Shown: positions 1 through 64,000 of the stretch, piece after piece
How the letters are laid out: each line of letters begins with the position of its first letter
Numbering within the stretch: the stretch's first letter is position 1
Source of the DNA: Tulanevirus 60ahydrpp
Taxonomy: Duplodnaviria > Heunggongvirae > Uroviricota > Caudoviricetes > Straboviridae
Length of the DNA: 64,000 bases
IMG/VR virus record: IMGVR_UViG_2974724359_000001
Coordinates: 19,795 to 83,794 of that record
Strand: one strand, 5' to 3'
Notes under the pieces: model-generated
Told to the model about the DNA's origin: nothing
Seen by the model: the letters and a program-made list of their open reading frames with translations, nothing else
Databases searched by the model: none
Made by a program: the position numbers and the translations under genes

Positions 1-384
1 CGTCCATCAAATTTTTGTCAAGATTACGAGGATTTGGTGAACCCTTTAACGTATCTCCCGAAGCAGCAACCAAAATTATGTTTTGGCTTGCCCATGTGCC
101 CCACACATCTCGCAATTTTATTGCTTTATTGTAGTCGGAAACAGATCCTTTAGGCAAATTGACAGTAATAGAACCAGCGGAGGTGTTTATTGCCCATGAA
201 TCTCCGAATAATGGAGAAAGAGCTCCTACCGAATGATTTTTCCACGCGCCTGCAGCGAATGGGCGATCTCCGTCGCCCAGTTGTGAATAGAGTTCGGTAA
301 AGTTGTTATTGACCTTTTGCCCACCACGGCGGAGATAATCGCCTTGGCCATCATCAACAACGTTTCCGATTTTGATTATTTCCA
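1..384 (-). CDS. gp10: baseplate wedge subunit gp10, N-terminal 128 codons (gene continues past window start)
   Basis: reverse-strand ATG at 384-382; translation MEIIKIGNVVDDGQGDYLRRGG... matches conserved N-terminus of T4 gp10 (IGNVVDDGTGDYLRKGG); follows gp9 on same strand. Confidence 0.6.
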
Positions 385-1242
385 TTATGATGTTGCCCCA
401 ATATTAATTGTGTCAATGGCTTTTATTGAAAAACGTATTTGCCCACTGAGAGATTTTACTTCAGCGTAGACGTTATCGCCCGCGCCAATAAAGAAACGAA
501 TTGTGTATAATTCGTTAGAGGTATTCTTAAGAACAGCATACTCAGTATTTAAAACCGCATTTGTAACCGTATCTACTGATATCAAGTATTCCGAATTTTT
601 AAAAACTGTGCCAGCAGTGTTTCGGGCAGCAACCATCAACTTTATCGCAGAATATTCGTTTTTACCAGCAATACGAATATTAGTTGCAGTAGTTGTGGCC
701 AAAATAGTTTTTTCAACTGGCATAATAGAATTTCCAAACATTGGGGTTATTCCGTATTCCCAATATTTTTCTGATCCTTCGTTCTTTGTGCACCAGACAA
801 AAACTCTGGCGTATGGAGACGTTATAATAAGAGAGCCAGATGTTCCTAAGATACTTTCGCCCGCTTGAGGGCGAATTATGAGAGGATTTGACGGAGAAAT
901 TGATCCATTACTATTTATAAAGATGCAACCTTCCCCAAACTTTGCATTTGGTAGAGTCATGGTCAACGCGCCGCCTGACGTGTCTGCGTCATGCATAGAA
1001 CCAATATCTAGCGCATTCCCGGCATAATATTGTCGCGATAATTTCTGGTAATATCCAGTGGCGTAAAGAATTTGAGAGTCAGCTCCTTCAGAAGCTGACG
1101 AATAAAGTCTATAATCACCAAATGTGTTATAAAGCGCATCAATAATTTGGTTGAGTTTGACACCACCATCATAGAGTATATCACCAGTTGAAGGATTACC
1201 TATAACGCCTACATCAATTCTCTTTTTGGTAGATTGTAACAT
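385..1242 (-). CDS. gp9: baseplate wedge / long-tail-fibre attachment protein gp9
   Basis: 285 aa; IGNPSTGDILYDGG ... ATGYYQK resembles T4 gp9 (288 aa); position between gp8 and gp10. Confidence 0.7.
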   Translation of the reverse strand: MLQSTKKRIDVGVIGNPSTGDILYDGGVKLNQIIDALYNTFGDYRLYSSASEGADSQILYATGYYQKLSRQYYAGNALDIGSMHDADTSGGALTMTLPNAKFGEGCIFINSNGSISPSNPLIIRPQAGESILGTSGSLIITSPYARVFVWCTKNEGSEKYWEYGITPMFGNSIMPVEKTILATTTATNIRIAGKNEYSAIKLMVAARNTAGTVFKNSEYLISVDTVTNAVLNTEYAVLKNTSNELYTIRFFIGAGDNVYAEVKSLSGQIRFSIKAIDTINIGATS

Positions 1243-1251
1243 TTGTATTCC

Positions 1252-2238
1252 TTAAAATGAGAAAATGATATTGATTTCTTCTGTCTGATCGAGAGCTCGA
1301 GTGATAGGCTGTCTATTTTCCATGTATATCATTTCTCCTGAATCTTTTTCCAATTCTTCAGGTTTACATGCTATCAGGGTCGCTTTAACATCTGGATCGG
1401 ACGGCAATGATTTTTTAACTAACGGGTTGATGATTACGCTCATCTGGCGAAAACCAGTGTTGCCTGGGAGTGATGCCTCAGGGAAGTATATTGAGTCCAT
1501 ATACGCTCTGAACCGGAGTGTGTCTACTTTAACCCGGTAAATGAGGTCTAACTTATCCGGATACCATAGAATAGCATTTTCATACCCCCATCTCGCAGGA
1601 TCGTCAGAAAGTTCATCCGGGAAAGGCACAACAATATGTTCATTTGTGCATCTGTTTATTGATACATCGGGCGGAATAGTGTACAGATATTCCCACACAT
1701 AGCCATCACTCATGTCGATTGCCATAGCAGTCCCGCGAGGTGGTTCAACTGATTCATGAGTTGCAGTCCATTTTCCACCTATAGTGATACACTCTATTTT
1801 GTCATCTATTCCCGAGATAGAACACGAACCAATAGAAGGAACATCAACACAGCGGTAAATCATCCAACCAACCGAACTGTCGGTACGATTGTAGGTAGCC
1901 GAGTTGACTACGACGATATCGTCGATAAAAAATGTCTTTGGATTGTCATATCTGATATCTCCCCAATCTTTACGCGGAATTATTGCGTCCAGTAGAGATT
2001 TATTAATTTTTACTGCACCTAGCATGTTTGTCCACATGTCAACAACGCCATCAACCGAATCATTTGGATATGGAGGTGCAAAGCCGACATCGGTTTCATT
2101 CGTTGACCACGGAGTATCACGTCCAAATGTGGCGTATATTGTGTTTTTGGTGGGCTCGTCGCCCTCCATGTCGTAAAAGTTTAGCAAATTTTTTGTTCTA
2201 AATTTACTAGTAACAATAGCACGATAGAAATTACTCAT
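1252..2238 (-). CDS. gp8: baseplate wedge subunit gp8
   Basis: 328 aa; near-collinear similarity to T4 gp8 (YRAIVTSKFRT, GFAPPYP, CTNEYIVVP, GEMIYMENR, DQTEEINI). Confidence 0.85.
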   Translation of the reverse strand: MSNFYRAIVTSKFRTKNLLNFYDMEGDEPTKNTIYATFGRDTPWSTNETDVGFAPPYPNDSVDGVVDMWTNMLGAVKINKSLLDAIIPRKDWGDIRYDNPKTFFIDDIVVVNSATYNRTDSSVGWMIYRCVDVPSIGSCSISGIDDKIECITIGGKWTATHESVEPPRGTAMAIDMSDGYVWEYLYTIPPDVSINRCTNEHIVVPFPDELSDDPARWGYENAILWYPDKLDLIYRVKVDTLRFRAYMDSIYFPEASLPGNTGFRQMSVIINPLVKKSLPSDPDVKATLIACKPEELEKDSGEMIYMENRQPITRALDQTEEINIIFSF

Positions 2239-5200
2239 CTATTTTCACCTGTGTTGGGTTTTGTGGATCACGAGGATTTCCAACGTCATCTTTCAGTCGT
2301 TTTTCAACTAGTCGTCTAAATTGTGAAAACGTCACAGCTGACTGATCAAACAAAGGACTCATTGCAAATCTTCGTTCTGATGGAAGTTTTCCTAACCATG
2401 ATTCTTCTTCAGTGTCATATTCAGGAGGAGGAACAAATGGTTCGCCAGCATTTGGCCCAACCAAGTATAAAGCTTCTCCGGTGGCAGAGTCATGCTCAAT
2501 ATTTCCGTCAACGTCTAATTTGGCTACACGATCGTATTGCTCAGTTGGGTAACCAGCATCCCATCGATACGTTTTCAAATTATCGATGATAGTTTCTACA
2601 TGTTTCATCGATAAACCAGAATTGATGAACATCGTGAGAAGTGTTATTCCAACAAATCCAAAACCAACTGGATGAACAAAACGGAGAACATCTTGCGCAT
2701 ATCTAGACGCCGGAAGAGTTGACTTTATAGTCATGGTGTAATATGATCTACCTCGATTGATATAGTCAATCGAATCGCTCATAAGCTCCTTTCCTCTAAC
2801 CCCTACCAATATTTCACCTACGAACGAACTAGTTTCGGATTTTATTTGCTGGCCTTCAAAGAATTTACCAATCATATTGTGAATGGTTATTCTCCATTTC
2901 AATTGGCCTTCAACATACTCACGATCCACGTATGTGACGTTTGCACGTCCTGTAGGAGTATATATGGTTCTTCCAACAATGTCTTGGCTTATGTTGGTTG
3001 AATAAACTACGATGTCATATTCTATTCCATGCTTTGACTCGATGTCGATTTCAACATCTTCGTTATAAAGCAATTTGAAAAGGAATTTATATGATTGTTC
3101 AACCCCTTTCGTGGAATAAAAATCGTAGGCCCGAGATTCAAAAAATCTTGCGACAGAATCTCGCTTAGCTTCATCCAAATAGATGTTTCTTTTTAAAACT
3201 TCTGACCAAAGATATTCATACGCATATTGCTCGCGAGGGTATTTGTTTTTTATCAAATTGAGCAATTTGTTGTAATACGTCCCGTTTCCGTCCGACAAGA
3301 ATTGCAGATAATATTTCGCAAATGCACCAAAATTGGTATCTTCGTCCAAATAACTTTCAGGCATCATTTTAGTAACAAGTGGCTGAAGGTCAGGATCCTT
3401 TAATCCAACAAATGGAGCAGGTGTCCACGGAACTTCACGCTCTTGATTGCGAAGCTCAGCTACCATCATGACGTTGGCCGGCTTCCAGAAAACGGATGTA
3501 GTATTTCTTACCCGATATGGGAATTCATAATACCCAATTATTTCGCCAGTATTTTTATGGAAAAGTACCCCATTGGCATATTGTTTGAAACCGGTAAAGT
3601 ATACGTTATTTGCATACAGTGTTACAACGCCTTTGTTGTAAGTTTCTCTGTTTACCCTTTTATCTCTTTCTGTTCCTTCGTCGTCGATAGAGAACGAATA
3701 TTCGATTTTTGGGTAAACAACAAGAGCTCTGTCGTTGTGTGTTATCCAACACCTTGTGCTAGAACGAGCCATCCATGTGAACGCTGCTTCGTTATAGTAT
3801 TGCTGAGGGCCAAGTTTCCACTCTGAATCATCGGCATTGATTCTGAATGTTCCCATATGAATTGGGATATCGGAATTATAACCTGGAGTCAATTCGTATT
3901 TTACTGCTTCAAATACGTTGTCATATTTGTTTGGTAAATCTAGATCTGGCAAAGTACCTGGATATTTGAAGTTTATCTGAGAAACAAATATCTCTTCTCC
4001 ATTTGTTGACATATTGCTATATTCATGCGATATCCAAGTATGGTCTTCGCCAATACCAAAAACTTTTCGCCAAGAAGTACCATCGAACTCATAAACTCCA
4101 GCAATTGGGTCATGGACAACATTTTTGGGGTTTGTTGGGTCTAGACCTGCCTGAGTAACTACGCCAGTAATCAAAGCATAAAGCTTGCCGTTGAATGTAT
4201 CAAGCTTTTTCGTAACAGCCCGTGCGTTTGCTGTTATATTGAAAGAGGTTGGGTCAAAAAGTTTCTCACCAAATGTCGGACTACCTGGATCAGTATCAAT
4301 CGGGGCATTAGATGTTTTGATTCTGCGCAACTTATTTCTAGCTGCTACATATACCCAATCGTCATCGGCAGCAATAGCTTCTCCCTTCCTAAAAATATCA
4401 CCAGGAAGCCGAGCGTATGAGTTGAATATTTCAACATCAAAACCAAGATTCAGTTCATCGCCAGTTTTTGAGAATGTCACACTATCTGAGCTAAATCTGA
4501 CGTCATCAGCTGACCATTTGACATCATTTGCCCGACGACCGTAATAGATGTTTTCATATCCAAGAAGATATGTAGTAGTGCTAGTTTGATATGTTACTGT
4601 TCTACTAACTGGGTTGCCGACACGCCCGTTGAAAGCTTTGTAATATTTCCAGTTTTGCCCTTTGTCATTCGACACTTTGGCCATTGGCTGAAAACGCTCA
4701 AACAGATACAACACGTCGTCAATTTCAGCTAGCATTGTTCTATTTTTGTCAACACACACTGGCTCAATAAAGCCTTGTATTTCGTGATAGTTTTCATTTG
4801 AAACTATTTTGTCATAAAGATTCGTCGCATCAGTAAATTGATTGCTGAAAACGAAATCTTCGCTCATTAGCGAAGCCATAATTACATCAGTATTGAAATT
4901 GACGTAATTTCTGTTGTTTTTAGAGAACTTTTCTCTCACAAAGGAAGCGGCAGGTGTGAATTCTTTCATGGCAGAAATGTAGTAGGCATTTTCCGAAAAG
5001 GTTTGAAACTCCTCAGTTTCTACCCAATCAGACATCTCAAATCCTTTTCCAGAAACGCGAACTCGCATTTTGTAATATGTGTCTGCTTGTATAGATGTGT
5101 CTTCAAACCATTCTTCGACCGATGTTACACCTAATTGACCCCAACTGGTTCCAGACCCTGCTCTAGTCTGAAGAAGTTCGACAATATAGTAAAAATTTGA

Positions 5201-5287
5201 ACCTACATCGTCCCAAGTCAAATATACTTGATTCGCCGATAAAATTTTGATTTTAAGGCTCGTTACGGCCGGTGCTTTTATGATCAT
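2231..5287 (-). CDS. gp7: baseplate wedge subunit gp7
   Basis: 1018 aa ORF (T4 gp7 is 1032 aa) between gp6 and gp8. Confidence 0.75.
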   Translation of the reverse strand: MIIKAPAVTSLKIKILSANQVYLTWDDVGSNFYYIVELLQTRAGSGTSWGQLGVTSVEEWFEDTSIQADTYYKMRVRVSGKGFEMSDWVETEEFQTFSENAYYISAMKEFTPAASFVREKFSKNNRNYVNFNTDVIMASLMSEDFVFSNQFTDATNLYDKIVSNENYHEIQGFIEPVCVDKNRTMLAEIDDVLYLFERFQPMAKVSNDKGQNWKYYKAFNGRVGNPVSRTVTYQTSTTTYLLGYENIYYGRRANDVKWSADDVRFSSDSVTFSKTGDELNLGFDVEIFNSYARLPGDIFRKGEAIAADDDWVYVAARNKLRRIKTSNAPIDTDPGSPTFGEKLFDPTSFNITANARAVTKKLDTFNGKLYALITGVVTQAGLDPTNPKNVVHDPIAGVYEFDGTSWRKVFGIGEDHTWISHEYSNMSTNGEEIFVSQINFKYPGTLPDLDLPNKYDNVFEAVKYELTPGYNSDIPIHMGTFRINADDSEWKLGPQQYYNEAAFTWMARSSTRCWITHNDRALVVYPKIEYSFSIDDEGTERDKRVNRETYNKGVVTLYANNVYFTGFKQYANGVLFHKNTGEIIGYYEFPYRVRNTTSVFWKPANVMMVAELRNQEREVPWTPAPFVGLKDPDLQPLVTKMMPESYLDEDTNFGAFAKYYLQFLSDGNGTYYNKLLNLIKNKYPREQYAYEYLWSEVLKRNIYLDEAKRDSVARFFESRAYDFYSTKGVEQSYKFLFKLLYNEDVEIDIESKHGIEYDIVVYSTNISQDIVGRTIYTPTGRANVTYVDREYVEGQLKWRITIHNMIGKFFEGQQIKSETSSFVGEILVGVRGKELMSDSIDYINRGRSYYTMTIKSTLPASRYAQDVLRFVHPVGFGFVGITLLTMFINSGLSMKHVETIIDNLKTYRWDAGYPTEQYDRVAKLDVDGNIEHDSATGEALYLVGPNAGEPFVPPPEYDTEEESWLGKLPSERRFAMSPLFDQSAVTFSQFRRLVEKRLKDDVGNPRDPQNPTQVKIDE

Positions 5288-5313
5288 AAAATCTCCAAAG
5301 GGCCGTTAGGCCC

Positions 5314-7197
5314 TTATTGTGAAATTGCTTCAAGAGTAATAGCAGTGTACTGTTGACGTAAATCATTCTCAAATACGATAAGAGTTCCATCTTTCGCAAA
5401 GATAGTGTCATCAACTGGTAATGCTTCTATTTCTATATATGCTCCAGCAAATGATTCTGCCGGTACAGGTAAAATACCAAGGTCAAAGTTTATAACACTG
5501 AGAGCATAGTCAACTGTTCCAACTTCATAGTACTTGTTTCTTCCACCCACTGTTGTTTTTGTGAAATCATTACCAGAGTACTCTGATGCAGGAATATCGC
5601 CATCAGCAAATGGCCCAATCAAAATTTTACCAGTTTGTGACGTAGAAACGTAATTAACTTCATACGTTACGTTATTCTTGGTGAAGTTGATTGTAGAACT
5701 ATTGACTGACCCCTTAGAAATAGCATTATGGAAAGATATTCCAGCCATCGGAGTTTTGAAGAAATTATCTGCTTCCCTGACAAGAGATATTTCAGCAGAA
5801 GAGCCGATAATAGAATCATCCGACGAATCTACACGTGTCAACATCTTTGATTTAGAGAAGTTTTTGTTGAAAATTTCAACTTCATCAGTGTAATAGCGGT
5901 CAATAGAATCAATTATTTGCCCGCGAAGCCATTCTTCAGAGTTATACAATTCTGAAAGGTTATATGTCACTTTGATTTTTGACTTGATGTACATGTAATT
6001 TGGGTCTATTACTGCAGGGGTAATAGGCGCGAGATTATATTGTGACAAATAATTTTCAATGTCTTCTTTTTGAACAGTTGTTAATCTAAGCCCTTGTTTT
6101 GGCTTAATAGCGATGAACGCGTATCCTCTTTTCTCACTGTCAGTGAAGCACTGAACGGCTTGAACAACTGAACCAAACTTGTGAGAGACAAATGACTCGT
6201 AGTCGGTTGCAGTAACACATCTGCGCTGAGATTCTCTCATAACCGGGGCAAGTTCGCGGATTCTTTCGATGTCTTCGGGATCACCACCACCCTGAGTACC
6301 CACATAATCGGCGTCATCAGTCGGATTCTCAATCAGATCAGTTATGACGATATTTTGAAGAGTATCGGTGTATGCGAAATCTCTTGACCCATTTGCTGGC
6401 TCACCACGAGTGCTCAAATATTCGATCACGATTGTTGACCCGATATTCGGTTTGAGCCCGCCAATGTAATTTGCTACAAGAGCCCCGCCAGCGATTTCGG
6501 TGCTAGCTTCACCTTCGCCAAAGAATATCTCAGTCGTCTGGTCAACGGTCTCACGCATATAAAATACGTTAGAAGCACCCGAAATATCAACCATCGAATT
6601 ATTGGTCCAATCGACCCAAGGTGAACCATCTACCCATACACGAACTTTAGATCTGTCGATATTGGGGTCACGAATCAAAATTTGACTAATTCCATCAAAT
6701 TTCAACTCAGTTCGAACTATTCGTCCTTGATACACGTTTACAAGGGATTCGTAAGTATTATTCTGACCACGAATTATTGTAACATCGTCAAGAGTAACGA
6801 ATGGGTAGTTATCAGTACGTTCCACCGTACCAACGAATTTAGTTCCTCTCGGAATACGAATGCTGGTAGGATTCAACGGGTTTGTCGCTTTGAGCAGTAA
6901 AGTCGTACTAGAAGCAGTACGAGAATCTGGCATATATCCCATGTCCTGAGCATGTTGAACAACTGAACTTCTTAATACAGCGGTTCGGATAAAACTCTCG
7001 AATAATGCTGAATTTGAAAATTGCTGAATATAGAGTGTGCAATATGCCAGCAAATCGGTTAAAACGTTTAATCTTGAACCAGTAAAGTCATAATCTTTAA
7101 ATTCATCCTGGTTACCTAACCAGTCAATTAAGTCGCTTTTGATTTCGTCAAAGGTAGCGCCTTTAAAAATATCTGGGATATTTGTTTTCAATTTCAT
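5314..7197 (-). CDS. gp6: baseplate wedge subunit gp6
   Basis: 627 aa ORF (T4 gp6 660 aa), upstream of gp7 on same strand. Confidence 0.75.
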   Translation of the reverse strand: MKLKTNIPDIFKGATFDEIKSDLIDWLGNQDEFKDYDFTGSRLNVLTDLLAYCTLYIQQFSNSALFESFIRTAVLRSSVVQHAQDMGYMPDSRTASSTTLLLKATNPLNPTSIRIPRGTKFVGTVERTDNYPFVTLDDVTIIRGQNNTYESLVNVYQGRIVRTELKFDGISQILIRDPNIDRSKVRVWVDGSPWVDWTNNSMVDISGASNVFYMRETVDQTTEIFFGEGEASTEIAGGALVANYIGGLKPNIGSTIVIEYLSTRGEPANGSRDFAYTDTLQNIVITDLIENPTDDADYVGTQGGGDPEDIERIRELAPVMRESQRRCVTATDYESFVSHKFGSVVQAVQCFTDSEKRGYAFIAIKPKQGLRLTTVQKEDIENYLSQYNLAPITPAVIDPNYMYIKSKIKVTYNLSELYNSEEWLRGQIIDSIDRYYTDEVEIFNKNFSKSKMLTRVDSSDDSIIGSSAEISLVREADNFFKTPMAGISFHNAISKGSVNSSTINFTKNNVTYEVNYVSTSQTGKILIGPFADGDIPASEYSGNDFTKTTVGGRNKYYEVGTVDYALSVINFDLGILPVPAESFAGAYIEIEALPVDDTIFAKDGTLIVFENDLRQQYTAITLEAISQ

Positions 7198-7487
7198 CGT
7201 ATAAACACCTTACTAGATGATTGCGCAATTGTGTCTCCGCAAGATATTGGATCACCAATTGATACTGCGGGTTTTCCACCAACAAAAACCTTCGCCGTAG
7301 TGGGAATAACGTAGCCGTCATGAACATCATAAGGCTCAACAGTGTTTCGATGAGGTATTATTCTGTCGCCTTCAACGACGACCTTTATACCGTCAACAAA
7401 AACTTTTCCCTGCGTGGCTTGTATTTGTGTAGGAGGATATGTGTCATGGCCAGTTGTCCAAGCCATATCGTATGTCAATCCAGGCAT
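7194..7487 (-). CDS. gp5.4: PAAR-repeat spike-tip protein (gp5.4-like)
   Basis: 97 aa, same length as T4 gp5.4; PAAR-like motifs (GDPISCGD, repeated V-rich beta strands); overlaps gp6 start by 4 nt. Confidence 0.6.
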   Translation of the reverse strand: MPGLTYDMAWTTGHDTYPPTQIQATQGKVFVDGIKVVVEGDRIIPHRNTVEPYDVHDGYVIPTTAKVFVGGKPAVSIGDPISCGDTIAQSSSKVFIR

Positions 7488-7561
7488 AAAAGGCCCTCCT
7501 ATGTGATTCTATTTAAGAGCTCCCGGGAGGCATTAAATAAAATAAACAGGAGTGTAACTAT

Positions 7562-8101
7562 ATGATTTTTTCATTTTTTGACCCAATAGATTATCAGGGT
7601 AAATCTACTACTGATATTTTTAAGAATTACAGAGCGTATTTTAATCGTGTTATCGTAAAATACAAGCCTGAAGTGTATTGGATAAATGGTTCAACAAGAC
7701 CTGAAATGTTGGCACATGAGCTTTATGGCAATCAACAGCTATATTGGGTTTTGCTAATGCTAAACGATGTATATGACCCATTTTACGGATGGATAACAAC
7801 ACAAGATGCTGCATATGATTACGCGCAGCAACAATATCCAGAAAATAAGGTCGTATATCATGTTGATGCCAATGGTGAAAAGTATTGGAATTTGGTAGAA
7901 GACCCAGATTTCCCGAGACATTGGTATGATGCTGGAGATACATCTAGATCACATATTCAATATGTTGGAGCACTTCGGGCCGTTGATTCCCTTGAAGCTC
8001 AATCTGCTGTCAATGAGCAGAAACGAAAAATTCTGATAATTAGCGAAGCTGATATCAACTCGTTCCTAAACGACATGATACGTGAAATGGAAAAGGTTTA
8101 A
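7562..8101 (+). CDS. gp53: baseplate wedge subunit gp53
   Basis: 179 aa; strong similarity to T4 gp53 (FFDPIEY, LYWVLLM, YDPFYGWIT, GALRAVD, DINSFLNDMIR). Confidence 0.85.
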   Translation: MIFSFFDPIDYQGKSTTDIFKNYRAYFNRVIVKYKPEVYWINGSTRPEMLAHELYGNQQLYWVLLMLNDVYDPFYGWITTQDAAYDYAQQQYPENKVVYHVDANGEKYWNLVEDPDFPRHWYDAGDTSRSHIQYVGALRAVDSLEAQSAVNEQKRKILIISEADINSFLNDMIREMEKV

Positions 8102-8109
8102 GGTGCATA

Positions 8110-9861
8110 ATGTTAAAAGGTATTGATAGATTTTTTACTGGCGTCGTAGAAGATCGTCAGGATCCGTACATGTTAGGAAGGGTGAGAGTGCGTGTCCACG
8201 GTATTCACCCAGAACAAAAGGTTAGAGCAGACAACTATGGTTTAGCAACCGAGGATTTGCTGTGGATGTCAGTAGGCATGCCTGTAACATCAGCGTCAGT
8301 TTCGGGTGTAGGCCAGGCTCCAGTAGGCATCGTGACCGGTACTCACGTATACGGAATTTTCTTGGATGAATTTTATCAAAATGGCCTAGTTCTCGGGACA
8401 TATCCAGGCATATATCCAATGATGCCTGATTTCAATAAAGGTTTTTCTGACCCATCAAGAGAATATCCTCGGTACGTCGGTTCAGATGTGAATATTTTGG
8501 CTAGAGGTGGAAAAGAAATAAAAATTTCACCAGGCCAAATTGTAAAAGAAAACCAAATTGTTCCAGTTGTCGTAGAAGATCAAAATCTCAACCGAGATGT
8601 TGCACAAGGTGCAGATAGAACACCAAATGACGAAATATACCCAAATCCAGATCCAGACGTAACAATAGAGGATATGCTACGTTATGACGAAGGTATTCGT
8701 GTATCGGTTTATTGGGACAGTGAAGGATATCCAACTGTTGGAATAGGTCATTTGATAGTTCACGAAAAAACTAGAAATATGACAAGAATAAACCAATTGC
8801 TCAGTCAACAAGTAGGCAGGCAGGTTAATGGGAGAATAACCGAAGAAGAATGCTCTATGCTGTTCGAACGCGATCTTTCCAGCGTCTATTCTAGCATATC
8901 AAGCAATTACAAGGTCGGCCCGGTATATTCGATGCTAGACGATACTCGTAAAATGGCTATTGTCAATATGACGTTCCAAATGGGTGTTGGTGGCGTAGCA
9001 AATTTCAATATGATGCTTGGATACTTGGCACTAGGCCAATACGATAATGCGGCTGATGCTGCTCTCGATTCTTTATGGGCTAGACAAACTCCATCACGAG
9101 CTCGTCGTGTGTCAGAAGTCATAAGAAATGGAAACTTGGTGCCATACGGTGGGTCACAAGGATCTGCGCCGTCATTGCGGACGATGAGAATGTTCAAAAC
9201 GGCAAGTGTATCATCAACCGCCCAAGCTCCCTCGTTCACCGAGCCTGAATCACCTTACTCGGCTGTATATCCATATAACAAAGTGTATGAAAGTGAGTCT
9301 GGTCACATCCAGGAATTTGATGATACACCCGGGCATGAACGCATAAGAACATATCATCGGACGGGTACGTTTGAAGAAATACATCCTGATGGAACAAAAG
9401 TCACGAAAATTATTGGCGATGATTTCTACATTGTCAAGAACGATGGGAATGTTCATATCGGCGGAAAACTCAAGATCGTTGTCGACGGGGATGCTGATAT
9501 TTTTGTTCAAGGCGATTCTAATAGCACAATATCTGGAAATGCTACCCAATTCGTTCGTGGTAATGTTGACGAGCGAGTAGAAGGTAATGTCAATCAGTAT
9601 GTCACTGGAAATTCATCGGCGTTAGTAAAAGGAAATCTAAATGCAGATGTTGATGGAAACGCCGATATTAAAGTTATGGGTGACTGTTTTAACACGATTG
9701 ATGGAAATTACACTCTAAAAATTGGAGGAAATTTTTCTACCGAAGTTGGAGGAAGTAGGACAGATGATGTTTCTGGTAATTGGAATAGACAATCGGCCCA
9801 AGTATCCGATGTTGCACAAGGAACATTCTCAATTGATGGTTCTAGAATAAACTTGGGGTAA
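8110..9861 (+). CDS. gp5: baseplate hub subunit and tail lysozyme gp5
   Basis: 583 aa; N-terminal VGVVEDRQDPYMLGRVRVRVHG OB-domain motif, central T4-lysozyme-like block (YWDSEGYPTVGIGHLI), C-terminal VxGNxxxxVxGN beta-helix repeats. Confidence 0.85.
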   Translation: MLKGIDRFFTGVVEDRQDPYMLGRVRVRVHGIHPEQKVRADNYGLATEDLLWMSVGMPVTSASVSGVGQAPVGIVTGTHVYGIFLDEFYQNGLVLGTYPGIYPMMPDFNKGFSDPSREYPRYVGSDVNILARGGKEIKISPGQIVKENQIVPVVVEDQNLNRDVAQGADRTPNDEIYPNPDPDVTIEDMLRYDEGIRVSVYWDSEGYPTVGIGHLIVHEKTRNMTRINQLLSQQVGRQVNGRITEEECSMLFERDLSSVYSSISSNYKVGPVYSMLDDTRKMAIVNMTFQMGVGGVANFNMMLGYLALGQYDNAADAALDSLWARQTPSRARRVSEVIRNGNLVPYGGSQGSAPSLRTMRMFKTASVSSTAQAPSFTEPESPYSAVYPYNKVYESESGHIQEFDDTPGHERIRTYHRTGTFEEIHPDGTKVTKIIGDDFYIVKNDGNVHIGGKLKIVVDGDADIFVQGDSNSTISGNATQFVRGNVDERVEGNVNQYVTGNSSALVKGNLNADVDGNADIKVMGDCFNTIDGNYTLKIGGNFSTEVGGSRTDDVSGNWNRQSAQVSDVAQGTFSIDGSRINLG

Positions 9862-9864
9862 TTC

Positions 9865-10359
9865 ATGTCAAATATATTACCAGCATCAGCCGTTTTGCCT
9901 GTTAAAAGGGAAAATGAAATAGTATCGCAGACATTTAGCGCAAACCTAACTGAACCAGGGGCAACCCTGGTTTCTTTGGAAATTAGTGCTATAGATCAAA
10001 ATGAAGGAATAGTTATTGTCAACAATGGATTTTCAGGACAATATACTGGAGTTTTTACCCTTAACGGTGGTTTATCATATCGTTTAAAAACCGGAGAACG
10101 TGAAACAGCAAATAGATGGGAAGATTTGCCTGATCCACAAACAACGGATTTGTATTCTTTTCTTGCGCCAAGAGTAATGGAAAAAGAATATTCATACCTT
10201 GTTGTTTTAACATACGACGTTGTTACGCCAACTGAGCCAGGTAATCCTCCAAGCGAACCAGTTAGATATGTGATAAGCAAGACGTATACACAAAAAGTAG
10301 TTGGTGAGTGGAACACATGGGCTAACAATTTGCGAGATTATGTAAATAGGGGTAGATAA
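9865..10359 (+). CDS. hypothetical protein (positional equivalent of T4 5.1)
   Basis: 164 aa ORF tightly packed between gp5 and gp4. Confidence 0.5.
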   Translation: MSNILPASAVLPVKRENEIVSQTFSANLTEPGATLVSLEISAIDQNEGIVIVNNGFSGQYTGVFTLNGGLSYRLKTGERETANRWEDLPDPQTTDLYSFLAPRVMEKEYSYLVVLTYDVVTPTEPGNPPSEPVRYVISKTYTQKVVGEWNTWANNLRDYVNRGR

Positions 10360-10811
10360 TGGCATATTCTGGAAAATTTAGGCCAAAAAACATCGAAAAA
10401 TACAAGGGCAATGCAGATAAAATCACGTATAGGTCCAGTTGGGAAGCGTGGGTCATGAAATTTTGCGATCAGTCGCCTTCAGTTTTAGCATGGAATTCTG
10501 AAGAAGTAATAATCCCGTACTTTTCGAATGCTGACGGAAAAAGACGAAGATATTTCATGGATTTTTGGGTCAAAATGTCAAACGGCCAAGTATTCCTGTT
10601 CGAAGTAAAACCCGAAAAGGAATGCAGACCTCCCCAGATGAAGTCTACGAATACTGCGAAAGCCAAAAAGCAATTTATGGCAGAAATGTACACATGGCAA
10701 GTGAATACAGATAAGTGGAAAGCTGCTAATGCCTTGTGTATGGAAAAAGGTTGGAATTTCAAGATAATAACTGAAAATTCTCTTAGAACTCATTTTGGAT
10801 GGAGAGGATAA
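10359..10811 (+). CDS. gp4: head completion protein gp4
   Basis: 150 aa; MAYSGK..KITYRSSWE..IPYF.NA.GK.RRYFMDFW..NTDKWKAA near-identical in pattern to T4 gp4. Confidence 0.85.
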   Translation: MAYSGKFRPKNIEKYKGNADKITYRSSWEAWVMKFCDQSPSVLAWNSEEVIIPYFSNADGKRRRYFMDFWVKMSNGQVFLFEVKPEKECRPPQMKSTNTAKAKKQFMAEMYTWQVNTDKWKAANALCMEKGWNFKIITENSLRTHFGWRG

Positions 10812-11617
10812 TGATTTTTGACTATATCAATGAAGCTCCACAGAAAAAGTCAAGAAACCAATGGGTAACATTGGGAATAGAATGGAGAGAAGCAAAATCC
10901 AAAGGTGTATCAGGAAAGGATTTTGCAAAATCAAAGGGTCTAAATTATGACACGTTTAGACGGACTATGCTTAAATTCGCAAAGCAAATTGATATTGCCA
11001 TAGAAGTCGAAAGTCTAAAAAATAAAGCAAAATTAAATGCACGCGAAAAAGCATTAGTCATGATAAATGACTTTAGAAGTCAATTACGTTCTAGAGCAGC
11101 TGACACTGGAGCAGCAAACAATAATAAATCTCAAAAATGGTTCAATGATACTGTCAAAAAATCAATTCGTGGTCACATGGTATCAAACCCGAAACCAGGG
11201 AGAATTTACACTTTTGCATATGATGCAAAGCACAAAGATACTCTCGAATATTGGGATAGATTCCCGCTAATTTTATTTTTGGGAATAGGCACATCTTCAT
11301 CAGGCCCCTTAATGTATGGCTTAAACTTGCATTATATTCCTCCAAAAGCTAGACAAAGCTTTTTAGAAGAATTGCTAAAAAATTATGCAAGCACCGAACG
11401 ACTCTCCAATAAAACGACTCTGAAAATAAATTGGTCAAATGTTAAAGGAATGAATGGTTCCGACGTCATGATAAAAGCATACCTACCAGCTCATTTAAAA
11501 GGTTCAATGCTAGAAGTGAAACCTAGCGACTGGGTGAACGTCATTTACATGCCGCTGCAGCAGTTTATGTCGAAAGGCAAACGATACTCTGCCAAAAAGG
11601 TATGGGCACGTGCTTAA
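10799..11617 (+). CDS. gp2: DNA end protector protein gp2 (by size and synteny)
   Basis: 272 aa (T4 gp2 274 aa), basic, between gp4 and gp3 as in T4. Confidence 0.55.
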   Translation: MERIMIFDYINEAPQKKSRNQWVTLGIEWREAKSKGVSGKDFAKSKGLNYDTFRRTMLKFAKQIDIAIEVESLKNKAKLNAREKALVMINDFRSQLRSRAADTGAANNNKSQKWFNDTVKKSIRGHMVSNPKPGRIYTFAYDAKHKDTLEYWDRFPLILFLGIGTSSSGPLMYGLNLHYIPPKARQSFLEELLKNYASTERLSNKTTLKINWSNVKGMNGSDVMIKAYLPAHLKGSMLEVKPSDWVNVIYMPLQQFMSKGKRYSAKKVWARA

Positions 11618-11753
11618 TGGTAATGGCCTGGACTTCGTCTGGGCCATTTTATTTTATAGATTAATAAACCATATATCTCGACGTAACGAGTTTAGCAGGG
11701 TGATTCCGGTTAAACCCTGTATGCATCCAGTTATATAAAGGTTACTGGCTTGC

Positions 11754-11863
11754 CAGATTCAAGCTTGCTTGAATCATTCATTTTTATCCTTTATGGCTTA
11801 ATAGATATTATAACTAAAAGGATAAAAAGATAAGTTTGAGCAAGCTCAAACCTGTAAACAGGT
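11754..11863. repeat. structured intergenic element copy A (hairpin, AT-rich palindromic core, hairpin); inverted-core copy at 55547-55645
   Basis: gattcaag-cttg-cttgaatc hairpin, core tttttatcctttatggcttaatagatattataactaaaaggataaaaa, then tttgagcaagctcaaa and cctgtaaacagg hairpins; reverse complement of the core occurs at 55573-55617. Confidence 0.7.
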
Positions 11864-11886
11864 TTTAATTTTTATGGAGTTTTACA

Positions 11887-12414
11887 ATGGCTTTAAACAA
11901 TCAATCGAATATTACTAACTTTACGCTTGATATACCGTCATCTGCTGGTATTAAGACCATGCTCATGAACGTGCAATCAGCATCAATACCAGGTTTTCGT
12001 ATACCTCCGACAGAAATGCCATTAAATTCTCAGGGAACTGCTAGACAAAACGTGCCCAGTACAACAACCGAATTTGATCCGTTGATTGTTCGAGTGTTGC
12101 TTGATGAGGATTTTGAAGCATATACCGAAATGTACAGATGGATGCTTTCATTGAATGACTATGCTCGGCAAACTCCCACTATGTGGGGAACGGTTAATCA
12201 ACCGCCAGCAATAACGCTTCATGTTCTTAATAACTCTAAGCGTGATATAATTGCCTCATTCAATTATCATGGTGCTTGGCCATCTGAAATCGGTGAAATA
12301 GAGTATTCTTACACTGAAGATGGTGATGTTTCTGTGACATTTACAATTACCTTTTTCTTCAAATATTTTGAAATTGAAAAAGATGGTGAATTAATACGAC
12401 CTTTGAGAGTATAA
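11887..12414 (+). CDS. gp3: tail completion / sheath stabiliser protein gp3 (by size and synteny)
   Basis: 175 aa (T4 gp3 176 aa) immediately upstream of gene 1. Confidence 0.5.
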   Translation: MALNNQSNITNFTLDIPSSAGIKTMLMNVQSASIPGFRIPPTEMPLNSQGTARQNVPSTTTEFDPLIVRVLLDEDFEAYTEMYRWMLSLNDYARQTPTMWGTVNQPPAITLHVLNNSKRDIIASFNYHGAWPSEIGEIEYSYTEDGDVSVTFTITFFFKYFEIEKDGELIRPLRV

Positions 12415-12416
12415 CA

Positions 12417-13100
12417 ATGATAATTGCGTTATCGGCGAAAAAGAGATGTGGAAAAGACACAGTAGGCGATCTATTGGAAAAAGAAGGTTTTCATAAGTAC
12501 GCTTTAGCAGAACCTATCAAGATTTTCCTGTACCGTGCAATCCGAGATGACAATCGGTTGCCAATGTTTGTCCAATATTTTGATATGAATGATTTTAACG
12601 GTCTTGGTTATGACCGTGAAGAATATTTGCCCATTTCTAATTCGGATGTTTTTAGAATTATGCGATCTGCATGGATGCTTGTGTGTGATGACCAACAAAT
12701 CGATTACACGTATGCGCATACTGGAATTATTTCAGAAGCAGTTCTTGGCAATAAGAAAGCATGGTCAATTCGTCGACTGATGCAAACATTTGGAACTGAT
12801 ATTGGTTGCGCAATAAATAAACGTATATGGTTGCAATATCTAGAAAATTTCCTATTGAATCACGAAAATGTCGTTGTTACTGACTGTCGGCAAGACCATG
12901 AAATGTCAGAAATGCGAGAATTGGGAGCAGTAGTTGCTCATATTATTCGTCGTACTGATTCAGTAGATACTCATTCCACCGAAGCAGGTCTTCCTATCCG
13001 GTCTGGTGATCATATAATTGATAATACTGGAACGCTTGAAGATTTGCATGAATCCGTTAACAATTTCGTAAAAACACTAAACCCTAAGGATATAAAATGA
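12417..13100 (+). CDS. gp1: deoxynucleoside monophosphate kinase gp1
   Basis: 227 aa; P-loop SAKKRCGKDT; C-terminal CRQDHEMSEMRELGAVVAHIIR...DTHSTEAGLPIRSGDHIIDNTGTLEDL matches T4 gp1. Confidence 0.85.
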   Translation: MIIALSAKKRCGKDTVGDLLEKEGFHKYALAEPIKIFLYRAIRDDNRLPMFVQYFDMNDFNGLGYDREEYLPISNSDVFRIMRSAWMLVCDDQQIDYTYAHTGIISEAVLGNKKAWSIRRLMQTFGTDIGCAINKRIWLQYLENFLLNHENVVVTDCRQDHEMSEMRELGAVVAHIIRRTDSVDTHSTEAGLPIRSGDHIIDNTGTLEDLHESVNNFVKTLNPKDIK

Positions 13101-13330
13101 ACGCAGAACAACAAACCATCGCTTCCCTGAAAATTCGAGTTTTTGATCTGAGCGAGCAACTTGTTGCTACTCAACAACAAGCAAAAGAATTTTCAGATGC
13201 CCTCACCAAAATCGTCCAACTTTTGGGTGTGACCCCGGCCGATGGTGAAGATAGCATTGCCCTTTCTTCTATTGTAGAAGCAGTAGAAGCTCTGGTTCCT
13301 TCTCAAGAAGTTGAAGTGGTAGAAGAATAA
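13097..13330 (+). CDS. 57A: tail-fibre assembly chaperone gp57A-like
   Basis: 77 aa coiled-coil, acidic C-terminus, adjacent to gene 1 and 57B as in T4. Confidence 0.55.
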   Translation: MNAEQQTIASLKIRVFDLSEQLVATQQQAKEFSDALTKIVQLLGVTPADGEDSIALSSIVEAVEALVPSQEVEVVEE

Positions 13331-13767
13331 TGTTTACAGACAGCTTCGTAGGAACATACGTTGCTTGTAAATTTAGTGATGAAACGCTGGATTTTATCCA
13401 GCGTATTCAAGAAGAACTTAGATTGCCAAATCCTGTTCCTCGAGACGAACTTCATTCTACTATCGTTTATAGCAGAGTATATGTTCCATTTATCCCAGAC
13501 GATTCGCCTGAACATTTGGCCGATAGTTGCTATCTGAGAATTTTTGAAACTCCAGAAAAGAATTTTCTTGTTCTGGCGTATGATTCTCCGTACATGCAAA
13601 AACGACATGCGTACGGCCAGATCCTTGGCTCGTCAGCTCATGATTTTGACGAATACATTCCTCACATCACGATTGCAAAAGACATTGGTCCTCTTAAGTA
13701 TGAAGGATCGTATGACTTCCCTATCGTAACAGCACATGAATATGTGGAAGAATTACGTCAAGATTAA
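13330..13767 (+). CDS. acb1: 2H phosphoesterase, Acb1-like (T4 gene 57B homologue; cyclic-oligonucleotide phosphodiesterase)
   Basis: 145 aa with two H-x-T/S-x motifs (HSTIV, HITIA) typical of 2H phosphoesterases; located next to 57A and gene 1 exactly as T4 57B (Acb1). Confidence 0.65.
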   Translation: MFTDSFVGTYVACKFSDETLDFIQRIQEELRLPNPVPRDELHSTIVYSRVYVPFIPDDSPEHLADSCYLRIFETPEKNFLVLAYDSPYMQKRHAYGQILGSSAHDFDEYIPHITIAKDIGPLKYEGSYDFPIVTAHEYVEELRQD

Positions 13768-13872
13768 AGCAAAAAGCAGTTAATGTTCAAAGCTACGAAA
13801 ATTGATGTACTATGAATTCATGAACAAAACGTTGTTCAGAAATGAAAACTAATCAAACTTAAGGAAAATAAA

Positions 13873-14079
13873 ATGCAAAAGCAAGTAATTCTGTCCACTG
13901 GTTCTACCCTGACTGTATCCGGCCGTGCTGTTTCTGTTGAAGTAGGCCCTGTTTTCACTGCTCTTGTCAAAGGTGAAGGCGAAAAACGCGTAGTAGTTGC
14001 TGAAGTTCGCAGTGAACTGGTTGATGTTGTTGTTCATGAACCTCGCCTTCTGGGTGAAGCTGTCGAAGCTGCTGAATAA
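13873..14079 (+). CDS. hypothetical small acidic protein
   Basis: 68 aa, AT-rich leader with aaggaaaataaaATG, followed by strong terminator. Confidence 0.55.
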   Translation: MQKQVILSTGSTLTVSGRAVSVEVGPVFTALVKGEGEKRVVVAEVRSELVDVVVHEPRLLGEAVEAAE

Positions 14080-14084
14080 TTTTC

Positions 14085-14110
14085 AAATGCCCTCTTCGGA
14101 GGGCATTTTT
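14085..14110 (+). terminator. rho-independent terminator
   Basis: aaatgccctcttcggagggcattttt. Confidence 0.8.
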
Positions 14111-14129
14111 GTAACTATACGGAGAAGTT

Positions 14130-14336
14130 ATGGAAATCTTTTTGTTTTATTTTGTGATCACGTATTTGGCAGCATGTACAGTTTTGGCTATTAACGTGAT
14201 AAAGTATACAACATCAACATTCAGATGGAATTTTGTCTGGACAACTGGCCAAAAATGCGGATTTGTATTGACAACTGCACTATGCAGCTACATTATTCCG
14301 TTTCGCGTTTATGCAGATACAATTGGAAAAAAATAA
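14130..14336 (+). CDS. small membrane protein
   Basis: 68 aa, two hydrophobic segments. Confidence 0.45.
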   Translation: MEIFLFYFVITYLAACTVLAINVIKYTTSTFRWNFVWTTGQKCGFVLTTALCSYIIPFRVYADTIGKK

Positions 14337-14603
14337 ATGACAGATCAGCAAGAAGAATTTTTACATACGAAAACATCCGAATTAGTTAAAGTCTGGTGTG
14401 AATATGACATAAATGGCAGTTTTGGAGGAAACAACAATGAAGAAGTTTGTCGTATCATGTTTCCATCAGATATGCCGCCAGATGATTATTCTGCTCATAT
14501 TAGCATCATGGTTATGAAACATATGAAAGAGCAAACTGGCTTAGATGAAGACGATCTTGATGGTCTTATTGGATGGGACTACTTTACGCCTTTGGAATTG
14601 TGA
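14337..14603 (+). CDS. hypothetical protein
   Basis: 88 aa ORF, start overlaps previous stop (ATGA). Confidence 0.45.
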   Translation: MTDQQEEFLHTKTSELVKVWCEYDINGSFGGNNNEEVCRIMFPSDMPPDDYSAHISIMVMKHMKEQTGLDEDDLDGLIGWDYFTPLEL

Positions 14604-14681
14604 TGGAAAACGTTGGCATTGCAAGAGTTGTCAGAACAATTGAGTTCGATTAACATAAAGCATAGACTTGAGGTATAGAAA

Positions 14682-15173
14682 ATGAAATTTGCACCCGGAA
14701 CTGTAATTCCAGAAGGATACGTCATTAAAATCACTTCCTGGGAAAATGATGGTGATGATTACGATGATGTCATTCATACCGGCAGGCCAATGAAAGATAT
14801 CGAATTCTTTGAGAAAATCAAACCGATTTTCAGTTCATACCATGACGAAACAAATAAAGGCTATGGCAACAAAGATTATAATCCTGGGATGGCCGCCGAT
14901 TTGTTTGAGATTTTTGTAGAAAATATGCATTTGTCTTTGCAATTCAAACACTATCTAGGGTTGACACCAGATATGTATGATCCACTTGATGGCGATTATA
15001 CAAATTCATTCAGCCATGACAATTTCTGCAAAATGGTGAAAGAAAACATCACCGGTTATGCCAAACAGTATGACTTCGATTTTATTCGTGTGGTCGAGTC
15101 TATTGAAATCGAGTATAACGCGTCTGAATACGTTGTTCCAGAATTACATCTCGTTAAAATTAAGGTTATCTAA
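14682..15173 (+). CDS. hypothetical protein
   Basis: 163 aa, RBS gaggtatagaaaATG. Confidence 0.55.
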   Translation: MKFAPGTVIPEGYVIKITSWENDGDDYDDVIHTGRPMKDIEFFEKIKPIFSSYHDETNKGYGNKDYNPGMAADLFEIFVENMHLSLQFKHYLGLTPDMYDPLDGDYTNSFSHDNFCKMVKENITGYAKQYDFDFIRVVESIEIEYNASEYVVPELHLVKIKVI

Positions 15174-15439
15174 TGCAATTTTTATTTGAATTATTTGCAG
15201 TTAGCGTTCAATACACGGCTGTTGCACTGATTGTATATGTTTTGCTGCATGGTTATGCATTCTTTGACGAATGGCGGCGAGGAAAGCCTGACTCAAAGTT
15301 TCCAGCAAAAAGCCTATCAACCATGCAGATTTATGGAACCATTGCAGCAGCATGGCTACCTGTAGCTCTTTTCTTGCTATGGAAGCTAATTGAATTCATT
15401 TACGTCAAAGTAGTAGTCGATAAAATTTACAAAAAGTAG
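15173..15439 (+). CDS. small membrane protein
   Basis: 88 aa, two TM segments, ATG overlaps previous stop. Confidence 0.5.
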   Translation: MQFLFELFAVSVQYTAVALIVYVLLHGYAFFDEWRRGKPDSKFPAKSLSTMQIYGTIAAAWLPVALFLLWKLIEFIYVKVVVDKIYKK

Positions 15440-15479
15440 TTTACATTGATGGGACTATGTTTTATGATAGTCCCATCAA
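15439..15479 (+). promoter_or_regulatory. early-type promoter with palindrome (PeSL-like cassette 1)
   Basis: GTTTACA -35, 17 bp spacer, TATGAT -10; inverted repeat TTGATGGGACTAT / ATAGTCCCATCAA brackets the -10. Confidence 0.6.
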
Positions 15480-15499
15480 ATCAATACGGAGTAATTTAA

Positions 15500-15712
15500 A
15501 TGAAAATCTATCACCCGCAACATATCGCGAAAGTTAACGGTATTACAAAGGTTGACATGATTCGCGGCCATAAAACTCAAGGATTTCATTGCTATATCAT
15601 GTTTAAAGATGGCAAGGTCATTGATTGCACCTTCAAAAATGACACGGCACAATTCCGCAATATGGAAAAGATTGCTCGTGAAGTAGCAGCAGAACATCAA
15701 TACACTCTGTGA
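15500..15712 (+). CDS. hypothetical protein
   Basis: 70 aa, RBS ggagtaatttaaATG. Confidence 0.5.
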   Translation: MKIYHPQHIAKVNGITKVDMIRGHKTQGFHCYIMFKDGKVIDCTFKNDTAQFRNMEKIAREVAAEHQYTL

Positions 15713-15816
15713 GAAACAACACAGTTCTGACAATGGGTTGACTATAATACCCATCGAAATTGGCCGTGGAGGGAATCAATAACGCGTGCTGAAATACTAA
15801 TACCGAAGGAGGTAAA

Positions 15817-16272
15817 ATGAAAAAAATTGTTTTGGTTTTGGCTCTTGCTTTTGCATCTTCTTATGCGATCGCAGATTCAACCAATTTGATAATTGGTGGT
15901 TTTTCAAAACATTACGAAAATGATGAAATGAATGAAAAACATCCGGCGATAGGGGTCGAAATTGACAACTTTTCAATAGTATATACGTCGAAAAACTCGA
16001 TTAATAAACCTTCGGTTCAGTTGGCTTATTCTGACACATTTTACACTTATGGAATTTTTGATATTGGTTATCGCGTTGGTTTTATGACCGGTTATCGATA
16101 TGGAACAAAATATGCCAATAACCGATGGTATAATGGTGTTGATTTGGGTGCCGGGATAGCCCCGCTCGCCGCCATTGATATTTCGGTAGATACCCCTATT
16201 CCGAGCGTCAAATTTGTTACAAGCGTAACACCAGTTGTTACGATGTTCGGATTAAAGATTGAACTTTGGTAA
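15817..16272 (+). CDS. secreted protein, possible small outer-membrane beta-barrel
   Basis: 151 aa, signal peptide MKKIVLVLALAFASSYA, alternating hydrophobic pattern, C-terminal aromatic (…GLKIELW). Confidence 0.5.
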   Translation: MKKIVLVLALAFASSYAIADSTNLIIGGFSKHYENDEMNEKHPAIGVEIDNFSIVYTSKNSINKPSVQLAYSDTFYTYGIFDIGYRVGFMTGYRYGTKYANNRWYNGVDLGAGIAPLAAIDISVDTPIPSVKFVTSVTPVVTMFGLKIELW

Positions 16273-16287
16273 ATTTGAGAACGCAAA

Positions 16288-16533
16288 ATGAAAACTATTT
16301 CACCGACTGGTAAAGAAAAAACGTTCAAATCGTGGAAAAGCCTGAAAGAGTGGCTGTACGCTAATTTTGATTCGTGGGATGCTGATATATTAGATATTCC
16401 ATTTAACTCGACTGTACATTGGGGTCTGTGCCCATTTGATCAAGATATCTACAATGGAAAAGAAACGTTTGTTTGGAATTTCTGCAAAACCCTTTTAGAA
16501 AAAGAGCTCGAGAGTCGAGCTGAGGAGATTTGA
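16288..16533 (+). CDS. hypothetical protein
   Basis: 81 aa ORF. Confidence 0.45.
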   Translation: MKTISPTGKEKTFKSWKSLKEWLYANFDSWDADILDIPFNSTVHWGLCPFDQDIYNGKETFVWNFCKTLLEKELESRAEEI

Positions 16534-16534
16534 A

Positions 16535-16744
16535 TTGGAAACCGTCGTTGTAAAACTGCCCGCTCATCTAAAAGAATGGTTCATTTCTTATATGTGCAAT
16601 TCGGGTGAACAGCATCTCATGGAAGCATGGCATGATGAAGGCATCGAAGGCGATGGCGTCGATTTCAGATATCCATATTATTCTCGAAAGCGTGGCGAAG
16701 AAGTTGACGAGACCGCTGATATCGTAGTTACTGAGTATAAGTGA
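16535..16744 (+). CDS. hypothetical protein
   Basis: 69 aa ORF. Confidence 0.4.
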   Translation: METVVVKLPAHLKEWFISYMCNSGEQHLMEAWHDEGIEGDGVDFRYPYYSRKRGEEVDETADIVVTEYK

Positions 16745-16805
16745 TTTATTGTGAAACGTTTTTAAGTTATCGCTGAAATCGAGCGATCCGATATTCCGGT
16801 ATACG

Positions 16806-17030
16806 TTGGCAGGAAAATGGAATAGGTTAGTCATGAAAAAAGAAAACCACGACATCGATCGATATTCGGAACGTCTTCGTGACATTGAAAACATTTGTTG
16901 GGGCTGTGGAAAACCCTGGACAATCAGGGATTGCTCATGGCAGAAAGTGAAAGGATTATTGCATAGACAGCCTGGTTGTCCTGGGTGTGGTTCTAGGTCA
17001 ATAATTCACATACCGGGCACCCATAAATAG
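16806..17030 (+). CDS. zinc-ribbon protein
   Basis: 74 aa with CWGCG...CPGCG. Confidence 0.45.
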   Translation: MAGKWNRLVMKKENHDIDRYSERLRDIENICWGCGKPWTIRDCSWQKVKGLLHRQPGCPGCGSRSIIHIPGTHK

Positions 17031-17175
17031 ATATACCAAATAACAAAAGGTCGAGCGCAGCGCGGTAAGGAAGCGAAGCGGTTACATCCTTAATACTGAA
17101 CCGATTAAGTTACGGCGGATGGACTGGGCTATCGGTAAACGGGGAAGCATAGACCCGAGCACCTGGCGTTATTAT

Positions 17176-17260
17176 GCAAGTATGGTGGAATTGGTATACA
17201 CTGGAGGCTTAAAACCTCCCGCCTTCGGGATTGTGGGTTCGAGTCCCACTACTTGCACCA
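17176..17260 (+). tRNA. tRNA-Leu(TAA)
   Basis: acceptor gcaagta/tacttgc + A + CCA; anticodon arm ggagg-cTTAAaa-cctcc; long variable arm; T-loop GGTTCGAGTCC. Confidence 0.8.
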
Positions 17261-17271
17261 AATTCAAATTT

Positions 17272-17312
17272 CTAAAGCATATTGTTTACACGCTTTGGAA
17301 ATAAGATATTAT
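17272..17312 (+). promoter_or_regulatory. tRNA-cluster promoter copy 1
   Basis: ctaaagcatattGTTTACA-16-TATTAT; near-identical copies at 17642 and 20788. Confidence 0.55.
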
Positions 17313-17451
17313 TAACTTATCGAATCAAAACACGCATTCAGTCTTGAATGGGATAAATGGTGAAAAGCCATGGTTTTCCTGGAGCAAGCCTTAAGTGGAC
17401 AGAACTCTCATCCTAGTGACGCAGGAAGTGTTTAGATTCGAAAAGAATTCT

Positions 17452-17545
17452 GGAAGATTGGCCCGAGTTGGTTTAAGGCACCGGTCTTGAAAACCGGCAG
17501 TCGTAGGAATACGGCTCATCCGTTCGAATCGGATATCTTCCTCCA
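17452..17545 (+). tRNA. tRNA-Ser(TGA)
   Basis: acceptor ggaagat/atcttcc + CCA; ccggt-cTTGAaa-accgg; long variable arm; T-loop CGTTCGAATCG. Confidence 0.75.
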
Positions 17546-17551
17546 AATTGA

Positions 17552-17634
17552 GGTGCTGTGAGCCGAGCGGCTTAAGGCGGTCCTAATGCAGGACATACGA
17601 AAGCGTATCGTAGGTTCGAATCCTACCAGCACCC
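17552..17634 (+). ncRNA. type II tRNA-like gene with non-canonical anticodon loop (taatgca); anticodon unassignable
   Basis: perfect acceptor ggtgctg/cagcacc, D-arm, long variable hairpin catacgaaagcgtatcg, T-arm taggttcgaatccta, but 4 bp anticodon stem and loop lacking U33. Confidence 0.45.
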
Positions 17635-17641
17635 ATTAATT

Positions 17642-17682
17642 CTGAAGCATATTGTTCAGAGTTGCTGGAAATGAGATATTAT
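17642..17682 (+). promoter_or_regulatory. tRNA-cluster promoter copy 2
   Basis: ctgaagcatattGTTCAGA-16-TATTAT. Confidence 0.5.
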
Positions 17683-17713
17683 TATCTCATCGATTAAAAT
17701 AAGTTGATTTTGG

Positions 17714-17796
17714 GGTGATGTAGCATAACGGTCATGCGGCCGGCTGTTACCCGGCGAGGAAACTCTACGTTGGTTCGACTCCAACCATCACCGCCA
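17714..17796 (+). tRNA. tRNA-Asn(GTT) with unusually long variable region
   Basis: acceptor ggtgatg/catcacc + G + CCA; gccgg-cTGTTac-ccggc; 13 nt between anticodon stem and T-stem. Confidence 0.6.
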
Positions 17797-17809
17797 AAAT
17801 CAATTTCAT

Positions 17810-17893
17810 GGAGTATTTGGGTAACTGGTAGCCCAGCAGATTGTAAACCTGCCGCCTCTGGCATTCCTGGTTCGAATCCAGGATACTCCACCA
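17810..17893 (+). tRNA. tRNA-Tyr(GTA)
   Basis: acceptor ggagtat/atactcc + A + CCA; loop ttGTAaa; long variable arm; GGTTCGAATCC. Confidence 0.65.
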
Positions 17894-17914
17894 TTTCATT
17901 GCGAGAAATATATT

Positions 17915-18439
17915 ATGAAGCCTGACTTAATGACCGCATATTCCAATCAGCGTGGAAGAGCAAAGAATCGTGGAATAGATTGGGAATTTACATTCGACAC
18001 TTGGATATCTTGGTGGGAATCCACTGGTAAACTGAGTCAGCGCGGCATACATGTCGGTGGTTATATTATGTGTCGAGTAAATGATACCGGTCCTTATTCA
18101 CCATCAAATGTGTATTGCGGAACGTATTCCGATAACATGAAAGATATGTTATCATTGGGAACCCGCAAGGGATGGCAAATGAGCGATGACCATAGAGCCA
18201 GAATAGCCAAATTGGCCGGAAAAGCCGGTGGAAAACGTTTTGCTGAACTTTACTCATTAAGTCAAGATACAATCAAAACTCGTTTATCTTTAATATCAGA
18301 TATCGATTTGACGAAATTTGGTTGGGTTGTCAAGGTTGCTAAGGTTTTAAACATATCGCATACACAAGCGCGACGATTTGTTGACGAATGGTATGATGGT
18401 GAAGTTTACAAGAGAAATACGCCGGTAGCTAAGCGGTAA
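17915..18439 (+). CDS. putative homing-endonuclease-like DNA-binding protein (N-terminal YSNQRGRAKNRGIDWEFTFDTW motif, C-terminal helix-turn-helix)
   Basis: 174 aa ORF inside tRNA cluster; last 21 nt overlap tRNA-Lys; C-terminal AKVLNISHTQARRFV resembles NUMOD/IENR-type HTH. Confidence 0.45.
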   Translation: MKPDLMTAYSNQRGRAKNRGIDWEFTFDTWISWWESTGKLSQRGIHVGGYIMCRVNDTGPYSPSNVYCGTYSDNMKDMLSLGTRKGWQMSDDHRARIAKLAGKAGGKRFAELYSLSQDTIKTRLSLISDIDLTKFGWVVKVAKVLNISHTQARRFVDEWYDGEVYKRNTPVAKR

Positions 18440-18494
18440 AGCACCTGACTTTTAATCAGGATACTCGATGGTTCGAATCCATCCCGGCGTACCA
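18419..18494 (+). tRNA. tRNA-Lys(TTT)
   Basis: acceptor acgccgg/ccggcgt + A + CCA; cctga-cTTTTaa-tcagg; GGTTCGAATCC. Confidence 0.75.
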
Positions 18495-18500
18495 AACAAT

Positions 18501-18587
18501 GGAGAGGTAAGATGTAAAGATCATCAGCCCCTCGTAATGGGCCCGCCTTACAAGTCTTGTTGGAATCGAAGCCAACCCTCTCCACCA
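18501..18587 (+). ncRNA. tRNA-like RNA with CCA end and irregular anticodon and T arms
   Basis: acceptor ggagagg/cctctcc + A + CCA, D-arm gatg/catc, but anticodon arm gccc-ctcgtaat-gggc (8 nt loop) and 8 nt T-loop aatcgaag. Confidence 0.4.
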
Positions 18588-18684
18588 GATTTCGCAGTAA
18601 AGAAGTTGTAATGAACTGTCATCTTACGACCACACCGAGTAACGTTCGACGTATGATTACGAAGATTCCAGGGTGCTACAATTT

Positions 18685-18756
18685 GAATGACGAGTGTACG
18701 GCCAAGCACGCCACCTTTTAGGCGCCGGAGGACAGGTTCGAGTCCTGTATCATTCA
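18685..18756 (+). ncRNA. tRNA-like gene with 4 bp anticodon stem and 8 nt loop (ACCTTTTA)
   Basis: acceptor gaatgac/atcattc, D-arm gtgt/gcac, perfect T-arm acagg-ttcgagt-cctgt; anticodon region cgcc-acctttta-ggcg. Confidence 0.4.
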
Positions 18757-18785
18757 CTGCAAATTAGTTTCAAGTAATCATTGGT

Positions 18786-18860
18786 GTGACCTTAGTAGTA
18801 ATGGTAGCTATCCTGGATGTGACCCAGGGAGTACGGGTTCGAACCCCGTAGGTCACCCCA
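18786..18860 (+). tRNA. tRNA-His(GTG)
   Basis: acceptor gtgacct/aggtcac + C + CCA; cctgg-atGTGac-ccagg; GGGTTCGAACCCC. Confidence 0.75.
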
Positions 18861-18872
18861 ATGATTATTTTC

Positions 18873-18948
18873 GCGATATTAGCTCAGTTGGTAGAGCTTC
18901 TGATTTCCAATCAGAATGTCATCGGTTCGAGACCGATATATCGCTCCA
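18873..18948 (+). tRNA. tRNA-Gly(TCC)
   Basis: acceptor gcgatat/atatcgc + T + CCA; tctga-ttTCCaa-tcaga; D-arm agctcagttggtagagc. Confidence 0.8.
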
Positions 18949-19193
18949 AACACAAGTCACAGGGCTCTAGATTCCTAGTCAGTTTCGCACCCCTGGTTGA
19001 TGCACTGTCCATTATTGCGCCGTGACTGGAGCCCGCGAGTTGGACAACCGTATTGTCTCCGGCACTTAGATGACCGGCTTTAACAAGAGAAATCGGGAGA
19101 CGTCCCGTAAAATCCTCGGACAGAACTTTAGTAGTCACTCCCGTCATTTTGCGCGGTGAAACGAGGAAGTATAGACGGGGTAACGAATTCAAT

Positions 19194-19271
19194 CCGTGTG
19201 TAGGCTAGTCAGGTTAGGTCGTCTGGTTTGGGGCCAGAAAGTCGAAGGTTCGAATCCTTCCACACGGACCA
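19194..19271 (+). tRNA. tRNA-Pro(TGG)
   Basis: acceptor ccgtgtg/cacacgg + A + CCA; tctgg-ttTGGgg-ccaga; GGTTCGAATCC. Confidence 0.7.
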
Positions 19272-19547
19272 AATTACGTAAGCGGATACTTGGTTGCAAA
19301 CAAGTCCGTAAAGTCGTCGAATGTGGTAACATCCTCTCCTGGCACTATCCCAGTGATGCGGTTATCCAGAACGGCGCAAACTGAAGAATTGAGTCACATC
19401 CGTAAGGCCCTGACTCCAATTCTTCAAACACTCTTGTTTATGTGGCGGTCGAGACATCCCCACGTTAAAAACTGAAATCTCGATGTCCCGAGCTGCAGCG
19501 TTAGGGAAGAGTGTTTGAAGAATTGAACTAATGAGAAGAAATATATT

Positions 19548-20099
19548 ATGCAGATGACATTAACAAGACAGCATCACGCAGGCGAAATGCAATCATTCAT
19601 CGACGGTTCAATGACTGAAATCGATGCGATTTATGGATATGCGGATTTTTTATTCGAACGTAAGAAGAAAAAGCGAGCATCGCCATATATCAGTAATACA
19701 ATTCCAGCAATTCAAGCTTTTGCAGAATCTTTTGAGCAATCGATTGCTAGTTACTGCAAATACGCTTTTGCTAATAATATACGCTGCAAATGTGGTTACT
19801 TTTATATTATTTCAAATCCATCTTTTCCCGAAATGTATAAACTAGGCTTTTCGTTGGATTGCGTTGACAGACTTAAACAATATCAAACATATTGTCCGGC
19901 ACGCGATTTTAAGTTGGAATTCTATCTTGCTGTATCTAACGCTCGTCAAGTTGAACGACTTGTTATGCATATTCTAGGAGAACGAATGCAAAATGAGTGG
20001 TTTAAATCCACTGATATACGCGGCGACTGGAAAATGTTAACAAAAGAAATTGCACTTAATACCCGTGAGAACAATCGTTTTTATTATAAGCCAATTTAG
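19548..20099 (+). CDS. T5orf172 / GIY-YIG-like domain protein
   Basis: 183 aa; GYFYIISNPSFPEMYKLGFSLDCVDRLKQY matches the T5orf172 signature (GyvYvlsNp...KIG.T); embedded in tRNA cluster; 3' end overlaps tRNA-Thr by 10 nt. Confidence 0.55.
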   Translation: MQMTLTRQHHAGEMQSFIDGSMTEIDAIYGYADFLFERKKKKRASPYISNTIPAIQAFAESFEQSIASYCKYAFANNIRCKCGYFYIISNPSFPEMYKLGFSLDCVDRLKQYQTYCPARDFKLEFYLAVSNARQVERLVMHILGERMQNEWFKSTDIRGDWKMLTKEIALNTRENNRFYYKPI

Positions 20100-20164
20100 C
20101 ACAGCGGTAGTGCAACGTACCTGTAATACGTAGGTCGTCAGTTCGAATCTGACAATTGGCTCCA
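20090..20164 (+). tRNA. tRNA-Thr(TGT) with C33
   Basis: acceptor gccaatt/aattggc + T + CCA; acgta-ccTGTaa-tacgt; GTTCGAATC. Confidence 0.6.
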
Positions 20165-20187
20165 AATTTTTAAATGAGGAAAATATT

Positions 20188-20373
20188 ATGTTATTTGCTT
20201 ATCAAGTTATTGCTGTTATCTTCTTTATTTGCTCTTTCTTGGGCGATTACAAGCGATATTCAGACTCCCCTTCCGAAATTGCGGGTAATTTGATTGGCTC
20301 TGTTTTTGCCGGTGCTTTGTGGCCATTGACGGTACTTATCCATATTTTTTGTATCTCAAAACTCAATCGCTAA
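20188..20373 (+). CDS. small membrane protein
   Basis: 61 aa, two hydrophobic helices, RBS gaggaaaatattATG. Confidence 0.5.
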   Translation: MLFAYQVIAVIFFICSFLGDYKRYSDSPSEIAGNLIGSVFAGALWPLTVLIHIFCISKLNR

Positions 20374-20530
20374 ATAAATACAAAGGAACGGACTTCTTCG
20401 GACCCGTTCGTTAAGTAAAAAAGGGAAGACCATCTAGATATGACGAGGACGTCGGTCTGTATCATATCTAGCTGGCCCTTGGCCTCCGACGAGGTTTTGT
20501 CTGGAAGTGGTGCGCCCAGATCGTTTCAAT

Positions 20531-20606
20531 ATGACATTGGTGTTAGCGGTAGCATGCCGGTCTCCAAAACCGTGCGGCCAGGGTTCGAATCCTTGATGTC
20601 ATGCCA
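20531..20606 (+). tRNA. tRNA-Trp(CCA)
   Basis: acceptor atgacat/atgtcat (A1-U72 as in E. coli tRNA-Trp) + G + CCA; loop ctCCAaa; GGTTCGAATCC. Confidence 0.7.
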
Positions 20607-20608
20607 AT

Positions 20609-20684
20609 AGTGGATTAGCTCAGTAGGTAGAGCACTCGACCGATAATCGAGAGTGCATTGGTTCGATCCCAATATCCACTACCA
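20609..20684 (+). tRNA. tRNA-Ile(GAT) with C33
   Basis: acceptor agtggat/atccact + A + CCA; ctcga-ccGATaa-tcgag; D-arm agctcagtaggtagagc. Confidence 0.7.
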
Positions 20685-20691
20685 AATTCTA

Positions 20692-20779
20692 GGAGAAGTG
20701 GATGAGCGGCTGAAATCGCTTCCCTGCTAAGGAAGTAAACCGAAAGGTTTCGAGAGTTCGAATCTCTCCTTCTCCGCCA
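20692..20779 (+). tRNA. tRNA-Ser(GCT)
   Basis: acceptor ggagaag/cttctcc + G + CCA; cttcc-ctGCTaa-ggaag; long variable arm; GTTCGAATC. Confidence 0.8.
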
Positions 20780-20787
20780 AATGCATC

Positions 20788-20829
20788 CTGAAGCATATTG
20801 TTTAAAACTTCCCAACAAGTGATATTATT
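20788..20829 (+). promoter_or_regulatory. tRNA-cluster promoter copy 3
   Basis: ctgaagcatattGTTTAAA-17-TATTAT. Confidence 0.5.
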
Positions 20830-20856
20830 AACTCATACCAAAACAGAGTTTAGAGC

Positions 20857-20929
20857 GGAGCCATAGTTTATTTGGTTAAAATAGTCCCCTGTCACGGGTC
20901 AGCACCGAGTTCGATCCTCGGTGGCTCCG
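20857..20929 (+). tRNA. tRNA-Asp(GTC), CCA not encoded
   Basis: acceptor ggagcca/tggctcc + G; gtccc-ctGTCac-gggtc (one mismatch); GAGTTCGATCCTC. Confidence 0.65.
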
Positions 20930-20942
20930 CTCTAAATTTTGA

Positions 20943-21016
20943 TGTTACGTAACTCAGTCGGTTAGAGTCTGGGCCATAACGCCCCGGAGACGTAGGTTCG
21001 AGTCCTACCGTAACAA
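20943..21016 (+). ncRNA. tRNA-like gene, anticodon arm irregular (loop cataacg, possibly CAT-derived)
   Basis: acceptor tgttacg/cgtaaca, D-arm actc/gagt, T-arm gtagg-ttcgagt-cctac; anticodon stem tgggc/gcccc with C-C mismatch. Confidence 0.4.
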
Positions 21017-21025
21017 CCTAATTGA

Positions 21026-21102
21026 TGCGATGTAGAGGAGAGGTCGTCCTCGTCGGGCTCATATCCCGAAAATCGGTGGTTCGAATCCACCCATCGCTTC
21101 CA
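21026..21102 (+). tRNA. tRNA-Met(CAT), initiator-like (unpaired 1-72, three G-C pairs in anticodon stem)
   Basis: acceptor tgcgatg/catcgct (T1-T72 mismatch) + T + CCA; tcggg-ctCATat-cccga; GGTTCGAATCC. Confidence 0.65.
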
Positions 21103-21304
21103 ATTTCAATCGCTTGTTGAACGTGGGAAAATAGCAAAATATGGGAAAGGGTCGCGAACCGGAACCTTAAAGTAGCTTTCTAAGTACTTGTTGTCTGGCA
21201 GTTCACACATACGTATATTTGTGATGGGTTCGAGACCCTAACAAGCGCCCGAATAACAACGCCAGTGACTAATCGAATGATCGTTACCGGCTTTTTCATC
21301 TGAC

Positions 21305-21379
21305 GGCCCTGTAGCTAGACGGTTCAAGCAGGCGGCTCATAACCGCTCGTAGTAGGTTCGATTCCTACCAGGGTCACCA
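21305..21379 (+). tRNA. tRNA-Met/Ile2(CAT), elongator type
   Basis: acceptor ggccctg/cagggtc + A + CCA; ggcgg-ctCATaa-ccgct; GGTTCGATTCC. Confidence 0.7.
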
Positions 21380-21383
21380 ATTT

Positions 21384-21461
21384 GGGTTCTTCGTTTAATG
21401 GGAAGACCGTAGGTTGCTTTGCATCCTGATGATGCTATTTCGATACTAGCAGAACCCACCA
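21384..21461 (+). ncRNA. degenerate tRNA-like element with CCA end
   Basis: acceptor gggttct/agaaccc + A + CCA and TTCGATA T-loop, but no convincing D-arm; anticodon arm aggtt-gcTTTgc-atcct. Confidence 0.3.
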
Positions 21462-21477
21462 ATTTGAGGAAAATACT

Positions 21478-21927
21478 ATGGATATCGGATCCGGCGCGTC
21501 TTGGCCATCATGTGCATTGAGTAATTTTGCTCCACATGAATTCGTTATCGATGGGATTAGATGTTCCTCAATGGAAGGATTCCTTCAGTCTCTCAAATTC
21601 AAATCGCCTGAAATGCAAGAATACGTTTGCACTCTGGTTGGTAAAGCCGCCAAATTTAAAGGCAAAAAGAAAAACTGGTGGAGAGATCAAACTCTGTACT
21701 GGAAAGGTAAACCGATGCGGCGGCAAAGCGATGCTTATTCTGATTTAATCTGCCGAGCATATGACGAAATTGCGAAGAATTCCGGATTTCAACGGGCAAT
21801 CCTAGCCACCCGGAATTCTTCGTTAACTCATTCAATGGGTAAAAGCAAAAAGAATGAAACAGTGTTAACTGAACAAGAATTTTGTTCAAATCTGTATCGT
21901 ATCCGAGATAAACTTCAAGCCGCTTAA
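21478..21927 (+). CDS. NADAR (YbiA-like) domain protein
   Basis: 149 aa; SNFAPHEF..DGIRCSSMEGFLQSLKF matches the NADAR/YbiA signature (SNF...DG...S.EH.fQA.KF). Confidence 0.6.
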   Translation: MDIGSGASWPSCALSNFAPHEFVIDGIRCSSMEGFLQSLKFKSPEMQEYVCTLVGKAAKFKGKKKNWWRDQTLYWKGKPMRRQSDAYSDLICRAYDEIAKNSGFQRAILATRNSSLTHSMGKSKKNETVLTEQEFCSNLYRIRDKLQAA

Positions 21928-21940
21928 TTGCGGCTTTTTA
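21917..21940 (+). terminator. rho-independent terminator
   Basis: aagccgcttaattgcggcttttta. Confidence 0.7.
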
Positions 21941-21947
21941 GTCAAAT

Positions 21948-22024
21948 GGTCTCTTAGCTCAGCTGGATAGAGCAGCGGCCTTCTAAGCCGCGGGTCATTG
22001 GTTCGAATCCAATAGGGACTGCCA
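21948..22024 (+). tRNA. tRNA-Arg(TCT)
   Basis: acceptor ggtctct/agggact (two G-U) + G + CCA; gcggc-ctTCTaa-gccgc; D-arm agctcagctggatagagc. Confidence 0.75.
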
Positions 22025-22041
22025 AAATTAAAGGTGATGTC

Positions 22042-22251
22042 ATGGCAATGATGCATGAAAAATCTCATGCTCGAGAGGGAAGGGGCAGCGGAAATGCCCG
22101 AAGCGAGAATTGGTATAATTCTCCATTGTGGAAAAACACCGGCCCAAATAAAAAACCCGGAGTAGTAAAAGAACAAATTCCCGAAGATCAATTAACTGAT
22201 GAACAGAAGCTTCGCAGGCGTCAACAGGAATTGCTCAGATCAATTTATTAA
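22042..22251 (+). CDS. hypothetical basic protein
   Basis: 69 aa ORF. Confidence 0.4.
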   Translation: MAMMHEKSHAREGRGSGNARSENWYNSPLWKNTGPNKKPGVVKEQIPEDQLTDEQKLRRRQQELLRSIY

Positions 22252-22261
22252 GGTAATTAAT

Positions 22262-22456
22262 ATGTCTCATTTACAACGCATGAAAGATGAGCTGAGTGAA
22301 TTGGGTGAACGATTGAATAAGCTCAACGATTTCATTAACATGTCTGATATTTACAAGACTCTTGATCCTGATGAGAAGTTTCTCATGGAACAACAGTATA
22401 TCGCGATGGACAGGTATTACGATATGCTAAAACGGCGAATTAAGCGTCAATCATAA
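22262..22456 (+). CDS. hypothetical coiled-coil protein
   Basis: 64 aa from ATG 22262 (in frame with longer ORF-track call 22199). Confidence 0.45.
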   Translation: MSHLQRMKDELSELGERLNKLNDFINMSDIYKTLDPDEKFLMEQQYIAMDRYYDMLKRRIKRQS

Positions 22457-22458
22457 TT

Positions 22459-22482
22459 AGGGCTCCTTCGGGAGCCCTTTTC
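22459..22482 (+). terminator. rho-independent terminator
   Basis: agggctccttcgggagcccttttcg. Confidence 0.8.
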
Positions 22483-22506
22483 GTATTCTCTCGATGAGGT
22501 TTCAAT

Positions 22507-22950
22507 ATGAACAAATATTTCGATTATAACTCTTTCTTCGTAAATGCAATGCGTGTTGTTTCGACCAATTACCCGCCGGGATGTGAGATGGAGGTATTGA
22601 AAGATCGATCAGATTTTTTAAAATCAAATAGAACAATATCTATAAACGTTGGCCGGCAAACTGGTAAAACAACTTCATTTATCAGGCTTGGTAACGAATT
22701 AAGCAATCATGCCAAAGTCGCAATGATAGTCATGAACACCGAAAATAAGAAAATGACCAAAAGTATGGGAGCTAAATTCGATATTCTGACTTTTGGTGAT
22801 ATTAAGAGACGATTGCAGATTCTAGATTTAGAAAAAATCCAATTTATCATAATTGACGAGAGCGAATTTATTCTCTTTGATGAGAACAGGGTGCATGATT
22901 TTTACAAATGGGCAAAATTAGTAAATGCCGAATTTATCCTAAAAACTTGA
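22507..22950 (+). CDS. P-loop NTPase, function unknown
   Basis: 147 aa; Walker A GRQTGKTT and hhhhDE Walker B (IIIDESE). Confidence 0.5.
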   Translation: MNKYFDYNSFFVNAMRVVSTNYPPGCEMEVLKDRSDFLKSNRTISINVGRQTGKTTSFIRLGNELSNHAKVAMIVMNTENKKMTKSMGAKFDILTFGDIKRRLQILDLEKIQFIIIDESEFILFDENRVHDFYKWAKLVNAEFILKT

Positions 22951-23024
22951 TGCAGCCTGTTAAATTGTTCAAGCTTGATGTTATTATTGCCATATCAAAT
23001 AAACACATGTTACAAGGATTAAAA

Positions 23025-23195
23025 ATGTCTAAAGCTACTCATACTATCGATTTCGGTTTTGGTAAAATCGTTGCACAGAAATCTGGCCATTATTTCAATG
23101 TCATTGAGAGTCATGACCCAATGATTCCCGCAAATACCAAATTTCCAGTGAATGATACTTTGACCCTGGAAGCAAAAGTAATCGAATTGGAATAA
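23025..23195 (+). CDS. hypothetical protein
   Basis: 56 aa from ATG 23025 with RBS aaggattaaaa. Confidence 0.4.
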   Translation: MSKATHTIDFGFGKIVAQKSGHYFNVIESHDPMIPANTKFPVNDTLTLEAKVIELE

Positions 23196-23216
23196 GCGAC
23201 AAAGTCGCTTATTTTC
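23194..23216 (+). terminator. rho-independent terminator
   Basis: aagcgacaaagtcgcttattttcg. Confidence 0.7.
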
Positions 23217-23219
23217 GCC

Positions 23220-23633
23220 ATGCTAAAAGACATAATGACTGAGCACTTCAATCGCGATAGTGCAGATGACCCAATCAAAGTTATTAAAACATCAGGCGTA
23301 ATTTATACGGCCAGTTTGATGCATAAATTATCTTACGATCAACTACCTGGAGGAGCGCTGATCGTAGCAGACAGAGATATTGCACTTGACATACGGTATG
23401 CATGCAATAAACCGAAAATGTTAGATACTTTGTCATTTTGTAAAGATAAAATGCATTTTGAACTTTTGCATAGGCCTCCAGTAATCATATTTGTAACTTC
23501 TACCAGTGTCGAGAGCATACGTGCAGCTTTATTTTCAAAGACTGGGTTTTCTAAATCTACTGAATTTACAGCGTATTATCTCGAACAATGTGACGGTTAT
23601 GTCCAAAAATTGAGAAATCTTATAGGATTTTAA
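23220..23633 (+). CDS. hypothetical protein
   Basis: 137 aa ORF. Confidence 0.5.
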   Translation: MLKDIMTEHFNRDSADDPIKVIKTSGVIYTASLMHKLSYDQLPGGALIVADRDIALDIRYACNKPKMLDTLSFCKDKMHFELLHRPPVIIFVTSTSVESIRAALFSKTGFSKSTEFTAYYLEQCDGYVQKLRNLIGF

Positions 23634-24632
23634 ATGTACGAACTTTACAAAACCCTTCCGATGTATCAAAGCCAAGAAGGTTGGATTATCAAATACCCTG
23701 AGTTTGCCAAATTGGCAGATGAGCAAATGCATGCTTTTTGGCCATGGGATGAACCAGTTGTTGATAATGATGCTCAAGATCTGCGCACCAAATTGACACC
23801 TGGTGAGTTGAATGGTATTACAACCGTTCTTAAACTGTTTACAATTTACGAACGCAAAGTCGGTGAAGATTATTGGTCAGCACGAATCGCTCGAACATTT
23901 GATCGCCCTGAAATCAATCGCATGGCAACTCTATTTGCTGCCGTAGAAGGTAACTCACATGCACCTTTTTACAATAAAGTTAATGAAGTTCTTTATCTGG
24001 ATGACGAAGCTTTCTACACTTCTTGGAAAGAAAGCGAAGAGTTATCTCGTCGCATTCAGTTTGTCGGTAAATCGGTATCCGACCCCGATGATGCCAAATC
24101 CTTTGCAGCTTTCACTTTCATTGAAGGCGCCGTACTTTATTCCAGCTTTGCATTCCTCAAACACTTCCAAGCCCAGGAATGTGGCAAAGACTTGATGCGA
24201 AATATTTGCCGCGGTGTTGACCTTTCAGTTGCAGATGAACATCACCACTCAATTGGTGGAGCAATGTTGTTCCAAACGCTTTGTCGCGAAATGAAAGAAA
24301 AATATGGCGAAGATGTTCGGGCAAAACTGAAAAATGACATTATCAACATGGCATATCAAGTGTTTGATCACGAGTCTGGCATCATTGATCTCGTTTTCGC
24401 CGAACCGATTGATGGTATAACTGCTGACGAGTTACGAGTTTTTGTTCAATCTCGCATTAATTTGTGTCTCGAAAACCTTGGCTATGAGCCCATTTTCGAA
24501 ATCGAAAATAACCCTATTGCAGATTGGTTCTATCGCACCATTAATGCCAAGAAATTCCACGATTTCTTCACTGGCTCAGGTTCGGAATACAACATCAATT
24601 GGAACCGTGAAGGTTTCTCTGATTGCTGGTAA
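23634..24632 (+). CDS. nrdB: ribonucleotide reductase class Ia beta subunit NrdB
   Basis: 332 aa; iron-ligand motifs (VADEHHHSIGGAMLFQ), FIEGAVLYSSFAFLKHF. Confidence 0.8.
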   Translation: MYELYKTLPMYQSQEGWIIKYPEFAKLADEQMHAFWPWDEPVVDNDAQDLRTKLTPGELNGITTVLKLFTIYERKVGEDYWSARIARTFDRPEINRMATLFAAVEGNSHAPFYNKVNEVLYLDDEAFYTSWKESEELSRRIQFVGKSVSDPDDAKSFAAFTFIEGAVLYSSFAFLKHFQAQECGKDLMRNICRGVDLSVADEHHHSIGGAMLFQTLCREMKEKYGEDVRAKLKNDIINMAYQVFDHESGIIDLVFAEPIDGITADELRVFVQSRINLCLENLGYEPIFEIENNPIADWFYRTINAKKFHDFFTGSGSEYNINWNREGFSDCW

Positions 24633-24684
24633 TACAATTCTGCCCTGGCAAACCAGGGCAATCTTTTCACATCAAGGTGCTTTA

Positions 24685-26397
24685 ATGTCTAAAATTTCTA
24701 AATTCGAATCTTTGTCAGCCGAACGCAAACATCTGCAATCAATTGGCGAAATGCCAGAGTGGTTCACTACTCAAGGCTATGCGATGTTCCTGAAAAATTA
24801 TCAGTACAAAGGAGAAACCGTTCGTGGTGCATTCCGACGAGTCGCTTCAACACTTGCAAAGCATGATATCCGGCCAGAAGCTGAAGAGCGCTATTTCGAC
24901 CTTCTCTGGTCCGGTAAGCTGGCGATGGCTACCCCAGTTTTCTGTAACACCGGCACAGATCGTGGAATGCCTGTTTCCTGCGCAGGAAGTTATGTTGGGG
25001 ACAGTGTCCTTGACTTCTACGAAGGCCAAACGGAAGTCGCAATGCTCGCTAAAAATGGTTTCGGAACTGCGTCATATCTTGGAGACATCCGGCCTCGTGG
25101 ATCCGATATCTCGACCAGTCACAACAAAGCAGACGGGCTCGTTCCTGTATTTGACAACTTCGTTAACACCAAAACAAAGGTTGCAGCTGCTGGCCGACGT
25201 GGTGAATGGGCCGGTTACGTTGACTTCTCGCATGGTGATTTCTGGGAACTTCAGGGGTATGTGCTGAAAAACCCAGCTTCTGCACACGTTGGTTGGGTAT
25301 TTGAGAAAGAAGATTACGAAAAGCTTCTGGCTCGCGATCCTGAATATATGGCACGCTGGAATGAACTGCTTTATATGCGTGCCCGCACTGGTAAGGGTTA
25401 TATGTGGAAGAACTGGATTGCTAACGATCTTGCTCCACAAGCAATCAAAAATTCAGGTATCCGTATTCGTTCAAGCCAGCTGTGCACCGAAATCGCATTG
25501 CCATCTGACGATATGCATACTTTTACCTGTATCCTGAGCTCATTGAATCTGGCTCGTTGGGATGAAATTAGTGCTGAAGATATCAAATGGGCTGTTCGTT
25601 TCCTTGATTCGGTATGCTCAGAATTCTTGGAAAAAGCGAAAAAACTCCCGTATGACACTCTTCATAAAGCTATCAGATTTACCGAAAAAGCACGTGCGCT
25701 AGGTCTTGGTACTTTGGGTTTCCATACCTATCTCCAAATGAACGACACCGCGTTCGAATCTGGCGCCGCCCACATTCTGAACAATAGCATTTATTCGCAA
25801 ATCAAGGTTTACGCAGAAGCTGCTTCTCGAGAATTAGCAGAAGAGCATGGTGAACCAGAATGGTGTGTTGGAACAGGTATGCGTAATGCTACTTTGATCA
25901 CTATTGCTCCAAATATGAGTTCTGCTCTATTGGCTGGCGGTGTATCTCAAGGTGTTGAGCCTCTCGTATGCAACAGCTTCATCCAACAGTCAAATGCCGG
26001 TGATTTTGTTCGCTCAAACCCAGTATTGGCTAAAGTATTGTCCGACCGTCTTTCTGATAAAGAAATCAAAGACCTCATGGAAAATATTGCCACCTATCAC
26101 AACGGTTCTGTTCAACATCTGGATATTTTGACAGACCATGAGAAAATGGTGTTCAAAACCGCTTACGAGATTGACCAACATGCAATCATACGTCTTGCTT
26201 CAGCTCGTCAACGACACATTGACCAAGCGCAATCAATCAATTTGTTCTTCGCTGCCGATGAAAAAGAATCAGTCGTTGCGTCTGTTCATAGAGCGTTTAT
26301 GGATGACCCTCGTTTGAAATCTCTGTACTATCTGCGTTCTGAGCGCGGTGTTAAGGCTTCAACTGGTGAATCAACCTGTTTGGCGTGCGAAGGATAA
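24685..26397 (+). CDS. nrdA: ribonucleotide reductase class I alpha subunit NrdA (compact, no ATP cone)
   Basis: 570 aa from ATG 24685 (ORF-track start 24442 would overlap nrdB); active-site SSQLCTEIALPS, C-terminal CLACEG. Confidence 0.8.
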   Translation: MSKISKFESLSAERKHLQSIGEMPEWFTTQGYAMFLKNYQYKGETVRGAFRRVASTLAKHDIRPEAEERYFDLLWSGKLAMATPVFCNTGTDRGMPVSCAGSYVGDSVLDFYEGQTEVAMLAKNGFGTASYLGDIRPRGSDISTSHNKADGLVPVFDNFVNTKTKVAAAGRRGEWAGYVDFSHGDFWELQGYVLKNPASAHVGWVFEKEDYEKLLARDPEYMARWNELLYMRARTGKGYMWKNWIANDLAPQAIKNSGIRIRSSQLCTEIALPSDDMHTFTCILSSLNLARWDEISAEDIKWAVRFLDSVCSEFLEKAKKLPYDTLHKAIRFTEKARALGLGTLGFHTYLQMNDTAFESGAAHILNNSIYSQIKVYAEAASRELAEEHGEPEWCVGTGMRNATLITIAPNMSSALLAGGVSQGVEPLVCNSFIQQSNAGDFVRSNPVLAKVLSDRLSDKEIKDLMENIATYHNGSVQHLDILTDHEKMVFKTAYEIDQHAIIRLASARQRHIDQAQSINLFFAADEKESVVASVHRAFMDDPRLKSLYYLRSERGVKASTGESTCLACEG

Positions 26398-26450
26398 TCC
26401 GTTTAAATCAATGACTTATGGGCCTTTCGAGGCCCAATAAGGAATCGACT

Positions 26451-26637
26451 TGATACAACTTCTAGTTTTATGCGCAATTTTTGTCTATGTCAATCCGCTT
26501 TTTGGATTTGGGTATATAATTGACGTATTACTTTCAACTGTGATTTCTTTCTTTGTTTTGGAAGGAATTGCTGCAATAGCTTATTATACAGGAAAAATAA
26601 ATGATCTATCTTTTCGGCGCTGACTGGTGTGCAAACT
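26451..26637 (+). CDS. possible small membrane peptide with TTG start
   Basis: AAGGA 7 nt upstream of TTG; 61 hydrophobic codons; overlaps start of glutaredoxin gene. Confidence 0.25.
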
Positions 26638-26828
26638 GCAAACTCGTAAAACCTATGCTTGCCAACGTTGACTATAAATATATTGATGTCGATTCTGATG
26701 AAGGCATAGCTCTAACAGCAAAATACGCAATTCGGGGTTTGCCTACAATGATTAATGTAGAAACAACCGATCGTTTTACGGGAGTTCCGAAAAACGTTGC
26801 GGAATTGAAGCAAAAAATGGGAATTTAA
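26601..26828 (+). CDS. glutaredoxin/thioredoxin-fold protein (NrdC-like)
   Basis: 75 aa, WCANC CxxC motif near N-terminus, adjacent to nrdA. Confidence 0.65.
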   Translation: MIYLFGADWCANCKLVKPMLANVDYKYIDVDSDEGIALTAKYAIRGLPTMINVETTDRFTGVPKNVAELKQKMGI

Positions 26829-26830
26829 CA

Positions 26831-26858
26831 ATGGGCTCTTCGGAGCCCATTTTCATTT
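26831..26858 (+). terminator. rho-independent terminator
   Basis: atgggctcttcggagcccattttcatttt. Confidence 0.8.
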
Positions 26859-26924
26859 TATGGTGTACATCACGAAAAATCCATGTTAGAATAAGTTTGA
26901 ATCAATAACATATGGAGTATTATC

Positions 26925-27374
26925 ATGAATCGCTACAAACTTCGGAGAATCCTCGAAGCAGAGTTTAAAGAAATCAACAGAAAAATCGAAGAAGCTCGGT
27001 TGGCTTCTGGTCATGGCCACCGTTTTCATCTGGAATACACCTATCATTTCATAGATGACCTTTTGCTTCGCAATATCAATGTCGATGATACGCTGAGCTT
27101 GATCAAAGGCTTGAAGGAAAAAATACATGAAGTTGACGCATACATGTCTCTTCCGTATCCTCCGCATCTTGACGAAAAACGGGTCGAAGGTGTAGAATAT
27201 CGACCAATTCGCTTAGAAATCACTAATGGATCACTTTGGATTGGAATTACTCCTTCCAAAATTCCGCCATCATCAGAATACAGTTCTTCTTTGACATGCC
27301 GAATGGCAATAGTCAATTCGCGACGTTTAACTTCAAACGTAACTACGAAAGTCATTAAAATGGAGGGGTTATGA
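26925..27374 (+). CDS. hypothetical protein
   Basis: 149 aa ORF. Confidence 0.5.
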   Translation: MNRYKLRRILEAEFKEINRKIEEARLASGHGHRFHLEYTYHFIDDLLLRNINVDDTLSLIKGLKEKIHEVDAYMSLPYPPHLDEKRVEGVEYRPIRLEITNGSLWIGITPSKIPPSSEYSSSLTCRMAIVNSRRLTSNVTTKVIKMEGL

Positions 27375-27922
27375 GGCTATTGATGATTCTCATGATCGTA
27401 TTTGCCACACATGTTTATGCCGGTCCGTCGGTAACAGATTTTACGGACACTCAAAAGTACAATTTGTCGTATGCTTACAACTATGGAAAAGCTTATGACT
27501 TGATGGGAGAATTGCGAGATGTCAATAATCCGAATTTCTGGAACGATCGTCATCTTGGCACATTATTCGCTGCTATCGCATGGGAAGAATCCTCAGCTGG
27601 AATAAACACTGGTAGAAATAAAAAGGGTCATCACGCGTATGGGATGTTTCAAAATCTTTACACAACGGTTACATCTAAACTCGACAATAGAGGAATTCCG
27701 TACAGACATTGGTATCTGAAAAGGGATTTGGAGCGTAAAAGTTCTTCTGCCGAATGGGCTATGGATGAACTCTCATACTGGCTCAAGGTTCGAAAAGGTA
27801 ACATTCGAATTGCTCTGGCTTCATACAACGCAGGTTGGAATTACCATGCTGGATTGAAGTACGCTGATCGAGTTTTAGCTAAGAACCAAAACCTCAAGAA
27901 AATGGAATTTATTTCAAAATAA
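27371..27922 (+). CDS. lytic transglycosylase (SLT domain) with N-terminal signal or anchor
   Basis: 183 aa; hydrophobic N-terminus MRLLMILMIVFATHVYA; SLT motifs AWEESSAG, AYGMFQ, ASYNAG. Confidence 0.6.
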   Translation: MRLLMILMIVFATHVYAGPSVTDFTDTQKYNLSYAYNYGKAYDLMGELRDVNNPNFWNDRHLGTLFAAIAWEESSAGINTGRNKKGHHAYGMFQNLYTTVTSKLDNRGIPYRHWYLKRDLERKSSSAEWAMDELSYWLKVRKGNIRIALASYNAGWNYHAGLKYADRVLAKNQNLKKMEFISK

Positions 27923-27924
27923 AA

Positions 27925-27964
27925 GTGTAAATTTGATGAGACTATGATACGATAGTCTCATCAA
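27925..27964 (+). promoter_or_regulatory. promoter with palindrome (PeSL-like variant)
   Basis: GTGTAAA -35, TACGAT -10, inverted repeat TTGATGAGACTAT / ATAGTCTCATCAA. Confidence 0.45.
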
Positions 27965-27986
27965 ATAAACCATCCAAGGAAATCCA

Positions 27987-28214
27987 ATGAAAGTACGATT
28001 CAAATCCAAAGAAGATCGTAGCGAATTCATGCAACGTGGTCCAGCAAATAGGATGATTGCGACACTTATCGGCATGAATTGGTGGCTTGCTGAGAATCGT
28101 CTGAATGATGGCACAATCGAACTCGTGACTCCTCAAAAAGAATGCATCGAAATCGACGGATATTACGCTCTCATTTTCATGAATGAGCGCAAATATTTCC
28201 ACATTATTGTCTAA
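27987..28214 (+). CDS. small protein, RFKS-family paralogue 1
   Basis: 75 aa; N-terminus MKVRFKSKEDRSEF shared with ORFs at 37141 and 40338. Confidence 0.5.
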   Translation: MKVRFKSKEDRSEFMQRGPANRMIATLIGMNWWLAENRLNDGTIELVTPQKECIEIDGYYALIFMNERKYFHIIV

Positions 28215-28219
28215 ATCAT

Positions 28220-28251
28220 GTTGATGAGACCTTGGTATAATTGTCTCATCA
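28220..28251 (+). promoter_or_regulatory. extended -10 promoter inside palindrome
   Basis: TTGATGAGAC-cttgGTATAATt-GTCTCATCAA. Confidence 0.4.
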
Positions 28252-28528
28252 AATGAAAACACGCGGAGTATTAATTATGCATTACATCATCAACAAAAAC
28301 GGTATCGCCTTTGTTGTTTCGCTGGAAGGTTTTGATATTTCCAAAATCGATGGGAAAACCTTTTCCAGCCTATATGATATGAACCTTGAAATGCACGAGG
28401 AGTGTATCGGTTTCGAATATCTCGTAACACGAGAAGCTCCTGATTCACCGGTCATGATGTACACACAATACAGTGGCGAAATCGTGAAAATCGAACCTGA
28501 GCGTTTCATCAACGAATTTGTTTTGTGA
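28241..28528 (+). CDS. hypothetical protein
   Basis: 95 aa ORF. Confidence 0.45.
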   Translation: MSHQMKTRGVLIMHYIINKNGIAFVVSLEGFDISKIDGKTFSSLYDMNLEMHEECIGFEYLVTREAPDSPVMMYTQYSGEIVKIEPERFINEFVL

Positions 28529-28535
28529 GGGATAT

Positions 28536-28763
28536 ATGGAACATATTTTCGCTATAGAAGATGTAAATCCGAATGTTGTCATCGTTTGGCAAACTATTGG
28601 CAACTGGAAAGTAGGTTTTTCTAATGGAAAGACTTATGACTTTACGATTCATTGGGATGTAGATCTTCAAATGACTATTTATGCTCTAACGGACGAAAAT
28701 GGTCTCGGATTTCAAAGTTGTGATTTCGTTGACATTTTGGCATTTGACGGAGATGTATCGTGA
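28536..28763 (+). CDS. hypothetical protein
   Basis: 75 aa from ATG 28536 with RBS gagggatat. Confidence 0.45.
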   Translation: MEHIFAIEDVNPNVVIVWQTIGNWKVGFSNGKTYDFTIHWDVDLQMTIYALTDENGLGFQSCDFVDILAFDGDVS

Positions 28764-29182
28764 AAAAACTTGTGTTAGCTAGTATTCTTTCCATATCATT
28801 TTCTGCATTTGCGAATGTCGGAGAAATGTTCTGGTTTCCTGAAAAATCGGGAGCACTGCAGGAATTTTCAGATGACTCTGGAACTTACGAATCTGCTTTG
28901 TCCATTGAATGCGATAGTCAAAAATTGAAAACCTATGATGACTGTCTCGGCATTGTGTTCAATGGCGATTCCTGGATGATCGACGCCGCGCGCGACGACA
29001 GCAACATCCTCGTTGGTAATGCACCCGTGATGATTACGATCAACGGAGTTGTTCAGCGTCTTCACTATATTCGCACTGATACCGCTATCGTCATCAATCG
29101 TTCTGAAAACCCTGGATTTCAGCCAATTGGCAAAGTCCTCAAAGTAGTAACGGCAAAAGGTAAAGGAGAGTTCACATTATGA
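28760..29182 (+). CDS. secreted protein
   Basis: 140 aa, signal peptide MKKLVLASILSISFSAFA. Confidence 0.55.
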   Translation: MKKLVLASILSISFSAFANVGEMFWFPEKSGALQEFSDDSGTYESALSIECDSQKLKTYDDCLGIVFNGDSWMIDAARDDSNILVGNAPVMITINGVVQRLHYIRTDTAIVINRSENPGFQPIGKVLKVVTAKGKGEFTL

Positions 29183-29661
29183 TCGTTAACACAGTCAAAG
29201 GTAATGCAATCAGTCTGTTTCTGAACGGCGAATATGACATGTTTGCGCATGGTTGTAACATTTTTAACCGAATGGGTTCTGGCATTGCTAAAGAAGTTCG
29301 TGAACGCCTCCCTGAGCTTTGGGAACTCGATCAAAAGACAGTTGAAGGTGATCGTTCCAAGCTTGGAACGATCTCGGCCACAAGTTACCCTTATGCTGGC
29401 CTTGCCTTCAACTTCTATACTCAGGCGACTTACTGGGACCCTAGCGATATGTTGTCCTATGATGCGGCCCGTTCATGCTTTGAAACCTTGAACACTATGT
29501 GTCAAGAAACTGTCGATTTTGGCCTCGGTAAGCCGACTATGTGCATTCCTATGATCGGCGCAGGTCTTGCCCGGGGCGATTGGGACAAGATTTCTGCAAT
29601 CATCAACGAAGTAACTCCAAATATTGATATTACAGTGGTGGAATTCGATGGCAGTCGGTAA
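29179..29661 (+). CDS. macro domain protein (ADP-ribose binding or processing)
   Basis: 160 aa; GNAISLFLNGEYDMFAHGCNIFNRMGSGIAKEV and IPMIGAGLARGDW resemble macro-domain Gly-rich loops. Confidence 0.5.
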   Translation: MIVNTVKGNAISLFLNGEYDMFAHGCNIFNRMGSGIAKEVRERLPELWELDQKTVEGDRSKLGTISATSYPYAGLAFNFYTQATYWDPSDMLSYDAARSCFETLNTMCQETVDFGLGKPTMCIPMIGAGLARGDWDKISAIINEVTPNIDITVVEFDGSR

Positions 29662-29845
29662 ATGGCAACAGTGTGGTCCGGTGATGAACCGTATCTTCGA
29701 ATGTGCAATAGTCGAATTGCTTGGCGAAGAATGTAAAGGTATTATAATCCACTCATATCGTGACGCCGGCGATGTAGTTCTCGTGAATTACGAGTTGATG
29801 TACCGCGGCCGAGTGTTTATTGGTCAAACCTCAATGGTGCCGTAA
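29648..29845 (+). CDS. hypothetical protein
   Basis: 65 aa from ATG 29648. Confidence 0.35.
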   Translation: MAVGKWQQCGPVMNRIFECAIVELLGEECKGIIIHSYRDAGDVVLVNYELMYRGRVFIGQTSMVP

Positions 29846-30174
29846 TGAAATTTCCAAAAGAATTTTTGATTGAACTCATTGGCGAATCGCTGGAAATCAT
29901 CCCAGGAGAAGGTCTTCCATCAGAACTGTGTGGCAAATATGAAACTTTAGTAAATGAAGTTGTCGACCGTGGCCGCTGGACTGTTTATTACGACTTTGTT
30001 TTCTCCTTTGAAAAGGATGGAGTAAAGCGTTATTTCCGCGAGCCGTATGAAGTCGGCGCAACAGAAGAGCAGGACAGCCCGATTTGGGAAAATGAACCCG
30101 ATCTGATGGATGTCAGTGAAGTTGAACCGTATGAAGTGACTACAATTGTATATAAGTGGAAGAACAATGGCTAA
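29845..30174 (+). CDS. hypothetical acidic protein
   Basis: 109 aa ORF. Confidence 0.5.
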   Translation: MKFPKEFLIELIGESLEIIPGEGLPSELCGKYETLVNEVVDRGRWTVYYDFVFSFEKDGVKRYFREPYEVGATEEQDSPIWENEPDLMDVSEVEPYEVTTIVYKWKNNG

Positions 30175-30631
30175 AGAAATAGAACGTAAATGGCTTGTTA
30201 AATTTGTTCCATACAAGAATTTGGAGCAGTTTCCTCATAAGCAAATTGCGCAATTCTACTTTGACGGCAAACGCTATCGAAGTGTGATGGAAACTGGCGT
30301 TCGTGAAAAATTCATTGAAACTGTAAAAACTGGCTCCGGTTTGGTTCGTGAAGAGGTCGAACATGAAATCGACAAAAATGCTGCATGGGAAGCCCATGAT
30401 GCTGCAGGTTTACCAACTTGCGTCGTTAAGACCAGATACGAAATACCGCATGGCCATGGACTAACGGCCGAACTCGATATGTTTGCTAGCGGTGAACAAT
30501 ATATCGAGATCGAATTTGATAACGTCGAAGATGCCAATGCATTCATTCCACCGTGCTGGTTCGGCGAAGAAGTTACCAATGATGAATATCACACCAACTA
30601 TGCGCTTTTCAAGCGGCTCAACGAGGTCTAA
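30167..30631 (+). CDS. CYTH (triphosphate tunnel metalloenzyme) domain protein
   Basis: 154 aa from ATG 30167 (ATGGCTAA overlap with previous stop); begins KEIERKWLV, the ExExK CYTH signature. Confidence 0.55.
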   Translation: MAKEIERKWLVKFVPYKNLEQFPHKQIAQFYFDGKRYRSVMETGVREKFIETVKTGSGLVREEVEHEIDKNAAWEAHDAAGLPTCVVKTRYEIPHGHGLTAELDMFASGEQYIEIEFDNVEDANAFIPPCWFGEEVTNDEYHTNYALFKRLNEV

Positions 30632-31207
30632 ATGGCAAGTCTTCATTTTCACTATGCTGCAATGAATTCCGGTAAAAGCACTCATTTACTTCAAGTAGCC
30701 CACAATTACGAAGAACGTGGTATGCGTGCTATTATCATAAAGCCTGCAATTGACACACGTGATGGCGCAACAGTATCCTCGCGAATTGGTCTATCACGGC
30801 CTGCTATTATGGTGAGGCAAAGCGACAGTTTGACAGCCTTGATCGACAAAGAGCATAGCAGGCAGCGCATTAGTTGTGTGTTAGTAGATGAAGCGCAATT
30901 TCTGCTTCCAGAACAAGTCAGTCAGCTCGCATCGGTCGTAGATGAATTAGACATTCCAGTAATGTGCTATGGGCTGTTGTCTGATTCAAACGGTAACATG
31001 TTTCCTGCAGCAGAACGACTGGTAGTTTTAGCAGAAGAAAAGGTTGAACACAAAACCATATGTTGGTGTGGCACCAAAGCTACAATGAACATGAGAATCG
31101 ACGAAAATGGCAAGAAGGTGTGGGGCCCAAGTGTTTCGATAGGTGGCAATGATCGCTATATTTCAGTGTGTCGTAAACACTGGAACATGGGAAAATCTTC
31201 AAAATAA
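30632..31207 (+). CDS. tk: thymidine kinase
   Basis: 191 aa; MASLHFHYAAMNSGKST, LVDEAQFL, VMCYGL, CWCG...VCRKHW align with T4 Tk. Confidence 0.9.
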   Translation: MASLHFHYAAMNSGKSTHLLQVAHNYEERGMRAIIIKPAIDTRDGATVSSRIGLSRPAIMVRQSDSLTALIDKEHSRQRISCVLVDEAQFLLPEQVSQLASVVDELDIPVMCYGLLSDSNGNMFPAAERLVVLAEEKVEHKTICWCGTKATMNMRIDENGKKVWGPSVSIGGNDRYISVCRKHWNMGKSSK

Positions 31208-31281
31208 TTTCAAAAAGTTGTTTACAACGAGGCCTTTTCATATAAAATGGCCTCAAGTTAAACAAAAATGAGAAACACACT

Positions 31282-31545
31282 ATGAAAAGTTCTGATGTTT
31301 TTGCCCAAGTTCAACTTGCCCAAGCTTTTGCCACTGAAGAGTTGAAACGCAAATTAGCTCCTGTTGGAAAATTCGTTGCCGACGAAATGATTTCCAAACG
31401 AGTTTTTACAATCACCTTCGCAGGCGATAAATTCCCTGGAATTTACACCAGAGATATCGTCGACTATCTAAGAACTCTTGGATATGAGACTCGCACCGAA
31501 TCTCACCGTAATGAAAGCTATATCACCGTAACTGCAAAACCCTAA
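31282..31545 (+). CDS. hypothetical protein
   Basis: 87 aa ORF, preceded by GTTTACA / TATAAAAT promoter-like sequence with GAGGCC/GGCCTC inverted repeat. Confidence 0.5.
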   Translation: MKSSDVFAQVQLAQAFATEELKRKLAPVGKFVADEMISKRVFTITFAGDKFPGIYTRDIVDYLRTLGYETRTESHRNESYITVTAKP

Positions 31546-31565
31546 TTCAATCAAAAGGAAATATA

Positions 31566-32489
31566 ATGCGTACTATGTCCAAAACTCCGAAAATTACCAA
31601 GAAAATGGGCCTTTCTATCGCAGCCGGTCTGCTGGCCGCAATTACTGCCCTGAATATCTTTACTGTGGTCGATGATGGCTCTGTTGCAACTGCCACTTTC
31701 CTTGGTAAAGTTAGCCCAAATATCATGCAGCCCGGCCTGAACATCATCAATCCGTTGGCATCAGTTGATACCTATTCAACTCGTGATCTGAAGATGGAAT
31801 TCTCAAACGTACAAGTTCCTTCTCAAGATAAACTGAAAACTTCTGTCGATATCACTCTGATGCTGCGATTCGACGGTGATAAAGCCCAAATGGTTCGTAT
31901 CAATGGCGGTACCGAACGCCAAGCCATTGACAAGTACGTCGCGAAGAAATTCGAGAGTACCGTTCGCGAATCTGGTAAAAACATCAAGAAAGCACAAGAT
32001 CTGTTTGGCGATGCAAAGACCCAATCCATGCTGCAAGACATGATCAAAACTGAAGTCAATGACTATTCCAAGCCGTTTGGTTATGAAGTAACTGAAGTAT
32101 TCCTGCAAGAAATTACTCTGCCGAAGCTGATTCAAGACCAGGTTGAGCAAACCAAAATTCGCGAAGAAGCCGTAAACCAGGCCCAAGCGGATCTGGATAA
32201 AGCTGAAAAAGTGGCACAACAGCAGGTTAAGACAGCCGAAGCTGCGCGTGAAGCTCGTGAACAAAACGCTGTTGCCAACGAACGTGACGCTGATGCTAAA
32301 CTGTATGCCGCCGGTAAAGAAGCTGAAGCTAACGTTCTGCTGCAGAAAACCATTACTCCTGAAATGATCAAATGGCGCCAGCTGGAAGTCGAAATGATTC
32401 GTGCCAACAAATATCAAGGCGGTGTACCACAGACTGTGGTCGGCGCTGGTTATGACGGCCAAATGCTGATGGACATGCGTTCCAAGTAA
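31566..32489 (+). CDS. SPFH/band-7 (prohibitin/stomatin-like) membrane protein
   Basis: 307 aa; N-terminal TM segment, SPFH core (IINPLASVDTYSTRDLKMEFSNVQVPSQDKLKTSVDITLMLRFD), C-terminal Ala/Glu-rich coiled coil. Confidence 0.65.
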   Translation: MRTMSKTPKITKKMGLSIAAGLLAAITALNIFTVVDDGSVATATFLGKVSPNIMQPGLNIINPLASVDTYSTRDLKMEFSNVQVPSQDKLKTSVDITLMLRFDGDKAQMVRINGGTERQAIDKYVAKKFESTVRESGKNIKKAQDLFGDAKTQSMLQDMIKTEVNDYSKPFGYEVTEVFLQEITLPKLIQDQVEQTKIREEAVNQAQADLDKAEKVAQQQVKTAEAAREAREQNAVANERDADAKLYAAGKEAEANVLLQKTITPEMIKWRQLEVEMIRANKYQGGVPQTVVGAGYDGQMLMDMRSK

Positions 32490-32496
32490 TTTAACT

Positions 32497-32521
32497 CGGG
32501 CTCCTTCGGGAGCCCATTTTG
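32497..32521 (+). terminator. rho-independent terminator
   Basis: cgggctccttcgggagcccattttg. Confidence 0.8.
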
Positions 32522-32539
32522 ATAAGATAACTTGTTAAA

Positions 32540-32779
32540 TTGGAATATATTATGTTTAGCCGTGGTTTTACTTTAATCGAATTGATGGTATTAGTGGCGA
32601 TTGTTATTATTCTGTTAGCCATAGCAATACCGGCTTTTTCGGATAACGAAATTTATAATCCGATCGATTCAGCATGCCCTCATGGGTTAACAACCGCAAT
32701 TACGCCAAATGGCGAAGAAATTCTTGTTTGCCGAAAAAATCAAGTGATCAATAAACAAACACTAACAATCGGAGAATAA
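32540..32779 (+). CDS. type IV pilin / pseudopilin-like protein (prepilin-type N-terminal domain)
   Basis: 79 aa; leader ...MFSRG then FTLIELMVLVAIVIILLAIAIPAF (class III signal, Glu5), two Cys downstream. Confidence 0.65.
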   Translation: MEYIMFSRGFTLIELMVLVAIVIILLAIAIPAFSDNEIYNPIDSACPHGLTTAITPNGEEILVCRKNQVINKQTLTIGE

Positions 32780-33388
32780 ATGCAAAAGCAACTCAAAATG
32801 GGCATCATGGCGGCATTCGTAGCAGCAGCACTTTCTGGTTGTGGCGAGCAACAGTCTGATACATTTTCTTATAATGGTCTCGGTGGAGAACCTATGCCTA
32901 CCGTCACCGCGACTTCGGCAGAGCAATGTCAAGAACTGGGTGGTGGTTCGACGGAACAATGCCAACTAGCGTTTAAGCAAGCAAAGGATGAACATATTTC
33001 AGCTGCACCAAAATTCAATGACCAAACATCATGTGAATCTGGCACAGGTGCTGTATGCACCCAAACACAAATTCAGAATTCCGATGGCAGTTTCAGCGAC
33101 GTGTTCGTTCCAGCTATGGTTGGTATGATTGTTGGCCAACTGATGTCAAGCAATGCTCGCCCGATGCCAGTATATGCGCCAAGCCGACCCGAAGATCGTC
33201 GAAATGGCTTCGTCACTGCGAATGGTTCCTACGTTCCTCCTGGAAAAGGTTCTATCGGTGCAAACACTTTCAAAACTTCCTTCGGCAAGGGAAGTTTTGC
33301 CAAACCGGTAGCATCTTCTAAACCTGTGGTGAGAATGTCATCTGGCGGTTTCGGAAAATCCGGTGGCTTCGGCTCTTCCGGTGGTTAA
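32780..33388 (+). CDS. lipoprotein with Gly-rich C-terminus
   Basis: 202 aa; lipobox AALSGC; Cys-rich middle; C-terminal SSGGFGKSGGFGSSGG; ATG abuts pilin-like stop (taaATG). Confidence 0.6.
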   Translation: MQKQLKMGIMAAFVAAALSGCGEQQSDTFSYNGLGGEPMPTVTATSAEQCQELGGGSTEQCQLAFKQAKDEHISAAPKFNDQTSCESGTGAVCTQTQIQNSDGSFSDVFVPAMVGMIVGQLMSSNARPMPVYAPSRPEDRRNGFVTANGSYVPPGKGSIGANTFKTSFGKGSFAKPVASSKPVVRMSSGGFGKSGGFGSSGG

Positions 33389-33400
33389 TTTCAAAAAGCG

Positions 33401-33442
33401 GTTTACAGCGATGGGACTATGATTTACTATAGTCCCATCAAA
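33401..33442 (+). promoter_or_regulatory. PeSL-like promoter/palindrome cassette 2
   Basis: GTTTACA-17-TACTAT with CGATGGGACTAT / ATAGTCCCATCAAA inverted repeat; downstream leader aaggagtacatcATG identical to copy at 40623. Confidence 0.6.
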
Positions 33443-33459
33443 TCAGCAAGGAGTACATC

Positions 33460-33690
33460 ATGATTTATGTTGGTCAAAAATATCGAATTACCACCCCTGT
33501 GAATTCTTGCCACATCGTTGGGGTTGGTGACATTATTGAAATCACTGAATTATCTTGGTATGGTGTGCGTTCAATGGATATTTCGGTTGATATCGAAGGA
33601 AATTCATATAACGGCATCCTGATGTTTGAAGGACCGTACACTGTCGCGGAATATTGGGAAAAGGTCGAAATGTGCTTGGAGGCTGTTTAA
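33460..33690 (+). CDS. small protein, paralogue A of pair upstream of ATP-grasp gene
   Basis: 76 aa; MIYVGQKYRIT...HIVGVGDIIEITE. Confidence 0.5.
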   Translation: MIYVGQKYRITTPVNSCHIVGVGDIIEITELSWYGVRSMDISVDIEGNSYNGILMFEGPYTVAEYWEKVEMCLEAV

Positions 33691-33939
33691 ATGATTGACG
33701 GAATTTATCGGATTGTTGGTGAAATCTCTACGAACCATCGCCGCATTAGTCAAGGCGACGAGATTTATTTGAAAGAAGATGAATACGGAAATATTCGCGG
33801 TCCAGCAGTTGACTGGGAAGGGCGTGAAACTGAAATTGGTTACATTTTGTGCCCAGACACATTGGAAAAAATTCCCGGCAAAACTGACCAAGAAGCTTAC
33901 CGAATTTGGATTGACACCGTTTTGGAGAAAGTAGAATGA
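33691..33939 (+). CDS. small protein, paralogue B
   Basis: 82 aa; MIDGIYRIVGE...HRRISQGDEIYLKE, same YRI...H...GD(I/E)I pattern. Confidence 0.5.
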   Translation: MIDGIYRIVGEISTNHRRISQGDEIYLKEDEYGNIRGPAVDWEGRETEIGYILCPDTLEKIPGKTDQEAYRIWIDTVLEKVE

Positions 33940-35132
33940 AACGCGTATCTATTGAAGCTCGTAAAGATTGGTTGCCACAGTTGACTTCCGAAGGTGTTTT
34001 GTGGACCACTACTGAAGAAGGTCCTTATTGGGCCGAAGCGATGGTTCAGCCTAAATATTACTCTTTCACTCGTGCAGAACAAGAGCAACTCGAGAAAGCT
34101 GCAAACGAAATCCATGAAATGTGTCTTGAGACAATGGAATGGCTGTTCACCCGCGACGCCAAAAAGCAAAACGAAATTTTCAACATGTTCAATATCCCAT
34201 ATGATTCTCGCGATCAAATCATGCGCAGTTGGGAAGATGATGAATGGGGCCTTTATGGGCGGTTTGATTTCATCATGACCGAAAACGGACCCAAGCTTCT
34301 CGAATATAATGCTGATACCCCCACCATTCTCATCGAATCTGCAATTTCTCAATGGAATTGGTTCAACGATCAACGTGAAAAATTCCATCAAGAAGCTTTT
34401 CAATTTAACGAAATTCATGAAGCGTTGGTTAATCACTGGCGTGATATGAGCACTTATAACGCAATTGGTGATAAAATCAGCTTTGTAGCTACTACGCAAG
34501 TTGATGATTTTGCTACAATCGCATATATGGCTGAAACTGCTTCTGAAGCAGGACTGAATGTCAAAATGTTTGATATCGCTGAAATTCAGCTTGGTGATGA
34601 CAGTAATTTTTATGACATTGAAGGCCAACATATCGACACTTGCTTCAAATTGTATCCATGGGAATGGCTGTATGAAGACGATTTTGGCAAAGCCATTGGT
34701 TGGAGCAACACTCGATTTATTGAACCAACTTGGAAAATGATGCTTTCCAACAAAGCACTTTTGGTTCTTCTTTATGAGCGTTATCCTAACTGTGAATGGT
34801 TGGTTCCAGCGTATATGGAAGATGATTTTGATCGATTGAATCTGTTCACTTATGAAAATCCGAAATGGGTGTCAAAGCCTCTTCTTTCTCGCGAAGGTTG
34901 CAATGTTCATATTTTTGAATATGGTGGAGAAAGTGAATTCACCGATGGCAATTACGCAGAAGAACCGCGTATCGTCCAGAAATATATCGAATGGAAAGAT
35001 TTCGATGGTTGCTACCCAATGCTTGGCGTATGGATGGTAGGTAGCGATGCCGTGGGTTTGGGTATCAGAGAAGATGATAGCCGAATTACCGGTAATAACA
35101 GTCGATTTATTCCACATGTAGTAGAAAATTGA
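33936..35132 (+). CDS. glutathionylspermidine synthetase-like ATP-grasp ligase
   Basis: 398 aa; YGRFDFIMTENGPKLLEYNADTPTILIE matches the GSP-synthetase family core. Confidence 0.65.
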   Translation: MKRVSIEARKDWLPQLTSEGVLWTTTEEGPYWAEAMVQPKYYSFTRAEQEQLEKAANEIHEMCLETMEWLFTRDAKKQNEIFNMFNIPYDSRDQIMRSWEDDEWGLYGRFDFIMTENGPKLLEYNADTPTILIESAISQWNWFNDQREKFHQEAFQFNEIHEALVNHWRDMSTYNAIGDKISFVATTQVDDFATIAYMAETASEAGLNVKMFDIAEIQLGDDSNFYDIEGQHIDTCFKLYPWEWLYEDDFGKAIGWSNTRFIEPTWKMMLSNKALLVLLYERYPNCEWLVPAYMEDDFDRLNLFTYENPKWVSKPLLSREGCNVHIFEYGGESEFTDGNYAEEPRIVQKYIEWKDFDGCYPMLGVWMVGSDAVGLGIREDDSRITGNNSRFIPHVVEN

Positions 35133-35312
35133 CAAACTGCAGATGATTTAAACCCTCCATAATGCGTTAAATATGATAGGAGATAAAGCCACGGATTGGC
35201 CAGATGCCTTGTCATATTGGTTAAACCAGTATGCGGTAACGACAAAGGCATCAAATAGGCTTTTTGCCTTTGTTTAATACCATCAAGGAGGGGCCAATGG
35301 CCCATTTGTCGT

Positions 35313-35591
35313 ATGTTAAAAACATTTTCAATAATCGCATTGGTTTTAGCTTCAATGCACTTTGTAGAGGCGGACCCTGAAAGTGGGTCTTATGATGAGT
35401 ACATGCGTGGCGCTTTAATAGTGTATAGCAACGAAATAGTGCCATCTCTAGATAATTCGGTTGAATTTCTTGAGCATTTGAACGATAAATGGAAATCTGC
35501 TAAATGCTCTTCGAGTTGTTATCAAACTGGATATCTTGAAGCAAAGACATTCATAGCAAAGAGAGAAGGTCATGGAAGTAAGATTCGGTGA
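35313..35591 (+). CDS. small secreted protein
   Basis: 92 aa, signal-like MLKTFSIIALVLASMHFVEA. Confidence 0.45.
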   Translation: MLKTFSIIALVLASMHFVEADPESGSYDEYMRGALIVYSNEIVPSLDNSVEFLEHLNDKWKSAKCSSSCYQTGYLEAKTFIAKREGHGSKIR

Positions 35592-35952
35592 TGTTGTAAC
35601 CGAGAAAACAAGCATTTTTGATGAGTTTATTGGTGCGTGTTTAATGTCAAGCACATATGCGCATTCCGCGCACTTTATGACAAAGTCGTATGAAAAGCAT
35701 ATAGCATACGAATATTTCTATGACAATATGCCAGGGTTGATTGATATTTTCGCTGAATCATATATGGGTTCAGGATTTACGTATCGACCTCGACTGACCA
35801 TTTACAGCGGAACCTTTGAGTCATTTGTCAACGAACTTGCCCAGATGGCGGAAAAGGTATCTGCCAGTGCACCTAATACGGTTCTCAAAAACACCTCAGA
35901 TGATATCCAAGAGCTTTGTCGTATGACAATGTATAAACTATCATTGCACTAA
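35572..35952 (+). CDS. hypothetical protein
   Basis: 126 aa ORF. Confidence 0.5.
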   Translation: MEVRFGDVVTEKTSIFDEFIGACLMSSTYAHSAHFMTKSYEKHIAYEYFYDNMPGLIDIFAESYMGSGFTYRPRLTIYSGTFESFVNELAQMAEKVSASAPNTVLKNTSDDIQELCRMTMYKLSLH

Positions 35953-35956
35953 TTCG

Positions 35957-35986
35957 AATGCCCTGGTTCACACCAGGGCATTTTTG
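35957..35986 (+). terminator. rho-independent terminator
   Basis: aatgccctggttcacaccagggcattttt. Confidence 0.8.
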
Positions 35987-36075
35987 TATCCCTTTAAAAA
36001 TAAAATTCAAAATGATTGTACTCTTACGTTAAACGAGTTTAGAATGTTATCATAATCAACCAACGGAGACAACCA

Positions 36076-36282
36076 ATGAAACGTGTTAATGAAATGCCTA
36101 AAAATGGTCAGTTTGTAGTTATCTGGGTATATGACGGCAAACTCTGGTCTGAAACCTGGCGCTGGAACAACGGGGTGGTTGAAATCCTCATAGATGATGC
36201 CACTACTGAAGAATGGCGTACAAACGACTGTTATTACGATGACGGTTATGAAGATCTCGAACTCAACTATATTGTGATTTAA
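36076..36282 (+). CDS. hypothetical protein
   Basis: 68 aa, RBS acggagacaaccaATG. Confidence 0.45.
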   Translation: MKRVNEMPKNGQFVVIWVYDGKLWSETWRWNNGVVEILIDDATTEEWRTNDCYYDDGYEDLELNYIVI

Positions 36283-36284
36283 AA

Positions 36285-36596
36285 ATGTCTATACATCAGG
36301 AAATCGACAAGCTGTCAAAACAAATAGGCATGGAAGCATCAGAATTCAAGGTTCCGCCTATTTGGAAAATTGTGCGCAAACCTGAGTGGTCCTATGGGCT
36401 TTCATTTGAGCGCGAATTCACTGTTTACGAACATAAAGAAATGGGCTATACTATCGCAGTTCATTCTGAGCGGCATAGAGCTCAATTCGTCAACGAAAAC
36501 AACGAAGAGGTTATGGGTTTCGCTGAAATGATCGTTTCGGTGAGCGAAGTAGAACCTCACAAAAGCAAACATGGCACTCGTTGGCAGTTTGTGTAA
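36285..36596 (+). CDS. hypothetical protein
   Basis: 103 aa ORF. Confidence 0.5.
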   Translation: MSIHQEIDKLSKQIGMEASEFKVPPIWKIVRKPEWSYGLSFEREFTVYEHKEMGYTIAVHSERHRAQFVNENNEEVMGFAEMIVSVSEVEPHKSKHGTRWQFV

Positions 36597-36707
36597 CGCT
36601 TTAGTCATTTTGGTGTATATTACCAGTACAATGGTTTAGAATAAAAAGACTGGAAATAGAAACTCGAGCGAAGCTCGATCGCGAAGCGATAACTAATTGG
36701 AGATAAT

Positions 36708-37100
36708 ATGCAAATTATCCTTAAGCCTGCAGGCGAAGGTAAACCCGCCGAAGCAATCAAATCTGCCTATATGGCAGCAATGAATCACCCTGTTCTTATC
36801 GTTTGTTCTGAAGAGCATCCAGCTGTACTGGAGCATCGAGTTAACATGTTCAGTATTCAGAATCCTGCTATCAAAAACCGCTATGACATCGTTACTTGTT
36901 TGGAACCTGCAACTCCCGAAATGTTCAAAGATCTTGGCTATTTCGACCGTTTTGGCACCATTATTCTGGATGTCAACTTCGCAATGAGTCGCGGCCCTTG
37001 GATTACAGTATGTGCCGAACTCGAAGCATATGGTTATGAAGTAATTGCTACTCAAGAACTTGTTAAACCTGCACAAAAATCGCACAAAGTGTATCACTGA
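36708..37100 (+). CDS. hypothetical protein
   Basis: 130 aa, RBS ggagataatATG. Confidence 0.5.
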   Translation: MQIILKPAGEGKPAEAIKSAYMAAMNHPVLIVCSEEHPAVLEHRVNMFSIQNPAIKNRYDIVTCLEPATPEMFKDLGYFDRFGTIILDVNFAMSRGPWITVCAELEAYGYEVIATQELVKPAQKSHKVYH

Positions 37101-37140
37101 TATGATCGTGGCCCCTTTCAAGGGGCCACTTGGAGGAATT

Positions 37141-37509
37141 ATGAAAAGATATCGTTTCAAATCTGATGAAGCTCGACATGAATTTGCTGCCATAAGCGAC
37201 ATCAATGCTGCTATTGCTAATAGCGTATGCGATCATGTGTTTTACGTAGCTATGCCACGAAATACTATCGATGAGATTTTTTTCGAAATCAACGGTATTA
37301 CTTTGTTTCCCGAGTATTTTCCTGTTTTCTTAGCTAACGAAGTAAAAGAATATTTGGAAGAAGTAAGCGCTGAAGATGTTGCTCATGAGATATCTCAGAA
37401 GATATTGGAAAATAATGATGTTGAGCAATTGCTCGCCGAAAACGCGGCCTTGCGGGAACGCATGTCTAAACTTGAAAATCGTCTTGAACGTCTTGAACGG
37501 TTGGTATAA
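37141..37509 (+). CDS. small protein, RFKS-family paralogue 2
   Basis: 123 aa from ATG 37141 (RBS ggagga); MKRYRFKSDEARHEF; C-terminal leucine-zipper-like repeat. Confidence 0.5.
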   Translation: MKRYRFKSDEARHEFAAISDINAAIANSVCDHVFYVAMPRNTIDEIFFEINGITLFPEYFPVFLANEVKEYLEEVSAEDVAHEISQKILENNDVEQLLAENAALRERMSKLENRLERLERLV

Positions 37510-37743
37510 ATGAAATCTACAGCTTTAGCGTATGTTCTTTGGTTTTTTCTGGGTGTTTTTGGTATTCACCGTTTCTACACCAGAAATTACGTCACCGGAG
37601 TTATTTGGTTTTTTACTTGCGGTTTGTTTGGTCTTGGCTGGTTTGTCGACTTGTTTATCACGGCAGGATTAGTTCGACGCGCCAACATTGAATGGCGCCA
37701 AAATCAGATAGAAATTAATACAATGATTCGTCGAGGTTATTGA
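37510..37743 (+). CDS. TM2 domain membrane protein
   Basis: 77 aa; WFFLGVFGIHRFY...GLGWFVDL. Confidence 0.55.
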   Translation: MKSTALAYVLWFFLGVFGIHRFYTRNYVTGVIWFFTCGLFGLGWFVDLFITAGLVRRANIEWRQNQIEINTMIRRGY

Positions 37744-37744
37744 C

Positions 37745-38803
37745 ATGGTTTATAATTATGATCGTGCTGTTGTTATTGGCCGCTTTTCCAGCTTTTTCCA
37801 CCGTGGACATGAAATGCTGATTTACAAAGCGCTTCAAACTGCTGAAACTGTTGCTGTTGTCTTCGGGTCATCCCATTGTTATCCAAACACAGTCAACCCG
37901 CTTCCGACGCCGATTCGAATCAGGATGTTCAAAGAATGGATGAGTAACAATCTCACTCCTAGCGAACAAGCCAGAATTGTTTTCGGCAATGTTCCTGACT
38001 ACCGTTATAATGAAGATCGCTGGCAAACAGAAGTTCGTGAGGCCGCGCAAGAGCAACCGGGCGAGCGTGTTGCGATGATTGCATACGATAAGGATGAAGA
38101 TTCTTATTGGATCAAAACCTTTGGATGGGACCATATTCAATGCATGGGCGTTCAGAATCACGGAAAAGACATCTCAAATACCCCAATGCGCGATGAATTT
38201 CTTCGAACCGGTTCTATCCACGACGATTTCCCTATCAATCCGTCAGTGCGGTCATTTCTTTTGAAATTTTGGAATACTGAAGGTTCCGAAATACGCAGCC
38301 GGTTGATGGAAGAACGTGCGATGTGGGACAATGAACTTGCAAAGTTTAAAGATTACCCATACGCTGATGCTCTCAACTGCAATACTGCTGATGCCGTAGT
38401 AACGTGCAACAACCATATTCTGGTTATTAGCCGCAAACATGCACCAGGCAAAGGTGCTCTTGCTCTTCCAGGTGGTCACAAGAATTCCAATGAGACCTTC
38501 CGCGATTGTGCAATTCGCGAATTGTATGAAGAAGTTCGGATTGATGTCGATCGTCAAAAAATCATTGGGTCTATAAAAGCACACGAAGTATTTGATCACC
38601 CAAAGAGAACAGCAGAGTTCTGCAAACCAACGGTTGCTTATTATATCGTACTTCAACCCAATGACGATGGTAGTTTGCCTGAAGTCCGTGCTGATGATGA
38701 TGCAAAAGCAGCATTTTGGATGCCAATGCATGAATACAAGAGAAATCGGGCACGTATGTTTGACGATCATGCTGAAATCATTTCACGCTTCACCGGTATC
38801 TAG
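37745..38803 (+). CDS. natV: bifunctional NMN adenylyltransferase / Nudix hydrolase (NatV-like)
   Basis: 352 aa; N-terminal (H/T)xGH nucleotidyltransferase motif GRFSSFFHRGHEML; C-terminal Nudix box GGHKNSNETFRDCAIRELYEEVRI. Confidence 0.75.
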   Translation: MVYNYDRAVVIGRFSSFFHRGHEMLIYKALQTAETVAVVFGSSHCYPNTVNPLPTPIRIRMFKEWMSNNLTPSEQARIVFGNVPDYRYNEDRWQTEVREAAQEQPGERVAMIAYDKDEDSYWIKTFGWDHIQCMGVQNHGKDISNTPMRDEFLRTGSIHDDFPINPSVRSFLLKFWNTEGSEIRSRLMEERAMWDNELAKFKDYPYADALNCNTADAVVTCNNHILVISRKHAPGKGALALPGGHKNSNETFRDCAIRELYEEVRIDVDRQKIIGSIKAHEVFDHPKRTAEFCKPTVAYYIVLQPNDDGSLPEVRADDDAKAAFWMPMHEYKRNRARMFDDHAEIISRFTGI

Positions 38804-38849
38804 GATACAATTACGGAAAATGTTGTAACATCACCAAAGGAGAATAAAA

Positions 38850-39353
38850 ATGAAAGCAATCTGCATTCGCAAGAAAATCAAAAAGCAAAAATTTGAGCGC
38901 CTTACGCCTGGTGATGACGTGCGATACAAAAATGCCCGTTGGGAAGTTGCAACAGTTTGTTGCATCACTGAAAATCCAACGATTATTTTACGCAAAAAGA
39001 TGAGCCGAATTCATGTTATTATCGAACTTGTCACTGACTGTGGTGAAATGTCTTTCCGGTTTAAAGAAATTTCTCCCGAAGGTATTACCATCTGGGGTGA
39101 AACGTCTGAAACTTCCGAAATCAAATTCGTCAGTGGTCATTTCGGTGTGATGAAAGAAAACGAAGAAACTGTTTACACCCCGATTCAAGTCGGCGACGAA
39201 TTCATCCATCGTAATCATGATAAACGATACGTGGTTAAATTCATCGCAGAAGACGGTTCTCTAATTGCTTGGGATGCTGATTATCATAAGTCAGTTTTCG
39301 TTAACCGCAACGATCGTGATCAACTTAAAGCATATGACATGAAATTATCTTAA
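38850..39353 (+). CDS. hypothetical protein
   Basis: 167 aa ORF. Confidence 0.5.
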   Translation: MKAICIRKKIKKQKFERLTPGDDVRYKNARWEVATVCCITENPTIILRKKMSRIHVIIELVTDCGEMSFRFKEISPEGITIWGETSETSEIKFVSGHFGVMKENEETVYTPIQVGDEFIHRNHDKRYVVKFIAEDGSLIAWDADYHKSVFVNRNDRDQLKAYDMKLS

Positions 39354-39354
39354 G

Positions 39355-40338
39355 GTGGAAATTATGCAAAAAGTAGTTTTTGAGGGCCTTCATGGCTCTC
39401 ATCTTTACGGACTCAATACTCCCGAATCTGACCTGGATATGAAAGGCATTTTCATCCCCGATCCCAAAGATATTCTGCTTGGCCGAGCCAAAAGAAGCTA
39501 TTCCATCACAACTGGCAACGACAAGTCCAAGAACAGCAAGGATGATATCGATATCGAAATGTTTTCGCTCCAGCAATTCATCCTGGATGCGGCCAAGGGT
39601 GAAACCTATGCGCTGGATATGCTGCATTCTCCAAAAGACAAAATCATCACCGACTCGTCTGTTTGGCAATATATCCATCAAAACCGGTCTGCTTTCTACA
39701 CGACCAATATGACTTCCTATATGGGTTATGTTATGAAGCAAGCGGCAAAATACGGTGTTAAAGGTTCTCGTTTAGCCGCATTACGAGAAGTAAAAGAGTT
39801 CATGGATGCTCTTCAGATTCACGAAAACCCAAGACTGCGAGACCTAAAAGTTCCTCTGCCACAAAACGAGTTCTGCTTCTGGACTCACGTTGAAGAAAAT
39901 CCCGACACCATGTCGTATTACACCATGATGGGCCGTAAGTACATGGCTGGTGTTAAGATCGCTGAATTCTGCGGGGCAGTTGACAAGCTCTGGGCCGAAT
40001 ATGGCGATCGAGCTCGCAAAGCCGAAGCAAATGAAGGTATCGACTGGAAAGCTCTAAGTCATGCGATGCGAGGCGGTCTTCAATTGCTTGAAATTTACAA
40101 AACTGGCGATTTGAAGTATCCATTGGCTGATGCTGAAGAAATCAAACTGGTTAAAGCCGGTAAACTGCCTTTCGCTGTTGTTCAAGAACGCCTCGAAGAA
40201 ATCGTTGGAAATGTTGATACGGCCGCAAAAGAGGCATCTAAGAACGGAATGCCCGATAAAGTGGACATTGGACCATGGGAAGCGTTTGTCGAACAGGTTT
40301 ACGCTGAAGCAATGAAAGAATATCTGGAGAGCAAATAA
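39355..40338 (+). CDS. predicted nucleotidyltransferase (pol-beta superfamily, RlaP-like)
   Basis: 327 aa; N-terminal GLHGSHLYGLNTPESDLDMKGIF matches GS/hG[GS]x9-13Dh[DE]h nucleotidyltransferase signature. Confidence 0.5.
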   Translation: MEIMQKVVFEGLHGSHLYGLNTPESDLDMKGIFIPDPKDILLGRAKRSYSITTGNDKSKNSKDDIDIEMFSLQQFILDAAKGETYALDMLHSPKDKIITDSSVWQYIHQNRSAFYTTNMTSYMGYVMKQAAKYGVKGSRLAALREVKEFMDALQIHENPRLRDLKVPLPQNEFCFWTHVEENPDTMSYYTMMGRKYMAGVKIAEFCGAVDKLWAEYGDRARKAEANEGIDWKALSHAMRGGLQLLEIYKTGDLKYPLADAEEIKLVKAGKLPFAVVQERLEEIVGNVDTAAKEASKNGMPDKVDIGPWEAFVEQVYAEAMKEYLESK

Positions 40339-40583
40339 TGAAATTGATTCGCTTTAAATTCAAAAGTAAGGAAATGCTGACCGAGTATACTACTCGGTTC
40401 AGACGCCATATTTGGGCAGTAGGTTTCAGCGCAAACACAGTTTTTATTGCCAGAATCAACAAACGTGGCCAAGTCAAAAGTATTTTTGATGGTAAAACTC
40501 TTAAAGAACTTGTTTCTTCGAAAGAAGGTTGGCTTCCTTTTGCCTCCTTTGAGTTTGAAAAGTTTTGTGAAAAAGTAGACTAA
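40338..40583 (+). CDS. small protein, RFKS-family paralogue 3
   Basis: 81 aa; MKLIRFKFKSKEMLTEY. Confidence 0.5.
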   Translation: MKLIRFKFKSKEMLTEYTTRFRRHIWAVGFSANTVFIARINKRGQVKSIFDGKTLKELVSSKEGWLPFASFEFEKFCEKVD

Positions 40584-40586
40584 ACA

Positions 40587-40628
40587 GTTTACATCGATGG
40601 GACTATGATTTACTATAGTCCCATCAAA
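40587..40628 (+). promoter_or_regulatory. PeSL-like promoter/palindrome cassette 3
   Basis: GTTTACA-17-TACTAT with CGATGGGACTAT / ATAGTCCCATCAAA; 40 of 42 nt identical to 33401-33442. Confidence 0.6.
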
Positions 40629-40646
40629 TCAACTAAGGAGTACATC

Positions 40647-40898
40647 ATGAAAATCACTAAATCAACTAACCTGCAATCCATGGATTTCGTTGGCCGTGTC
40701 GTTAAGGCAGCGACAGAAACCAAAGAGGTTAAAATTACCCGATTCGAAACCATTGCTGCCGGTATTACCGTAGGAATCGTTGGCGCAGGGGCTGCAATGT
40801 GCTTTATTGGCGATATCGATATGGCTCGTAAAATCTTCATTGCTGGTATTATCGCTGGCGCAACTTTCCTCGTTATGAAAAAGGGACTGATGAAATGA
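40647..40898 (+). CDS. small membrane protein
   Basis: 83 aa from ATG 40647 (RBS aaggagtacatc); two Gly/Ala-rich TM helices. Confidence 0.5.
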   Translation: MKITKSTNLQSMDFVGRVVKAATETKEVKITRFETIAAGITVGIVGAGAAMCFIGDIDMARKIFIAGIIAGATFLVMKKGLMK

Positions 40899-41209
40899 TT
40901 AAAGCTGCTGAAATGGCAAAAATGGTTGCACAGAACTCCACAGAAATCGTCAATTCCGTATCTGTGCATTTTGATGATTTCTTCAATGATAATATGAAAG
41001 ACACAATGATTGTCAAAGGCGGCTATATGTCTGTTGACACGGGCCAATTCTTGCGTTACCTACGTGAAAAGCAGCCTTTTACTCATTTGCATAATGATGA
41101 CATTATCAAACGTTTTATTGCAGAACTGCGGGGATTGGGCTATAAAGCAGAACTTGTTTGTCCACCTATGAGCCCTGATTACATTTCAGTAGCGTTGGTA
41201 ACAAAATGA
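40895..41209 (+). CDS. hypothetical protein
   Basis: 104 aa ORF. Confidence 0.5.
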   Translation: MIKAAEMAKMVAQNSTEIVNSVSVHFDDFFNDNMKDTMIVKGGYMSVDTGQFLRYLREKQPFTHLHNDDIIKRFIAELRGLGYKAELVCPPMSPDYISVALVTK

Positions 41210-41226
41210 TCGTTTTGGGGCATTAA

Positions 41227-41520
41227 ATGGAGCTGAACATCGTTAAAGTATACTTGGAAAGCAAACTCCAAGTTGAATCGCTCATCGGTAATAAAGTCGG
41301 TGAACTTGAGATTTTCGCTAAAGAATATTGGCTGGTGAAAGACGGATTTATATTTCTGCATGACGGGCCAGGTATTTCCGAAAATGATTGTTCGCTCTGT
41401 TATGAAATTCTCCGGAAATGTCACGTTTCTGATGAAATCACGGTGTTTATGGTAGACGACTATGTTTCCGAAAGCGCCAAGGCTATTGTAGTTATTACTG
41501 ATAAGGAAGACAAATCATGA
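41227..41520 (+). CDS. hypothetical protein
   Basis: 97 aa ORF. Confidence 0.45.
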   Translation: MELNIVKVYLESKLQVESLIGNKVGELEIFAKEYWLVKDGFIFLHDGPGISENDCSLCYEILRKCHVSDEITVFMVDDYVSESAKAIVVITDKEDKS

Positions 41521-42188
41521 GTGGAAAATCTACCCTTCGTTCTCAACGTAAACACCAGCGCCGACGTCACAACGACATTGCTCATGTTCGCAATTTTTTG
41601 AACACCTTACAATCCGAGCAGCATGATCGCGATTGGCTCAATCTGGTTTGCAAAATGTTCAATGTTAAAACAATGGTGAAATGGGATAATACGTATCAAA
41701 AAACAGCCAGGATTCCGGCGTGGTTTTGGTACAAAATTGACCGAATTATGAGAGAAAACCATATTCCATGGTGTAAAGCCAACACTGGTATAGCCATATA
41801 CATGCATGAGAGAGGCGTCTCGCGAGTTGGCGAGTTGGCGTTTTCTACCGACAAAGGCGTATTGATGCTCGCACGGCTTCTTGAAATTGAAGTTCATTCC
41901 TCTGGTATGAATTTAGTTTTGCCGGTGTTGAATCGCTATCGGAACCGTCGGAATACCGAACTTCGCACGAAAATGGTTCATCCTAAGCCTGAAAACATTC
42001 ATTATGCGACTACCGAAGAGATTGATAGCATGAGAGATGCTATTAGCATTGATAAAATGTTAAAAGAAATCCCAGCACTCGAGTCACGAATCAGCGCTCT
42101 TTCTCGCGAACTTGCCCAATTGCAAGATAAACTCCAAAATACACGACAAGATGTCCGCGATTATCTTTCGAAAAAGTATGGTATTTGA
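41517..42188 (+). CDS. hypothetical protein with C-terminal coiled coil
   Basis: 223 aa ORF. Confidence 0.5.
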   Translation: MSGKSTLRSQRKHQRRRHNDIAHVRNFLNTLQSEQHDRDWLNLVCKMFNVKTMVKWDNTYQKTARIPAWFWYKIDRIMRENHIPWCKANTGIAIYMHERGVSRVGELAFSTDKGVLMLARLLEIEVHSSGMNLVLPVLNRYRNRRNTELRTKMVHPKPENIHYATTEEIDSMRDAISIDKMLKEIPALESRISALSRELAQLQDKLQNTRQDVRDYLSKKYGI

Positions 42189-42199
42189 TTGAAAAGTTA

Positions 42200-42240
42200 G
42201 TGTACAGTGATGGGAACATTGGTTATAATGTTCCCATCAA
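42200..42240 (+). promoter_or_regulatory. PeSL-like promoter/palindrome cassette 4 (variant arms)
   Basis: GTGTACA-17-TATAAT with GTGATGGGAACAT / ATGTTCCCATCAA; leader acggagtaatttaaATG identical to 15484-15502. Confidence 0.55.
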
Positions 42241-42261
42241 TAAACGAACGGAGTAATTTAA

Positions 42262-42408
42262 ATGTCCATCAAAACTGCTGCAATCAACATTGGGTACATA
42301 GCGTCATTTGCATTGTTTTATTCGATGTATATCGGAAATGCTTATGCCGTTCTCGGATGTGCAATGGCAGTTATCGGTTCAACCATTATTGCGAGAATTT
42401 GCGAATGA
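42262..42408 (+). CDS. small membrane peptide
   Basis: 48 aa hydrophobic ORF starting 14 nt after RBS-bearing leader; stop overlaps next start (ATGA). Confidence 0.4.
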   Translation: MSIKTAAINIGYIASFALFYSMYIGNAYAVLGCAMAVIGSTIIARICE

Positions 42409-43061
42409 ATTATTATGCGACAGTTAAGAACTTTTTGGAAAATCGTCGGGATACTTCCAATAATCACTTTAAAACCTATAAGCCTGTAGCTGAACGGTTG
42501 GCAAATTATCACCACTTCATGAAGTTGGTAAATGATATTTTGCCGAATCTGATGCCCGCATCGCCTCTCGGTAAACACAATGGCATCTCCAAAATCAAGC
42601 CAAACTACTTTAATGTTGATGCCGAAAACAACGTCACGGTTAAAGGAATTATTTGGCTCAACACAGTGTTTGAAGCAGATTGTTTTGCAGCGAGACTGGA
42701 ACTGCTTAGGCATTATGGGGCTGCCGTAAAAATTGATATTTCTGAAAATGGCAGAAATCAAATAGTTAGATTTAGCATCATCTTGAGCGAAATTAAACGT
42801 GTCAAGCCTGTTGCTGAAGATGCAAACATTGTCGAAGAGGCACGATCGGCAGAACCTGTTAATCTCGAAACTGAAAAAGAAATTTGCGAAAGCATCTTCT
42901 TTTCTGAAGCGATCGGAAAAGCTATCAACACTGTTCGAGGTGCACTCCACTTTGGCTCTAAACGGTTGAACGAAATTGACAGTGAAATCGCCAAGTTGCA
43001 AGCACTACGTAAAGAAATCGAAGACAACATGAAAATCATCAAAAACTCAATTGGGGCTTAA
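42405..43061 (+). CDS. hypothetical protein with C-terminal coiled coil
   Basis: 218 aa from ATG 42405 (in frame with ORF-track 42207 start, which runs through the promoter). Confidence 0.5.
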   Translation: MNYYATVKNFLENRRDTSNNHFKTYKPVAERLANYHHFMKLVNDILPNLMPASPLGKHNGISKIKPNYFNVDAENNVTVKGIIWLNTVFEADCFAARLELLRHYGAAVKIDISENGRNQIVRFSIILSEIKRVKPVAEDANIVEEARSAEPVNLETEKEICESIFFSEAIGKAINTVRGALHFGSKRLNEIDSEIAKLQALRKEIEDNMKIIKNSIGA

Positions 43062-43063
43062 TT

Positions 43064-44542
43064 ATGAATATGATCCGTCCACACATCGGCGTGAAAGGTA
43101 TCCCTCTGATCGCAATGACTGATTCTTACAAAATCACCCATTGGAACCAGATGCCTGAAGGTACCGAAGAAGCAGTTTTCTACGTCGAAGCTCGTGGTGG
43201 CAAATTCGATGAAATCGTTATCGGTGGCGTGGAATATCTGCTGACCAAGTTTGCAGAAATCATCACCAAAGATGATATTGACGAAATGGATGCCATGAGC
43301 AAGGCTCACTTTGGCCAAGACGTATTCAACCGTGAAGGTTGGGAAGCAGTCCGCCAATATCAAGAACAGCATGGCTGTCTGCCCATCCAAATCGATGCTG
43401 TTCCGGAAGGTACTGTTGTCCCAGTCAAGAATGTTGTGCTGACTGTTCGTGTCAAAGCACCATTCGTTTGGCTGGCGGGCTGGTTTGAGCCAATCATTTT
43501 GAGAGCTGTCTGGTACACTTCTACTGTTGCCACGCTGAGCCGCGAATGTATCAAATCTATTCGCCGCCACCTGATTGAAACTTCTGACCTGGAAGTAGGC
43601 AGTCCTGAGTTCAACTTTGTGCTGATGACCCGACTACATGATTTTGGTTCTCGCGGCGTTAGTTCTGGTGAATCTGCTGCAATCGGCGGTTGTGCTCATC
43701 TGTACAACTCCATGGGGACTGACACTTTCGAGTCGCTGTATTTCGCAAAACAACTGTTTGGCGCCGAAATGGCAGGCATCTCTGTACCAGCCCGTGAGCA
43801 CTCCACCGTAACCTCTTGGGGTGCCGACCGTGAAAAAGACGCCTACCTCAACTCGGTTGAACTCTTTGGTGCTGGTGCATATTCCATTGTGTACGACTCT
43901 ACCGATTTCAAGAAGGCAATCCGCGAAATTGAGAGCTATAAGGACGAAGTTATCGCCAAGGGTGGTACTCTGATCGCTCGGCCTGACAGTGGTGATATGA
44001 TCGACAATATCAGTTTTGCCCTGGAAACTCTGGGTGAAATCTTCGGTTATGAAACCAACAGCAAGGGCTACAAGGTTCTGAATAAGCATTGCCGCATTAT
44101 TCAAGGTGATGGCATCGACGGCCCCGAAGTTATCGACCGTGTTCTGACTGTTATGAAAGCTCGCGGTTGGGCTGCAGAGAATATTGCGTTCGGCATGGGT
44201 GGCGGTCTTCTGCAAATGGTCAACCGCGACACTTGCAAGTGGGCCATGAAAATGTCTGCTATCAAAATCAATGGTGTATGGAAAGACGTATTCAAATGCC
44301 CGAAAGGTGCTGAATGGAAAGCTTCCAAGAAAGGCCAGCTCAAACTGCGAATCATGGATGACGGCCGCTATTATACCGAAGGAACTATTGAAGGTGGTCA
44401 AATTCTGTACGGTGTAAGCATCAAAGACGGTTTTGTTGAACTTATGTCGAAAGATGCATTCGTCCGTTATTATGACGCTGAAAAAGGTCAAAAATTCAAG
44501 AGCAATCTGGCTCAAATCCGCCAACGAACTGCAATTAAGTAA
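43064..44542 (+). CDS. nadV: nicotinamide phosphoribosyltransferase (NadV/NAMPT)
   Basis: 492 aa; IAMTDSYKITHWNQ and overall NAMPT length and pattern. Confidence 0.75.
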   Translation: MNMIRPHIGVKGIPLIAMTDSYKITHWNQMPEGTEEAVFYVEARGGKFDEIVIGGVEYLLTKFAEIITKDDIDEMDAMSKAHFGQDVFNREGWEAVRQYQEQHGCLPIQIDAVPEGTVVPVKNVVLTVRVKAPFVWLAGWFEPIILRAVWYTSTVATLSRECIKSIRRHLIETSDLEVGSPEFNFVLMTRLHDFGSRGVSSGESAAIGGCAHLYNSMGTDTFESLYFAKQLFGAEMAGISVPAREHSTVTSWGADREKDAYLNSVELFGAGAYSIVYDSTDFKKAIREIESYKDEVIAKGGTLIARPDSGDMIDNISFALETLGEIFGYETNSKGYKVLNKHCRIIQGDGIDGPEVIDRVLTVMKARGWAAENIAFGMGGGLLQMVNRDTCKWAMKMSAIKINGVWKDVFKCPKGAEWKASKKGQLKLRIMDDGRYYTEGTIEGGQILYGVSIKDGFVELMSKDAFVRYYDAEKGQKFKSNLAQIRQRTAIK

Positions 44543-44547
44543 TCATC

Positions 44548-44572
44548 AAATGCCCTCCGAAGAGGGCATTTG
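44548..44572 (+). terminator. terminator-like hairpin
   Basis: aaatgccctccgaagagggcattt. Confidence 0.6.
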
Positions 44573-44586
44573 ACATTGGAGAAATC

Positions 44587-44847
44587 ATGATCAACAAAAT
44601 TATCAAGTGGTATGAACAAGAATGGCTGTATAAAAAGAAAATAATCTATGAATGGAAAAATTCATATCTGGTAAAATATTTTTCAATTGATGGAGAATTC
44701 GGACATCTTCCATCATATTGGGGCCAAATGTACGACGGGTATAAGTTAAATCGTTTACGACTCTTTATTGTTTCTATTGAATGGGGTCATATCGTTATGT
44801 CAAAAGCGGAGTGGGAAAGTAATGCAAATCAAACTGACAAGAAATGA
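44587..44847 (+). CDS. hypothetical protein
   Basis: 86 aa ORF. Confidence 0.45.
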   Translation: MINKIIKWYEQEWLYKKKIIYEWKNSYLVKYFSIDGEFGHLPSYWGQMYDGYKLNRLRLFIVSIEWGHIVMSKAEWESNANQTDKK

Positions 44848-45028
44848 ATTCAAAAAGGCTCTAGAAAATAATGACCAATACGAATATCCACTAAACAATG
44901 AAACAATCAACCAATTGCGTTCAGTTTTTTCTGTCCCGCAAGTTGAATATGTTTATTTGTCATTTCAAGAATATCAATCCATTTTACCCATAATCCCTCA
45001 TGATACGAGTGTGTATGCGCATACATAA
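44822..45028 (+). CDS. hypothetical protein
   Basis: 68 aa from ATG 44822. Confidence 0.35.
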   Translation: MQIKLTRNEFKKALENNDQYEYPLNNETINQLRSVFSVPQVEYVYLSFQEYQSILPIIPHDTSVYAHT

Positions 45029-45242
45029 TCATGCCAAAGAATTCACCAGGGTGATCGGTGGCAATATCAGAGTTAATCTTTTGTCGACAGATCATGAACA
45101 AATCAAAAACACGATATATTGGGCATTTCCTGATATAGAAGAAGTTGAAATTGGAAATTCGAAATATTTTGCCCAAGACGGTAAAATACATAACGCAACA
45201 ATAGACTACAACACCAAACAGGTTATAATGGTGGCAAAATGA
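45000..45242 (+). CDS. hypothetical protein
   Basis: 80 aa ORF. Confidence 0.4.
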   Translation: MIRVCMRIHNHAKEFTRVIGGNIRVNLLSTDHEQIKNTIYWAFPDIEEVEIGNSKYFAQDGKIHNATIDYNTKQVIMVAK

Positions 45243-45637
45243 CCCTCAAGTTTAGAAAATTCAAAGCAAAAGACGAACGTAATATGTTTAAAGTTACCAT
45301 CAACTTCAGCGACAAGTTTGATGATAAAACGATTCATTGGGAACTGCCAGCTGTTAATTTAAACGAAGCTTCTATTGAAATTGAGCGTCTTGCCATTTTC
45401 CTGGAAAAATGCAAAAATCGATACCCAAACGGTAAAGGTGGTCTGGACGATTTCACCGACATTCCCGACTACTATCGCTATTTCTGCGAAGAGGAAGAAA
45501 GCATAGAAATATGGGAAAAATATGGTGTTGAAACACTATGGTGGCCACGCCATGAGGGTGAATATCCAAAAAACCTTGCCAGCTATGAAATCGTATATAC
45601 TGATAACGATAATGTGAAGTACAGTGTAACCATGTAA
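45239..45637 (+). CDS. hypothetical protein
   Basis: 132 aa ORF. Confidence 0.5.
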   Translation: MTLKFRKFKAKDERNMFKVTINFSDKFDDKTIHWELPAVNLNEASIEIERLAIFLEKCKNRYPNGKGGLDDFTDIPDYYRYFCEEEESIEIWEKYGVETLWWPRHEGEYPKNLASYEIVYTDNDNVKYSVTM

Positions 45638-45665
45638 TTAAATAAGAGCATATGGAGGAATCTTT

Positions 45666-46139
45666 ATGCTCTTAAATTCCAAGTCTGCTGATGAATTAAA
45701 ACAGAAATTGTTTGAAGAACAAAATAAGTGTTGTAAATTGTGTGGAAACGAGTTTGACGGTCCATACAATAAACAGCATTTGGATCACGATCACGTATTG
45801 CAAGGCCCGAATGCCGGAAAGATTCGAGGTCTACTTTGCAGTAGATGCAATCTACTTGAAGGCATAATGAAGCACAAGTTTATACGGTCAGGATTAAAGG
45901 CAAAGGATGTTGATTACATCCAATGGATGAGATCACTATTAGAATATGTAGATTCAGATCATTCAAAAAATCCAATACACCCGAATTACGTTTCCGACAT
46001 GACCAAAAATTTCTCACGGAAAAACTTGAGTGAAATGAAGGCTGAACTACGTGAACGAGGATTTGAATTTGATGAAAAAGATCAAAAAGCTGTTTTAGTC
46101 AAAAAATTCAGAAAGCAATTTAAGAAGGCCATTCAATGA
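45666..46139 (+). CDS. gp49: endonuclease VII (Holliday junction resolvase gp49)
   Basis: 157 aa, same length as T4 EndoVII; HLDHDHVLQGPNAGKIRGLLCSRCN, MKHKF.RSGLK, VDYIQW, IHPN, RGFEF collinear with T4 gp49. Confidence 0.9.
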   Translation: MLLNSKSADELKQKLFEEQNKCCKLCGNEFDGPYNKQHLDHDHVLQGPNAGKIRGLLCSRCNLLEGIMKHKFIRSGLKAKDVDYIQWMRSLLEYVDSDHSKNPIHPNYVSDMTKNFSRKNLSEMKAELRERGFEFDEKDQKAVLVKKFRKQFKKAIQ

Positions 46140-47962
46140 CTACCCGATCACTTGTAAAGCAATTAGTAGAAGGCCAATCTGGCCTGCATCACGAAAATGC
46201 GAATAAAAACGCTGACGTTATCCCGACTATGCGAGATATGATGGCATCTATCTCCTCAAAGGATTACGCTAAAAGCATTCTGCCATCTCATTTAATCGAA
46301 GCACATGATAGTGGAGATATTCACATTCATGATTTGGATTACGCTTTTACTCTTCCAATGACAAATTGTTGCTTGGTTAATCTCAAAGAAATGTTCAAAA
46401 ACGGCTTCAAAATGGGTGATGCTCAAATTGAAGAGCCTAAATCCTTTGGCGTAGCTTCAGCTATCATGGCTCAAATTACCGCACAAGTTTCTTCCCACCA
46501 ATACGGCGGGACTACTCTTTCCCACGTTGACCAAGTCCTTGCGCCATACGCCATAATGTCATGGAATAAGCATTTTTCTGTCGGCTGTAGTTTCATCAGT
46601 GACAACGAGAAAATTGAAAAATACGCATATGAGATGACTGCTAAAGAAATCTATGACGGTATGCAAGCTTTCGAATACGAAGTCAACACGATGTTTACCA
46701 CAAATGGCCAAACACCGTTCGTGACAATTACATTTGGGATGGGAACCAACTGGTTCGAAAAAGAAATTCAAAAAGCTATTTTGAAAGTACGAATCAAGGG
46801 TCTTGGAAAGAATGGCATCACACCAGTATTTCCAAAACTCGTTATGTTCATGGAAGCTGGTATAAACTTAAATCCTGGAGATCCAAACTATGAAATTAAA
46901 CACCTTGCTCTGGAATGTTCAGCCAAGCGAATGTACCCTGACATTATCAGCGCGAAAAACAACCGATCCATCACTGGTAGTAAGACTCCTGTTAGTCCAA
47001 TGGGTTGCCGGTCTTTCCTGGCTGGTATAAAGTCTGGCGAACTAGATGGCAGAAACAATTTAGGTGTTGTCTCTGTCAATATTCCCCGGATTGCTATCGA
47101 AGCAAACGGATCACAAGAATCATTCTTTAAACTGCTACAAGAACGTTTTGAATTGTCAGTTGAAGCATCTCTTGAACGAATTAAACACCTAGAAGGTGCT
47201 AAGGCAAAAGCCGCCCCAATTCTCTACACTGAAGGGGCCTTTGGTCTATATCTTAATCCGGAAGAAGAGTTTTTGCCGCATTTGAAAGAACGAGCTTCGA
47301 TTTCAATTGGTTATATTGGCCTTTACGAAGCTGCTTTGATTATGACTGGCAAATCGACTGCTAATGATCTAGAAGCGCGCAATTTTGCGCTTTCGATTGC
47401 AACATATCTCGATTTTTCATGTGCAAAAGCAAAACTCAATACCGGATGGAACTTTAGCCTTTATTCTACTCCGTCTGAATCGCTGTGCGACAGATTCTGC
47501 CAGTTGGATCGCAAGAAATATGGCGTTATCGAAGGAATTACAGACAAGGATTGGTACACCAATAGCTTCCATATTCCTGTTGATGCCGAGTTGAACCCGT
47601 ATGACAAAATAGATGCCGAAAAAGAATTCCATTGGATTGCATCAGGCGGGCATATCAGCTATGTCGAACTACCCAATATGCGAAACAATCTCGAGGCCCT
47701 TGAGCAAATTTGGGATTACGCGATGGAAAATCTTTCCTATTTTGGAACAAACACACCTGTCGATAAATGCTATGAATGCGGTTTTGACGGTGAATTCAAA
47801 TGCACCTCGAAAGGATTTAGTTGTCCGAGCTGTGGTAACCACGACTCGGCAAAGATGTCAGTTATACGAAGAGTTTGTGGGTATCTTGGTGCTCCGCTGG
47901 CGAGAGGATTCAATAAAGGCAAACAAGCCGAGGTTTCATCACGCGTCAAGCATGTGAAATAA
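46136..47962 (+). CDS. nrdD: anaerobic ribonucleotide reductase NrdD
   Basis: 608 aa (T4 NrdD 605); C-terminal glycyl-radical motif RVCGYLG and Zn-Cys cluster CYECGF...CPSCG. Confidence 0.85.
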   Translation: MTTRSLVKQLVEGQSGLHHENANKNADVIPTMRDMMASISSKDYAKSILPSHLIEAHDSGDIHIHDLDYAFTLPMTNCCLVNLKEMFKNGFKMGDAQIEEPKSFGVASAIMAQITAQVSSHQYGGTTLSHVDQVLAPYAIMSWNKHFSVGCSFISDNEKIEKYAYEMTAKEIYDGMQAFEYEVNTMFTTNGQTPFVTITFGMGTNWFEKEIQKAILKVRIKGLGKNGITPVFPKLVMFMEAGINLNPGDPNYEIKHLALECSAKRMYPDIISAKNNRSITGSKTPVSPMGCRSFLAGIKSGELDGRNNLGVVSVNIPRIAIEANGSQESFFKLLQERFELSVEASLERIKHLEGAKAKAAPILYTEGAFGLYLNPEEEFLPHLKERASISIGYIGLYEAALIMTGKSTANDLEARNFALSIATYLDFSCAKAKLNTGWNFSLYSTPSESLCDRFCQLDRKKYGVIEGITDKDWYTNSFHIPVDAELNPYDKIDAEKEFHWIASGGHISYVELPNMRNNLEALEQIWDYAMENLSYFGTNTPVDKCYECGFDGEFKCTSKGFSCPSCGNHDSAKMSVIRRVCGYLGAPLARGFNKGKQAEVSSRVKHVK

Positions 47963-48042
47963 TTTTTTAAAACTTGTTTACGTTTGTGCGGATGTGTGTT
48001 AATATACATTTGCACAAACTAAACAGTCCAAATGAGGTTATT

Positions 48043-48354
48043 ATGTCTGATATTAAGCAAAGTATTGAAACCTTTGAAAAGAAATTCCAGGATATTAAGT
48101 CCATTCTGGAAATCCCAATGGATAAAGCCGAAGCTCAACAAGCAATCCACAAACTGAATTCTATGTCTGAGGAATTTGAATCAATCGCTCAAGCTGTTGC
48201 TGATCGATTCTGCATTTCCTTCTCAACTGGTGATTATGGGTATGGCCGTACCTATTATCCTAAAGGTCACGGCTTTTGGACAGAAAGCAATGCCGAAGAA
48301 TATGGCCAAGGAACCGAGAATGGCTACTGGCTCAGTTCCTCTGATATGTGTTAA
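48043..48354 (+). CDS. hypothetical protein
   Basis: 103 aa from ATG 48043 (RBS gaggttatt); ORF-track start 47974 runs through promoter-like region. Confidence 0.45.
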   Translation: MSDIKQSIETFEKKFQDIKSILEIPMDKAEAQQAIHKLNSMSEEFESIAQAVADRFCISFSTGDYGYGRTYYPKGHGFWTESNAEEYGQGTENGYWLSSSDMC

Positions 48355-48365
48355 GGAGAAAAGAA

Positions 48366-48581
48366 ATGGCTCGTTCTAATGAATTGGTAGAAAAGGCAGT
48401 TCAACTTCAAAAACTTCTTGTTGAAGTTGAAGCGCTGGCAACAGAACACGATTACGGCATGGAAATCAATGGTAACGAAGTTGATTTCAGTGACTGGCTG
48501 TCAAGCAGTTGCTACGGCGAAGGTTCTGAAGCATTCGGTGTCAACGCGGATGGCTCCGTTTGGATGGAAAGTAATTGCTAG
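48366..48581 (+). CDS. hypothetical protein
   Basis: 71 aa from ATG 48366, RBS aaggagaaaagaa. Confidence 0.45.
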   Translation: MARSNELVEKAVQLQKLLVEVEALATEHDYGMEINGNEVDFSDWLSSSCYGEGSEAFGVNADGSVWMESNC

Positions 48582-48585
48582 TCAA

Positions 48586-48608
48586 AGGGCTCTCCGGAGC
48601 CCTAATTT
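48586..48608 (+). terminator. rho-independent terminator
   Basis: agggctctccggagccctaattt. Confidence 0.7.
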
Positions 48609-48620
48609 GAGGATTTTGTT

Positions 48621-49526
48621 ATGATTATTGTTGGCTCTCGTGCTTTTCAAGCTAGGCTAATTCCATTTGTTGCTCCTACAGTAAATATGGACCATGACTT
48701 CATTGCATACGAAGAAGAATGGAACGAATATCAAGCCAGAATGCAAGGTCGGACTATTGAAGTAAAAAGCTCGAATGTTCGAGCTTTCGTCGTCGGTGAT
48801 GGTAAATCTCGTTGCTGTTATCATGAAGCATATATCGTTCAGCCTGGCTCGTCCGATGAAATGATTTACAAACTCATGGATACTGTTCCAGGTAAAGACG
48901 TATATGCCACTCCCGAAATTCTTCTAGCCATGAAAATGGCTCATCGGTTCAAAAAGAACACTCGCAATTTCATCAAAACCATGATGCACATTCATGAATT
49001 GCGTGAATTTGGTATAGTCATGGGGCCTGAACATGTGGAAATTTTCAAAAAGCGTGAACAAGAATCTCTGAATTATGGCCATCCGAAGCTTAACGTCGGC
49101 AAAGGCGCATTTTTCAAAGACGACATCTACACCTATGATCATGATACAATTCACGAAGCTGTGGCGGTTGACGGGATTCCAGCGTATCGATCATATATGG
49201 TTGATGGCGCTGAAGTAATGACGTCAAAAGAAAAATTCTTTAATTGCTCTCGTCACAATCAGTTGATGGGTGTTTATGAAGAATCTTGCGTTTTGGCCCT
49301 GGAACGCTGTCTTATTCCTTTCCCAGGAAAAGTTCAACCCTATAAAGCTTTTCAAATGGCCCTTGAGAAAGTATGCACTTCTATTACATCTGGTTGGTTC
49401 CGTGAATTTGCATGGGAAAATTATTGTGACGTTATGAAAATTTACGCCGATCAAGTCAGGGCTGGCGACTCATACGACGAATTGTTCAAACGAAACCAGC
49501 ATCTCCTGAAAATTCACAGTAAATAA
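48621..49526 (+). CDS. hypothetical protein (301 aa)
   Basis: long ORF, RBS gaggattttgtt. Confidence 0.55.
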   Translation: MIIVGSRAFQARLIPFVAPTVNMDHDFIAYEEEWNEYQARMQGRTIEVKSSNVRAFVVGDGKSRCCYHEAYIVQPGSSDEMIYKLMDTVPGKDVYATPEILLAMKMAHRFKKNTRNFIKTMMHIHELREFGIVMGPEHVEIFKKREQESLNYGHPKLNVGKGAFFKDDIYTYDHDTIHEAVAVDGIPAYRSYMVDGAEVMTSKEKFFNCSRHNQLMGVYEESCVLALERCLIPFPGKVQPYKAFQMALEKVCTSITSGWFREFAWENYCDVMKIYADQVRAGDSYDELFKRNQHLLKIHSK

Positions 49527-49675
49527 ATATGGATTTTCACATAGGAGGAGGTATACTGTGGAAGGATACATAGTCCAACAAAAGTTCGTCAGAACTGACA
49601 TCCCGGCACCAGAACCGGAAAAAGAGGATGAATCCGAAAATCCTAAAACAGACGAATAGAAGCTGTTAATAGTTT

Positions 49676-49710
49676 ATGCCCAGGTGTTATAATGACCCTG
49701 GGCATTTTTG
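49676..49710 (+). promoter_or_regulatory. hairpin with TATAAT in loop (terminator or promoter cassette)
   Basis: aGTTTATgcccaggtgtTATAATgaccctgggcattttt. Confidence 0.45.
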
Positions 49711-49737
49711 TAATTGGAGAATGTAGTGGATATTGAA

Positions 49738-50085
49738 ATGCATATTGAAGCACAAAAACAGATTCGCGAAGCTGAATGGTCTGCCCGTACGGCAAAACAC
49801 ACTCGAATGCGGGAATTGCGAAATGCATATGTAGAAGAAAAAGAAGCTGGCCGAGTCGAATCGGAACTTATTTCAGAAGATCATGTTGCTAAAGCTATTT
49901 CGAGTTATTTGAGGTCGAATGAATACGACGTAATGCTTGACCGTAGAAAAGAAGTCGCAAAACAAAAATTTCGTTGTCCATGCTGCGATACTGATCAAAT
50001 TCAACTTGTTTCATGGGTTAATAAAGTAGTTGATCTTCGATGCCGCAAATGCAACCGGAAATTTATTTGGGAGTCTCCGATATGA
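49738..50085 (+). CDS. C4 zinc-ribbon protein
   Basis: 115 aa from ATG 49738 (start uncertain; alternative GTG 49726); CPCCD...CRKCNRKF. Confidence 0.45.
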   Translation: MHIEAQKQIREAEWSARTAKHTRMRELRNAYVEEKEAGRVESELISEDHVAKAISSYLRSNEYDVMLDRRKEVAKQKFRCPCCDTDQIQLVSWVNKVVDLRCRKCNRKFIWESPI

Positions 50086-50393
50086 TGTTTGAAGAAGCTA
50101 AAGAGTTAGTAAACCGCCCTCCTAAACTATTCTTTGGTAAAGAATATGATGGGACTCATGTAGGCAGTATTTTGGAAAAAATACAGAAATACAATGGCCC
50201 AGGAGATGCTTATCGAGTGGAGTATCGAGTACTGCTAGACGGCGGCGATGTCGTAACTGGAGTAGGAATAGCCAATTATAACTGGATAACAAAAGTTGGC
50301 TACAGACCCGATGTTGAAATAACAAGAATCAAACCCACGGAGGCGACGTTAGACCGATGGAGCTGTATCTACTCGGAGAAATGGCATGATTGA
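50082..50393 (+). CDS. hypothetical protein
   Basis: 103 aa from ATG 50082 (ATGA overlap). Confidence 0.45.
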   Translation: MMFEEAKELVNRPPKLFFGKEYDGTHVGSILEKIQKYNGPGDAYRVEYRVLLDGGDVVTGVGIANYNWITKVGYRPDVEITRIKPTEATLDRWSCIYSEKWHD

Positions 50394-50661
50394 AATATAT
50401 GGAATTGTTTCAGAATCGCACAAATGCCCAGCATGCGACTTTATTGTCAAACGTCTCGAAGAAGATGGCATAGAATATTCCATAAAAACTGTTTTGCGGG
50501 ATGCTAAAACTGATCTCGGGTTTGAGTACCAGCGAGATGTTATCGATGAGCTCAGGCGTCGTATAGGGCAACCCAAAGGTTCTCTGGAGCTTCCCAAGGT
50601 TTTTGTTAATGGGATATACATCGGCGGTGCCAAAGCTCTCCTGGATTATCTGGATTCATAG
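50386..50661 (+). CDS. glutaredoxin (NrdH-like)
   Basis: 91 aa; CPAC near N-terminus; C-terminal FVNGIYIGGAKAL typical of glutaredoxin fold. Confidence 0.65.
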   Translation: MIEIYGIVSESHKCPACDFIVKRLEEDGIEYSIKTVLRDAKTDLGFEYQRDVIDELRRRIGQPKGSLELPKVFVNGIYIGGAKALLDYLDS

Positions 50662-50682
50662 GCCTCTTCGGAGGCCTTTTTC
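50660..50682 (+). terminator. rho-independent terminator
   Basis: aggcctcttcggaggcctttttcg. Confidence 0.8.
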
Positions 50683-50753
50683 GTAAAAGTAGTGTACAAG
50701 GTGTTTTTGCGATGATAAGATAAGTCACAAGTCAAGTGAATGAGATTTACATT

Positions 50754-51104
50754 ATGATCGATATACCGAATATTATTGAAAATATGAACAAAATGTTTGC
50801 GATTCTTGGGTATAAGCCCAATAACGGCAAAGCGTGGACAGGCTATGTTGACGCAGAAGGTAAAGGTCGCCAACCAATCAATTGGCAAACTGCTAAAATG
50901 GTAGGCTTGAACATCTGGTCGCCGCTGTGCCAGCACGAGAAACTGTTTGGAATTACTGCAACTCCTCAGCAACTTGACGAAGTTCGCAAGTTTGCAAAAG
51001 ACAACCAGCGAACAATTGGTTGGTCAAATATGCTGGTGTATGACAAAAAGAACAAACAAATTAGAGCAATGCGTTTGATTGCTAATCCTATGTCAACTAT
51101 GTGA
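50754..51104 (+). CDS. hypothetical protein
   Basis: 116 aa from ATG 50754. Confidence 0.45.
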   Translation: MIDIPNIIENMNKMFAILGYKPNNGKAWTGYVDAEGKGRQPINWQTAKMVGLNIWSPLCQHEKLFGITATPQQLDEVRKFAKDNQRTIGWSNMLVYDKKNKQIRAMRLIANPMSTM

Positions 51105-51113
51105 GAAAATACT

Positions 51114-51701
51114 ATGTCTATGAAAAATATTGCCGAATTTATTCGCACAAAAATCAACTCGTTTGTCAAGAAAAATACTTCTGTCGAAGACCAATATGCG
51201 AAAGCAGCAGAACAAGTGATTGGCCAAATCACCAGGCTGGAAACGGCACATGTGAAATCCGTTTCAGAAGAAAAACGGTTGCGTCAATATGCAAAAGATA
51301 AGCAAGTTGAGGCGCAGCGAAAAGATAATGAAATTCGTATGCTCATGAATCAAAATGTTCCCGTCGAAACTCATGTTAAACTTGCTATTCTGTACCGTCG
51401 TACGGCAGATGCGCTGAATGCCAAAGCTGATGAGTTGGAAAAAATGCGGGACGAGATTAAGCTGGCGGTTGTTGAACTCGACAATTCTCGTTTAGACTTG
51501 GCTGCCAAACTTGAGTTTATCCGCGAAACTCGCAATGCAGAAGCGCTTGGTATTTCTTGTTCCGAAGATGTCATCGAATTGGCTGGTCTCACCAAAGTCG
51601 ATGTCAACGATGTTATGATGCGTATCGAAACCTTCAACGGCGATAAACAAACAGCTGTAACAATTAGCGAAATTGAAAATTATATCAATGGTCTGAAGTA
51701 A
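51114..51701 (+). CDS. coiled-coil protein
   Basis: 195 aa ORF. Confidence 0.5.
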   Translation: MSMKNIAEFIRTKINSFVKKNTSVEDQYAKAAEQVIGQITRLETAHVKSVSEEKRLRQYAKDKQVEAQRKDNEIRMLMNQNVPVETHVKLAILYRRTADALNAKADELEKMRDEIKLAVVELDNSRLDLAAKLEFIRETRNAEALGISCSEDVIELAGLTKVDVNDVMMRIETFNGDKQTAVTISEIENYINGLK

Positions 51702-51705
51702 TTAA

Positions 51706-51730
51706 AAAGGGCCTCCTTGGAGGCCCTTTG
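51706..51730 (+). terminator. rho-independent terminator
   Basis: aagggcctccttggaggccctttg. Confidence 0.7.
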
Positions 51731-51740
51731 AAAATGGAGT

Positions 51741-52613
51741 ATGTTAATGATTTGCTCAACATTAGTAACTCTAGTCGATCCAAATGGAATTCGAACTAAC
51801 TATTGGTATAATCAAGCGACAATGACATATACCAATGCGAAAGGCGAATCTATCGACGCATACACTGCTGGTTCTATGGGATATACTATCTGTCGAACCG
51901 AAGAAGTCAAAGAAACGATCGATTCGTTTCTCGAACTGTCTAATTCTGAAATGAAAAAGAATTATCGCGAAATGATAGGTAAAGATCGTCAGATTGAACG
52001 CGAAGAGCATGATGGGATTGCTAAAATGGATTATGAAACTTTGGTCAAAGCGGTTGAAACTGCTGACAATCTTAGGCTTAATAAGGTTAAAACAAGCGAA
52101 CTTTCGAATTTGAATGCACAGTATCTTTCGACCATTTCCGGTATGGAAAATGCTGCGGCTGCCCTTGAACAAATCTCTGGCGGTATTCAAATTGGAGCAG
52201 AACGGCGGTGGAAGCGGACGTCGGAAGCCCGGCCTGGCGAAAAGTATATAGCGCATTATAACATTTTGCCTGTGGCAGATTTTAAAAATGTGGGCGACGC
52301 AATCAAATTTGTCAAACTCCTGCGTTCCGCACATCCTCAGCTGTCGCACATCGGTTATACAAAATTGGCTTACACTAAACTGGCGTTAAACAACCGCGAA
52401 AATGAAGTGAAAATTGTCAAAGAATGGAATAATCCATTTAATGAGGATGTACTTATTAATATCAGTCTCGGAAAAGGCTATCACATGTCGATCAGCTGCC
52501 CAAATCAAATATTGCTATTGAATGAGTTGTCAAATTATTCTGACATTCCTGAAATCGCACGGGTCGAAATGTTTGTAGACTACTGTCGTCGAACTGCTCC
52601 GAAGAGAGAATGA
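51741..52613 (+). CDS. hypothetical protein (290 aa)
   Basis: long ORF, RBS aaatggagtatgttaATG. Confidence 0.55.
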   Translation: MLMICSTLVTLVDPNGIRTNYWYNQATMTYTNAKGESIDAYTAGSMGYTICRTEEVKETIDSFLELSNSEMKKNYREMIGKDRQIEREEHDGIAKMDYETLVKAVETADNLRLNKVKTSELSNLNAQYLSTISGMENAAAALEQISGGIQIGAERRWKRTSEARPGEKYIAHYNILPVADFKNVGDAIKFVKLLRSAHPQLSHIGYTKLAYTKLALNNRENEVKIVKEWNNPFNEDVLINISLGKGYHMSISCPNQILLLNELSNYSDIPEIARVEMFVDYCRRTAPKRE

Positions 52614-52692
52614 AACAGTTTACAATGTCTGTCAACTGTGATAAGATAATATAGCCGAAACAAGCATTCAAATTTTCGAGAGGAATTCAAAC

Positions 52693-53031
52693 ATGTCTAA
52701 TGCATTCATTGCTGTTCGTAACTTCGCTGTACACACCGCTGCCGCCGAATTCACCGCCGATAATATTCTCGGCCGTGAAATCACTGAGCAAATGATCGAC
52801 AAAGTCGAAAACAAGGTGTGGGATGCTATGATGGAAGCGGGTGTTACTGGCATTGGACGGCGCGCCATTCGCAGCGTTATCGTGCAATATATTGCGGATG
52901 AATTCGGCACTCAACCACTTGGTCACACTCCTACACACGCAGGTTACAAGCAAGTCGCCGAAGATGCGTACAAGAAATATCAAGGAAAAGCTCGCAAAAT
53001 CCGCCAAGAAATGTACGGCAGCAAGCGATAA
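52693..53031 (+). CDS. hypothetical protein
   Basis: 112 aa, RBS gagaggaattcaaacATG, preceded by GTTTACA promoter-like sequence. Confidence 0.5.
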   Translation: MSNAFIAVRNFAVHTAAAEFTADNILGREITEQMIDKVENKVWDAMMEAGVTGIGRRAIRSVIVQYIADEFGTQPLGHTPTHAGYKQVAEDAYKKYQGKARKIRQEMYGSKR

Positions 53032-53094
53032 TTTTCTTAGCTCCAAATAAAGTATCTGAAGGCTTTTGCTGTCTTCCGAAAGAGGAATATCACA

Positions 53095-53349
53095 ATGGAA
53101 TTTAAAATTATTGTTTCAAGCCGCCACGCTGGTCCGATTGATCGCTACATTATGGATTTGAAAAATATCGACCGTGTTTCTCCGGGTGGTTGCGAAATGC
53201 ATATTTTACGCACTACTTCTGGTGCTGATATCATTTTCCATGCTGACGGTTATGACCCCGAATTGTACAACGAAGTTCACCGGCACGTTCATTACATTCT
53301 GAATGCCATTCGAGTGCCGGCTGGTGCACACGTTGTCGGAGTTATATAA
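53095..53349 (+). CDS. hypothetical protein
   Basis: 84 aa, RBS agaggaatatcacaATG. Confidence 0.45.
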   Translation: MEFKIIVSSRHAGPIDRYIMDLKNIDRVSPGGCEMHILRTTSGADIIFHADGYDPELYNEVHRHVHYILNAIRVPAGAHVVGVI

Positions 53350-53414
53350 CGAGAAATTATAGCTGTCAGGCCGAGAAAGCTGTTAGCGAATTTATCTATG
53401 TTGGAATAATTAAA

Positions 53415-53990
53415 ATGAATTTCAAGGGCTTTTATACCGGTGTAGGGAGTCGCGAGACTCCTGAACATATTTGTCGTTTGATGAAAGATATCGCGGCTGT
53501 TGCTGCGATCAGAGGATATACTGGACGTTCTGGCGGTGCCGATAAAGCAGATGACGCATTTGAAACTGGATTTTTGGCAGTTGCTGATAGTTTAGCCATC
53601 GACAATATGGCTGAATTTGATGTTTATCTGCCATGGAAACGATTCAATGGCCGTTTTGCACCAAAACATGCTCGCCACAACCTCATTTTACCAAGCGCCA
53701 ACGAGTGGGACGCCGAGCAAATCATGAAAACGGTCCACCCAATTTACTCCAAAGGAGGTAAATTAACGGGTGGTGCTCTTGCACTTCATACTCGAAATGT
53801 GTATCAAGTTCTAGGTTATAATCTGAAAACACCTTCAGAATTCTTGGTGTGCTATTCGGTTCCAACGGATAACGGAGTTTCTGGAGGAACAAATACTGCT
53901 TGGCAGCTTGCAATGCGTCATGGTGTGGAGTGTTATAATCTTTACAATCAGTTTGACATTGAGCGGCTTAAGGAATTTTTGGATCTGTGA
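53415..53990 (+). CDS. DprA/Smf-like Rossmann-fold protein
   Basis: 191 aa; YTGVGSRETP...GRSGGADKADDAFETG resembles DprA core (VGSR...SGxAxGxD). Confidence 0.45.
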   Translation: MNFKGFYTGVGSRETPEHICRLMKDIAAVAAIRGYTGRSGGADKADDAFETGFLAVADSLAIDNMAEFDVYLPWKRFNGRFAPKHARHNLILPSANEWDAEQIMKTVHPIYSKGGKLTGGALALHTRNVYQVLGYNLKTPSEFLVCYSVPTDNGVSGGTNTAWQLAMRHGVECYNLYNQFDIERLKEFLDL

Positions 53991-55426
53991 AACTTTACAC
54001 TCTCTCCGCTATACCAGCTGCAGGAAAAACTGCAGCTATTCTAAATCATATTGTTGAAAACAATGAAAAGGCAATTATAGCCAGCATATCTAGACAATTA
54101 TCGAAACAATCTTTCGAATACTATGTCGGCCTGGGCGGAGAAGGCGAGTTAGTTGACACCGATAACCGCCAAGGTCAAAAGTCAGTGCATGAAGCAGTTA
54201 TCAAAGCATCCGAAGAATTTGACGTGATTTTTATAACGCATGCGGCTTTAATGGGCCTTCGAGATATTGACGCTTTAAAAGATTTTAATCTTTATATCGA
54301 CGAGGTTCCAGAATTAACAAGCTTCGAGCGCTTTACTTTCACAACATCAGTCGAAAGCCACATACTCGAATTGTGCAAAATAGATGAAACTGGACTATTA
54401 GAGCTGCGTGATGAGCATCGAAAATCAGTCCAAAAAATGGCAATAGATGGCTTTAGAGGAAATGATGACATTTATTCAACACTTTTTCCGTTGTATAAAG
54501 CACTGCTGACGGGTGTCCCTGTCAGGCTGTCAGTAGAGGGAGGTGTGACGCAATGTTATTACGTGAATGATGCGTCAAATGATGATTGGGCAAAATTCAA
54601 GTCAATAACTGTCTGTTCTGCAAATTTCGAGCAGACTTTTACTGGCATGATTATGAAGCATTTTAACGGATGGGAATTTGAAGAGTCTCCGCTAGTTGAG
54701 CGGTTGGCTTTCCGAGTTTATCCTAAAACTGCTCGTGTAAAAATTCACGTAATGTTTGATGATGATTGGTCGCGTTACAAAGCCGACAAGGAAGTAGATG
54801 GGATTTCGAATTACACTCGCATCGAAAATACTCTCGACACAATCATAAATGGTGATTTCATTTACACCCGAAATTCGTATCGGCCAAGAATGCCAAAGGG
54901 GACGGAAGTTCCTTATAACCCACACGGTCTAAACAACTATTCGGATTATACCAATGTGGTTGTGATGTTTTCGTATAATCCGGCACCTTGGCAAGTTCCA
55001 ATTTTGAAAGAACTCGCAAAGTCGGTAGGCTTAGATGAAAGTGCAATGGTTGACGCGTACATAGTTTCAAAGTATCTTGAACCCGCATTTCAACTTTGCG
55101 CAAGATGTGATATCCGAAATGAACATTCGCTAAAACCCATCAACCTGTATGTTCCTGATATGAAATTAGCTCAATATATGTTGAGATATTTGCCGCACGC
55201 TGAGATATGTGACGGTAATTCAATCGAAAATCACAAACAGGTAAAAAGAAATCGAGAATCGTATCAAGCGTTATACCAAATGACCGAGAAAGAAAGGTTC
55301 AAATACAAGTATCTGCTGAGAAAACTTGGGCGAATACTCGATATCAATTCTGCGGAAGACCAGGAAATTGTCCAGGACTGGATAATCAAAACACGAGAAA
55401 AAGCCAAAAAGAAGGCCTCTACATGA
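53987..55426 (+). CDS. P-loop NTPase, possible helicase/ATPase
   Basis: 479 aa; Walker A AIPAAGKTAAI, Walker B LYIDEVPE. Confidence 0.5.
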   Translation: MKLYTLSAIPAAGKTAAILNHIVENNEKAIIASISRQLSKQSFEYYVGLGGEGELVDTDNRQGQKSVHEAVIKASEEFDVIFITHAALMGLRDIDALKDFNLYIDEVPELTSFERFTFTTSVESHILELCKIDETGLLELRDEHRKSVQKMAIDGFRGNDDIYSTLFPLYKALLTGVPVRLSVEGGVTQCYYVNDASNDDWAKFKSITVCSANFEQTFTGMIMKHFNGWEFEESPLVERLAFRVYPKTARVKIHVMFDDDWSRYKADKEVDGISNYTRIENTLDTIINGDFIYTRNSYRPRMPKGTEVPYNPHGLNNYSDYTNVVVMFSYNPAPWQVPILKELAKSVGLDESAMVDAYIVSKYLEPAFQLCARCDIRNEHSLKPINLYVPDMKLAQYMLRYLPHAEICDGNSIENHKQVKRNRESYQALYQMTEKERFKYKYLLRKLGRILDINSAEDQEIVQDWIIKTREKAKKKAST

Positions 55427-55546
55427 GGCCTTTGTTGTATGCGTATGATAACACAGGGATCACTCTGGGGTTATCAGGAATTTTTGATGATAGGTTATTA
55501 GTCTAATGACCTTGTTTAAACCTGATTGATTATAGAAATCCTGGCT

Positions 55547-55645
55547 CCAGGTTCAAGCTTGCTTGAACTTATCTTTTTATCCTTTTAGTTATAATATCTA
55601 TTAAGCCATAAAGGATAAGTTTTGGCAGGGCCAAAACCTGCAGGC
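55547..55645. repeat. structured intergenic element copy B (core inverted relative to copy A at 11754-11863)
   Basis: gttcaagc-ttg-cttgaac hairpin, core tttttatccttttagttataatatctattaagccataaaggataa (reverse complement of copy A core), ttttggcagggccaaaa hairpin, cctgcagg. Confidence 0.7.
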
Positions 55646-55711
55646 AGTAAAGTTAAATAAGTTTAGCAAGCTTATTAGTATGATATAATCAATCATAGGA
55701 GGAATTGCCCT

Positions 55712-56230
55712 ATGAAATATGTTGACAATGAAGTTCTATACCAGAATATTTGCAAATGGAAACAAGATATGCGTGATGCGGGGCATCACATCAAGATGCC
55801 AGATGCAATTGGTATAGACATTATGAAGATTGCAAAAGGTTTTACCGGATATTACAAATTTGCTGGATATACGCAAAATTGGAAAGACGGAATGATATCT
55901 GATGCAGTCGAAGCTGTTGTAAAGGGTTTGATAAATTTCGATGAAGATAATTACAAAAACCCTCATGCTTATATCACACAGGCTTGTTACCGTGCCTTTA
56001 TTGGACGCATCAAGTACGAAAAACACGAAATGGCAATCAAATATCGCTATTTTTTGACAAACGTGTATGACGAACATGATGAGGATATGTCGCGATTGGT
56101 TGATGAGAATTTCATCCAAGACATCCATGGCAAACTAGTAGCCTATGAATCATCCCTTAAATCTAAAAAGAAAGATAAAGAGGATGTTCCTAATTTGGAT
56201 TCATTCTATGAAGACGACCCTGAAGATTAA
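55712..56230 (+). CDS. gp55: late-transcription sigma factor gp55
   Basis: 172 aa; FAGYTQNWKDGMISDAVEAVVKGLINFDEDNYKNPHAYITQACYRAF nearly identical in pattern to T4 gp55. Confidence 0.9.
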   Translation: MKYVDNEVLYQNICKWKQDMRDAGHHIKMPDAIGIDIMKIAKGFTGYYKFAGYTQNWKDGMISDAVEAVVKGLINFDEDNYKNPHAYITQACYRAFIGRIKYEKHEMAIKYRYFLTNVYDEHDEDMSRLVDENFIQDIHGKLVAYESSLKSKKKDKEDVPNLDSFYEDDPED

Positions 56231-56432
56231 TCTTTTACCCATCATTGATTCAACATGCGGAGAAATAGAATTATTAGCGTATTTCGTAAAACTCCAATTA
56301 TTGGATTATAATATTCCTGTAGTTTTAAATCCTGCCAATATTTCATGGCAGCCGTTCGAAGTAGAAACTGGCCAACTCGATTGGCATATTGATGTAGACA
56401 CAATGACAATGGAGATTTCATATGTCGCCTGA
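56208..56432 (+). CDS. hypothetical protein
   Basis: 74 aa from ATG 56208, overlapping gp55 end. Confidence 0.35.
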   Translation: MKTTLKINLLPIIDSTCGEIELLAYFVKLQLLDYNIPVVLNPANISWQPFEVETGQLDWHIDVDTMTMEISYVA

Positions 56433-56766
56433 TTACGATGTTGACCTTAGCACTGGTGCAGAAGCTCTGAGTGAAGTTTATGACCAAAATCTCATGGATT
56501 TACAAGAACATCTTGAAAAACAAGCTGAGAAAAAAGCCGCAAAGCATCTTAAAACTCATGGGAGAGAAATTAAGCGGCTGAAGAAACATGCTGAACGAGC
56601 TTTATTCGCAAACAATAAAGAACAGTATGCATATGCTATCAGTAAACTTCGTACCCTTTACAAGCAAAAGCAACTTCCTTATTCTGCAATGACCACTATG
56701 TTTGAAACTAGTCGTCAACAAATTGTTGACATGGCTAAAGCCTTTAATGCTGGTGTGAATAATTAG
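56422..56766 (+). CDS. hypothetical protein
   Basis: 114 aa ORF. Confidence 0.5.
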   Translation: MSPDYDVDLSTGAEALSEVYDQNLMDLQEHLEKQAEKKAAKHLKTHGREIKRLKKHAERALFANNKEQYAYAISKLRTLYKQKQLPYSAMTTMFETSRQQIVDMAKAFNAGVNN

Positions 56767-56774
56767 TGATATAA

Positions 56775-56798
56775 TAGGCTCCACGGAGCCTATTTTTG
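56775..56798 (+). terminator. rho-independent terminator
   Basis: ataggctccacggagcctatttttg. Confidence 0.8.
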
Positions 56799-56906
56799 TA
56801 TCTATTGAGATGTTTGTTACTTATTTGGCTTACCATTCGTATGATCATCTTCGGAAAAGCGAATAAGGCACTGATTGTAAAGGCTCAATCAAAAATTTAA
56901 AGAAGG

Positions 56907-57980
56907 GTGATTATGAAAACTCTATTTCTAGGTGATTTGCATATTGGGGTAAAGGAAGATGACCCATGGCATGAAAATATAATTCTTTCTTCCATCGAGC
57001 AAGCCATTGCTTATTCAAAAGCTAATGGGATAACCCAATGGCTTCAATCGGGAGATTTCTTTGATGTTCGCAAAGCCGTAACACAACGAACAATGCGGTT
57101 TGTTAGAACTAAAATAACGACACTGCTTAGAGAAGCAGGGATAACATGCTATGTTATTGTGGGTAACCATGACTTAATGCTGAAGGACAAAATTCACCCT
57201 AATAGCGTGACAGAGATTTTAGGCAAAGACGATGTTTATGTTGTTATCGATTCTCCAACCACCGTTAAATTCGAACACATAGACATTGACCTTATTCCGT
57301 GGTTGTGTAAAGAAAATGCGTCGGACATTTTTGAGTTTGTCAAAAAGTCAGAATCCCCGTGGTGTCTTGGCCATTGGGAACTAAGCGGATTCTATTTCTA
57401 CAAAAATATTCCGAGTTCGGGATACAGTGGAGATTTTTTGAAAAAGTATGAAAAAGTTGTCTCTGGACATTTTCATACTCAATCAGGAGGTGAAAATATT
57501 CACTACATCGGCACTCCTTATACGATTACAGCCGGTGATGAAGATGACCCTCGCGGTTTCTGGGTTCTTGACACAGAAACCCGTGAATTTGAATTTATTC
57601 CGAATTCCAAAACATGGCACAGACGACTGACTTATCCTGGTGTTACATTAGAAGAAATTCGAGAGTGCTCTGGCTGTTCAGTTCGTTTGATTGCTAATGA
57701 AGTTGATGAAGGCTTGACAAAAGTTGAATTTCTTCTGTCTAAAATTGTTCATGATTTGAGAACCATCAACAAATCTGCTAAAATTGAAGTTGATTCTTCA
57801 TCTGATATAACCGATGATGGTGAAACTCTTACTGTTTCATCTATGGATACTTCTGGTAGTTCGATGACCATAATGGGTTTATTCGCCGAAAGTGTCGCAA
57901 ATTCCAGTATCGGTGCAGAACATAAAGAAGCAATCGTAATTATGGCAAATGAACTTTATGCTGAGGCTATTGCGTCATGA
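56907..57980 (+). CDS. gp47: recombination endonuclease subunit gp47 (Mre11-like)
   Basis: 357 aa; calcineurin-like phosphoesterase motifs LFLGDLHIG, GNHD, GHFH; followed by gp46. Confidence 0.85.
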   Translation: MIMKTLFLGDLHIGVKEDDPWHENIILSSIEQAIAYSKANGITQWLQSGDFFDVRKAVTQRTMRFVRTKITTLLREAGITCYVIVGNHDLMLKDKIHPNSVTEILGKDDVYVVIDSPTTVKFEHIDIDLIPWLCKENASDIFEFVKKSESPWCLGHWELSGFYFYKNIPSSGYSGDFLKKYEKVVSGHFHTQSGGENIHYIGTPYTITAGDEDDPRGFWVLDTETREFEFIPNSKTWHRRLTYPGVTLEEIRECSGCSVRLIANEVDEGLTKVEFLLSKIVHDLRTINKSAKIEVDSSSDITDDGETLTVSSMDTSGSSMTIMGLFAESVANSSIGAEHKEAIVIMANELYAEAIAS

Positions 57981-59689
57981 TTGAAATTAAAAAGAAGCAG
58001 CTTGGATTTATTCGAGTTCGCTATAAAAACATCATGTCTGTGGGCGATGATCCTATCGATATGTCGCTTAACAAATATGCTAAAACACTGTGTACCGGTA
58101 AAAATGGTGCCGGAAAATCGACAATGCTGGAGGCAATTTATTTTGCGTTATTCGGTAAACCTTTTCGAGATATTACAAAAAACCAACTGCTGAATGAAAA
58201 CACTGGCAAAAATTTGTTAGTGGAACTTTGGCTGGAATACGAAGAAAAGGTTTATCACATTACACGTGGAATTAAGCCTAATAAGTTTTCGATAACTTGT
58301 GACGGTGTGGCTATAGATGCTGCAGCATCAGTTAAAGATTTTCAGTCATATTTCGAAGAAATGATTGGAATGAATTCTACCAGTTTTAAACAGATAGTTG
58401 TTTTGGGCACTGCTGGATATACGCCGTTTATGCAACTAAAAGCGCCAGAAAGGCGCAAACTTGTGGAAGATTTGCTGGAAGTATCCGTCTTAGCTCAAAT
58501 GGATAAAATCAATAAAGCCAGGATTAAAGAGTTAAACCAGGATATCACTTCAGTTGATATGGAAATAAACCATATCAACTCACAGTTGAAAACATACCAG
58601 GATCACCAGAATAACTCTAATGCATCCAATGCTGCTGCTATATCCGACCATCAGGCAGTATATGACACTGCTCGAGAAAAAGCAAAAGAAATCAAGTCGG
58701 CTATTGATTTGCTCACAACGCAAATTACAGAATTCGTGATGCCTGATTCCCCTGCATCCGATCTTGGCAAGTTTACAATGGCTAGAGCAAAAGCCGCAGC
58801 GCAACATGAACAATTTTCCGGTATTGCTCATATGCATGAAGGCGGTGGAACGTGTCCAACATGCATGCAACAATTTGACGATCCTGAACTGCTAGTGAAA
58901 TTGCGTGATAAAATGTCGCAGATCCAAGGTCAACTTGATAAAGCCGATATTCGCATAAATGAACTCAACCAAAAAATGATAGAGTTCAATGAAGCAGCTG
59001 TTAATTTCCGCGATCTTCAGAATAAGTTAAACAACGAAAAACAGTCTATTGCTCTTTATGTTAACCAAGCAAAAGCTGCAAAAGCTGCAATCGAGCGTCT
59101 GCAAGATGAAAGAACAGATTACACATCGGAAATCGACCAACTCGGGAATAACCTACGTCTAAAAATTAGTGCTAAGTCTGATTTAGAAAAAGAGAAGCAC
59201 CGTAGGTCTTTGATAGCTGATCTTTTGAAGGATTCGGGAATTAAAGCCGTCATCATGGCCCGCTATATTCCGTATTTCAATAATCGCATCTCTCATTATC
59301 TTGATATAATGGATGCAGATTTTGGATTTACTCTTGATTCCGAATTTAAAGAAGTAATAAAATCTTCAGGAAGAAGCACATTCAGTTATAACAGTTTTTC
59401 TCAAGGCGAAAAAGCTCGTATTGACATGGCTGTCATGTTTGCTTGGCGTGATTTAGCATCTGAAGTTTCTGGTGTAGATGTTAATGCGCTGTTTATGGAT
59501 GAAGTATTTGACGGTCCTTCTGATGATGATGCACAACGTTCAGTGTTTTCAATCATAGAAAACATGAAAGCCAACGTGTTTATCATTTCGCATGGAGAAC
59601 ACGATCCTCAGAAATTTGACAGACACATTGTAATGTCAAAGCTAGGGAGAACTAGCGTAATGAATGAGGTAATTTTTGATGTTTTATAA
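57977..59689 (+). CDS. gp46: recombination endonuclease subunit gp46 (Rad50/SbcC-like ATPase)
   Basis: 570 aa; Walker A GKNGAGKST, long coiled coil with CPTC zinc hook, C-terminal signature and D-loop. Confidence 0.85.
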   Translation: MIEIKKKQLGFIRVRYKNIMSVGDDPIDMSLNKYAKTLCTGKNGAGKSTMLEAIYFALFGKPFRDITKNQLLNENTGKNLLVELWLEYEEKVYHITRGIKPNKFSITCDGVAIDAAASVKDFQSYFEEMIGMNSTSFKQIVVLGTAGYTPFMQLKAPERRKLVEDLLEVSVLAQMDKINKARIKELNQDITSVDMEINHINSQLKTYQDHQNNSNASNAAAISDHQAVYDTAREKAKEIKSAIDLLTTQITEFVMPDSPASDLGKFTMARAKAAAQHEQFSGIAHMHEGGGTCPTCMQQFDDPELLVKLRDKMSQIQGQLDKADIRINELNQKMIEFNEAAVNFRDLQNKLNNEKQSIALYVNQAKAAKAAIERLQDERTDYTSEIDQLGNNLRLKISAKSDLEKEKHRRSLIADLLKDSGIKAVIMARYIPYFNNRISHYLDIMDADFGFTLDSEFKEVIKSSGRSTFSYNSFSQGEKARIDMAVMFAWRDLASEVSGVDVNALFMDEVFDGPSDDDAQRSVFSIIENMKANVFIISHGEHDPQKFDRHIVMSKLGRTSVMNEVIFDVL

Positions 59690-59861
59690 TCTTCCAACAA
59701 CTGCTCCTGAAATAAGGAGTTATAATTTGACCGATGAATATGGTCACGTTAATTTGGTCGTCACGGATGACGACCTGAAACAGGTCTTCAGTGAAGAAGA
59801 TATCCGCAAGTTGAAATCAAATCGCCATGCTTATTACAATTTAGTTGAAATTTTCGACTAA
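59676..59861 (+). CDS. hypothetical protein
   Basis: 61 aa ORF overlapping gp46 stop. Confidence 0.4.
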   Translation: MMFYNLPTTAPEIRSYNLTDEYGHVNLVVTDDDLKQVFSEEDIRKLKSNRHAYYNLVEIFD

Positions 59862-59921
59862 TGATTTGCGTGAATAGAAATTATATTAGAATGTTCGTTA
59901 TAAACACACTGAGGAATATGT

Positions 59922-60275
59922 ATGCGTAATCAAGCCGTTGTTTTCGTACCAGCCGATATCCGCCCGATGAGCGATAACGTGTTTGAAAATTCTGTTAAAA
60001 TCCGAAAAGCTTGGGTATCATTTATCAGTGATATTCGTGCAAACCAATTGCAAGCTCTTGAGCAGAAAATTCGGTTCGAACTATATGCCGAAATTGATAA
60101 AATGGTTCGAGACATGTATATCGATTTGCTCGTACGTCGTCGAGAAAGCATTCTGGCCAATGGCGGATATCATGTTAAAGGAATGAACGACAAAAAAGTA
60201 CTGGCCAAACAATTCCAATACGACACTGACGAACTGATTATTCAAGCTGCTCAGACTGTCATGGCAGATTACTAA
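59922..60275 (+). CDS. hypothetical protein (position of T4 rpbA/45.x)
   Basis: 117 aa ORF upstream of gp45. Confidence 0.5.
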   Translation: MRNQAVVFVPADIRPMSDNVFENSVKIRKAWVSFISDIRANQLQALEQKIRFELYAEIDKMVRDMYIDLLVRRRESILANGGYHVKGMNDKKVLAKQFQYDTDELIIQAAQTVMADY

Positions 60276-60328
60276 TAAGCTATATCGTAGTTGTGTTATA
60301 ATATTTCAAATACTGAAAGGAATATGAA

Positions 60329-61000
60329 ATGAAACTTACAAAAGAAACACTGTCCGTAATGAAGAATTTTGCAGCTATCAATCCATCTCTGCGACTTACC
60401 CCTGGCAATTTCATCATGACCAAGTCGGTAAATGGTGTTGCATACGCTGAAGCTACAATCGCTGATGAAATTGATTCCGAGCTGAACATTTATGACCTTC
60501 CTAACTTCCTGTCAATTCTTGGTCAATTGGGCGAAGGTTCTGACATCAATCTCTCAAACGGGGAAATTGTCATCCAGAATGGTCGTGCAAAAGTAAATCT
60601 GCCTGATGCTGAATCTTCAGTCATTGTGGTTCCGAAGCAACGGCTGCGTATGCCACCGGCTGATGTAGAGTTTGACCTGAAAGCCGAAGATTTAGCAGAA
60701 ATTCTCAAAATCTCTCGAGCCGTTGGTGCAGACCGCATCGCGATTACTAATCGCAATGACCATATCGTTATTGATGCATTTGCAGTCGAAGACGGCGATA
60801 ATGCACGAACCCGATATTCTTTGACAGTCTGTCCGTATGAAGGCACCAACAACTTCAGCTTCGTTATCAACCTTGAAAACGTCAGTGTCGTTATTGCCGA
60901 TTACAAAATCAATATTTCTTCTAAGGGCGCTGCTCAATTCCAAGGAATCAATACTGCATACGTATTTGTCCTTGAAACATCTTCAAAGCACGACTTCTAA
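60329..61000 (+). CDS. gp45: sliding clamp gp45
   Basis: 223 aa; MKLTKETLSVMKNFAAIN...FIMTKSVNG..YAEA, C-terminal ETSSKHDF match T4 gp45. Confidence 0.9.
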   Translation: MKLTKETLSVMKNFAAINPSLRLTPGNFIMTKSVNGVAYAEATIADEIDSELNIYDLPNFLSILGQLGEGSDINLSNGEIVIQNGRAKVNLPDAESSVIVVPKQRLRMPPADVEFDLKAEDLAEILKISRAVGADRIAITNRNDHIVIDAFAVEDGDNARTRYSLTVCPYEGTNNFSFVINLENVSVVIADYKINISSKGAAQFQGINTAYVFVLETSSKHDF

Positions 61001-61021
61001 TAAATCCTGGTGTGATATAAT

Positions 61022-61048
61022 GCGGGTGTAAAAGCCCGCTTTCTTTTG
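61022..61048 (+). terminator. rho-independent terminator
   Basis: gcgggtgtaaaagcccgctttcttttg. Confidence 0.7.
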
Positions 61049-61062
61049 AGAGGAATTTTAAT

Positions 61063-62028
61063 ATGTTGACAGTTAATGCCGGCGAATTCATGTTTGAAAA
61101 CAAATATCGTCCAGGAACAATCGATGAATGCATTTTGCCAGAATATGACAAAAAGATTTTCAAATCTATTGTCAAATCTGGTCGTATCCCCAACATTATT
61201 CTTCATTCTCCTTCCCCAGGCACAGGTAAAACTACCGTCGCCAAAGCTCTGGTATCAGAAGTTGAAGCCGAGTTTCTGTTCGTTAACGGCGCAGACGCAA
61301 AAATTGATTTTGTTCGCGATGTTATGACCCCATTTGCAAGCTCTAAAACTATGGCAGCAGGTGGAAAAGTAATTATCATCGATGAATTCGATCGAGCAGG
61401 TCTTGCAGATTCTCAGCGTCATCTTCGCTCATTCATGGAAGCTCATTCCAAAAATTGCACATTTATCATTACTGCGAATGATTTGGGTGGAATTATTCCA
61501 GCACTTCAATCACGGTGTCGTGTTATTCAATTTGGTAAAGCCGATCAATCTGATAAAGTCAATATGATGAAACAGATGATTGTTCGTGCCGAAGCAATTT
61601 GTGATGCTGAAAATATCGAAGTTGAAGATCGCAAAGTTATTGCCGCTTTGGTTAAAAAGAACTTCCCTGATTTCCGTAAAACTGTCAACGAGATGGATTT
61701 CTATGCATCCGAAGGTAAAATTGACAGCGGTATTCTGAGTCTGGTTCTCAATACCCGCAACGATATCGAACAAGTCATTGATGCACTTAAAGCTAAAGAT
61801 TTGAAATCGCTTCGTGCAATGGCTGGTCAATACACGACTGATTACGCTGGTTTTGTTGAACGTCTATGTAATGCATTGTACCCGCTCGTTAATGGTCCGG
61901 CAAAAATTCGCATGTACGAAATTATCGGTGAAAACAACCAACTGTTTGGCCAAGCCGCAAATATCGAGATTCATGTTCAATATATGTTCGTTCAGCTTGC
62001 CGTAGAATTCCATGGTAACTGGCTGTAA
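61063..62028 (+). CDS. gp44: clamp loader large subunit gp44
   Basis: 321 aa; KYRPGTIDECILP, ILHSPSPGTGKTTVAKAL, IIDEFDR, QSRCRVIQFG collinear with T4 gp44. Confidence 0.9.
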   Translation: MLTVNAGEFMFENKYRPGTIDECILPEYDKKIFKSIVKSGRIPNIILHSPSPGTGKTTVAKALVSEVEAEFLFVNGADAKIDFVRDVMTPFASSKTMAAGGKVIIIDEFDRAGLADSQRHLRSFMEAHSKNCTFIITANDLGGIIPALQSRCRVIQFGKADQSDKVNMMKQMIVRAEAICDAENIEVEDRKVIAALVKKNFPDFRKTVNEMDFYASEGKIDSGILSLVLNTRNDIEQVIDALKAKDLKSLRAMAGQYTTDYAGFVERLCNALYPLVNGPAKIRMYEIIGENNQLFGQAANIEIHVQYMFVQLAVEFHGNWL

Positions 62029-62038
62029 GGAGTTCGAT

Positions 62039-62611
62039 ATGAATTTGAATTTCCTTATGGGTGATGATGAGCAACTCAATGAGCACGAAATTGCTTGGAA
62101 ATCGAAAGATTGGGATGCCGTATCAGCATTAGCTGATTCGTTCAAAGAACCTGCCGAAAACAATGCATTCGCATTGTTGGATGATATCACTTACACCAAA
62201 ACGGAAAGATGTGTATCAAATAGTGATTATCCGGCATGGTTTATCAATAATGCTCTTTCGATGCATGCCGAAACACTGTATTCGGCATACGTCATGAATC
62301 TTCTGTCAGCATTGCCGGCCCAAGCGCAATACAATTACCTGGTGTCATCTGTAAGAAAAGGCAAGATTTACGGCAAATGGCCTAAACTAGATGAATCAAT
62401 CAACGAAAAGCTTTATATTGCCGTTATACAAGCAGCGAATAACGTTGATTTGCATACCGCAAAGATGTATATGCAAATCATGCAAAGGCGAAACACTTTG
62501 AATGATTTTCTGAAAAATCACAAATTTATTGTAACTCCAGCATTTGTTAAAACTGTTGCGAAAACAGCAAAAGATCAAACGCAGATGCTTAAGTTGGCTA
62601 AAAAATTCTAA
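62039..62611 (+). CDS. gp62: clamp loader small subunit gp62
   Basis: 190 aa from ATG 62039; LNEHEIAWKSKDWDAVSALADSFKEPAEN matches T4 gp62. Confidence 0.85.
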   Translation: MNLNFLMGDDEQLNEHEIAWKSKDWDAVSALADSFKEPAENNAFALLDDITYTKTERCVSNSDYPAWFINNALSMHAETLYSAYVMNLLSALPAQAQYNYLVSSVRKGKIYGKWPKLDESINEKLYIAVIQAANNVDLHTAKMYMQIMQRRNTLNDFLKNHKFIVTPAFVKTVAKTAKDQTQMLKLAKKF

Positions 62612-62620
62612 GGTTTTCTT

Positions 62621-62977
62621 ATGATCCAAATCGATATCAATCATCCTGATGATTTTCTGAAAATTGCTGAAACACTTACACGAATTGGCATTGCTTCTAA
62701 TAAAGAAAAGAAACTTTATCAAAGCTGCCATATTCTTCAAAAGCAAGGCAAATATTTCATTGTTCATTTCAAGGAAATGCTGAAACTAGATGGTCTACCA
62801 GTATCAATTTCCGAAGAAGATATTTCTAGACGAAATAATATTGCTTCGTTGCTTCAGTCATGGAATTTGTGTAAAATACTAACTCCTATTGAATTGTCAA
62901 CTCACAATAATTTTAGAGTTATTAGCCACAAGCAAAAGTGTGAATGGCAGCTTATCGCGAAGTATAAATTTGGTTAA
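62621..62977 (+). CDS. regA: translational repressor RegA
   Basis: 118 aa; DFLKIAETLTRIGIASNKEKKLYQSCHILQKQGKYFIVHFKEML and NNFRVISHKQK match T4 RegA. Confidence 0.9.
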   Translation: MIQIDINHPDDFLKIAETLTRIGIASNKEKKLYQSCHILQKQGKYFIVHFKEMLKLDGLPVSISEEDISRRNNIASLLQSWNLCKILTPIELSTHNNFRVISHKQKCEWQLIAKYKFG

Positions 62978-63016
62978 TGAAATGGCCTCTGTTGAGGCCA
63001 TTTAGAAGGATATATT

Positions 63017-64000
63017 ATGCAGCATTACACGAACATCGAAGTTATTGGAAATACCGTTTTTGAGCGTTACGTTAAAGACGGTGTAAGACTATCGCGAAAA
63101 ACGAACTATCAGCCGACACTCTTTCATCATGCCGCTCCAGGTGTAGAGACAAAGCACAAAGACATCTATGGACGTTTTTGCGTACCGAAGAAGCATGAAA
63201 ACATTTGGGAAGCAAAGCAATGGCAGAAACGAATGGCCGAAATTGGCCAAGACGCCATGGGTATGGACGACTATTGCATTTCCTACATCTCCGATAATTA
63301 TCGCGGAGTTATTGATTTTGATCGTGACAATGTCATTATCGATGTAGTCGATATCGAAGTAACAGCTCCAGAATTCCCTGATCCCAAATTTGCAAAATAT
63401 GAAATTGATATGATTTCCCATGTGCGTTTGCACGAGGGCAAAAAGACATATTACATTTTTGACCTTGTTAAAGATGTAGGCCATTGGGACCCATCTAAGT
63501 CTGTTCTGGACAAATATATTCTTGACAATGTCGTTTACATGCCATTCGACACTGAAATTGATCTTCTTCTCAACTATATTCAACTATGGAAATCATCTAC
63601 CCCTGATTTGGTGTTTGGTTGGAACAGTGAAGGTTTCGATATTCCTTACATTATCACTCGAATTATCAATATTTTGGGTGAAAGTGCAGCTAACCAATTA
63701 AGCCCATATGGCAAGATCAGCTCAAAAACAATTACAAACATGTACGGTGAAAAAACGATCTATCGTATCCATGGCGTTGCACTAATGGATTATATGGATG
63801 TTTTCAAAAAGTTCAGTTTCACTGTTATGCCTGACTATAAATTGGGCAATGTCGGATACCGCGAAGTTAAAGCAGACAAATTGGAATATGATGGTCCAAT
63901 TAATAAGTTCCGAGCAGCAGATCACCAACGATATGTCGATTACTGTGTGCGAGATACGGATATTATTCTGTTGATTGATGGTCGTCGGTGCTTTATTGAT
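63017..64000 (+). CDS. gp43: DNA polymerase gp43, N-terminal 328 codons (continues past window end)
   Basis: IEVIGNTVFERY, KDIYGRFC, DIEVTAPEFPDP, YMPFDTEIDLL, GWNSEGFDIPYI, DGPINKFR, HQRYVDYCVRD match T4 gp43 exonuclease domain. Confidence 0.9.
   Translation, partial: MQHYTNIEVIGNTVFERYVKDGVRLSRKTNYQPTLFHHAAPGVETKHKDIYGRFCVPKKHENIWEAKQWQKRMAEIGQDAMGMDDYCISYISDNYRGVIDFDRDNVIIDVVDIEVTAPEFPDPKFAKYEIDMISHVRLHEGKKTYYIFDLVKDVGHWDPSKSVLDKYILDNVVYMPFDTEIDLLLNYIQLWKSSTPDLVFGWNSEGFDIPYIITRIINILGESAANQLSPYGKISSKTITNMYGEKTIYRIHGVALMDYMDVFKKFSFTVMPDYKLGNVGYREVKADKLEYDGPINKFRAADHQRYVDYCVRDTDIILLIDGRRCFID

Follow-up and report, generated by a model that had tools for sequence, protein, structure and literature searches.

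A Tk.4/AdfM-type macrodomain gene and a NeuTTM-like CYTH gene as neighbours upstream of thymidine kinase in Aeromonas phage 60AhydR15PP

Just upstream of the thymidine kinase gene of Aeromonas phage 60AhydR15PP, a T4-like Tulanevirus, are genes for a macro-domain protein and a CYTH-domain protein, separated by two small open reading frames. Do the two enzymes act together against host immunity, as a preliminary description of this DNA had proposed, or are they neighbours for another reason? In the window, by which we mean the whole 64-kb stretch that was analysed, the macro gene, both small frames, CYTH and tk were all found where that description had placed them (Table 1). The reading that we favour, with a probability of roughly 0.6, is that the macro protein is of the AdfM type and directed against DarT2, that CYTH encodes an enzyme of the NeuTTM type which works independently and serves nucleotide pools, and that the two genes are adjacent by synteny.

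Table 1. Features of the window discussed in the text.
Feature	Position	Strand	Evidence and remarks
regB and vs.1 homologues	26925..27922	+	Anchor the T4 regB-vs.1-...-tk.4-...-tk block on its upstream side; BLASTP to T4 RegB 44%, E 5e-41, to Vs.1 42%, E 7e-40
Macro-domain protein, 160 aa	29179..29661	+	T4 Tk.4/AdfM orthologue; predicted DNA (thymidine) ADP-ribosyl glycohydrolase
65-aa ORF, phrog_1873	29648..29845	+	PHROG E 5.6e-22
109-aa ORF, phrog_6343	29845..30174	+	PHROG E 7.9e-45; one of a wide small-protein family of phages, motif RW...Y..GATE.Q
CYTH / triphosphate tunnel metalloenzyme, 154 aa	30167..30631	+	Predicted NeuTTM type; phmmer, AF2, Foldseek, tunnel residues
Thymidine kinase (tk)	30632..31207	+	Conserved T4 anchor gene; Pfam TK E 6.6e-46; 47% identity to T4 tk
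gp30.3 homologue (T4 AdfN, NADAR-type anti-DarTG1 factor)	21478..21927	+	Pfam Phage_30_3 E 2.3e-56
Acb1 (T4 57B) homologue, anti-CBASS phosphodiesterase	13330..13767	+	Pfam Acb1 E 1.4e-38

The genes of this string are tightly packed, with overlaps of 1–14 nt or abutting ends; the 65-aa frame overlaps the macro stop by 14 nt, and tk starts on the base directly after the CYTH stop. The CYTH reading frame itself spans 30146-30631, the ATG at 30167 giving a protein that begins MAKEIERKWLV. Directly upstream of regB and vs.1 are a terminator-like site (26830-26851) and promoter-like sites, and no terminator-like site was found on the + strand from 26851 to 32000. The gene order, regB-vs.1-...-macro-65aa-109aa-CYTH-tk, corresponds to regB-vs.1-vs-tk.4-tk.3-tk.2-tk.1-tk in T4: the macro gene occupies the slot of tk.4, between regB/vs.1 and tk, and CYTH sits in the variable slot that is filled in T4 by tk.1-tk.3. 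Synonymous versus non-synonymous codon changes relative to phage phiAS4 number 8:3 in the macro gene, 18:5 in CYTH (corrected for a 1-nt indel; the phiAS4 copy has a possible frameshift) and 10:1 in the 109-aa frame, which indicates purifying selection on the latter.

Neither small frame showed homology to T4 tk.1-tk.3 in BLASTP searches. Aeromonas phage 31 encodes a homologue of the 65-aa product, 55% identical, in the corresponding slot. The 109-aa family is present in 62 phage records, all but two of them (60/62) from Aeromonas phages, and in 195 cluster representatives of a library of 1.84 billion proteins; no relative was found for it in Pfam or the PDB.

The macro protein contains GCNIFNRMGSGIA and IPMIGAGLARGDW, and carries the glycine-rich loops GSGIA and GAGLARG. 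Its AF2 model (pLDDT 93.9, pTM 0.89) is matched best in Foldseek by TARG1, BT1257, DarG and Poa1p, with SCO6735 also among the best 30 (probability 1.00), and a profile of its family matches solved macrodomains in the PDB (BT1257, 2.7e-18; SCO6735, 1.2e-15; TARG1, 5e-11; DarG, 9e-11), all of which bears out the macro fold proposed earlier. By phmmer the single sequence reaches TARG1 (E 1.7e-4). The Pfam Macro model, PF01661, gave no match at E ≤ 1; this is a sensitivity gap of the model and not evidence against membership, because most homologues at 37–48% identity carry PF01661 and the family profile matches solved macrodomains at 1e-10 to 1e-18. DarG is the sole match in the PADLOC and NCBIfam libraries, where the alignment covers only the first ~145 positions of the model and scores 16 bits against a cutoff of 250.

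Full-length similarity by BLASTP to T4 Tk.4 (35% identity over 161 columns, E 1e-31), together with the shared slot, identifies the macro protein as the positional and sequence orthologue of Tk.4. Both are single domains of near-equal size (160 and 155 aa) with identical His, Asn and Gln positions, and the gene is the counterpart of T4 tk.4/adfM in an Aeromonas phage, differing from it in host genus and in its surroundings: T4 tk.4 stands amid vs and tk.1-tk.3, and 60AhydR15PP has other small frames and CYTH instead. In a HIDEN-SEQ preprint, tk.4 is the single T4 gene needed, and depleted, on a DarTG2 host, and was named adfM; a clean tk.4 knockout sensitises T4 to DarTG2, with the enzymology inferred there (10.1101/2025.11.20.689424). 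The orthology and common synteny make the earlier suggestion of DarT as the opponent a fitting one for the macro gene.

The active site of the macro protein is of the SCO6735 type. Residues H24, N27 and Q82 are invariant across 57 family members and align with H24, N27 and Q85 of SCO6735, in which the Gln at the position of TARG1 K84 and DarG K80 is stabilised by Asn27, with His24 nearby, and in which Q85 and N27 are required for activity on dT-ADPr DNA (PMC9411070). On DNA carrying DarT-made dT-ADPr, SCO6735 is a faster hydrolase than either DarG or TARG1; it has a strong preference for DNA substrates over protein ones, with some activity on Glu/Asp-ADPr proteins (PMC9411070). SCO6735 of Streptomyces coelicolor (PDB 5E3B) and BT1257 of Bacteroides (2FG1/2AFC), the best PDB profile matches, share the GxGLAxGxW loop and the H24/N27/Q85-type site with the macro protein, but are cellular proteins. 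The lysines K34 and K89 that position DNA in SCO6735 are not kept, S34 and W86 standing at the aligned positions with the basic residues R31 and K38 near them.

Also of the same ALC1/TARG1-like class are the DarG macrodomain (5M31, 5M3I, 7OMU) and human TARG1 (4J5R), with profile values and Foldseek E values both about 1e-10. In the macro protein, however, the DarG catalytic Lys has given way to Q82, and the catalytic Lys84/Asp125 dyad of TARG1 is absent, with Q82 and A131 at the aligned positions. Whereas DarG joins its macrodomain to a C-terminal DarT-binding domain (about 330 aa; 329 model positions in PADLOC, 338 in NCBIfam), the macro protein is a single 160-aa domain from which the DarT-binding part is missing.

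The macro protein is thereby predicted to be a stand-alone ADP-ribosyl glycohydrolase that most likely strips the ADP-ribose placed by host DarT2 on thymidines of single-stranded phage DNA, which would let phage replication proceed. Q82, held by N27 beside H24, would position the distal ribose, and the Gln-type site would take over from the DarG catalytic Lys and from the TARG1 Lys/Asp dyad. For 60AhydR15PP itself we infer the anti-DarT2 activity from the T4 orthologue and from this active site.

A different substrate for the macro protein was considered, namely the phage's own ADP-ribose chemistry: it might undo the ADP-ribosylation that phage ARTs place on protein or RNA, or clear ADP-ribose-1''-phosphate or O-acetyl-ADP-ribose, by-product clearing to which the annotation 'A1pp phosphatase' corresponds. 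The family is labelled 'phosphatase' in PHROG and GenBank, clear structural relatives include Poa1p, an ADPR-1''-phosphatase, and TARG1, a protein de-ADP-ribosylase, and protein substrates are within reach of SCO6735. Yet the sole reported genetic phenotype of the T4 orthologue is lost DarTG2 resistance, and both the DNA preference of SCO6735 and the missing TARG1 dyad also speak against this account, which we regard as unlikely.

The CYTH protein is likewise missed by its Pfam model (PF01928, no match at E ≤ 1) and is recognised by comparison with NeuTTM, an inorganic triphosphatase of Nitrosomonas europaea (NE1496, PDB 2FBL/3TYP), to which it is 34–35% identical at equal length (phmmer E 6e-15). 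The AF2 model (pLDDT 94.6, nine predicted strands) has the eight-stranded β-barrel tunnel fold. NeuTTM is its best structural match, ranking first in Foldseek (E 6e-10); ranks 1–10 (E ≤ 0.001) are all CYTH enzymes (NeuTTM, PH1012, HpAC1, PH1819, Pfu-838710 and YpAC-IV), and ThTPase is next in the list (E about 3e-3). The ExExK motif is present as E4-I-E6-R-K8 and a C-terminal ExE as E114-I-E116, and all 16 tunnel residues of NeuTTM, basic and acidic (including the K52/Y28 pair, here K54/Y31, and K85), are identical. It differs from NeuTTM in the C-terminal helix, where it has HTNYALFKRLNEV, a motif common to the Aeromonas phage copies, and in being phage-encoded. The check by structure prediction that had been advised has upheld the macro and CYTH folds alike, the latter agreeing with phmmer.

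NeuTTM is specific for PPPi, and CthTTM, a relative in the same cluster, also takes NTPs; the substrate of the CYTH protein cannot be read from its sequence. As an independent NeuTTM-type triphosphate tunnel metalloenzyme it would be a divalent-cation-dependent hydrolase, cleaving the terminal phosphate from inorganic triphosphate or a (d)NTP-like triphosphate, and would most likely serve phage nucleotide-pool management. Its surroundings in other phages include thymidylate synthase (CF8), dUTPase (L006), a MazG fusion (L003), gp39 with MazG and dUTPase nearby (Aeh1) and a DHH phosphoesterase (Nachito). These settings fit the idea, put forward in PMC7824862, that nucleotide pools are culled by phage triphosphatases of the CYTH and MazG kinds, but are weak evidence for the role because such genes are common in phage early regions. 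That idea, a single speculative sentence in a survey of jumbo phages, is the only statement on phage CYTH function in the literature searched.

The CYTH gene is far more restricted than the macro gene. Macro homologues are present in 2925 phage records, from hosts that include Aeromonas, Vibrio, Pseudomonas, Klebsiella and Acinetobacter, and CYTH homologues in 109, making the former roughly 27 times more widespread. Aeromonas phages of at least three families account for 79 of these 109 and cluster in a rough neighbour-joining tree without support values, on account of which CYTH resembles a gene of host-specific conflict more than a housekeeping one; it is probably an accessory gene circulating among Aeromonas phages. 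Clustering of all neighbours within 2.5 kb at 15 phage loci revealed no CYTH partner family that recurs across lineages beyond close relatives. An origin of the gene in the host is unsupported: the 80 best bacterial loci come mostly from Clostridia and MAGs, and Aeromonas genomes are absent from them. The neighbourhoods of these 80 loci reveal just the housekeeping gene order of Lachnospiraceae (DJ-1/PfpI, trigger factor, ClpP and ClpX), and are as uninformative as the contexts of three metagenomic CYTH homologues.

The same distribution could be explained if CYTH, possibly with the 109-aa protein, were a stand-alone, Aeromonas-specific enzyme of counter-defence or host takeover that hydrolyses a host triphosphorylated alarmone, signal or toxic nucleotide. 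The Aeromonas copies that group in the tree come from Straboviridae, Chaoshanvirus and Ludhianavirus, and the 109-aa family is nearly confined to Aeromonas phages, its gene adjoining CYTH in two different genomic contexts. A Bacillus SPbeta-like homologue of the 109-aa protein is encoded directly downstream of the anti-Gabija gene Gad1, and jumbo phage D3 fuses CYTH to a WYL-like ligand-sensor domain (a weak match, E 0.0011). Against this stand the distance of 17 kb between the 109-aa gene and CYTH in phage 65, the lack of a recurrent neighbour, the missing support values of the tree, and the possible phiAS4 frameshift, by which the gene may be dispensable. We know, moreover, of no defence system whose signal is an established substrate of NeuTTM-type enzymes. 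An enzyme of this kind is a rather improbable reading, and its more specific form, a counter-defence unit of CYTH and perhaps the 109-aa protein that moved between at least three families by horizontal transfer and destroys a triphosphorylated immune signal, alarmone or toxic nucleotide, is more doubtful again; were it true, the tk.4-tk interval, with AdfM adjoining, would be an anti-defence islet.

A further reading is cooperation of the macro and CYTH proteins in one counter-defence module against ADP-ribose- or NAD-derived or 5'-triphosphorylated signals (Thoeris gcADPR, cyclic or linear oligoadenylates). The genes are about 500 nt apart in one overlapping string, and the macro-x-x-CYTH-tk block is retained in several genera of related 160–190 kb Aeromonas T4-like phages, even where the sequences have diverged considerably (CYTH down to 50% identity), and with its genes translationally coupled; such stability and coupling would be compatible with co-function. 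The block occurs only in those phages, however, and no conserved adjacency or fusion of macro and CYTH was found across unrelated lineages. About 50 kb separate the two in phage AS-sw, and among 15 other phage CYTH loci 14 have no macro gene nearby (within 4–10 kb), the exception being phage 31, with the same block. None of the best 80 bacterial CYTH loci has a macro gene within 5 kb (0/80). The breadth of the macro family relative to CYTH counts against a module too, as does T4, in which tk.4 is present and CYTH absent and the orthologous macro protein acts with no such partner.

The window does hold a wider set of related genes, as had been claimed: the gp30.3/AdfN and Acb1 homologues were found by Pfam, and two NAD-salvage genes are annotated downstream in the GenBank record, one for an NMN adenylyltransferase/Nudix protein and one for a nicotinamide phosphoribosyltransferase. 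T4 30.3 is adfN, a NADAR enzyme against DarTG1 in the T4 literature, and on this ground and its Pfam match the gp30.3 homologue is what had been listed as 'NADAR'; a phmmer search with an approximate E. coli YbiA sequence gave no match. Although these genes would suit a module, the active site of the macro protein agrees with that of a DNA dT-ADPr hydrolase and not with that of a known gcADPR-degrading enzyme, the literature searched reports no CYTH enzyme acting on immune signals, and no result links the CYTH protein with gcADPR, with cyclic oligoadenylates or with any other such signal. Joint action of the two proteins has thus found no support, the adjacency being confined to one inherited gene block, and we consider a module very unlikely. 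The adjacency appears to be inherited synteny and not the mark of a common pathway, and the locus would consist of two unrelated enzymes packed in one T4-type early gene string. That the pairing is without precedent, as had been noted, is true, but only because it appears incidental.

Published motif rules separate the enzymes of the CYTH superfamily: class IV adenylate cyclases have HFxxxxExExK and a small residue in place of the central Arg of RxR, and thiamine triphosphatases have WxRxR, the Trp stacking on the thiazolium ring (PMC8233210). The CYTH protein has only M-A-K before E4, leaving no HF motif, and keeps the central Arg (R36-Y-R38); G34 stands at the Trp position (G34-K35-R36-Y37-R38), which rules out a thiamine triphosphatase. 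On these rules it is predicted to be a TTM and neither a cyclase nor a ThTPase. A cAMP-making, CyaB-like cyclase is hardly credible even though class IV enzymes (Aeromonas CyaB, Yersinia YpAC-IV) share the superfamily fold, GenBank notes in Aes012 and phage 65 read 'similar to bacterial adenylate cyclase', and CyaB of the host genus is given as a founding CYTH member (PMC3440374): besides the motifs, phmmer gave no match to Yersinia AC-IV structures at E ≤ 10, and their Foldseek similarity (E about 1e-3, TM about 0.5) is weak next to that of NeuTTM.

Both genes are of already known kinds, and the role of AdfM against DarTG2 is already reported for T4. The gene that 60AhydR15PP and most related records among those listed label 'hypothetical protein' may now be named an AdfM/Tk.4-type anti-DarT macrodomain, and its CYTH neighbour a putative NeuTTM-type triphosphatase, both of which Pfam's own models miss. 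The strong concentration of a NeuTTM-like triphosphatase in Aeromonas phages from several families calls for an explanation, as does its choice of substrate. The AdfM family, with its SCO6735 Gln-type active site, reaches far beyond the phages of E. coli, and 60AhydR15PP brings together AdfN, AdfM and Acb1 homologues and annotated genes of NAD salvage.

Upstream of tk in Aeromonas phage 60AhydR15PP (MH179477.1; Straboviridae, Tulanevirus), which is 100% identical to window 28700–31300 (record coordinate minus 19794 gives the window coordinate), are a macro-domain gene, two small ORFs and a CYTH gene, placed as in the preliminary description. All genes of this macro–CYTH finding are annotated 'hypothetical protein' in the GenBank record. 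Neighbouring genes abut or overlap throughout the macro–tk string, the macro ATG overlapping the stop codon of the 140-aa ORF before it. From 26851 to 32000 the + strand is free of terminator-like sites, so the string from regB to tk looks like a single T4-style early transcription unit. Comparison with phage phiAS4 gives an excess of synonymous over non-synonymous changes in the macro gene (8:3) and the 109-aa ORF (10:1), and 18:5 in the CYTH gene after correction of a 1-nt indel.

Features of the window and of the comparison loci (L, loci from other phages or viral contigs)
Feature	Coordinates	Strand	Basis or remark
Acb1 homologue	13330–13767	+	Pfam 1.4e-38; GenBank 'hypothetical protein'
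gp30.3 homologue	21478–21927	+	Pfam Phage_30_3, 2.3e-56; GenBank 'hypothetical protein'
75-aa ORF	28536–28763		GenBank 'putative beta-ketoacyl synthase'
140-aa ORF	28760–29182		Signal-peptide-like N-terminus
Macro ORF	29179–29661	+	ORF list; 160 aa, both glycine-rich motifs of the preliminary description present
65-aa ORF	29648–29845	+	ORF list
109-aa ORF	29845–30174	+	ORF list
CYTH ORF	30167 (ATG)–30631	+	154-aa product, N-terminus MAKEIERKWLV
tk	30632 (start)	+	Directly after CYTH stop; Pfam TK, 6.6e-46
SPFH/Band-7 protein	31566–32489		Pfam match; just downstream of tk
NAD-salvage genes	37745–38803; 43151–44542		GenBank annotation
RlaP RNA-repair Pol-beta nucleotidyltransferase	39355–40338		Pfam match; adjoins NAD-salvage genes
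DUF7277–DUF7275 protein	48621–49526		Pfam match
L003, viral contig	8642–11749		CYTH locus
L011	4778–5056		109-aa ORF observation
L013, phage D3 (NC_070957.1)	3185–4699		CYTH domain in 504-aa protein
L016, phage Nachito	5001–6480		CYTH/TTM locus
L099, phiAS4 (HM452125.1)	1345–1810		Split CYTH gene
L100	2944–3216		109-aa ORF observation

The name given to the 75-aa ORF seems spurious, since it has no Pfam support. The ORF that occupies the position of the 140-aa ORF in phage 31 carries a 'putative membrane lipoprotein' note.

The macro fold proposed for the 160-aa protein is borne out, even with no Macro match at E ≤ 1 in Pfam-A (2025 copy). Searches of the PDB with phmmer retrieve TARG1/OARD1 (1.7e-4), BT1257, SCO6735, Poa1p and DarG, and a profile of 57 family members reaches BT1257 (2.7e-18), SCO6735 (1.2e-15), TARG1 (5e-11) and the DarG proteins of M. 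tuberculosis (9e-11) and T. aquaticus (8.5e-10). The AlphaFold2 model (pLDDT 93.9) has TARG1, BT1257, DarG and Poa1p as best Foldseek matches; PF01661 is present in most homologues at 37–48% identity, and DarG is the sole match in PADLOC and NCBIfam, far sub-threshold in the latter.

Spanning its full length, the macro protein is homologous to T4 Tk.4 (35% identity, E 1e-31), and its orthologue already carries the tk.4 label in records of phages 25, 31, 44RR2.8t, RB43 and Phi1; by tblastn the family extends to 2925 phage records from many host genera. The T4 order is regB–vs.1–vs–tk.4–tk.3–tk.2–tk.1–tk–rI.1–rI, and clear RegB, Vs.1, Tk.4 and Tk homologues retain it in the window, rI being annotated farther downstream in the 60AhydR15PP record. 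In T4, tk.4 is reported to be the sole gene depleted on a DarTG2-expressing host; its clean knockout sensitises the phage, and the gene was named adfM (HIDEN-SEQ preprint, 10.1101/2025.11.20.689424). SCO6735, the biochemical precedent, strips DarT-made ADP-ribose off DNA thymidine faster than DarG or TARG1; the role of the catalytic lysine falls to Gln85, which Asn27 locks (PMC9411070). Invariant within the phage family are H24, N27 and Q82, which align to SCO6735 H24, N27 and Q85, whereas TARG1 Lys84 and Asp125 are replaced by Q82 and A131. Homology and synteny show the macro gene to be an AdfM/Tk.4 orthologue; given the HIDEN-SEQ phenotype, the SCO6735 residues and the DarG match, its product is a predicted thymidine-linked DNA ADP-ribosyl glycohydrolase whose activity in 60AhydR15PP we infer. 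The main structural caveat on this prediction is that the DNA-positioning lysines of SCO6735, K34 and K89, are not conserved.

The CYTH protein likewise has no CYTH match at E ≤ 1 in Pfam-A (2025 copy), and this Pfam/NCBIfam detection gap is why most related phage records listed leave both genes unnamed. Its fold is nonetheless confirmed: with phmmer it matches NeuTTM (3TYP/2FBL), an inorganic triphosphatase from Nitrosomonas, at 6e-15, and the structural model (pLDDT 94.6) also matches NeuTTM best (E 6e-10, 34–35% identity), ahead of other CYTH enzymes, with only a weak match to the class IV cyclase. All 16 NeuTTM tunnel residues mapped by HMM-guided alignment (E4, E6, K8, Y28, R39, R41, K52, R59, E61, E63, K85, R87, E99, D101, E114 and E116) are identical in the phage protein, the majority being invariant or nearly so among its homologues. 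Class IV cyclases require HFxxxxExExK and lose the central Arg of RxR, WxRxR is the ThTPase motif, and TTM triphosphatases combine a small residue at the ThTPase Trp position with both arginines and ExE (Vogt et al., PMC8233210). With three residues only before ExExK, G34-K-R36-Y-R38 and E114-I-E116, the protein is therefore, by its sequence motifs, a predicted TTM phosphohydrolase, a further NeuTTM-type triphosphatase. The 'adenylate cyclase' of some GenBank notes is ruled out by the short stretch before ExExK and the retained RxR.

The CYTH gene occurs in only 109 phage records, 79 of them Aeromonas phages, with more distant CYTH folds sporadic in other large phages. On a rough NJ tree without support values, copies from Tulanevirus, Biquartavirus, Ceceduovirus, Ishigurovirus, Chaoshanvirus and Ludhianavirus group together, apart from that of Aeh1. 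The nearest bacterial relatives (35–43% identity) are mostly from Clostridia and MAGs, and the best 80 bacterial loci include no Aeromonas genome. In jumbo Aeromonas phage D3 the domain (residues ~273–427) follows a ~270-aa N-terminal region, and the C-terminal ~60 residues weakly match a WYL ligand sensor (Pfam E 0.0011, below gathering score); the BFVD model of this protein (A0A514TV53) has TM 0.93 to the window CYTH. In phiAS4 a 1-nt insertion in an A-run around the K88 codon breaks the gene into two annotated ORFs. The insertion may be a sequencing error; if the frameshift is real, the gene would seem dispensable.

The macro–CYTH pairing, proposed as a meaningful link, dissolves outside one clade. 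A macro–x–x–CYTH–tk block (gap about 250–530 nt) is present in every 160–190 kb Aeromonas T4-like phage in both hit lists, including Tulanevirus, Biquartavirus and the phage 25, B614/UP87 and IME13 groups, and is vertical synteny. In AS-sw, outside this clade, CYTH lies at 6.8 kb and macro at 56.4 kb; a macro gene lies within 4–10 kb of CYTH in one of 15 other phage and viral-contig loci (phage 31, the same block) and within 5 kb in none of 80 bacterial loci. T4 has tk.4 and lacks CYTH, its tk.4–tk interval holding the unrelated tk.1–tk.3, and no recurring neighbour family was found across the CYTH loci compared. CYTH thus occupies a variable slot flanked by two conserved anchors, and inherited gene order best explains the pairing.

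Elsewhere, CYTH neighbours include thymidylate synthase (CF8), dUTPase (locus L006), a MazG–cytidylyltransferase fusion (L003), gp39 with MazG and dUTPase nearby (Aeh1) and a DHH phosphoesterase (Bacillus phage Nachito). One published suggestion is that triphosphatases of the CYTH and MazG kinds manage nucleotide pools in phages (PMC7824862), and these neighbourhoods, a weak indication, mildly favour such a role. The concentration in one host genus would also be compatible with a role in conflict. A counter-defence enzyme specific to Aeromonas, consisting of CYTH and perhaps the 109-aa protein, is an improbable reading. In Nachito a sigma factor gene precedes the CYTH gene, which overlaps the phosphoesterase gene; L003 has a sigma-70-type factor gene ~450 nt before CYTH, separated from it by one 134-aa ORF, and the fusion comes after CYTH. 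The two may represent a recurrent nucleotide-processing neighbourhood.

The 109-aa ORF is one of a broad family of ~90–110-aa phage proteins (195 cluster representatives) that lack annotation and share an invariant RW...Y..GATE.Q motif; no Pfam or PDB relatives were found for them. In the phage collection the family is nearly limited to Aeromonas phages, which account for 60 of its 62 records, and it adjoins CYTH in two different genomic contexts. In Bacillus phages SPbetaL1/L4 a homologue (39% identity) overlaps and directly follows the annotated anti-Gabija gene Gad1.

The preliminary interpretation is thus partly supported: both folds, the wider toolkit, in which Acb1 is confirmed, and, through T4 Tk.4, the proposed DarT link of the macro protein stand, and the functional pairing falls away. 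The NADAR gene of that interpretation is presumably the gp30.3 homologue; T4 30.3 is AdfN, a NADAR enzyme acting against DarTG1, not DarTG2 (PMC11825919; 10.1101/2025.11.20.689424), so that both T4 anti-DarT enzymes, AdfN and AdfM, have homologues in 60AhydR15PP. The toolkit picture is right, yet already documented for T4. The macro gene is a new member of its family, for which a function was reported late in 2025. With its Acb1, gp30.3 and macro genes, 60AhydR15PP therefore carries homologues of the known or proposed counter-defence complement of T4, together with annotated NAD-salvage genes.

What the first reader, a model, noticed from the sequence alone, without database searches (positions are those of the whole stretch)
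33460..35132. Two paralogous small ORFs followed by a glutathionylspermidine-synthetase-like ATP-grasp ligase
ORFs of 76 and 82 aa share the pattern M-I-x3-YRI-x6-H-x3-GD-(I/E)-I-x-(I/L)-x-E and are clearly duplicates. The overlapping downstream gene encodes a 398-aa YgiC/YjfC/GSP-synthetase-like ATP-grasp enzyme (YGRFDFIMTENGPKLLEYNADTPT). ATP-grasp ligases placed next to small duplicated substrates or partners are the architecture of peptide or amine ligation systems, such as RiPP-like systems and polyamine or glutathione conjugation. The whole unit has its own PeSL-like promoter. A role in modifying a small protein, or in rewiring host polyamine/glutathione pools, is plausible and untested.
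Basis: partly seen in the sequence, partly recalled or inferred. Interest (0 to 1): 0.7.

Follow-up and report, generated by a model that had tools for sequence, protein, structure and literature searches.

The report
Phage polyamine ligase; shuffled small genes
An Aeromonas T4-like phage carries a bacterial-type peptide–polyamine ligase whose conserved partner is the membrane lipoprotein gene just upstream; the two small genes in front of the ligase look like interchangeable cassette cargo, so this is a modestly interesting, mostly explained locus.

Summary
The window is Aeromonas phage 60AhydR15PP.

- **Small ORFs.** ORF A (76 aa) and ORF B (82 aa) are real coding genes. They are SH3-like and are at best distant paralogues, not clear duplicates. 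The sequence evidence is weak (p about 0.01), but a fold search with the A model retrieves B.
- **Ligase.** The 398-aa enzyme is a YgiC/YjfC-type peptide–spermidine ligase. It is not a glutathionylspermidine synthetase.
- **Promoter.** The PeSL element is real and occurs in four copies in the window.

- A and B occur without the ligase in 23 phage records.
- The ligase occurs without A or B in phage 25, the Lahexavirus phages, the sampled Acinetobacter phage and 80 bacterial loci.
- The ORFs between the PeSL and the ligase differ from phage to phage.

The conserved partner is the DUF1190 lipoprotein gene (32780-33388). It pairs with the ligase in E. coli (ygiB-ygiC, yjfM-yjfC), in 54 of 80 bacterial loci and in three phage lineages.

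I infer, but have not shown, that the position-constrained Gly-Gly C-terminus of DUF1190 is the ligase's acyl substrate.

Verdict: new member of a known kind, moderate to low interest.

The parts
32780..33388 (+). DUF1190 lipoprotein gene (202 aa), a YgiB/YjfM homologue and the conserved partner of the ligase. It has a lipobox (LSGC), an acidic domain with four Cys, a Met/Gly-rich hydrophobic segment (VFVPAMVGMIVGQLM), and a basic tail ending GGFGSSGG.
   Evidence: Pfam PF06693 at 6.5e-22. Sequence and hydropathy. Family-wide features. Adjacent to the ligase in E. coli, in 54 of 80 bacterial loci, and in the Lahexavirus and Acj9 phages.
33389..33455 (+). PeSL-type cassette (early promoter plus stem-loop). 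The -35 TTTACA is at 33402-33407, the -10 TACTAT at 33425-33430, the 12-bp hairpin at 33410-33439, and the Shine-Dalgarno GGAG lies just before ORF A.
   Evidence: Repeat family D1 has 4 copies in the window. Promoter scan. Fold energy -21.1 kcal/mol, z = -4.6. The same element sits directly after the DUF1190 gene in 44RR, B614 and phage 25, and the window copy at 42188 carries compensatory stem changes. PeSL concept from PMC2839356 and PMC4122927.
33460..33690 (+). ORF A (76 aa, PHROG 9779). A small Aeromonas-phage-specific protein with a predicted SH3-like barrel plus C-terminal helix. Interpreted as cassette cargo rather than a ligase partner.
   Evidence: Purifying selection. Model and fold hits. 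Occurs without the ligase.
33691..33939 (+). ORF B (82 aa, PHROG 36056). A small Aeromonas-phage-specific protein with the same predicted fold as A, and a probable distant paralogue. Its stop overlaps the ligase start (ATGA).
   Evidence: Comparison of A with B. Model. Retrieved by the A model in BFVD.
33936..35132 (+). YgiC/YjfC-type ATP-grasp acid-amine (peptide-polyamine) ligase, 398 aa, with no amidase domain. RefSeq annotates it as 'glutathionylspermidine synthase'.
   Evidence: Pfam GSP_synth at 4.6e-117. PDB relatives YgiC 1e-72, YjfC 6e-65 and GspS 4e-19. Conserved motif residues. NCBIfam GspSA equivalog not reached, 115 versus 882 bits.
31566..32489 (+). SPFH/Band-7 membrane protein (307 aa). 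This is a neighbour whose membership of the module is uncertain.
   Evidence: Pfam Band_7 at 3.4e-16. A bacterial operon variant with Band-7 plus DUF1190 plus ATP-grasp is described in PMC11237479. However, the gene persists in GomatiRiver_11 without DUF1190 or the ligase and is listed in other T4-like phages (PMC1524935).
32540..32779 (+). Small protein with a prepilin-type N-terminal methylation motif (79 aa). This is a neighbour whose membership of the module is uncertain.
   Evidence: Pfam N_methyl at 8e-4, below its cut-off. NCBIfam pilin N-termini. Homologues in 44RR, B614 and GomatiRiver_11 score above the cut-off.

Best explanation
The flagged segment is a PeSL-headed early transcription unit. 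It lies in the hyperplastic region between tk and rI of a T4-like Aeromonas phage.

Its large gene encodes a YgiC/YjfC-type ATP-grasp acid-amine ligase. By analogy with the family, this enzyme uses ATP to activate a peptide carboxylate and joins it to a polyamine amine such as spermidine.

The ligase's conserved functional partner is not ORF A or ORF B. It is the DUF1190 lipoprotein gene at 32780-33388, immediately upstream of the PeSL. This is the same pairing as in the bacterial ygiB-ygiC and yjfM-yjfC operons.

In this phage lineage a PeSL cassette has been inserted between the two partner genes. The cassette carries interchangeable small ORFs. A and B are two such cargo genes. They are small SH3-like early proteins of a wider Aeromonas-phage family, are probably ancient paralogues, and have an unknown, ligase-independent role.

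Inferred step, not shown: the acyl substrate of the ligase in vivo is the position-constrained Gly-Gly C-terminus of the basic tail of DUF1190. The charge asymmetry of the protein predicts that this tail is cytoplasmic. The module would then place a polyamine on a membrane-anchored protein and alter the envelope during infection.
For: **Enzyme identity**
- Searches identify the enzyme class.
- RefSeq names YgiC and YjfC 'peptide--spermidine ligase'.
- Their activity and the still-unknown physiological substrate are described in PMC11762307.

**DUF1190-ligase pairing**
- The two genes are adjacent in E. coli.
- In 54 of 80 bacterial loci from many phyla, DUF1190 lies on the same strand within 3.5 kb. 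In the 19 upstream cases the two ORFs almost always abut, most often with a 4-nt gap.
- Three phage lineages carry the pair. These are the Aeromonas T4-likes, the Lahexavirus phages (K+ channel, DUF1190, ligase) and Acinetobacter phage Acj9 (SMR transporter, DUF1190, two unrelated small ORFs, ligase).
- Both genes are absent together from GomatiRiver_11.
- Both are truncated together in IME13 and Aes508.
- The bacterial neighbourhood is already described in PMC11237479.

**Small ORFs as shuffled cargo**
- The PeSL sits directly after the DUF1190 gene in four phages.
- The ORFs between the PeSL and the ligase differ between phages. They are [A,B] in the window, [62 aa, A] in 44RR, [B] in B614, [A, unrelated 54 aa] in a metagenomic phage and [B remnant] in phage 25.
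- PeSLs are documented mediators of modular shuffling.
- Half of the records carrying A (23 of 46) lack the ligase.
- No A or B homologue occurs in the 80 bacterial loci.
- The A model also matches other 85-86 aa Aeromonas phage proteins encoded elsewhere in those genomes.

**DUF1190 C-terminus as substrate (inference)**
- 76 of 141 family representatives end in GG, against 4 expected from tail composition. Positions -4 (S), -2 (G) and -1 (G or S) are constrained.
- The domain after the lipobox is net negative in 100% of 125 representatives (mean -7, four Cys).
- The tail is net positive in 98% of them (mean +7.6, no Cys). A conserved hydrophobic segment lies between the two.
- GspS, the family archetype, acts on the C-terminal Gly carboxylate of glutathione (established knowledge, not tested here).
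- YgiC was recovered in an inner-membrane proteome (PMC4858940). This is weak support.
Against: - In 30 of the 32 Aeromonas T4-like records with an intact ligase, either A or B lies between the PeSL and the ligase. In 44RR, B614 and this window it abuts the ligase with an overlapping stop and start. Some lineage-specific cooperation is therefore not excluded.
- The PeSL hairpin separates DUF1190 and the ligase into different transcription units in this phage.
- DUF1190 carries a lipoprotein signal peptide, and the TolC review PMC11762307 describes E. coli YgiB as a predicted outer-membrane lipoprotein. If the whole protein is exported, a cytoplasmic ATP-dependent ligase cannot reach its C-terminus.
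- The internal hydrophobic segment is short (about 15 residues), contains conserved Pro and Gly, and is weak in E. coli YgiB (KD 0.84).
- Both genes also occur singly in phages. DUF1190 occurs alone in Cronobacter and Citrobacter phages. In phiRSL1, no Pfam DUF1190 domain was found in five ligase-flanking ORFs.
- I could not read the primary biochemical paper (Pederick 2023), so its peptide specificity is unknown to me.
Confidence: 0.62

Rival explanations
1. A and/or B are the protein substrates or obligate specificity partners of the ligase. The ligase would modify them, for example at their conserved C-terminal LE-x-V(E) end, in a RiPP-like or RimK-like tagging system.
For: - A or B is present between the PeSL and the ligase in 30 of 32 Aeromonas T4-like records with an intact ligase.
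- The stop and start overlap in the window, in 44RR and in B614.
- Both families have a conserved C-terminus.
Against: - A and B persist without the ligase in 23 records, including A-B pairs in GomatiRiver_11 and AhFM11.
- The ligase is intact without them in phage 25, in the Lahexavirus phages, in Acj9 and in bacteria.
- The ORF abutting the ligase can be an unrelated 54-aa protein.
- A and B are predicted to be folded SH3-like domains whose last residues form a strand of the fold, not a free tail.
- The ATP-grasp belongs to the GSP_synth family, not to a RiPP-type family.
Confidence: 0.1
2. The ligase acts on a soluble small peptide or metabolite and a polyamine, rewiring cytoplasmic polyamine or peptide pools. 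DUF1190 would be only a co-regulated envelope sensor or metal-binding lipoprotein, not the substrate.
For: - The in vitro activity of YgiC and YjfC is reported on peptides plus spermidine, and the physiological substrate is unknown (PMC11762307).
- DUF1190 is called a 'metal-chelating lipoprotein' in PMC11237479.
- DUF1190 has a lipoprotein signal peptide.
- Bacterial operons also hold polyamine metabolism genes and transporters.
- Acj9 has an SMR transporter next to the pair.
Against: - This model does not explain the strong positional constraint on the extreme C-terminus of DUF1190.
- It does not explain the charge asymmetry pointing to a cytoplasmic tail.
- It does not explain why phages repeatedly capture the two genes together.
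Confidence: 0.22
3. The enzyme is what the database annotation says, a glutathionylspermidine synthetase that conjugates host glutathione to spermidine.
For: - The RefSeq and GenBank product names and the PHROG description say so.
- The protein belongs to Pfam family GSP_synth.
Against: - It is much closer to YgiC and YjfC (1e-72, 6e-65) than to GspS (4e-19).
- The NCBIfam GspSA equivalog scores 115 bits against a cut-off of 882, and only part of the synthetase half matches. There is no amidase domain.
- YgiC lacks GSP synthetase activity according to Sui 2012, as cited in PMC11762307 and PMC12506659.
Confidence: 0.04
4. The ligase takes part in polyamine hypermodification of phage DNA. Distant GSP_synth homologues occur in PhiW-14, Lu11 and phiPMW.
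For: tblastn finds distant homologues (25-30% identity over about 75% of the length) in Delftia phage PhiW-14 and in Pseudomonas phages. PMC5587285 notes the gene in these phages with unclear function. That PhiW-14 DNA carries putrescinyl-thymine comes from my own knowledge.
Against: - Those homologues form a different, truncated clade.
- The Aeromonas enzyme is tied to DUF1190 exactly as in bacteria that do not modify DNA.
- No DNA-modification genes were seen next to it.
Confidence: 0.02

Closest known systems
E. coli YgiB-YgiC and YjfM-YjfC (DUF1190 protein plus peptide-spermidine ligase; structures 7uk8 and 7uk6)
   Same: - The enzyme family is the same, and the whole 398-aa protein aligns (39% identity to YgiC) with the conserved motif residues kept.
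- The partner is the same, a DUF1190 protein encoded upstream on the same strand. It has a lipobox, four Cys, a hydrophobic segment, a GGFG motif and a GG end.
   Different: - The pair is carried by a lytic phage.
- The two genes are separated by a PeSL promoter/stem-loop cassette and two phage-specific small ORFs, instead of lying only a few bases apart.
- There is no tolC, and no yjfIJKL (PspA, DUF2491 and DUF350) context.
- The phage clade is only 37-42% identical to any bacterial homologue found.
Bifunctional glutathionylspermidine synthetase/amidase (GspSA) and trypanothione synthetase
   Same: The ATP-grasp synthetase fold and Pfam family are shared. The chemistry is presumably the same, carboxylate activation followed by amide formation with a polyamine.
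   Different: - There is no N-terminal CHAP amidase domain.
- The equivalog score is far below its cut-off.
- The nearest characterised relatives do not make glutathionylspermidine.
PeSL (promoter-early stem-loop) cassettes of T4-type phages RB49/phi1, PST and nt-1
   Same: - It combines a sigma70-like promoter with a stable stem-loop.
- Several near-identical copies lie in a hyperplastic region.
- It sits next to small ORFs that differ between related phages.
   Different: - The sequence type is specific to Aeromonas phages (GATGGGACTATG ... ATAGTCCCATC).
- The hairpin lies between and over the -35 and -10 boxes and has no U-tract.
- Promoter and terminator activity were not tested here.
Bacterial PspA/CesT or Band-7 operons with K+ channel, DUF350, DUF1190, DUF2491 and a GspS-like ATP-grasp (Ravi et al. 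2024, PMC11237479)
   Same: DUF1190 plus ATP-grasp forms the core. A Band-7 gene lies two genes upstream in this phage. In the Lahexavirus phages an Ion_trans_2 K+ channel gene abuts the pair.
   Different: No PspA, DUF350 or DUF2491 was detected among the ORFs scanned here (31282-35952). The phage Band-7 and pilin-like genes persist in relatives that lack the pair, so their link may be coincidental.
ATP-grasp RiPP systems (microviridins, omega-ester peptides) and RimK-S6 tailing
   Same: Only the superficial layout is shared, small ORF(s) directly upstream of an ATP-grasp enzyme.
   Different: - The small ORFs are folded SH3-like domains without a leader/core organisation.
- They are not co-inherited with the enzyme.
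- The enzyme belongs to a different ATP-grasp family.

Membership tests
YgiC/YjfC-type acid-amine (peptide-spermidine) ligases (Pfam GSP_synth PF03738) | Full-length match to the family model above the curated threshold | tested here: met
   PF03738 at 391.8 bits against a cut-off of 29.3, covering residues 15-396 of 398.
YgiC/YjfC-type acid-amine (peptide-spermidine) ligases (Pfam GSP_synth PF03738) | Closer to YgiC and YjfC than to GspS or trypanothione synthetase, with a stand-alone synthetase domain | tested here: met
   7uk8 YgiC 1e-72, 7uk6 YjfC 6e-65, TryS 5e-26, GspS 4e-19. No additional domain.
YgiC/YjfC-type acid-amine (peptide-spermidine) ligases (Pfam GSP_synth PF03738) | Conserved ATP-grasp and substrate motif residues retained | tested here: met
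   70 columns are invariant across phage, E. coli, Acinetobacter-phage and Ralstonia-phage members. They include R109/D111, E123/N125/D127, FKLYPWE, EPxWK..SNK, K314, REG-N and REDxxxT. Mapping these onto catalytic roles relies on my memory of the GspS structures.
YgiC/YjfC-type acid-amine (peptide-spermidine) ligases (Pfam GSP_synth PF03738) | Gene adjacent to a DUF1190 (YgiB/YjfM) gene | tested here: met
   The DUF1190 gene ends 547 nt upstream on the same strand, separated by the PeSL and ORFs A and B. Compare E. coli and 54 of 80 bacterial loci.
YgiC/YjfC-type acid-amine (peptide-spermidine) ligases (Pfam GSP_synth PF03738) | ATP-dependent ligation of a peptide carboxylate to spermidine | not testable with these tools
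   This needs enzyme assays. The activity is known only for the E. coli proteins (cited in PMC11762307).
Bifunctional glutathionylspermidine synthetase/amidase (GspSA) | Reaches the NCBIfam equivalog score and has the N-terminal CHAP amidase domain | tested here: not met
   NF007801 at 115 bits against a cut-off of 882. Only model positions 248-447 of 619 are matched.
RiPP or protein-tagging ATP-grasp system (precursor or substrate ORF plus ligase) | The small ORF is co-inherited with the ligase in relatives | tested here: not met
   A occurs without the ligase in 23 of 46 records. A and B occur together without the ligase in GomatiRiver_11 and AhFM11. The ligase occurs without A or B in phage 25, the Lahexavirus phages, Acj9 and 80 bacterial loci.
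RiPP or protein-tagging ATP-grasp system (precursor or substrate ORF plus ligase) | The small ORF looks like a precursor (leader plus core or repeats, largely unstructured), and the enzyme belongs to a RiPP ATP-grasp family | tested here: not met
   A and B are predicted to be compact SH3-like barrels with a C-terminal helix. The enzyme is GSP_synth.
PeSL regulatory cassette | A sigma70-like promoter joined to a stable stem-loop, present in several copies in hyperplastic regions, next to ORFs that vary between related phages | tested here: met
   Promoter and terminator activity were not tested.
DUF1190 (YgiB/YjfM) family, for the upstream gene | Pfam match above threshold, with lipobox, four Cys, hydrophobic segment, GGFG motif and a small-residue C-terminus | tested here: met
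   PF06693 at 79 bits against a cut-off of 22. Features.
A and B as paralogues of one family | Statistically significant sequence or profile similarity | tested here: inconclusive
   BLASTP E = 0.023. hhalign P = 0.0064 with probability 5.9%. Shuffle p about 0.01. HMMER finds no hit. The fold-level match is positive: B is rank 4 for the A model in BFVD with TM 0.66.

The most novel reading that the evidence does not exclude
The ligase caps the conserved Gly-Gly C-terminus of the DUF1190 membrane protein with spermidine or another polyamine. This would be a previously undescribed protein C-terminal polyamination. It would give YgiC/YjfC their missing physiological substrate, and phages would have captured the pair at least three times to remodel the host envelope during infection. 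A weaker variant holds that in Aeromonas T4-like phages the SH3-like proteins A and B act as adaptors that retarget this ligase.
Probability: 0.25. Interest if true: 0.72.

Novelty: new member of a known kind. Interest (0 to 1): 0.35.

Why it matters
The physiological substrate of the widespread YgiC/YjfC peptide-spermidine ligases is still unknown.

Three unrelated phage lineages carry the ligase together with a DUF1190 gene. The DUF1190 family also has a strongly constrained Gly-Gly end on a tail that is probably cytoplasmic. Together these points turn the open question into a concrete experiment: look for a polyamine adduct on the DUF1190 C-terminus.

For phage biology, the locus is a clean example of a bacterial two-gene module split by a PeSL cassette. 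It shows how such cassettes create misleading apparent operons of small ORFs next to enzymes.

It also shows that the database label 'glutathionylspermidine synthase' on these phage genes is an over-annotation.

Tried and rejected
- **RiPP-like or substrate role for A and B.** Rejected on co-occurrence and predicted fold.
- **Searches for A and B homologues outside Aeromonas phages.** A search of 5.8 billion proteins found only close phage relatives. Pfam, NCBIfam and PADLOC gave nothing. PHROGs returned only function-unknown families.
- **HMMER profile search of A against B.** No signal.
- **Structure predictions with the wider alignments.** I repeated them with shallower alignments, so the models are only of moderate confidence.
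- **afdb50 fold library.** Unavailable.
- **Single-protein scan of bacterial genomes with the ligase.** Found nothing. The alignment-based scan worked.
- **Recent host origin.** Not supported. The best bacterial matches are 37-42% identical, come from many phyla, and include no Aeromonas in the top 80.
- **Promoter scan as evidence.** On its own it is not above chance, with 12 sites against 10.1 expected. The PeSL call rests on the repeat family and the hairpin instead.
- **Primary papers.** Pederick 2023, Sui 2012, Dhamdhere 2010 and Iyer 2009 could not be read.
- **Band-7 and pilin-like genes as module members.** Left undecided, because they persist where DUF1190 and the ligase are absent.
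Full report
**Where the window comes from**

The region is 100% identical to Aeromonas phage 60AhydR15PP (NC_055747.1), a T4-like phage of the Straboviridae, genus Tulanevirus. Window position equals record position minus 19794.

The flagged segment lies in the variable region between tk (30632-31207) and the rI antiholin (35313-35591). The gene order on the + strand is as follows:

| Coordinates | Gene |
|---|---|
| 30632-31207 | tk |
| 31282-31545 | 87-aa ORF |
| 31566-32489 | SPFH/Band-7 protein |
| 32540-32779 | 79-aa protein with a prepilin-type N-terminus |
| 32780-33388 | DUF1190 lipoprotein |
| 33460-33690 | ORF A |
| 33691-33939 | ORF B |
| 33936-35132 | ligase |
| 35313-35591 | rI |

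**Checking the observation**

The three ORFs exist exactly as described. A ends one base before B starts, and the B stop overlaps the ligase start in ATGA.

A and B are true genes.
- For A versus phage 44RR, pN is 0.15 and pS is 0.75.
- For B versus phage B614, dN/dS is 0.31.
- Each has its own PHROG of unknown function.
- Both families are confined to Aeromonas T4-like phages, in the phage collection and in a search of 5.8 billion proteins.

The claim that they are 'clearly duplicates' is too strong.
- BLASTP gives E = 0.023.
- Profile-profile comparison gives P = 0.0064 over a colinear 71-column alignment, with a calibrated probability of only 5.9%.
- A column-shuffle test gives p of about 0.01.
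- HMMER profiles do not find one ORF with the other among 706 window ORFs.
- The quoted motif is roughly right but its spacings are not exact.

Structure gives the better argument for distant homology.
- Both AF2 models (pLDDT 71 and 66) have the same topology.
- A Foldseek search of the A model against viral predicted structures returns ORF B itself at rank 4 (TM 0.66, probability 1.0). The accession A0A2S1PGA1 was verified to be ORF B.
- The same search returns other 85-86 aa Aeromonas phage proteins encoded elsewhere, including phage 31 ORF225c and an AS-szw protein.

A and B therefore belong to a wider family of small phage proteins and are probably old paralogues.

**The promoter**

- The 67 nt at 33389-33455 form one of four copies of a repeat in the window. 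The others are at 15427, 40575 and 42188.
- The element contains TTTACA-17-TACTAT.
- It contains a 12-bp hairpin with a free energy of -21.1 kcal/mol (z = -4.6). None of 200 shuffles folded as well.
- The copy at 42188 keeps the stem through compensatory changes.
- The promoter scan alone is not above chance, with 12 sites against 10.1 expected.

PeSLs (promoter-early stem-loops) are described as regulatory cassettes of T4-type hyperplastic regions. They mediate modular shuffling of small non-essential ORFs (PMC2839356; PMC4122927).

**The ligase**

- It is a full-length GSP_synth protein.
- Its nearest solved relatives are E. coli YgiC (7uk8, 1e-72) and YjfC (7uk6, 6e-65). Trypanothione synthetase (5e-26) and GspS (4e-19) are far behind.
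- Seventy columns, including the recognisable motifs, are invariant across six distant members.
- It has no amidase domain. It scores 115 bits against the 882-bit cut-off of the GspSA equivalog.
- YgiC and YjfC lack glutathionylspermidine synthetase activity and have peptide-spermidine ligase activity. Their physiological substrate is unknown (PMC11762307; PMC12506659; PMC12568646). RefSeq now names them accordingly.
- The 'glutathionylspermidine synthase' label on the phage gene is therefore an over-annotation. It goes back to the 2006 description of phage 44RR (PMC1524935).

**Are the small ORFs tied to the ligase?**

They are not. The 32 Aeromonas T4-like records with an intact ligase divide as follows:

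| Small ORFs present | Records |
|---|---|
| A and B | 14 |
| A only | 9 |
| B only | 7 |
| Only a 3' remnant of B (phage 25) | 2 |

- A occurs in 46 records, and 23 of them have no ligase.
- GomatiRiver_11 and AhFM11 keep A and B side by side at the same locus, after SPFH and the pilin-like gene and before rI. They lack both DUF1190 and the ligase.
- The phage 65, CC2, Aswh_1 and P19 group has A between goF or a UV endonuclease and frd/td.
- The ORFs between the PeSL and the ligase differ between phages:

| Phage | ORFs between the PeSL and the ligase |
|---|---|
| 60AhydR15PP (this window) | A, B |
| 44RR | unrelated 62-aa ORF, A |
| B614 | B |
| Metagenomic relative (L097) | A, unrelated 54-aa ORF |
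| Phage 25 | B remnant only |

- The PeSL sits immediately after the DUF1190 gene in the window, 44RR, B614 and phage 25.
- None of 80 bacterial ligase loci encodes an A or B homologue.

This pattern is what PeSL-mediated cassette shuffling predicts.

**The conserved partner**

The gene just upstream of the PeSL is a DUF1190 protein.
- In E. coli K-12, ygiB (DUF1190) lies just upstream of ygiC and yjfM (DUF1190) just upstream of yjfC, each separated by only a few bases.
- Among 80 bacterial loci with relatives of the ligase (37-42% identity, many phyla), 54 encode DUF1190 on the same strand within 3.5 kb. In the 19 upstream cases the two ORFs almost always abut, most often with a 4-nt gap.
- The pair recurs in two further phage lineages. 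The Lahexavirus phages have an Ion_trans_2 K+ channel, DUF1190 and the ligase with nothing in between. Acinetobacter phage Acj9 has an SMR transporter, DUF1190, two small ORFs unrelated to A and B, and the ligase.
- GomatiRiver_11 lacks both genes. IME13 and Aes508 carry deletions that remove parts of both.
- The bacterial neighbourhood is already described. It combines PspA/CesT or Band-7, a K+ channel, DUF350, the DUF1190 lipoprotein, DUF2491 and a GspS-like ATP-grasp (PMC11237479).
- The pairing is not absolute in phages. DUF1190 occurs alone in Cronobacter and Citrobacter phages. In phiRSL1, no Pfam DUF1190 domain was found in five ligase-flanking ORFs.
- The phage Band-7 and pilin-like genes may be coincidental neighbours, since they persist where the pair is absent.

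**How it most likely works**

Shown by the evidence above: enzyme class, partner gene, and the cassette nature of A and B.

Inferred: the substrate. Representatives of the DUF1190 family have the following features.
- A lipobox.
- An acidic domain of about 76 residues with exactly four Cys. It is net negative in 100% of 125 sequences (mean -7).
- A conserved Met/Gly-rich hydrophobic segment.
- A basic, Cys-free tail of about 81 residues. It is net positive in 98% of sequences (mean +7.6).
- A constrained extreme C-terminus. Position -4 is S in 57%, position -2 is G in 70%, and position -1 is G in 59% or S in 30%.
- 76 of 141 representatives end in GG, against 4 expected from tail composition.
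- The phage protein ends GGFGSSGG, YgiB ends SMGG and YjfM ends HWGG.

The charge asymmetry is the classic signature of an N-out, C-in membrane protein. The family archetype GspS acts on the C-terminal Gly carboxylate of glutathione (established knowledge, not tested here).

I therefore propose that the ligase amidates the cytoplasmic Gly-Gly end of DUF1190 with a polyamine. I estimate a probability of about 0.25 to 0.3.

The main objections are these.
- DUF1190 has a lipoprotein signal peptide.
- The hydrophobic segment is short and is weak in YgiB.
- I could not read the primary enzymology paper.

The alternative is that the ligase works on a soluble peptide or metabolite and DUF1190 is only a co-regulated envelope protein.

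**What A and B do**

Their function is unknown. The evidence supports early, PeSL-driven, small SH3-like proteins with a role independent of the ligase.

One observation keeps a lineage-specific adaptor role from being excluded. Thirty of the 32 Aeromonas T4-like records with an intact ligase have A or B between the PeSL and the ligase, and in the loci examined it overlaps the ligase start. I give that model about 0.1.

**Verdict**

The proposed functional link to the small ORFs is not supported.

The locus is a phage copy of a known bacterial two-gene module, interrupted by a known type of mobile regulatory cassette. This makes it a new member of a known kind.

Its main value is that it sharpens a testable hypothesis for the unknown substrate of YgiC/YjfC-type ligases.

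Noticed in passing
window 35313-35591: RefSeq annotates the rI antiholin as a 62-aa protein (record 55197-55385, equal to window 35403-35591). The Pfam Antiholin match covers residues 3-85 of the 92-aa ORF that starts at 35313, so the annotated start is probably too far downstream.
   Followed up: partly
window 11784-11866 and 55536-55618: An 83-nt inverted repeat, 90% complementary, has arms 43.7 kb apart. Direct-repeat families D8 and D9 overlap the same two sites. Its nature is unknown.
   Followed up: no
window 17176-22024: A cluster of 18 tRNA genes lies on the + strand. It includes two tRNA-Lys(ttt), two tRNA-Met(cat), two tRNA-Leu(taa) and two tRNA-Ser genes. Promoter-like repeats (family D3) are interspersed at 17270, 17640 and 20786.
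   Followed up: partly
window 15427-15493, 40575-40641, 42188-42254; also 27924-27971 and 28221-28260: These are further PeSL-type promoter/stem-loop cassettes. A second stem variant (GATGAGACTAT...) occurs as a facing pair 256 nt apart at 27931 and 28221. The pair could bracket a mobile mini-cassette.
   Followed up: partly
L011 (Acinetobacter phage Acj9) 5054-5395: A small multidrug resistance (SMR) transporter gene lies directly upstream of the DUF1190-ligase pair. From my own knowledge, some SMR pairs such as E. coli MdtJI export spermidine, so this may be a polyamine link.
   Followed up: no
L006 (Aeromonas phage LAh_8) 3195-4403: In LAh_8 the ligase gene is annotated as two CDS (339 aa and 59 aa), so it is apparently interrupted. 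It is a single CDS in LAh_6, LAh_9 and 4_4572.
   Followed up: no
window 37745-38803 and 37510-37743: A bifunctional nucleotidyltransferase/NUDIX protein (NadR/NatV-like, annotated as cytidyltransferase) and a TM2-domain membrane protein lie downstream of the locus. With SPFH, the pilin-like protein, DUF1190 and rI, this hyperplastic region is rich in envelope-targeted proteins.
   Followed up: no
HM452125.1 / NC_014635.1 (phage phiAS4) 118614-118842: In phiAS4, ORF A matches in two pieces and is annotated as two hypothetical proteins, so it is probably frameshifted. B and the ligase are intact.
   Followed up: no
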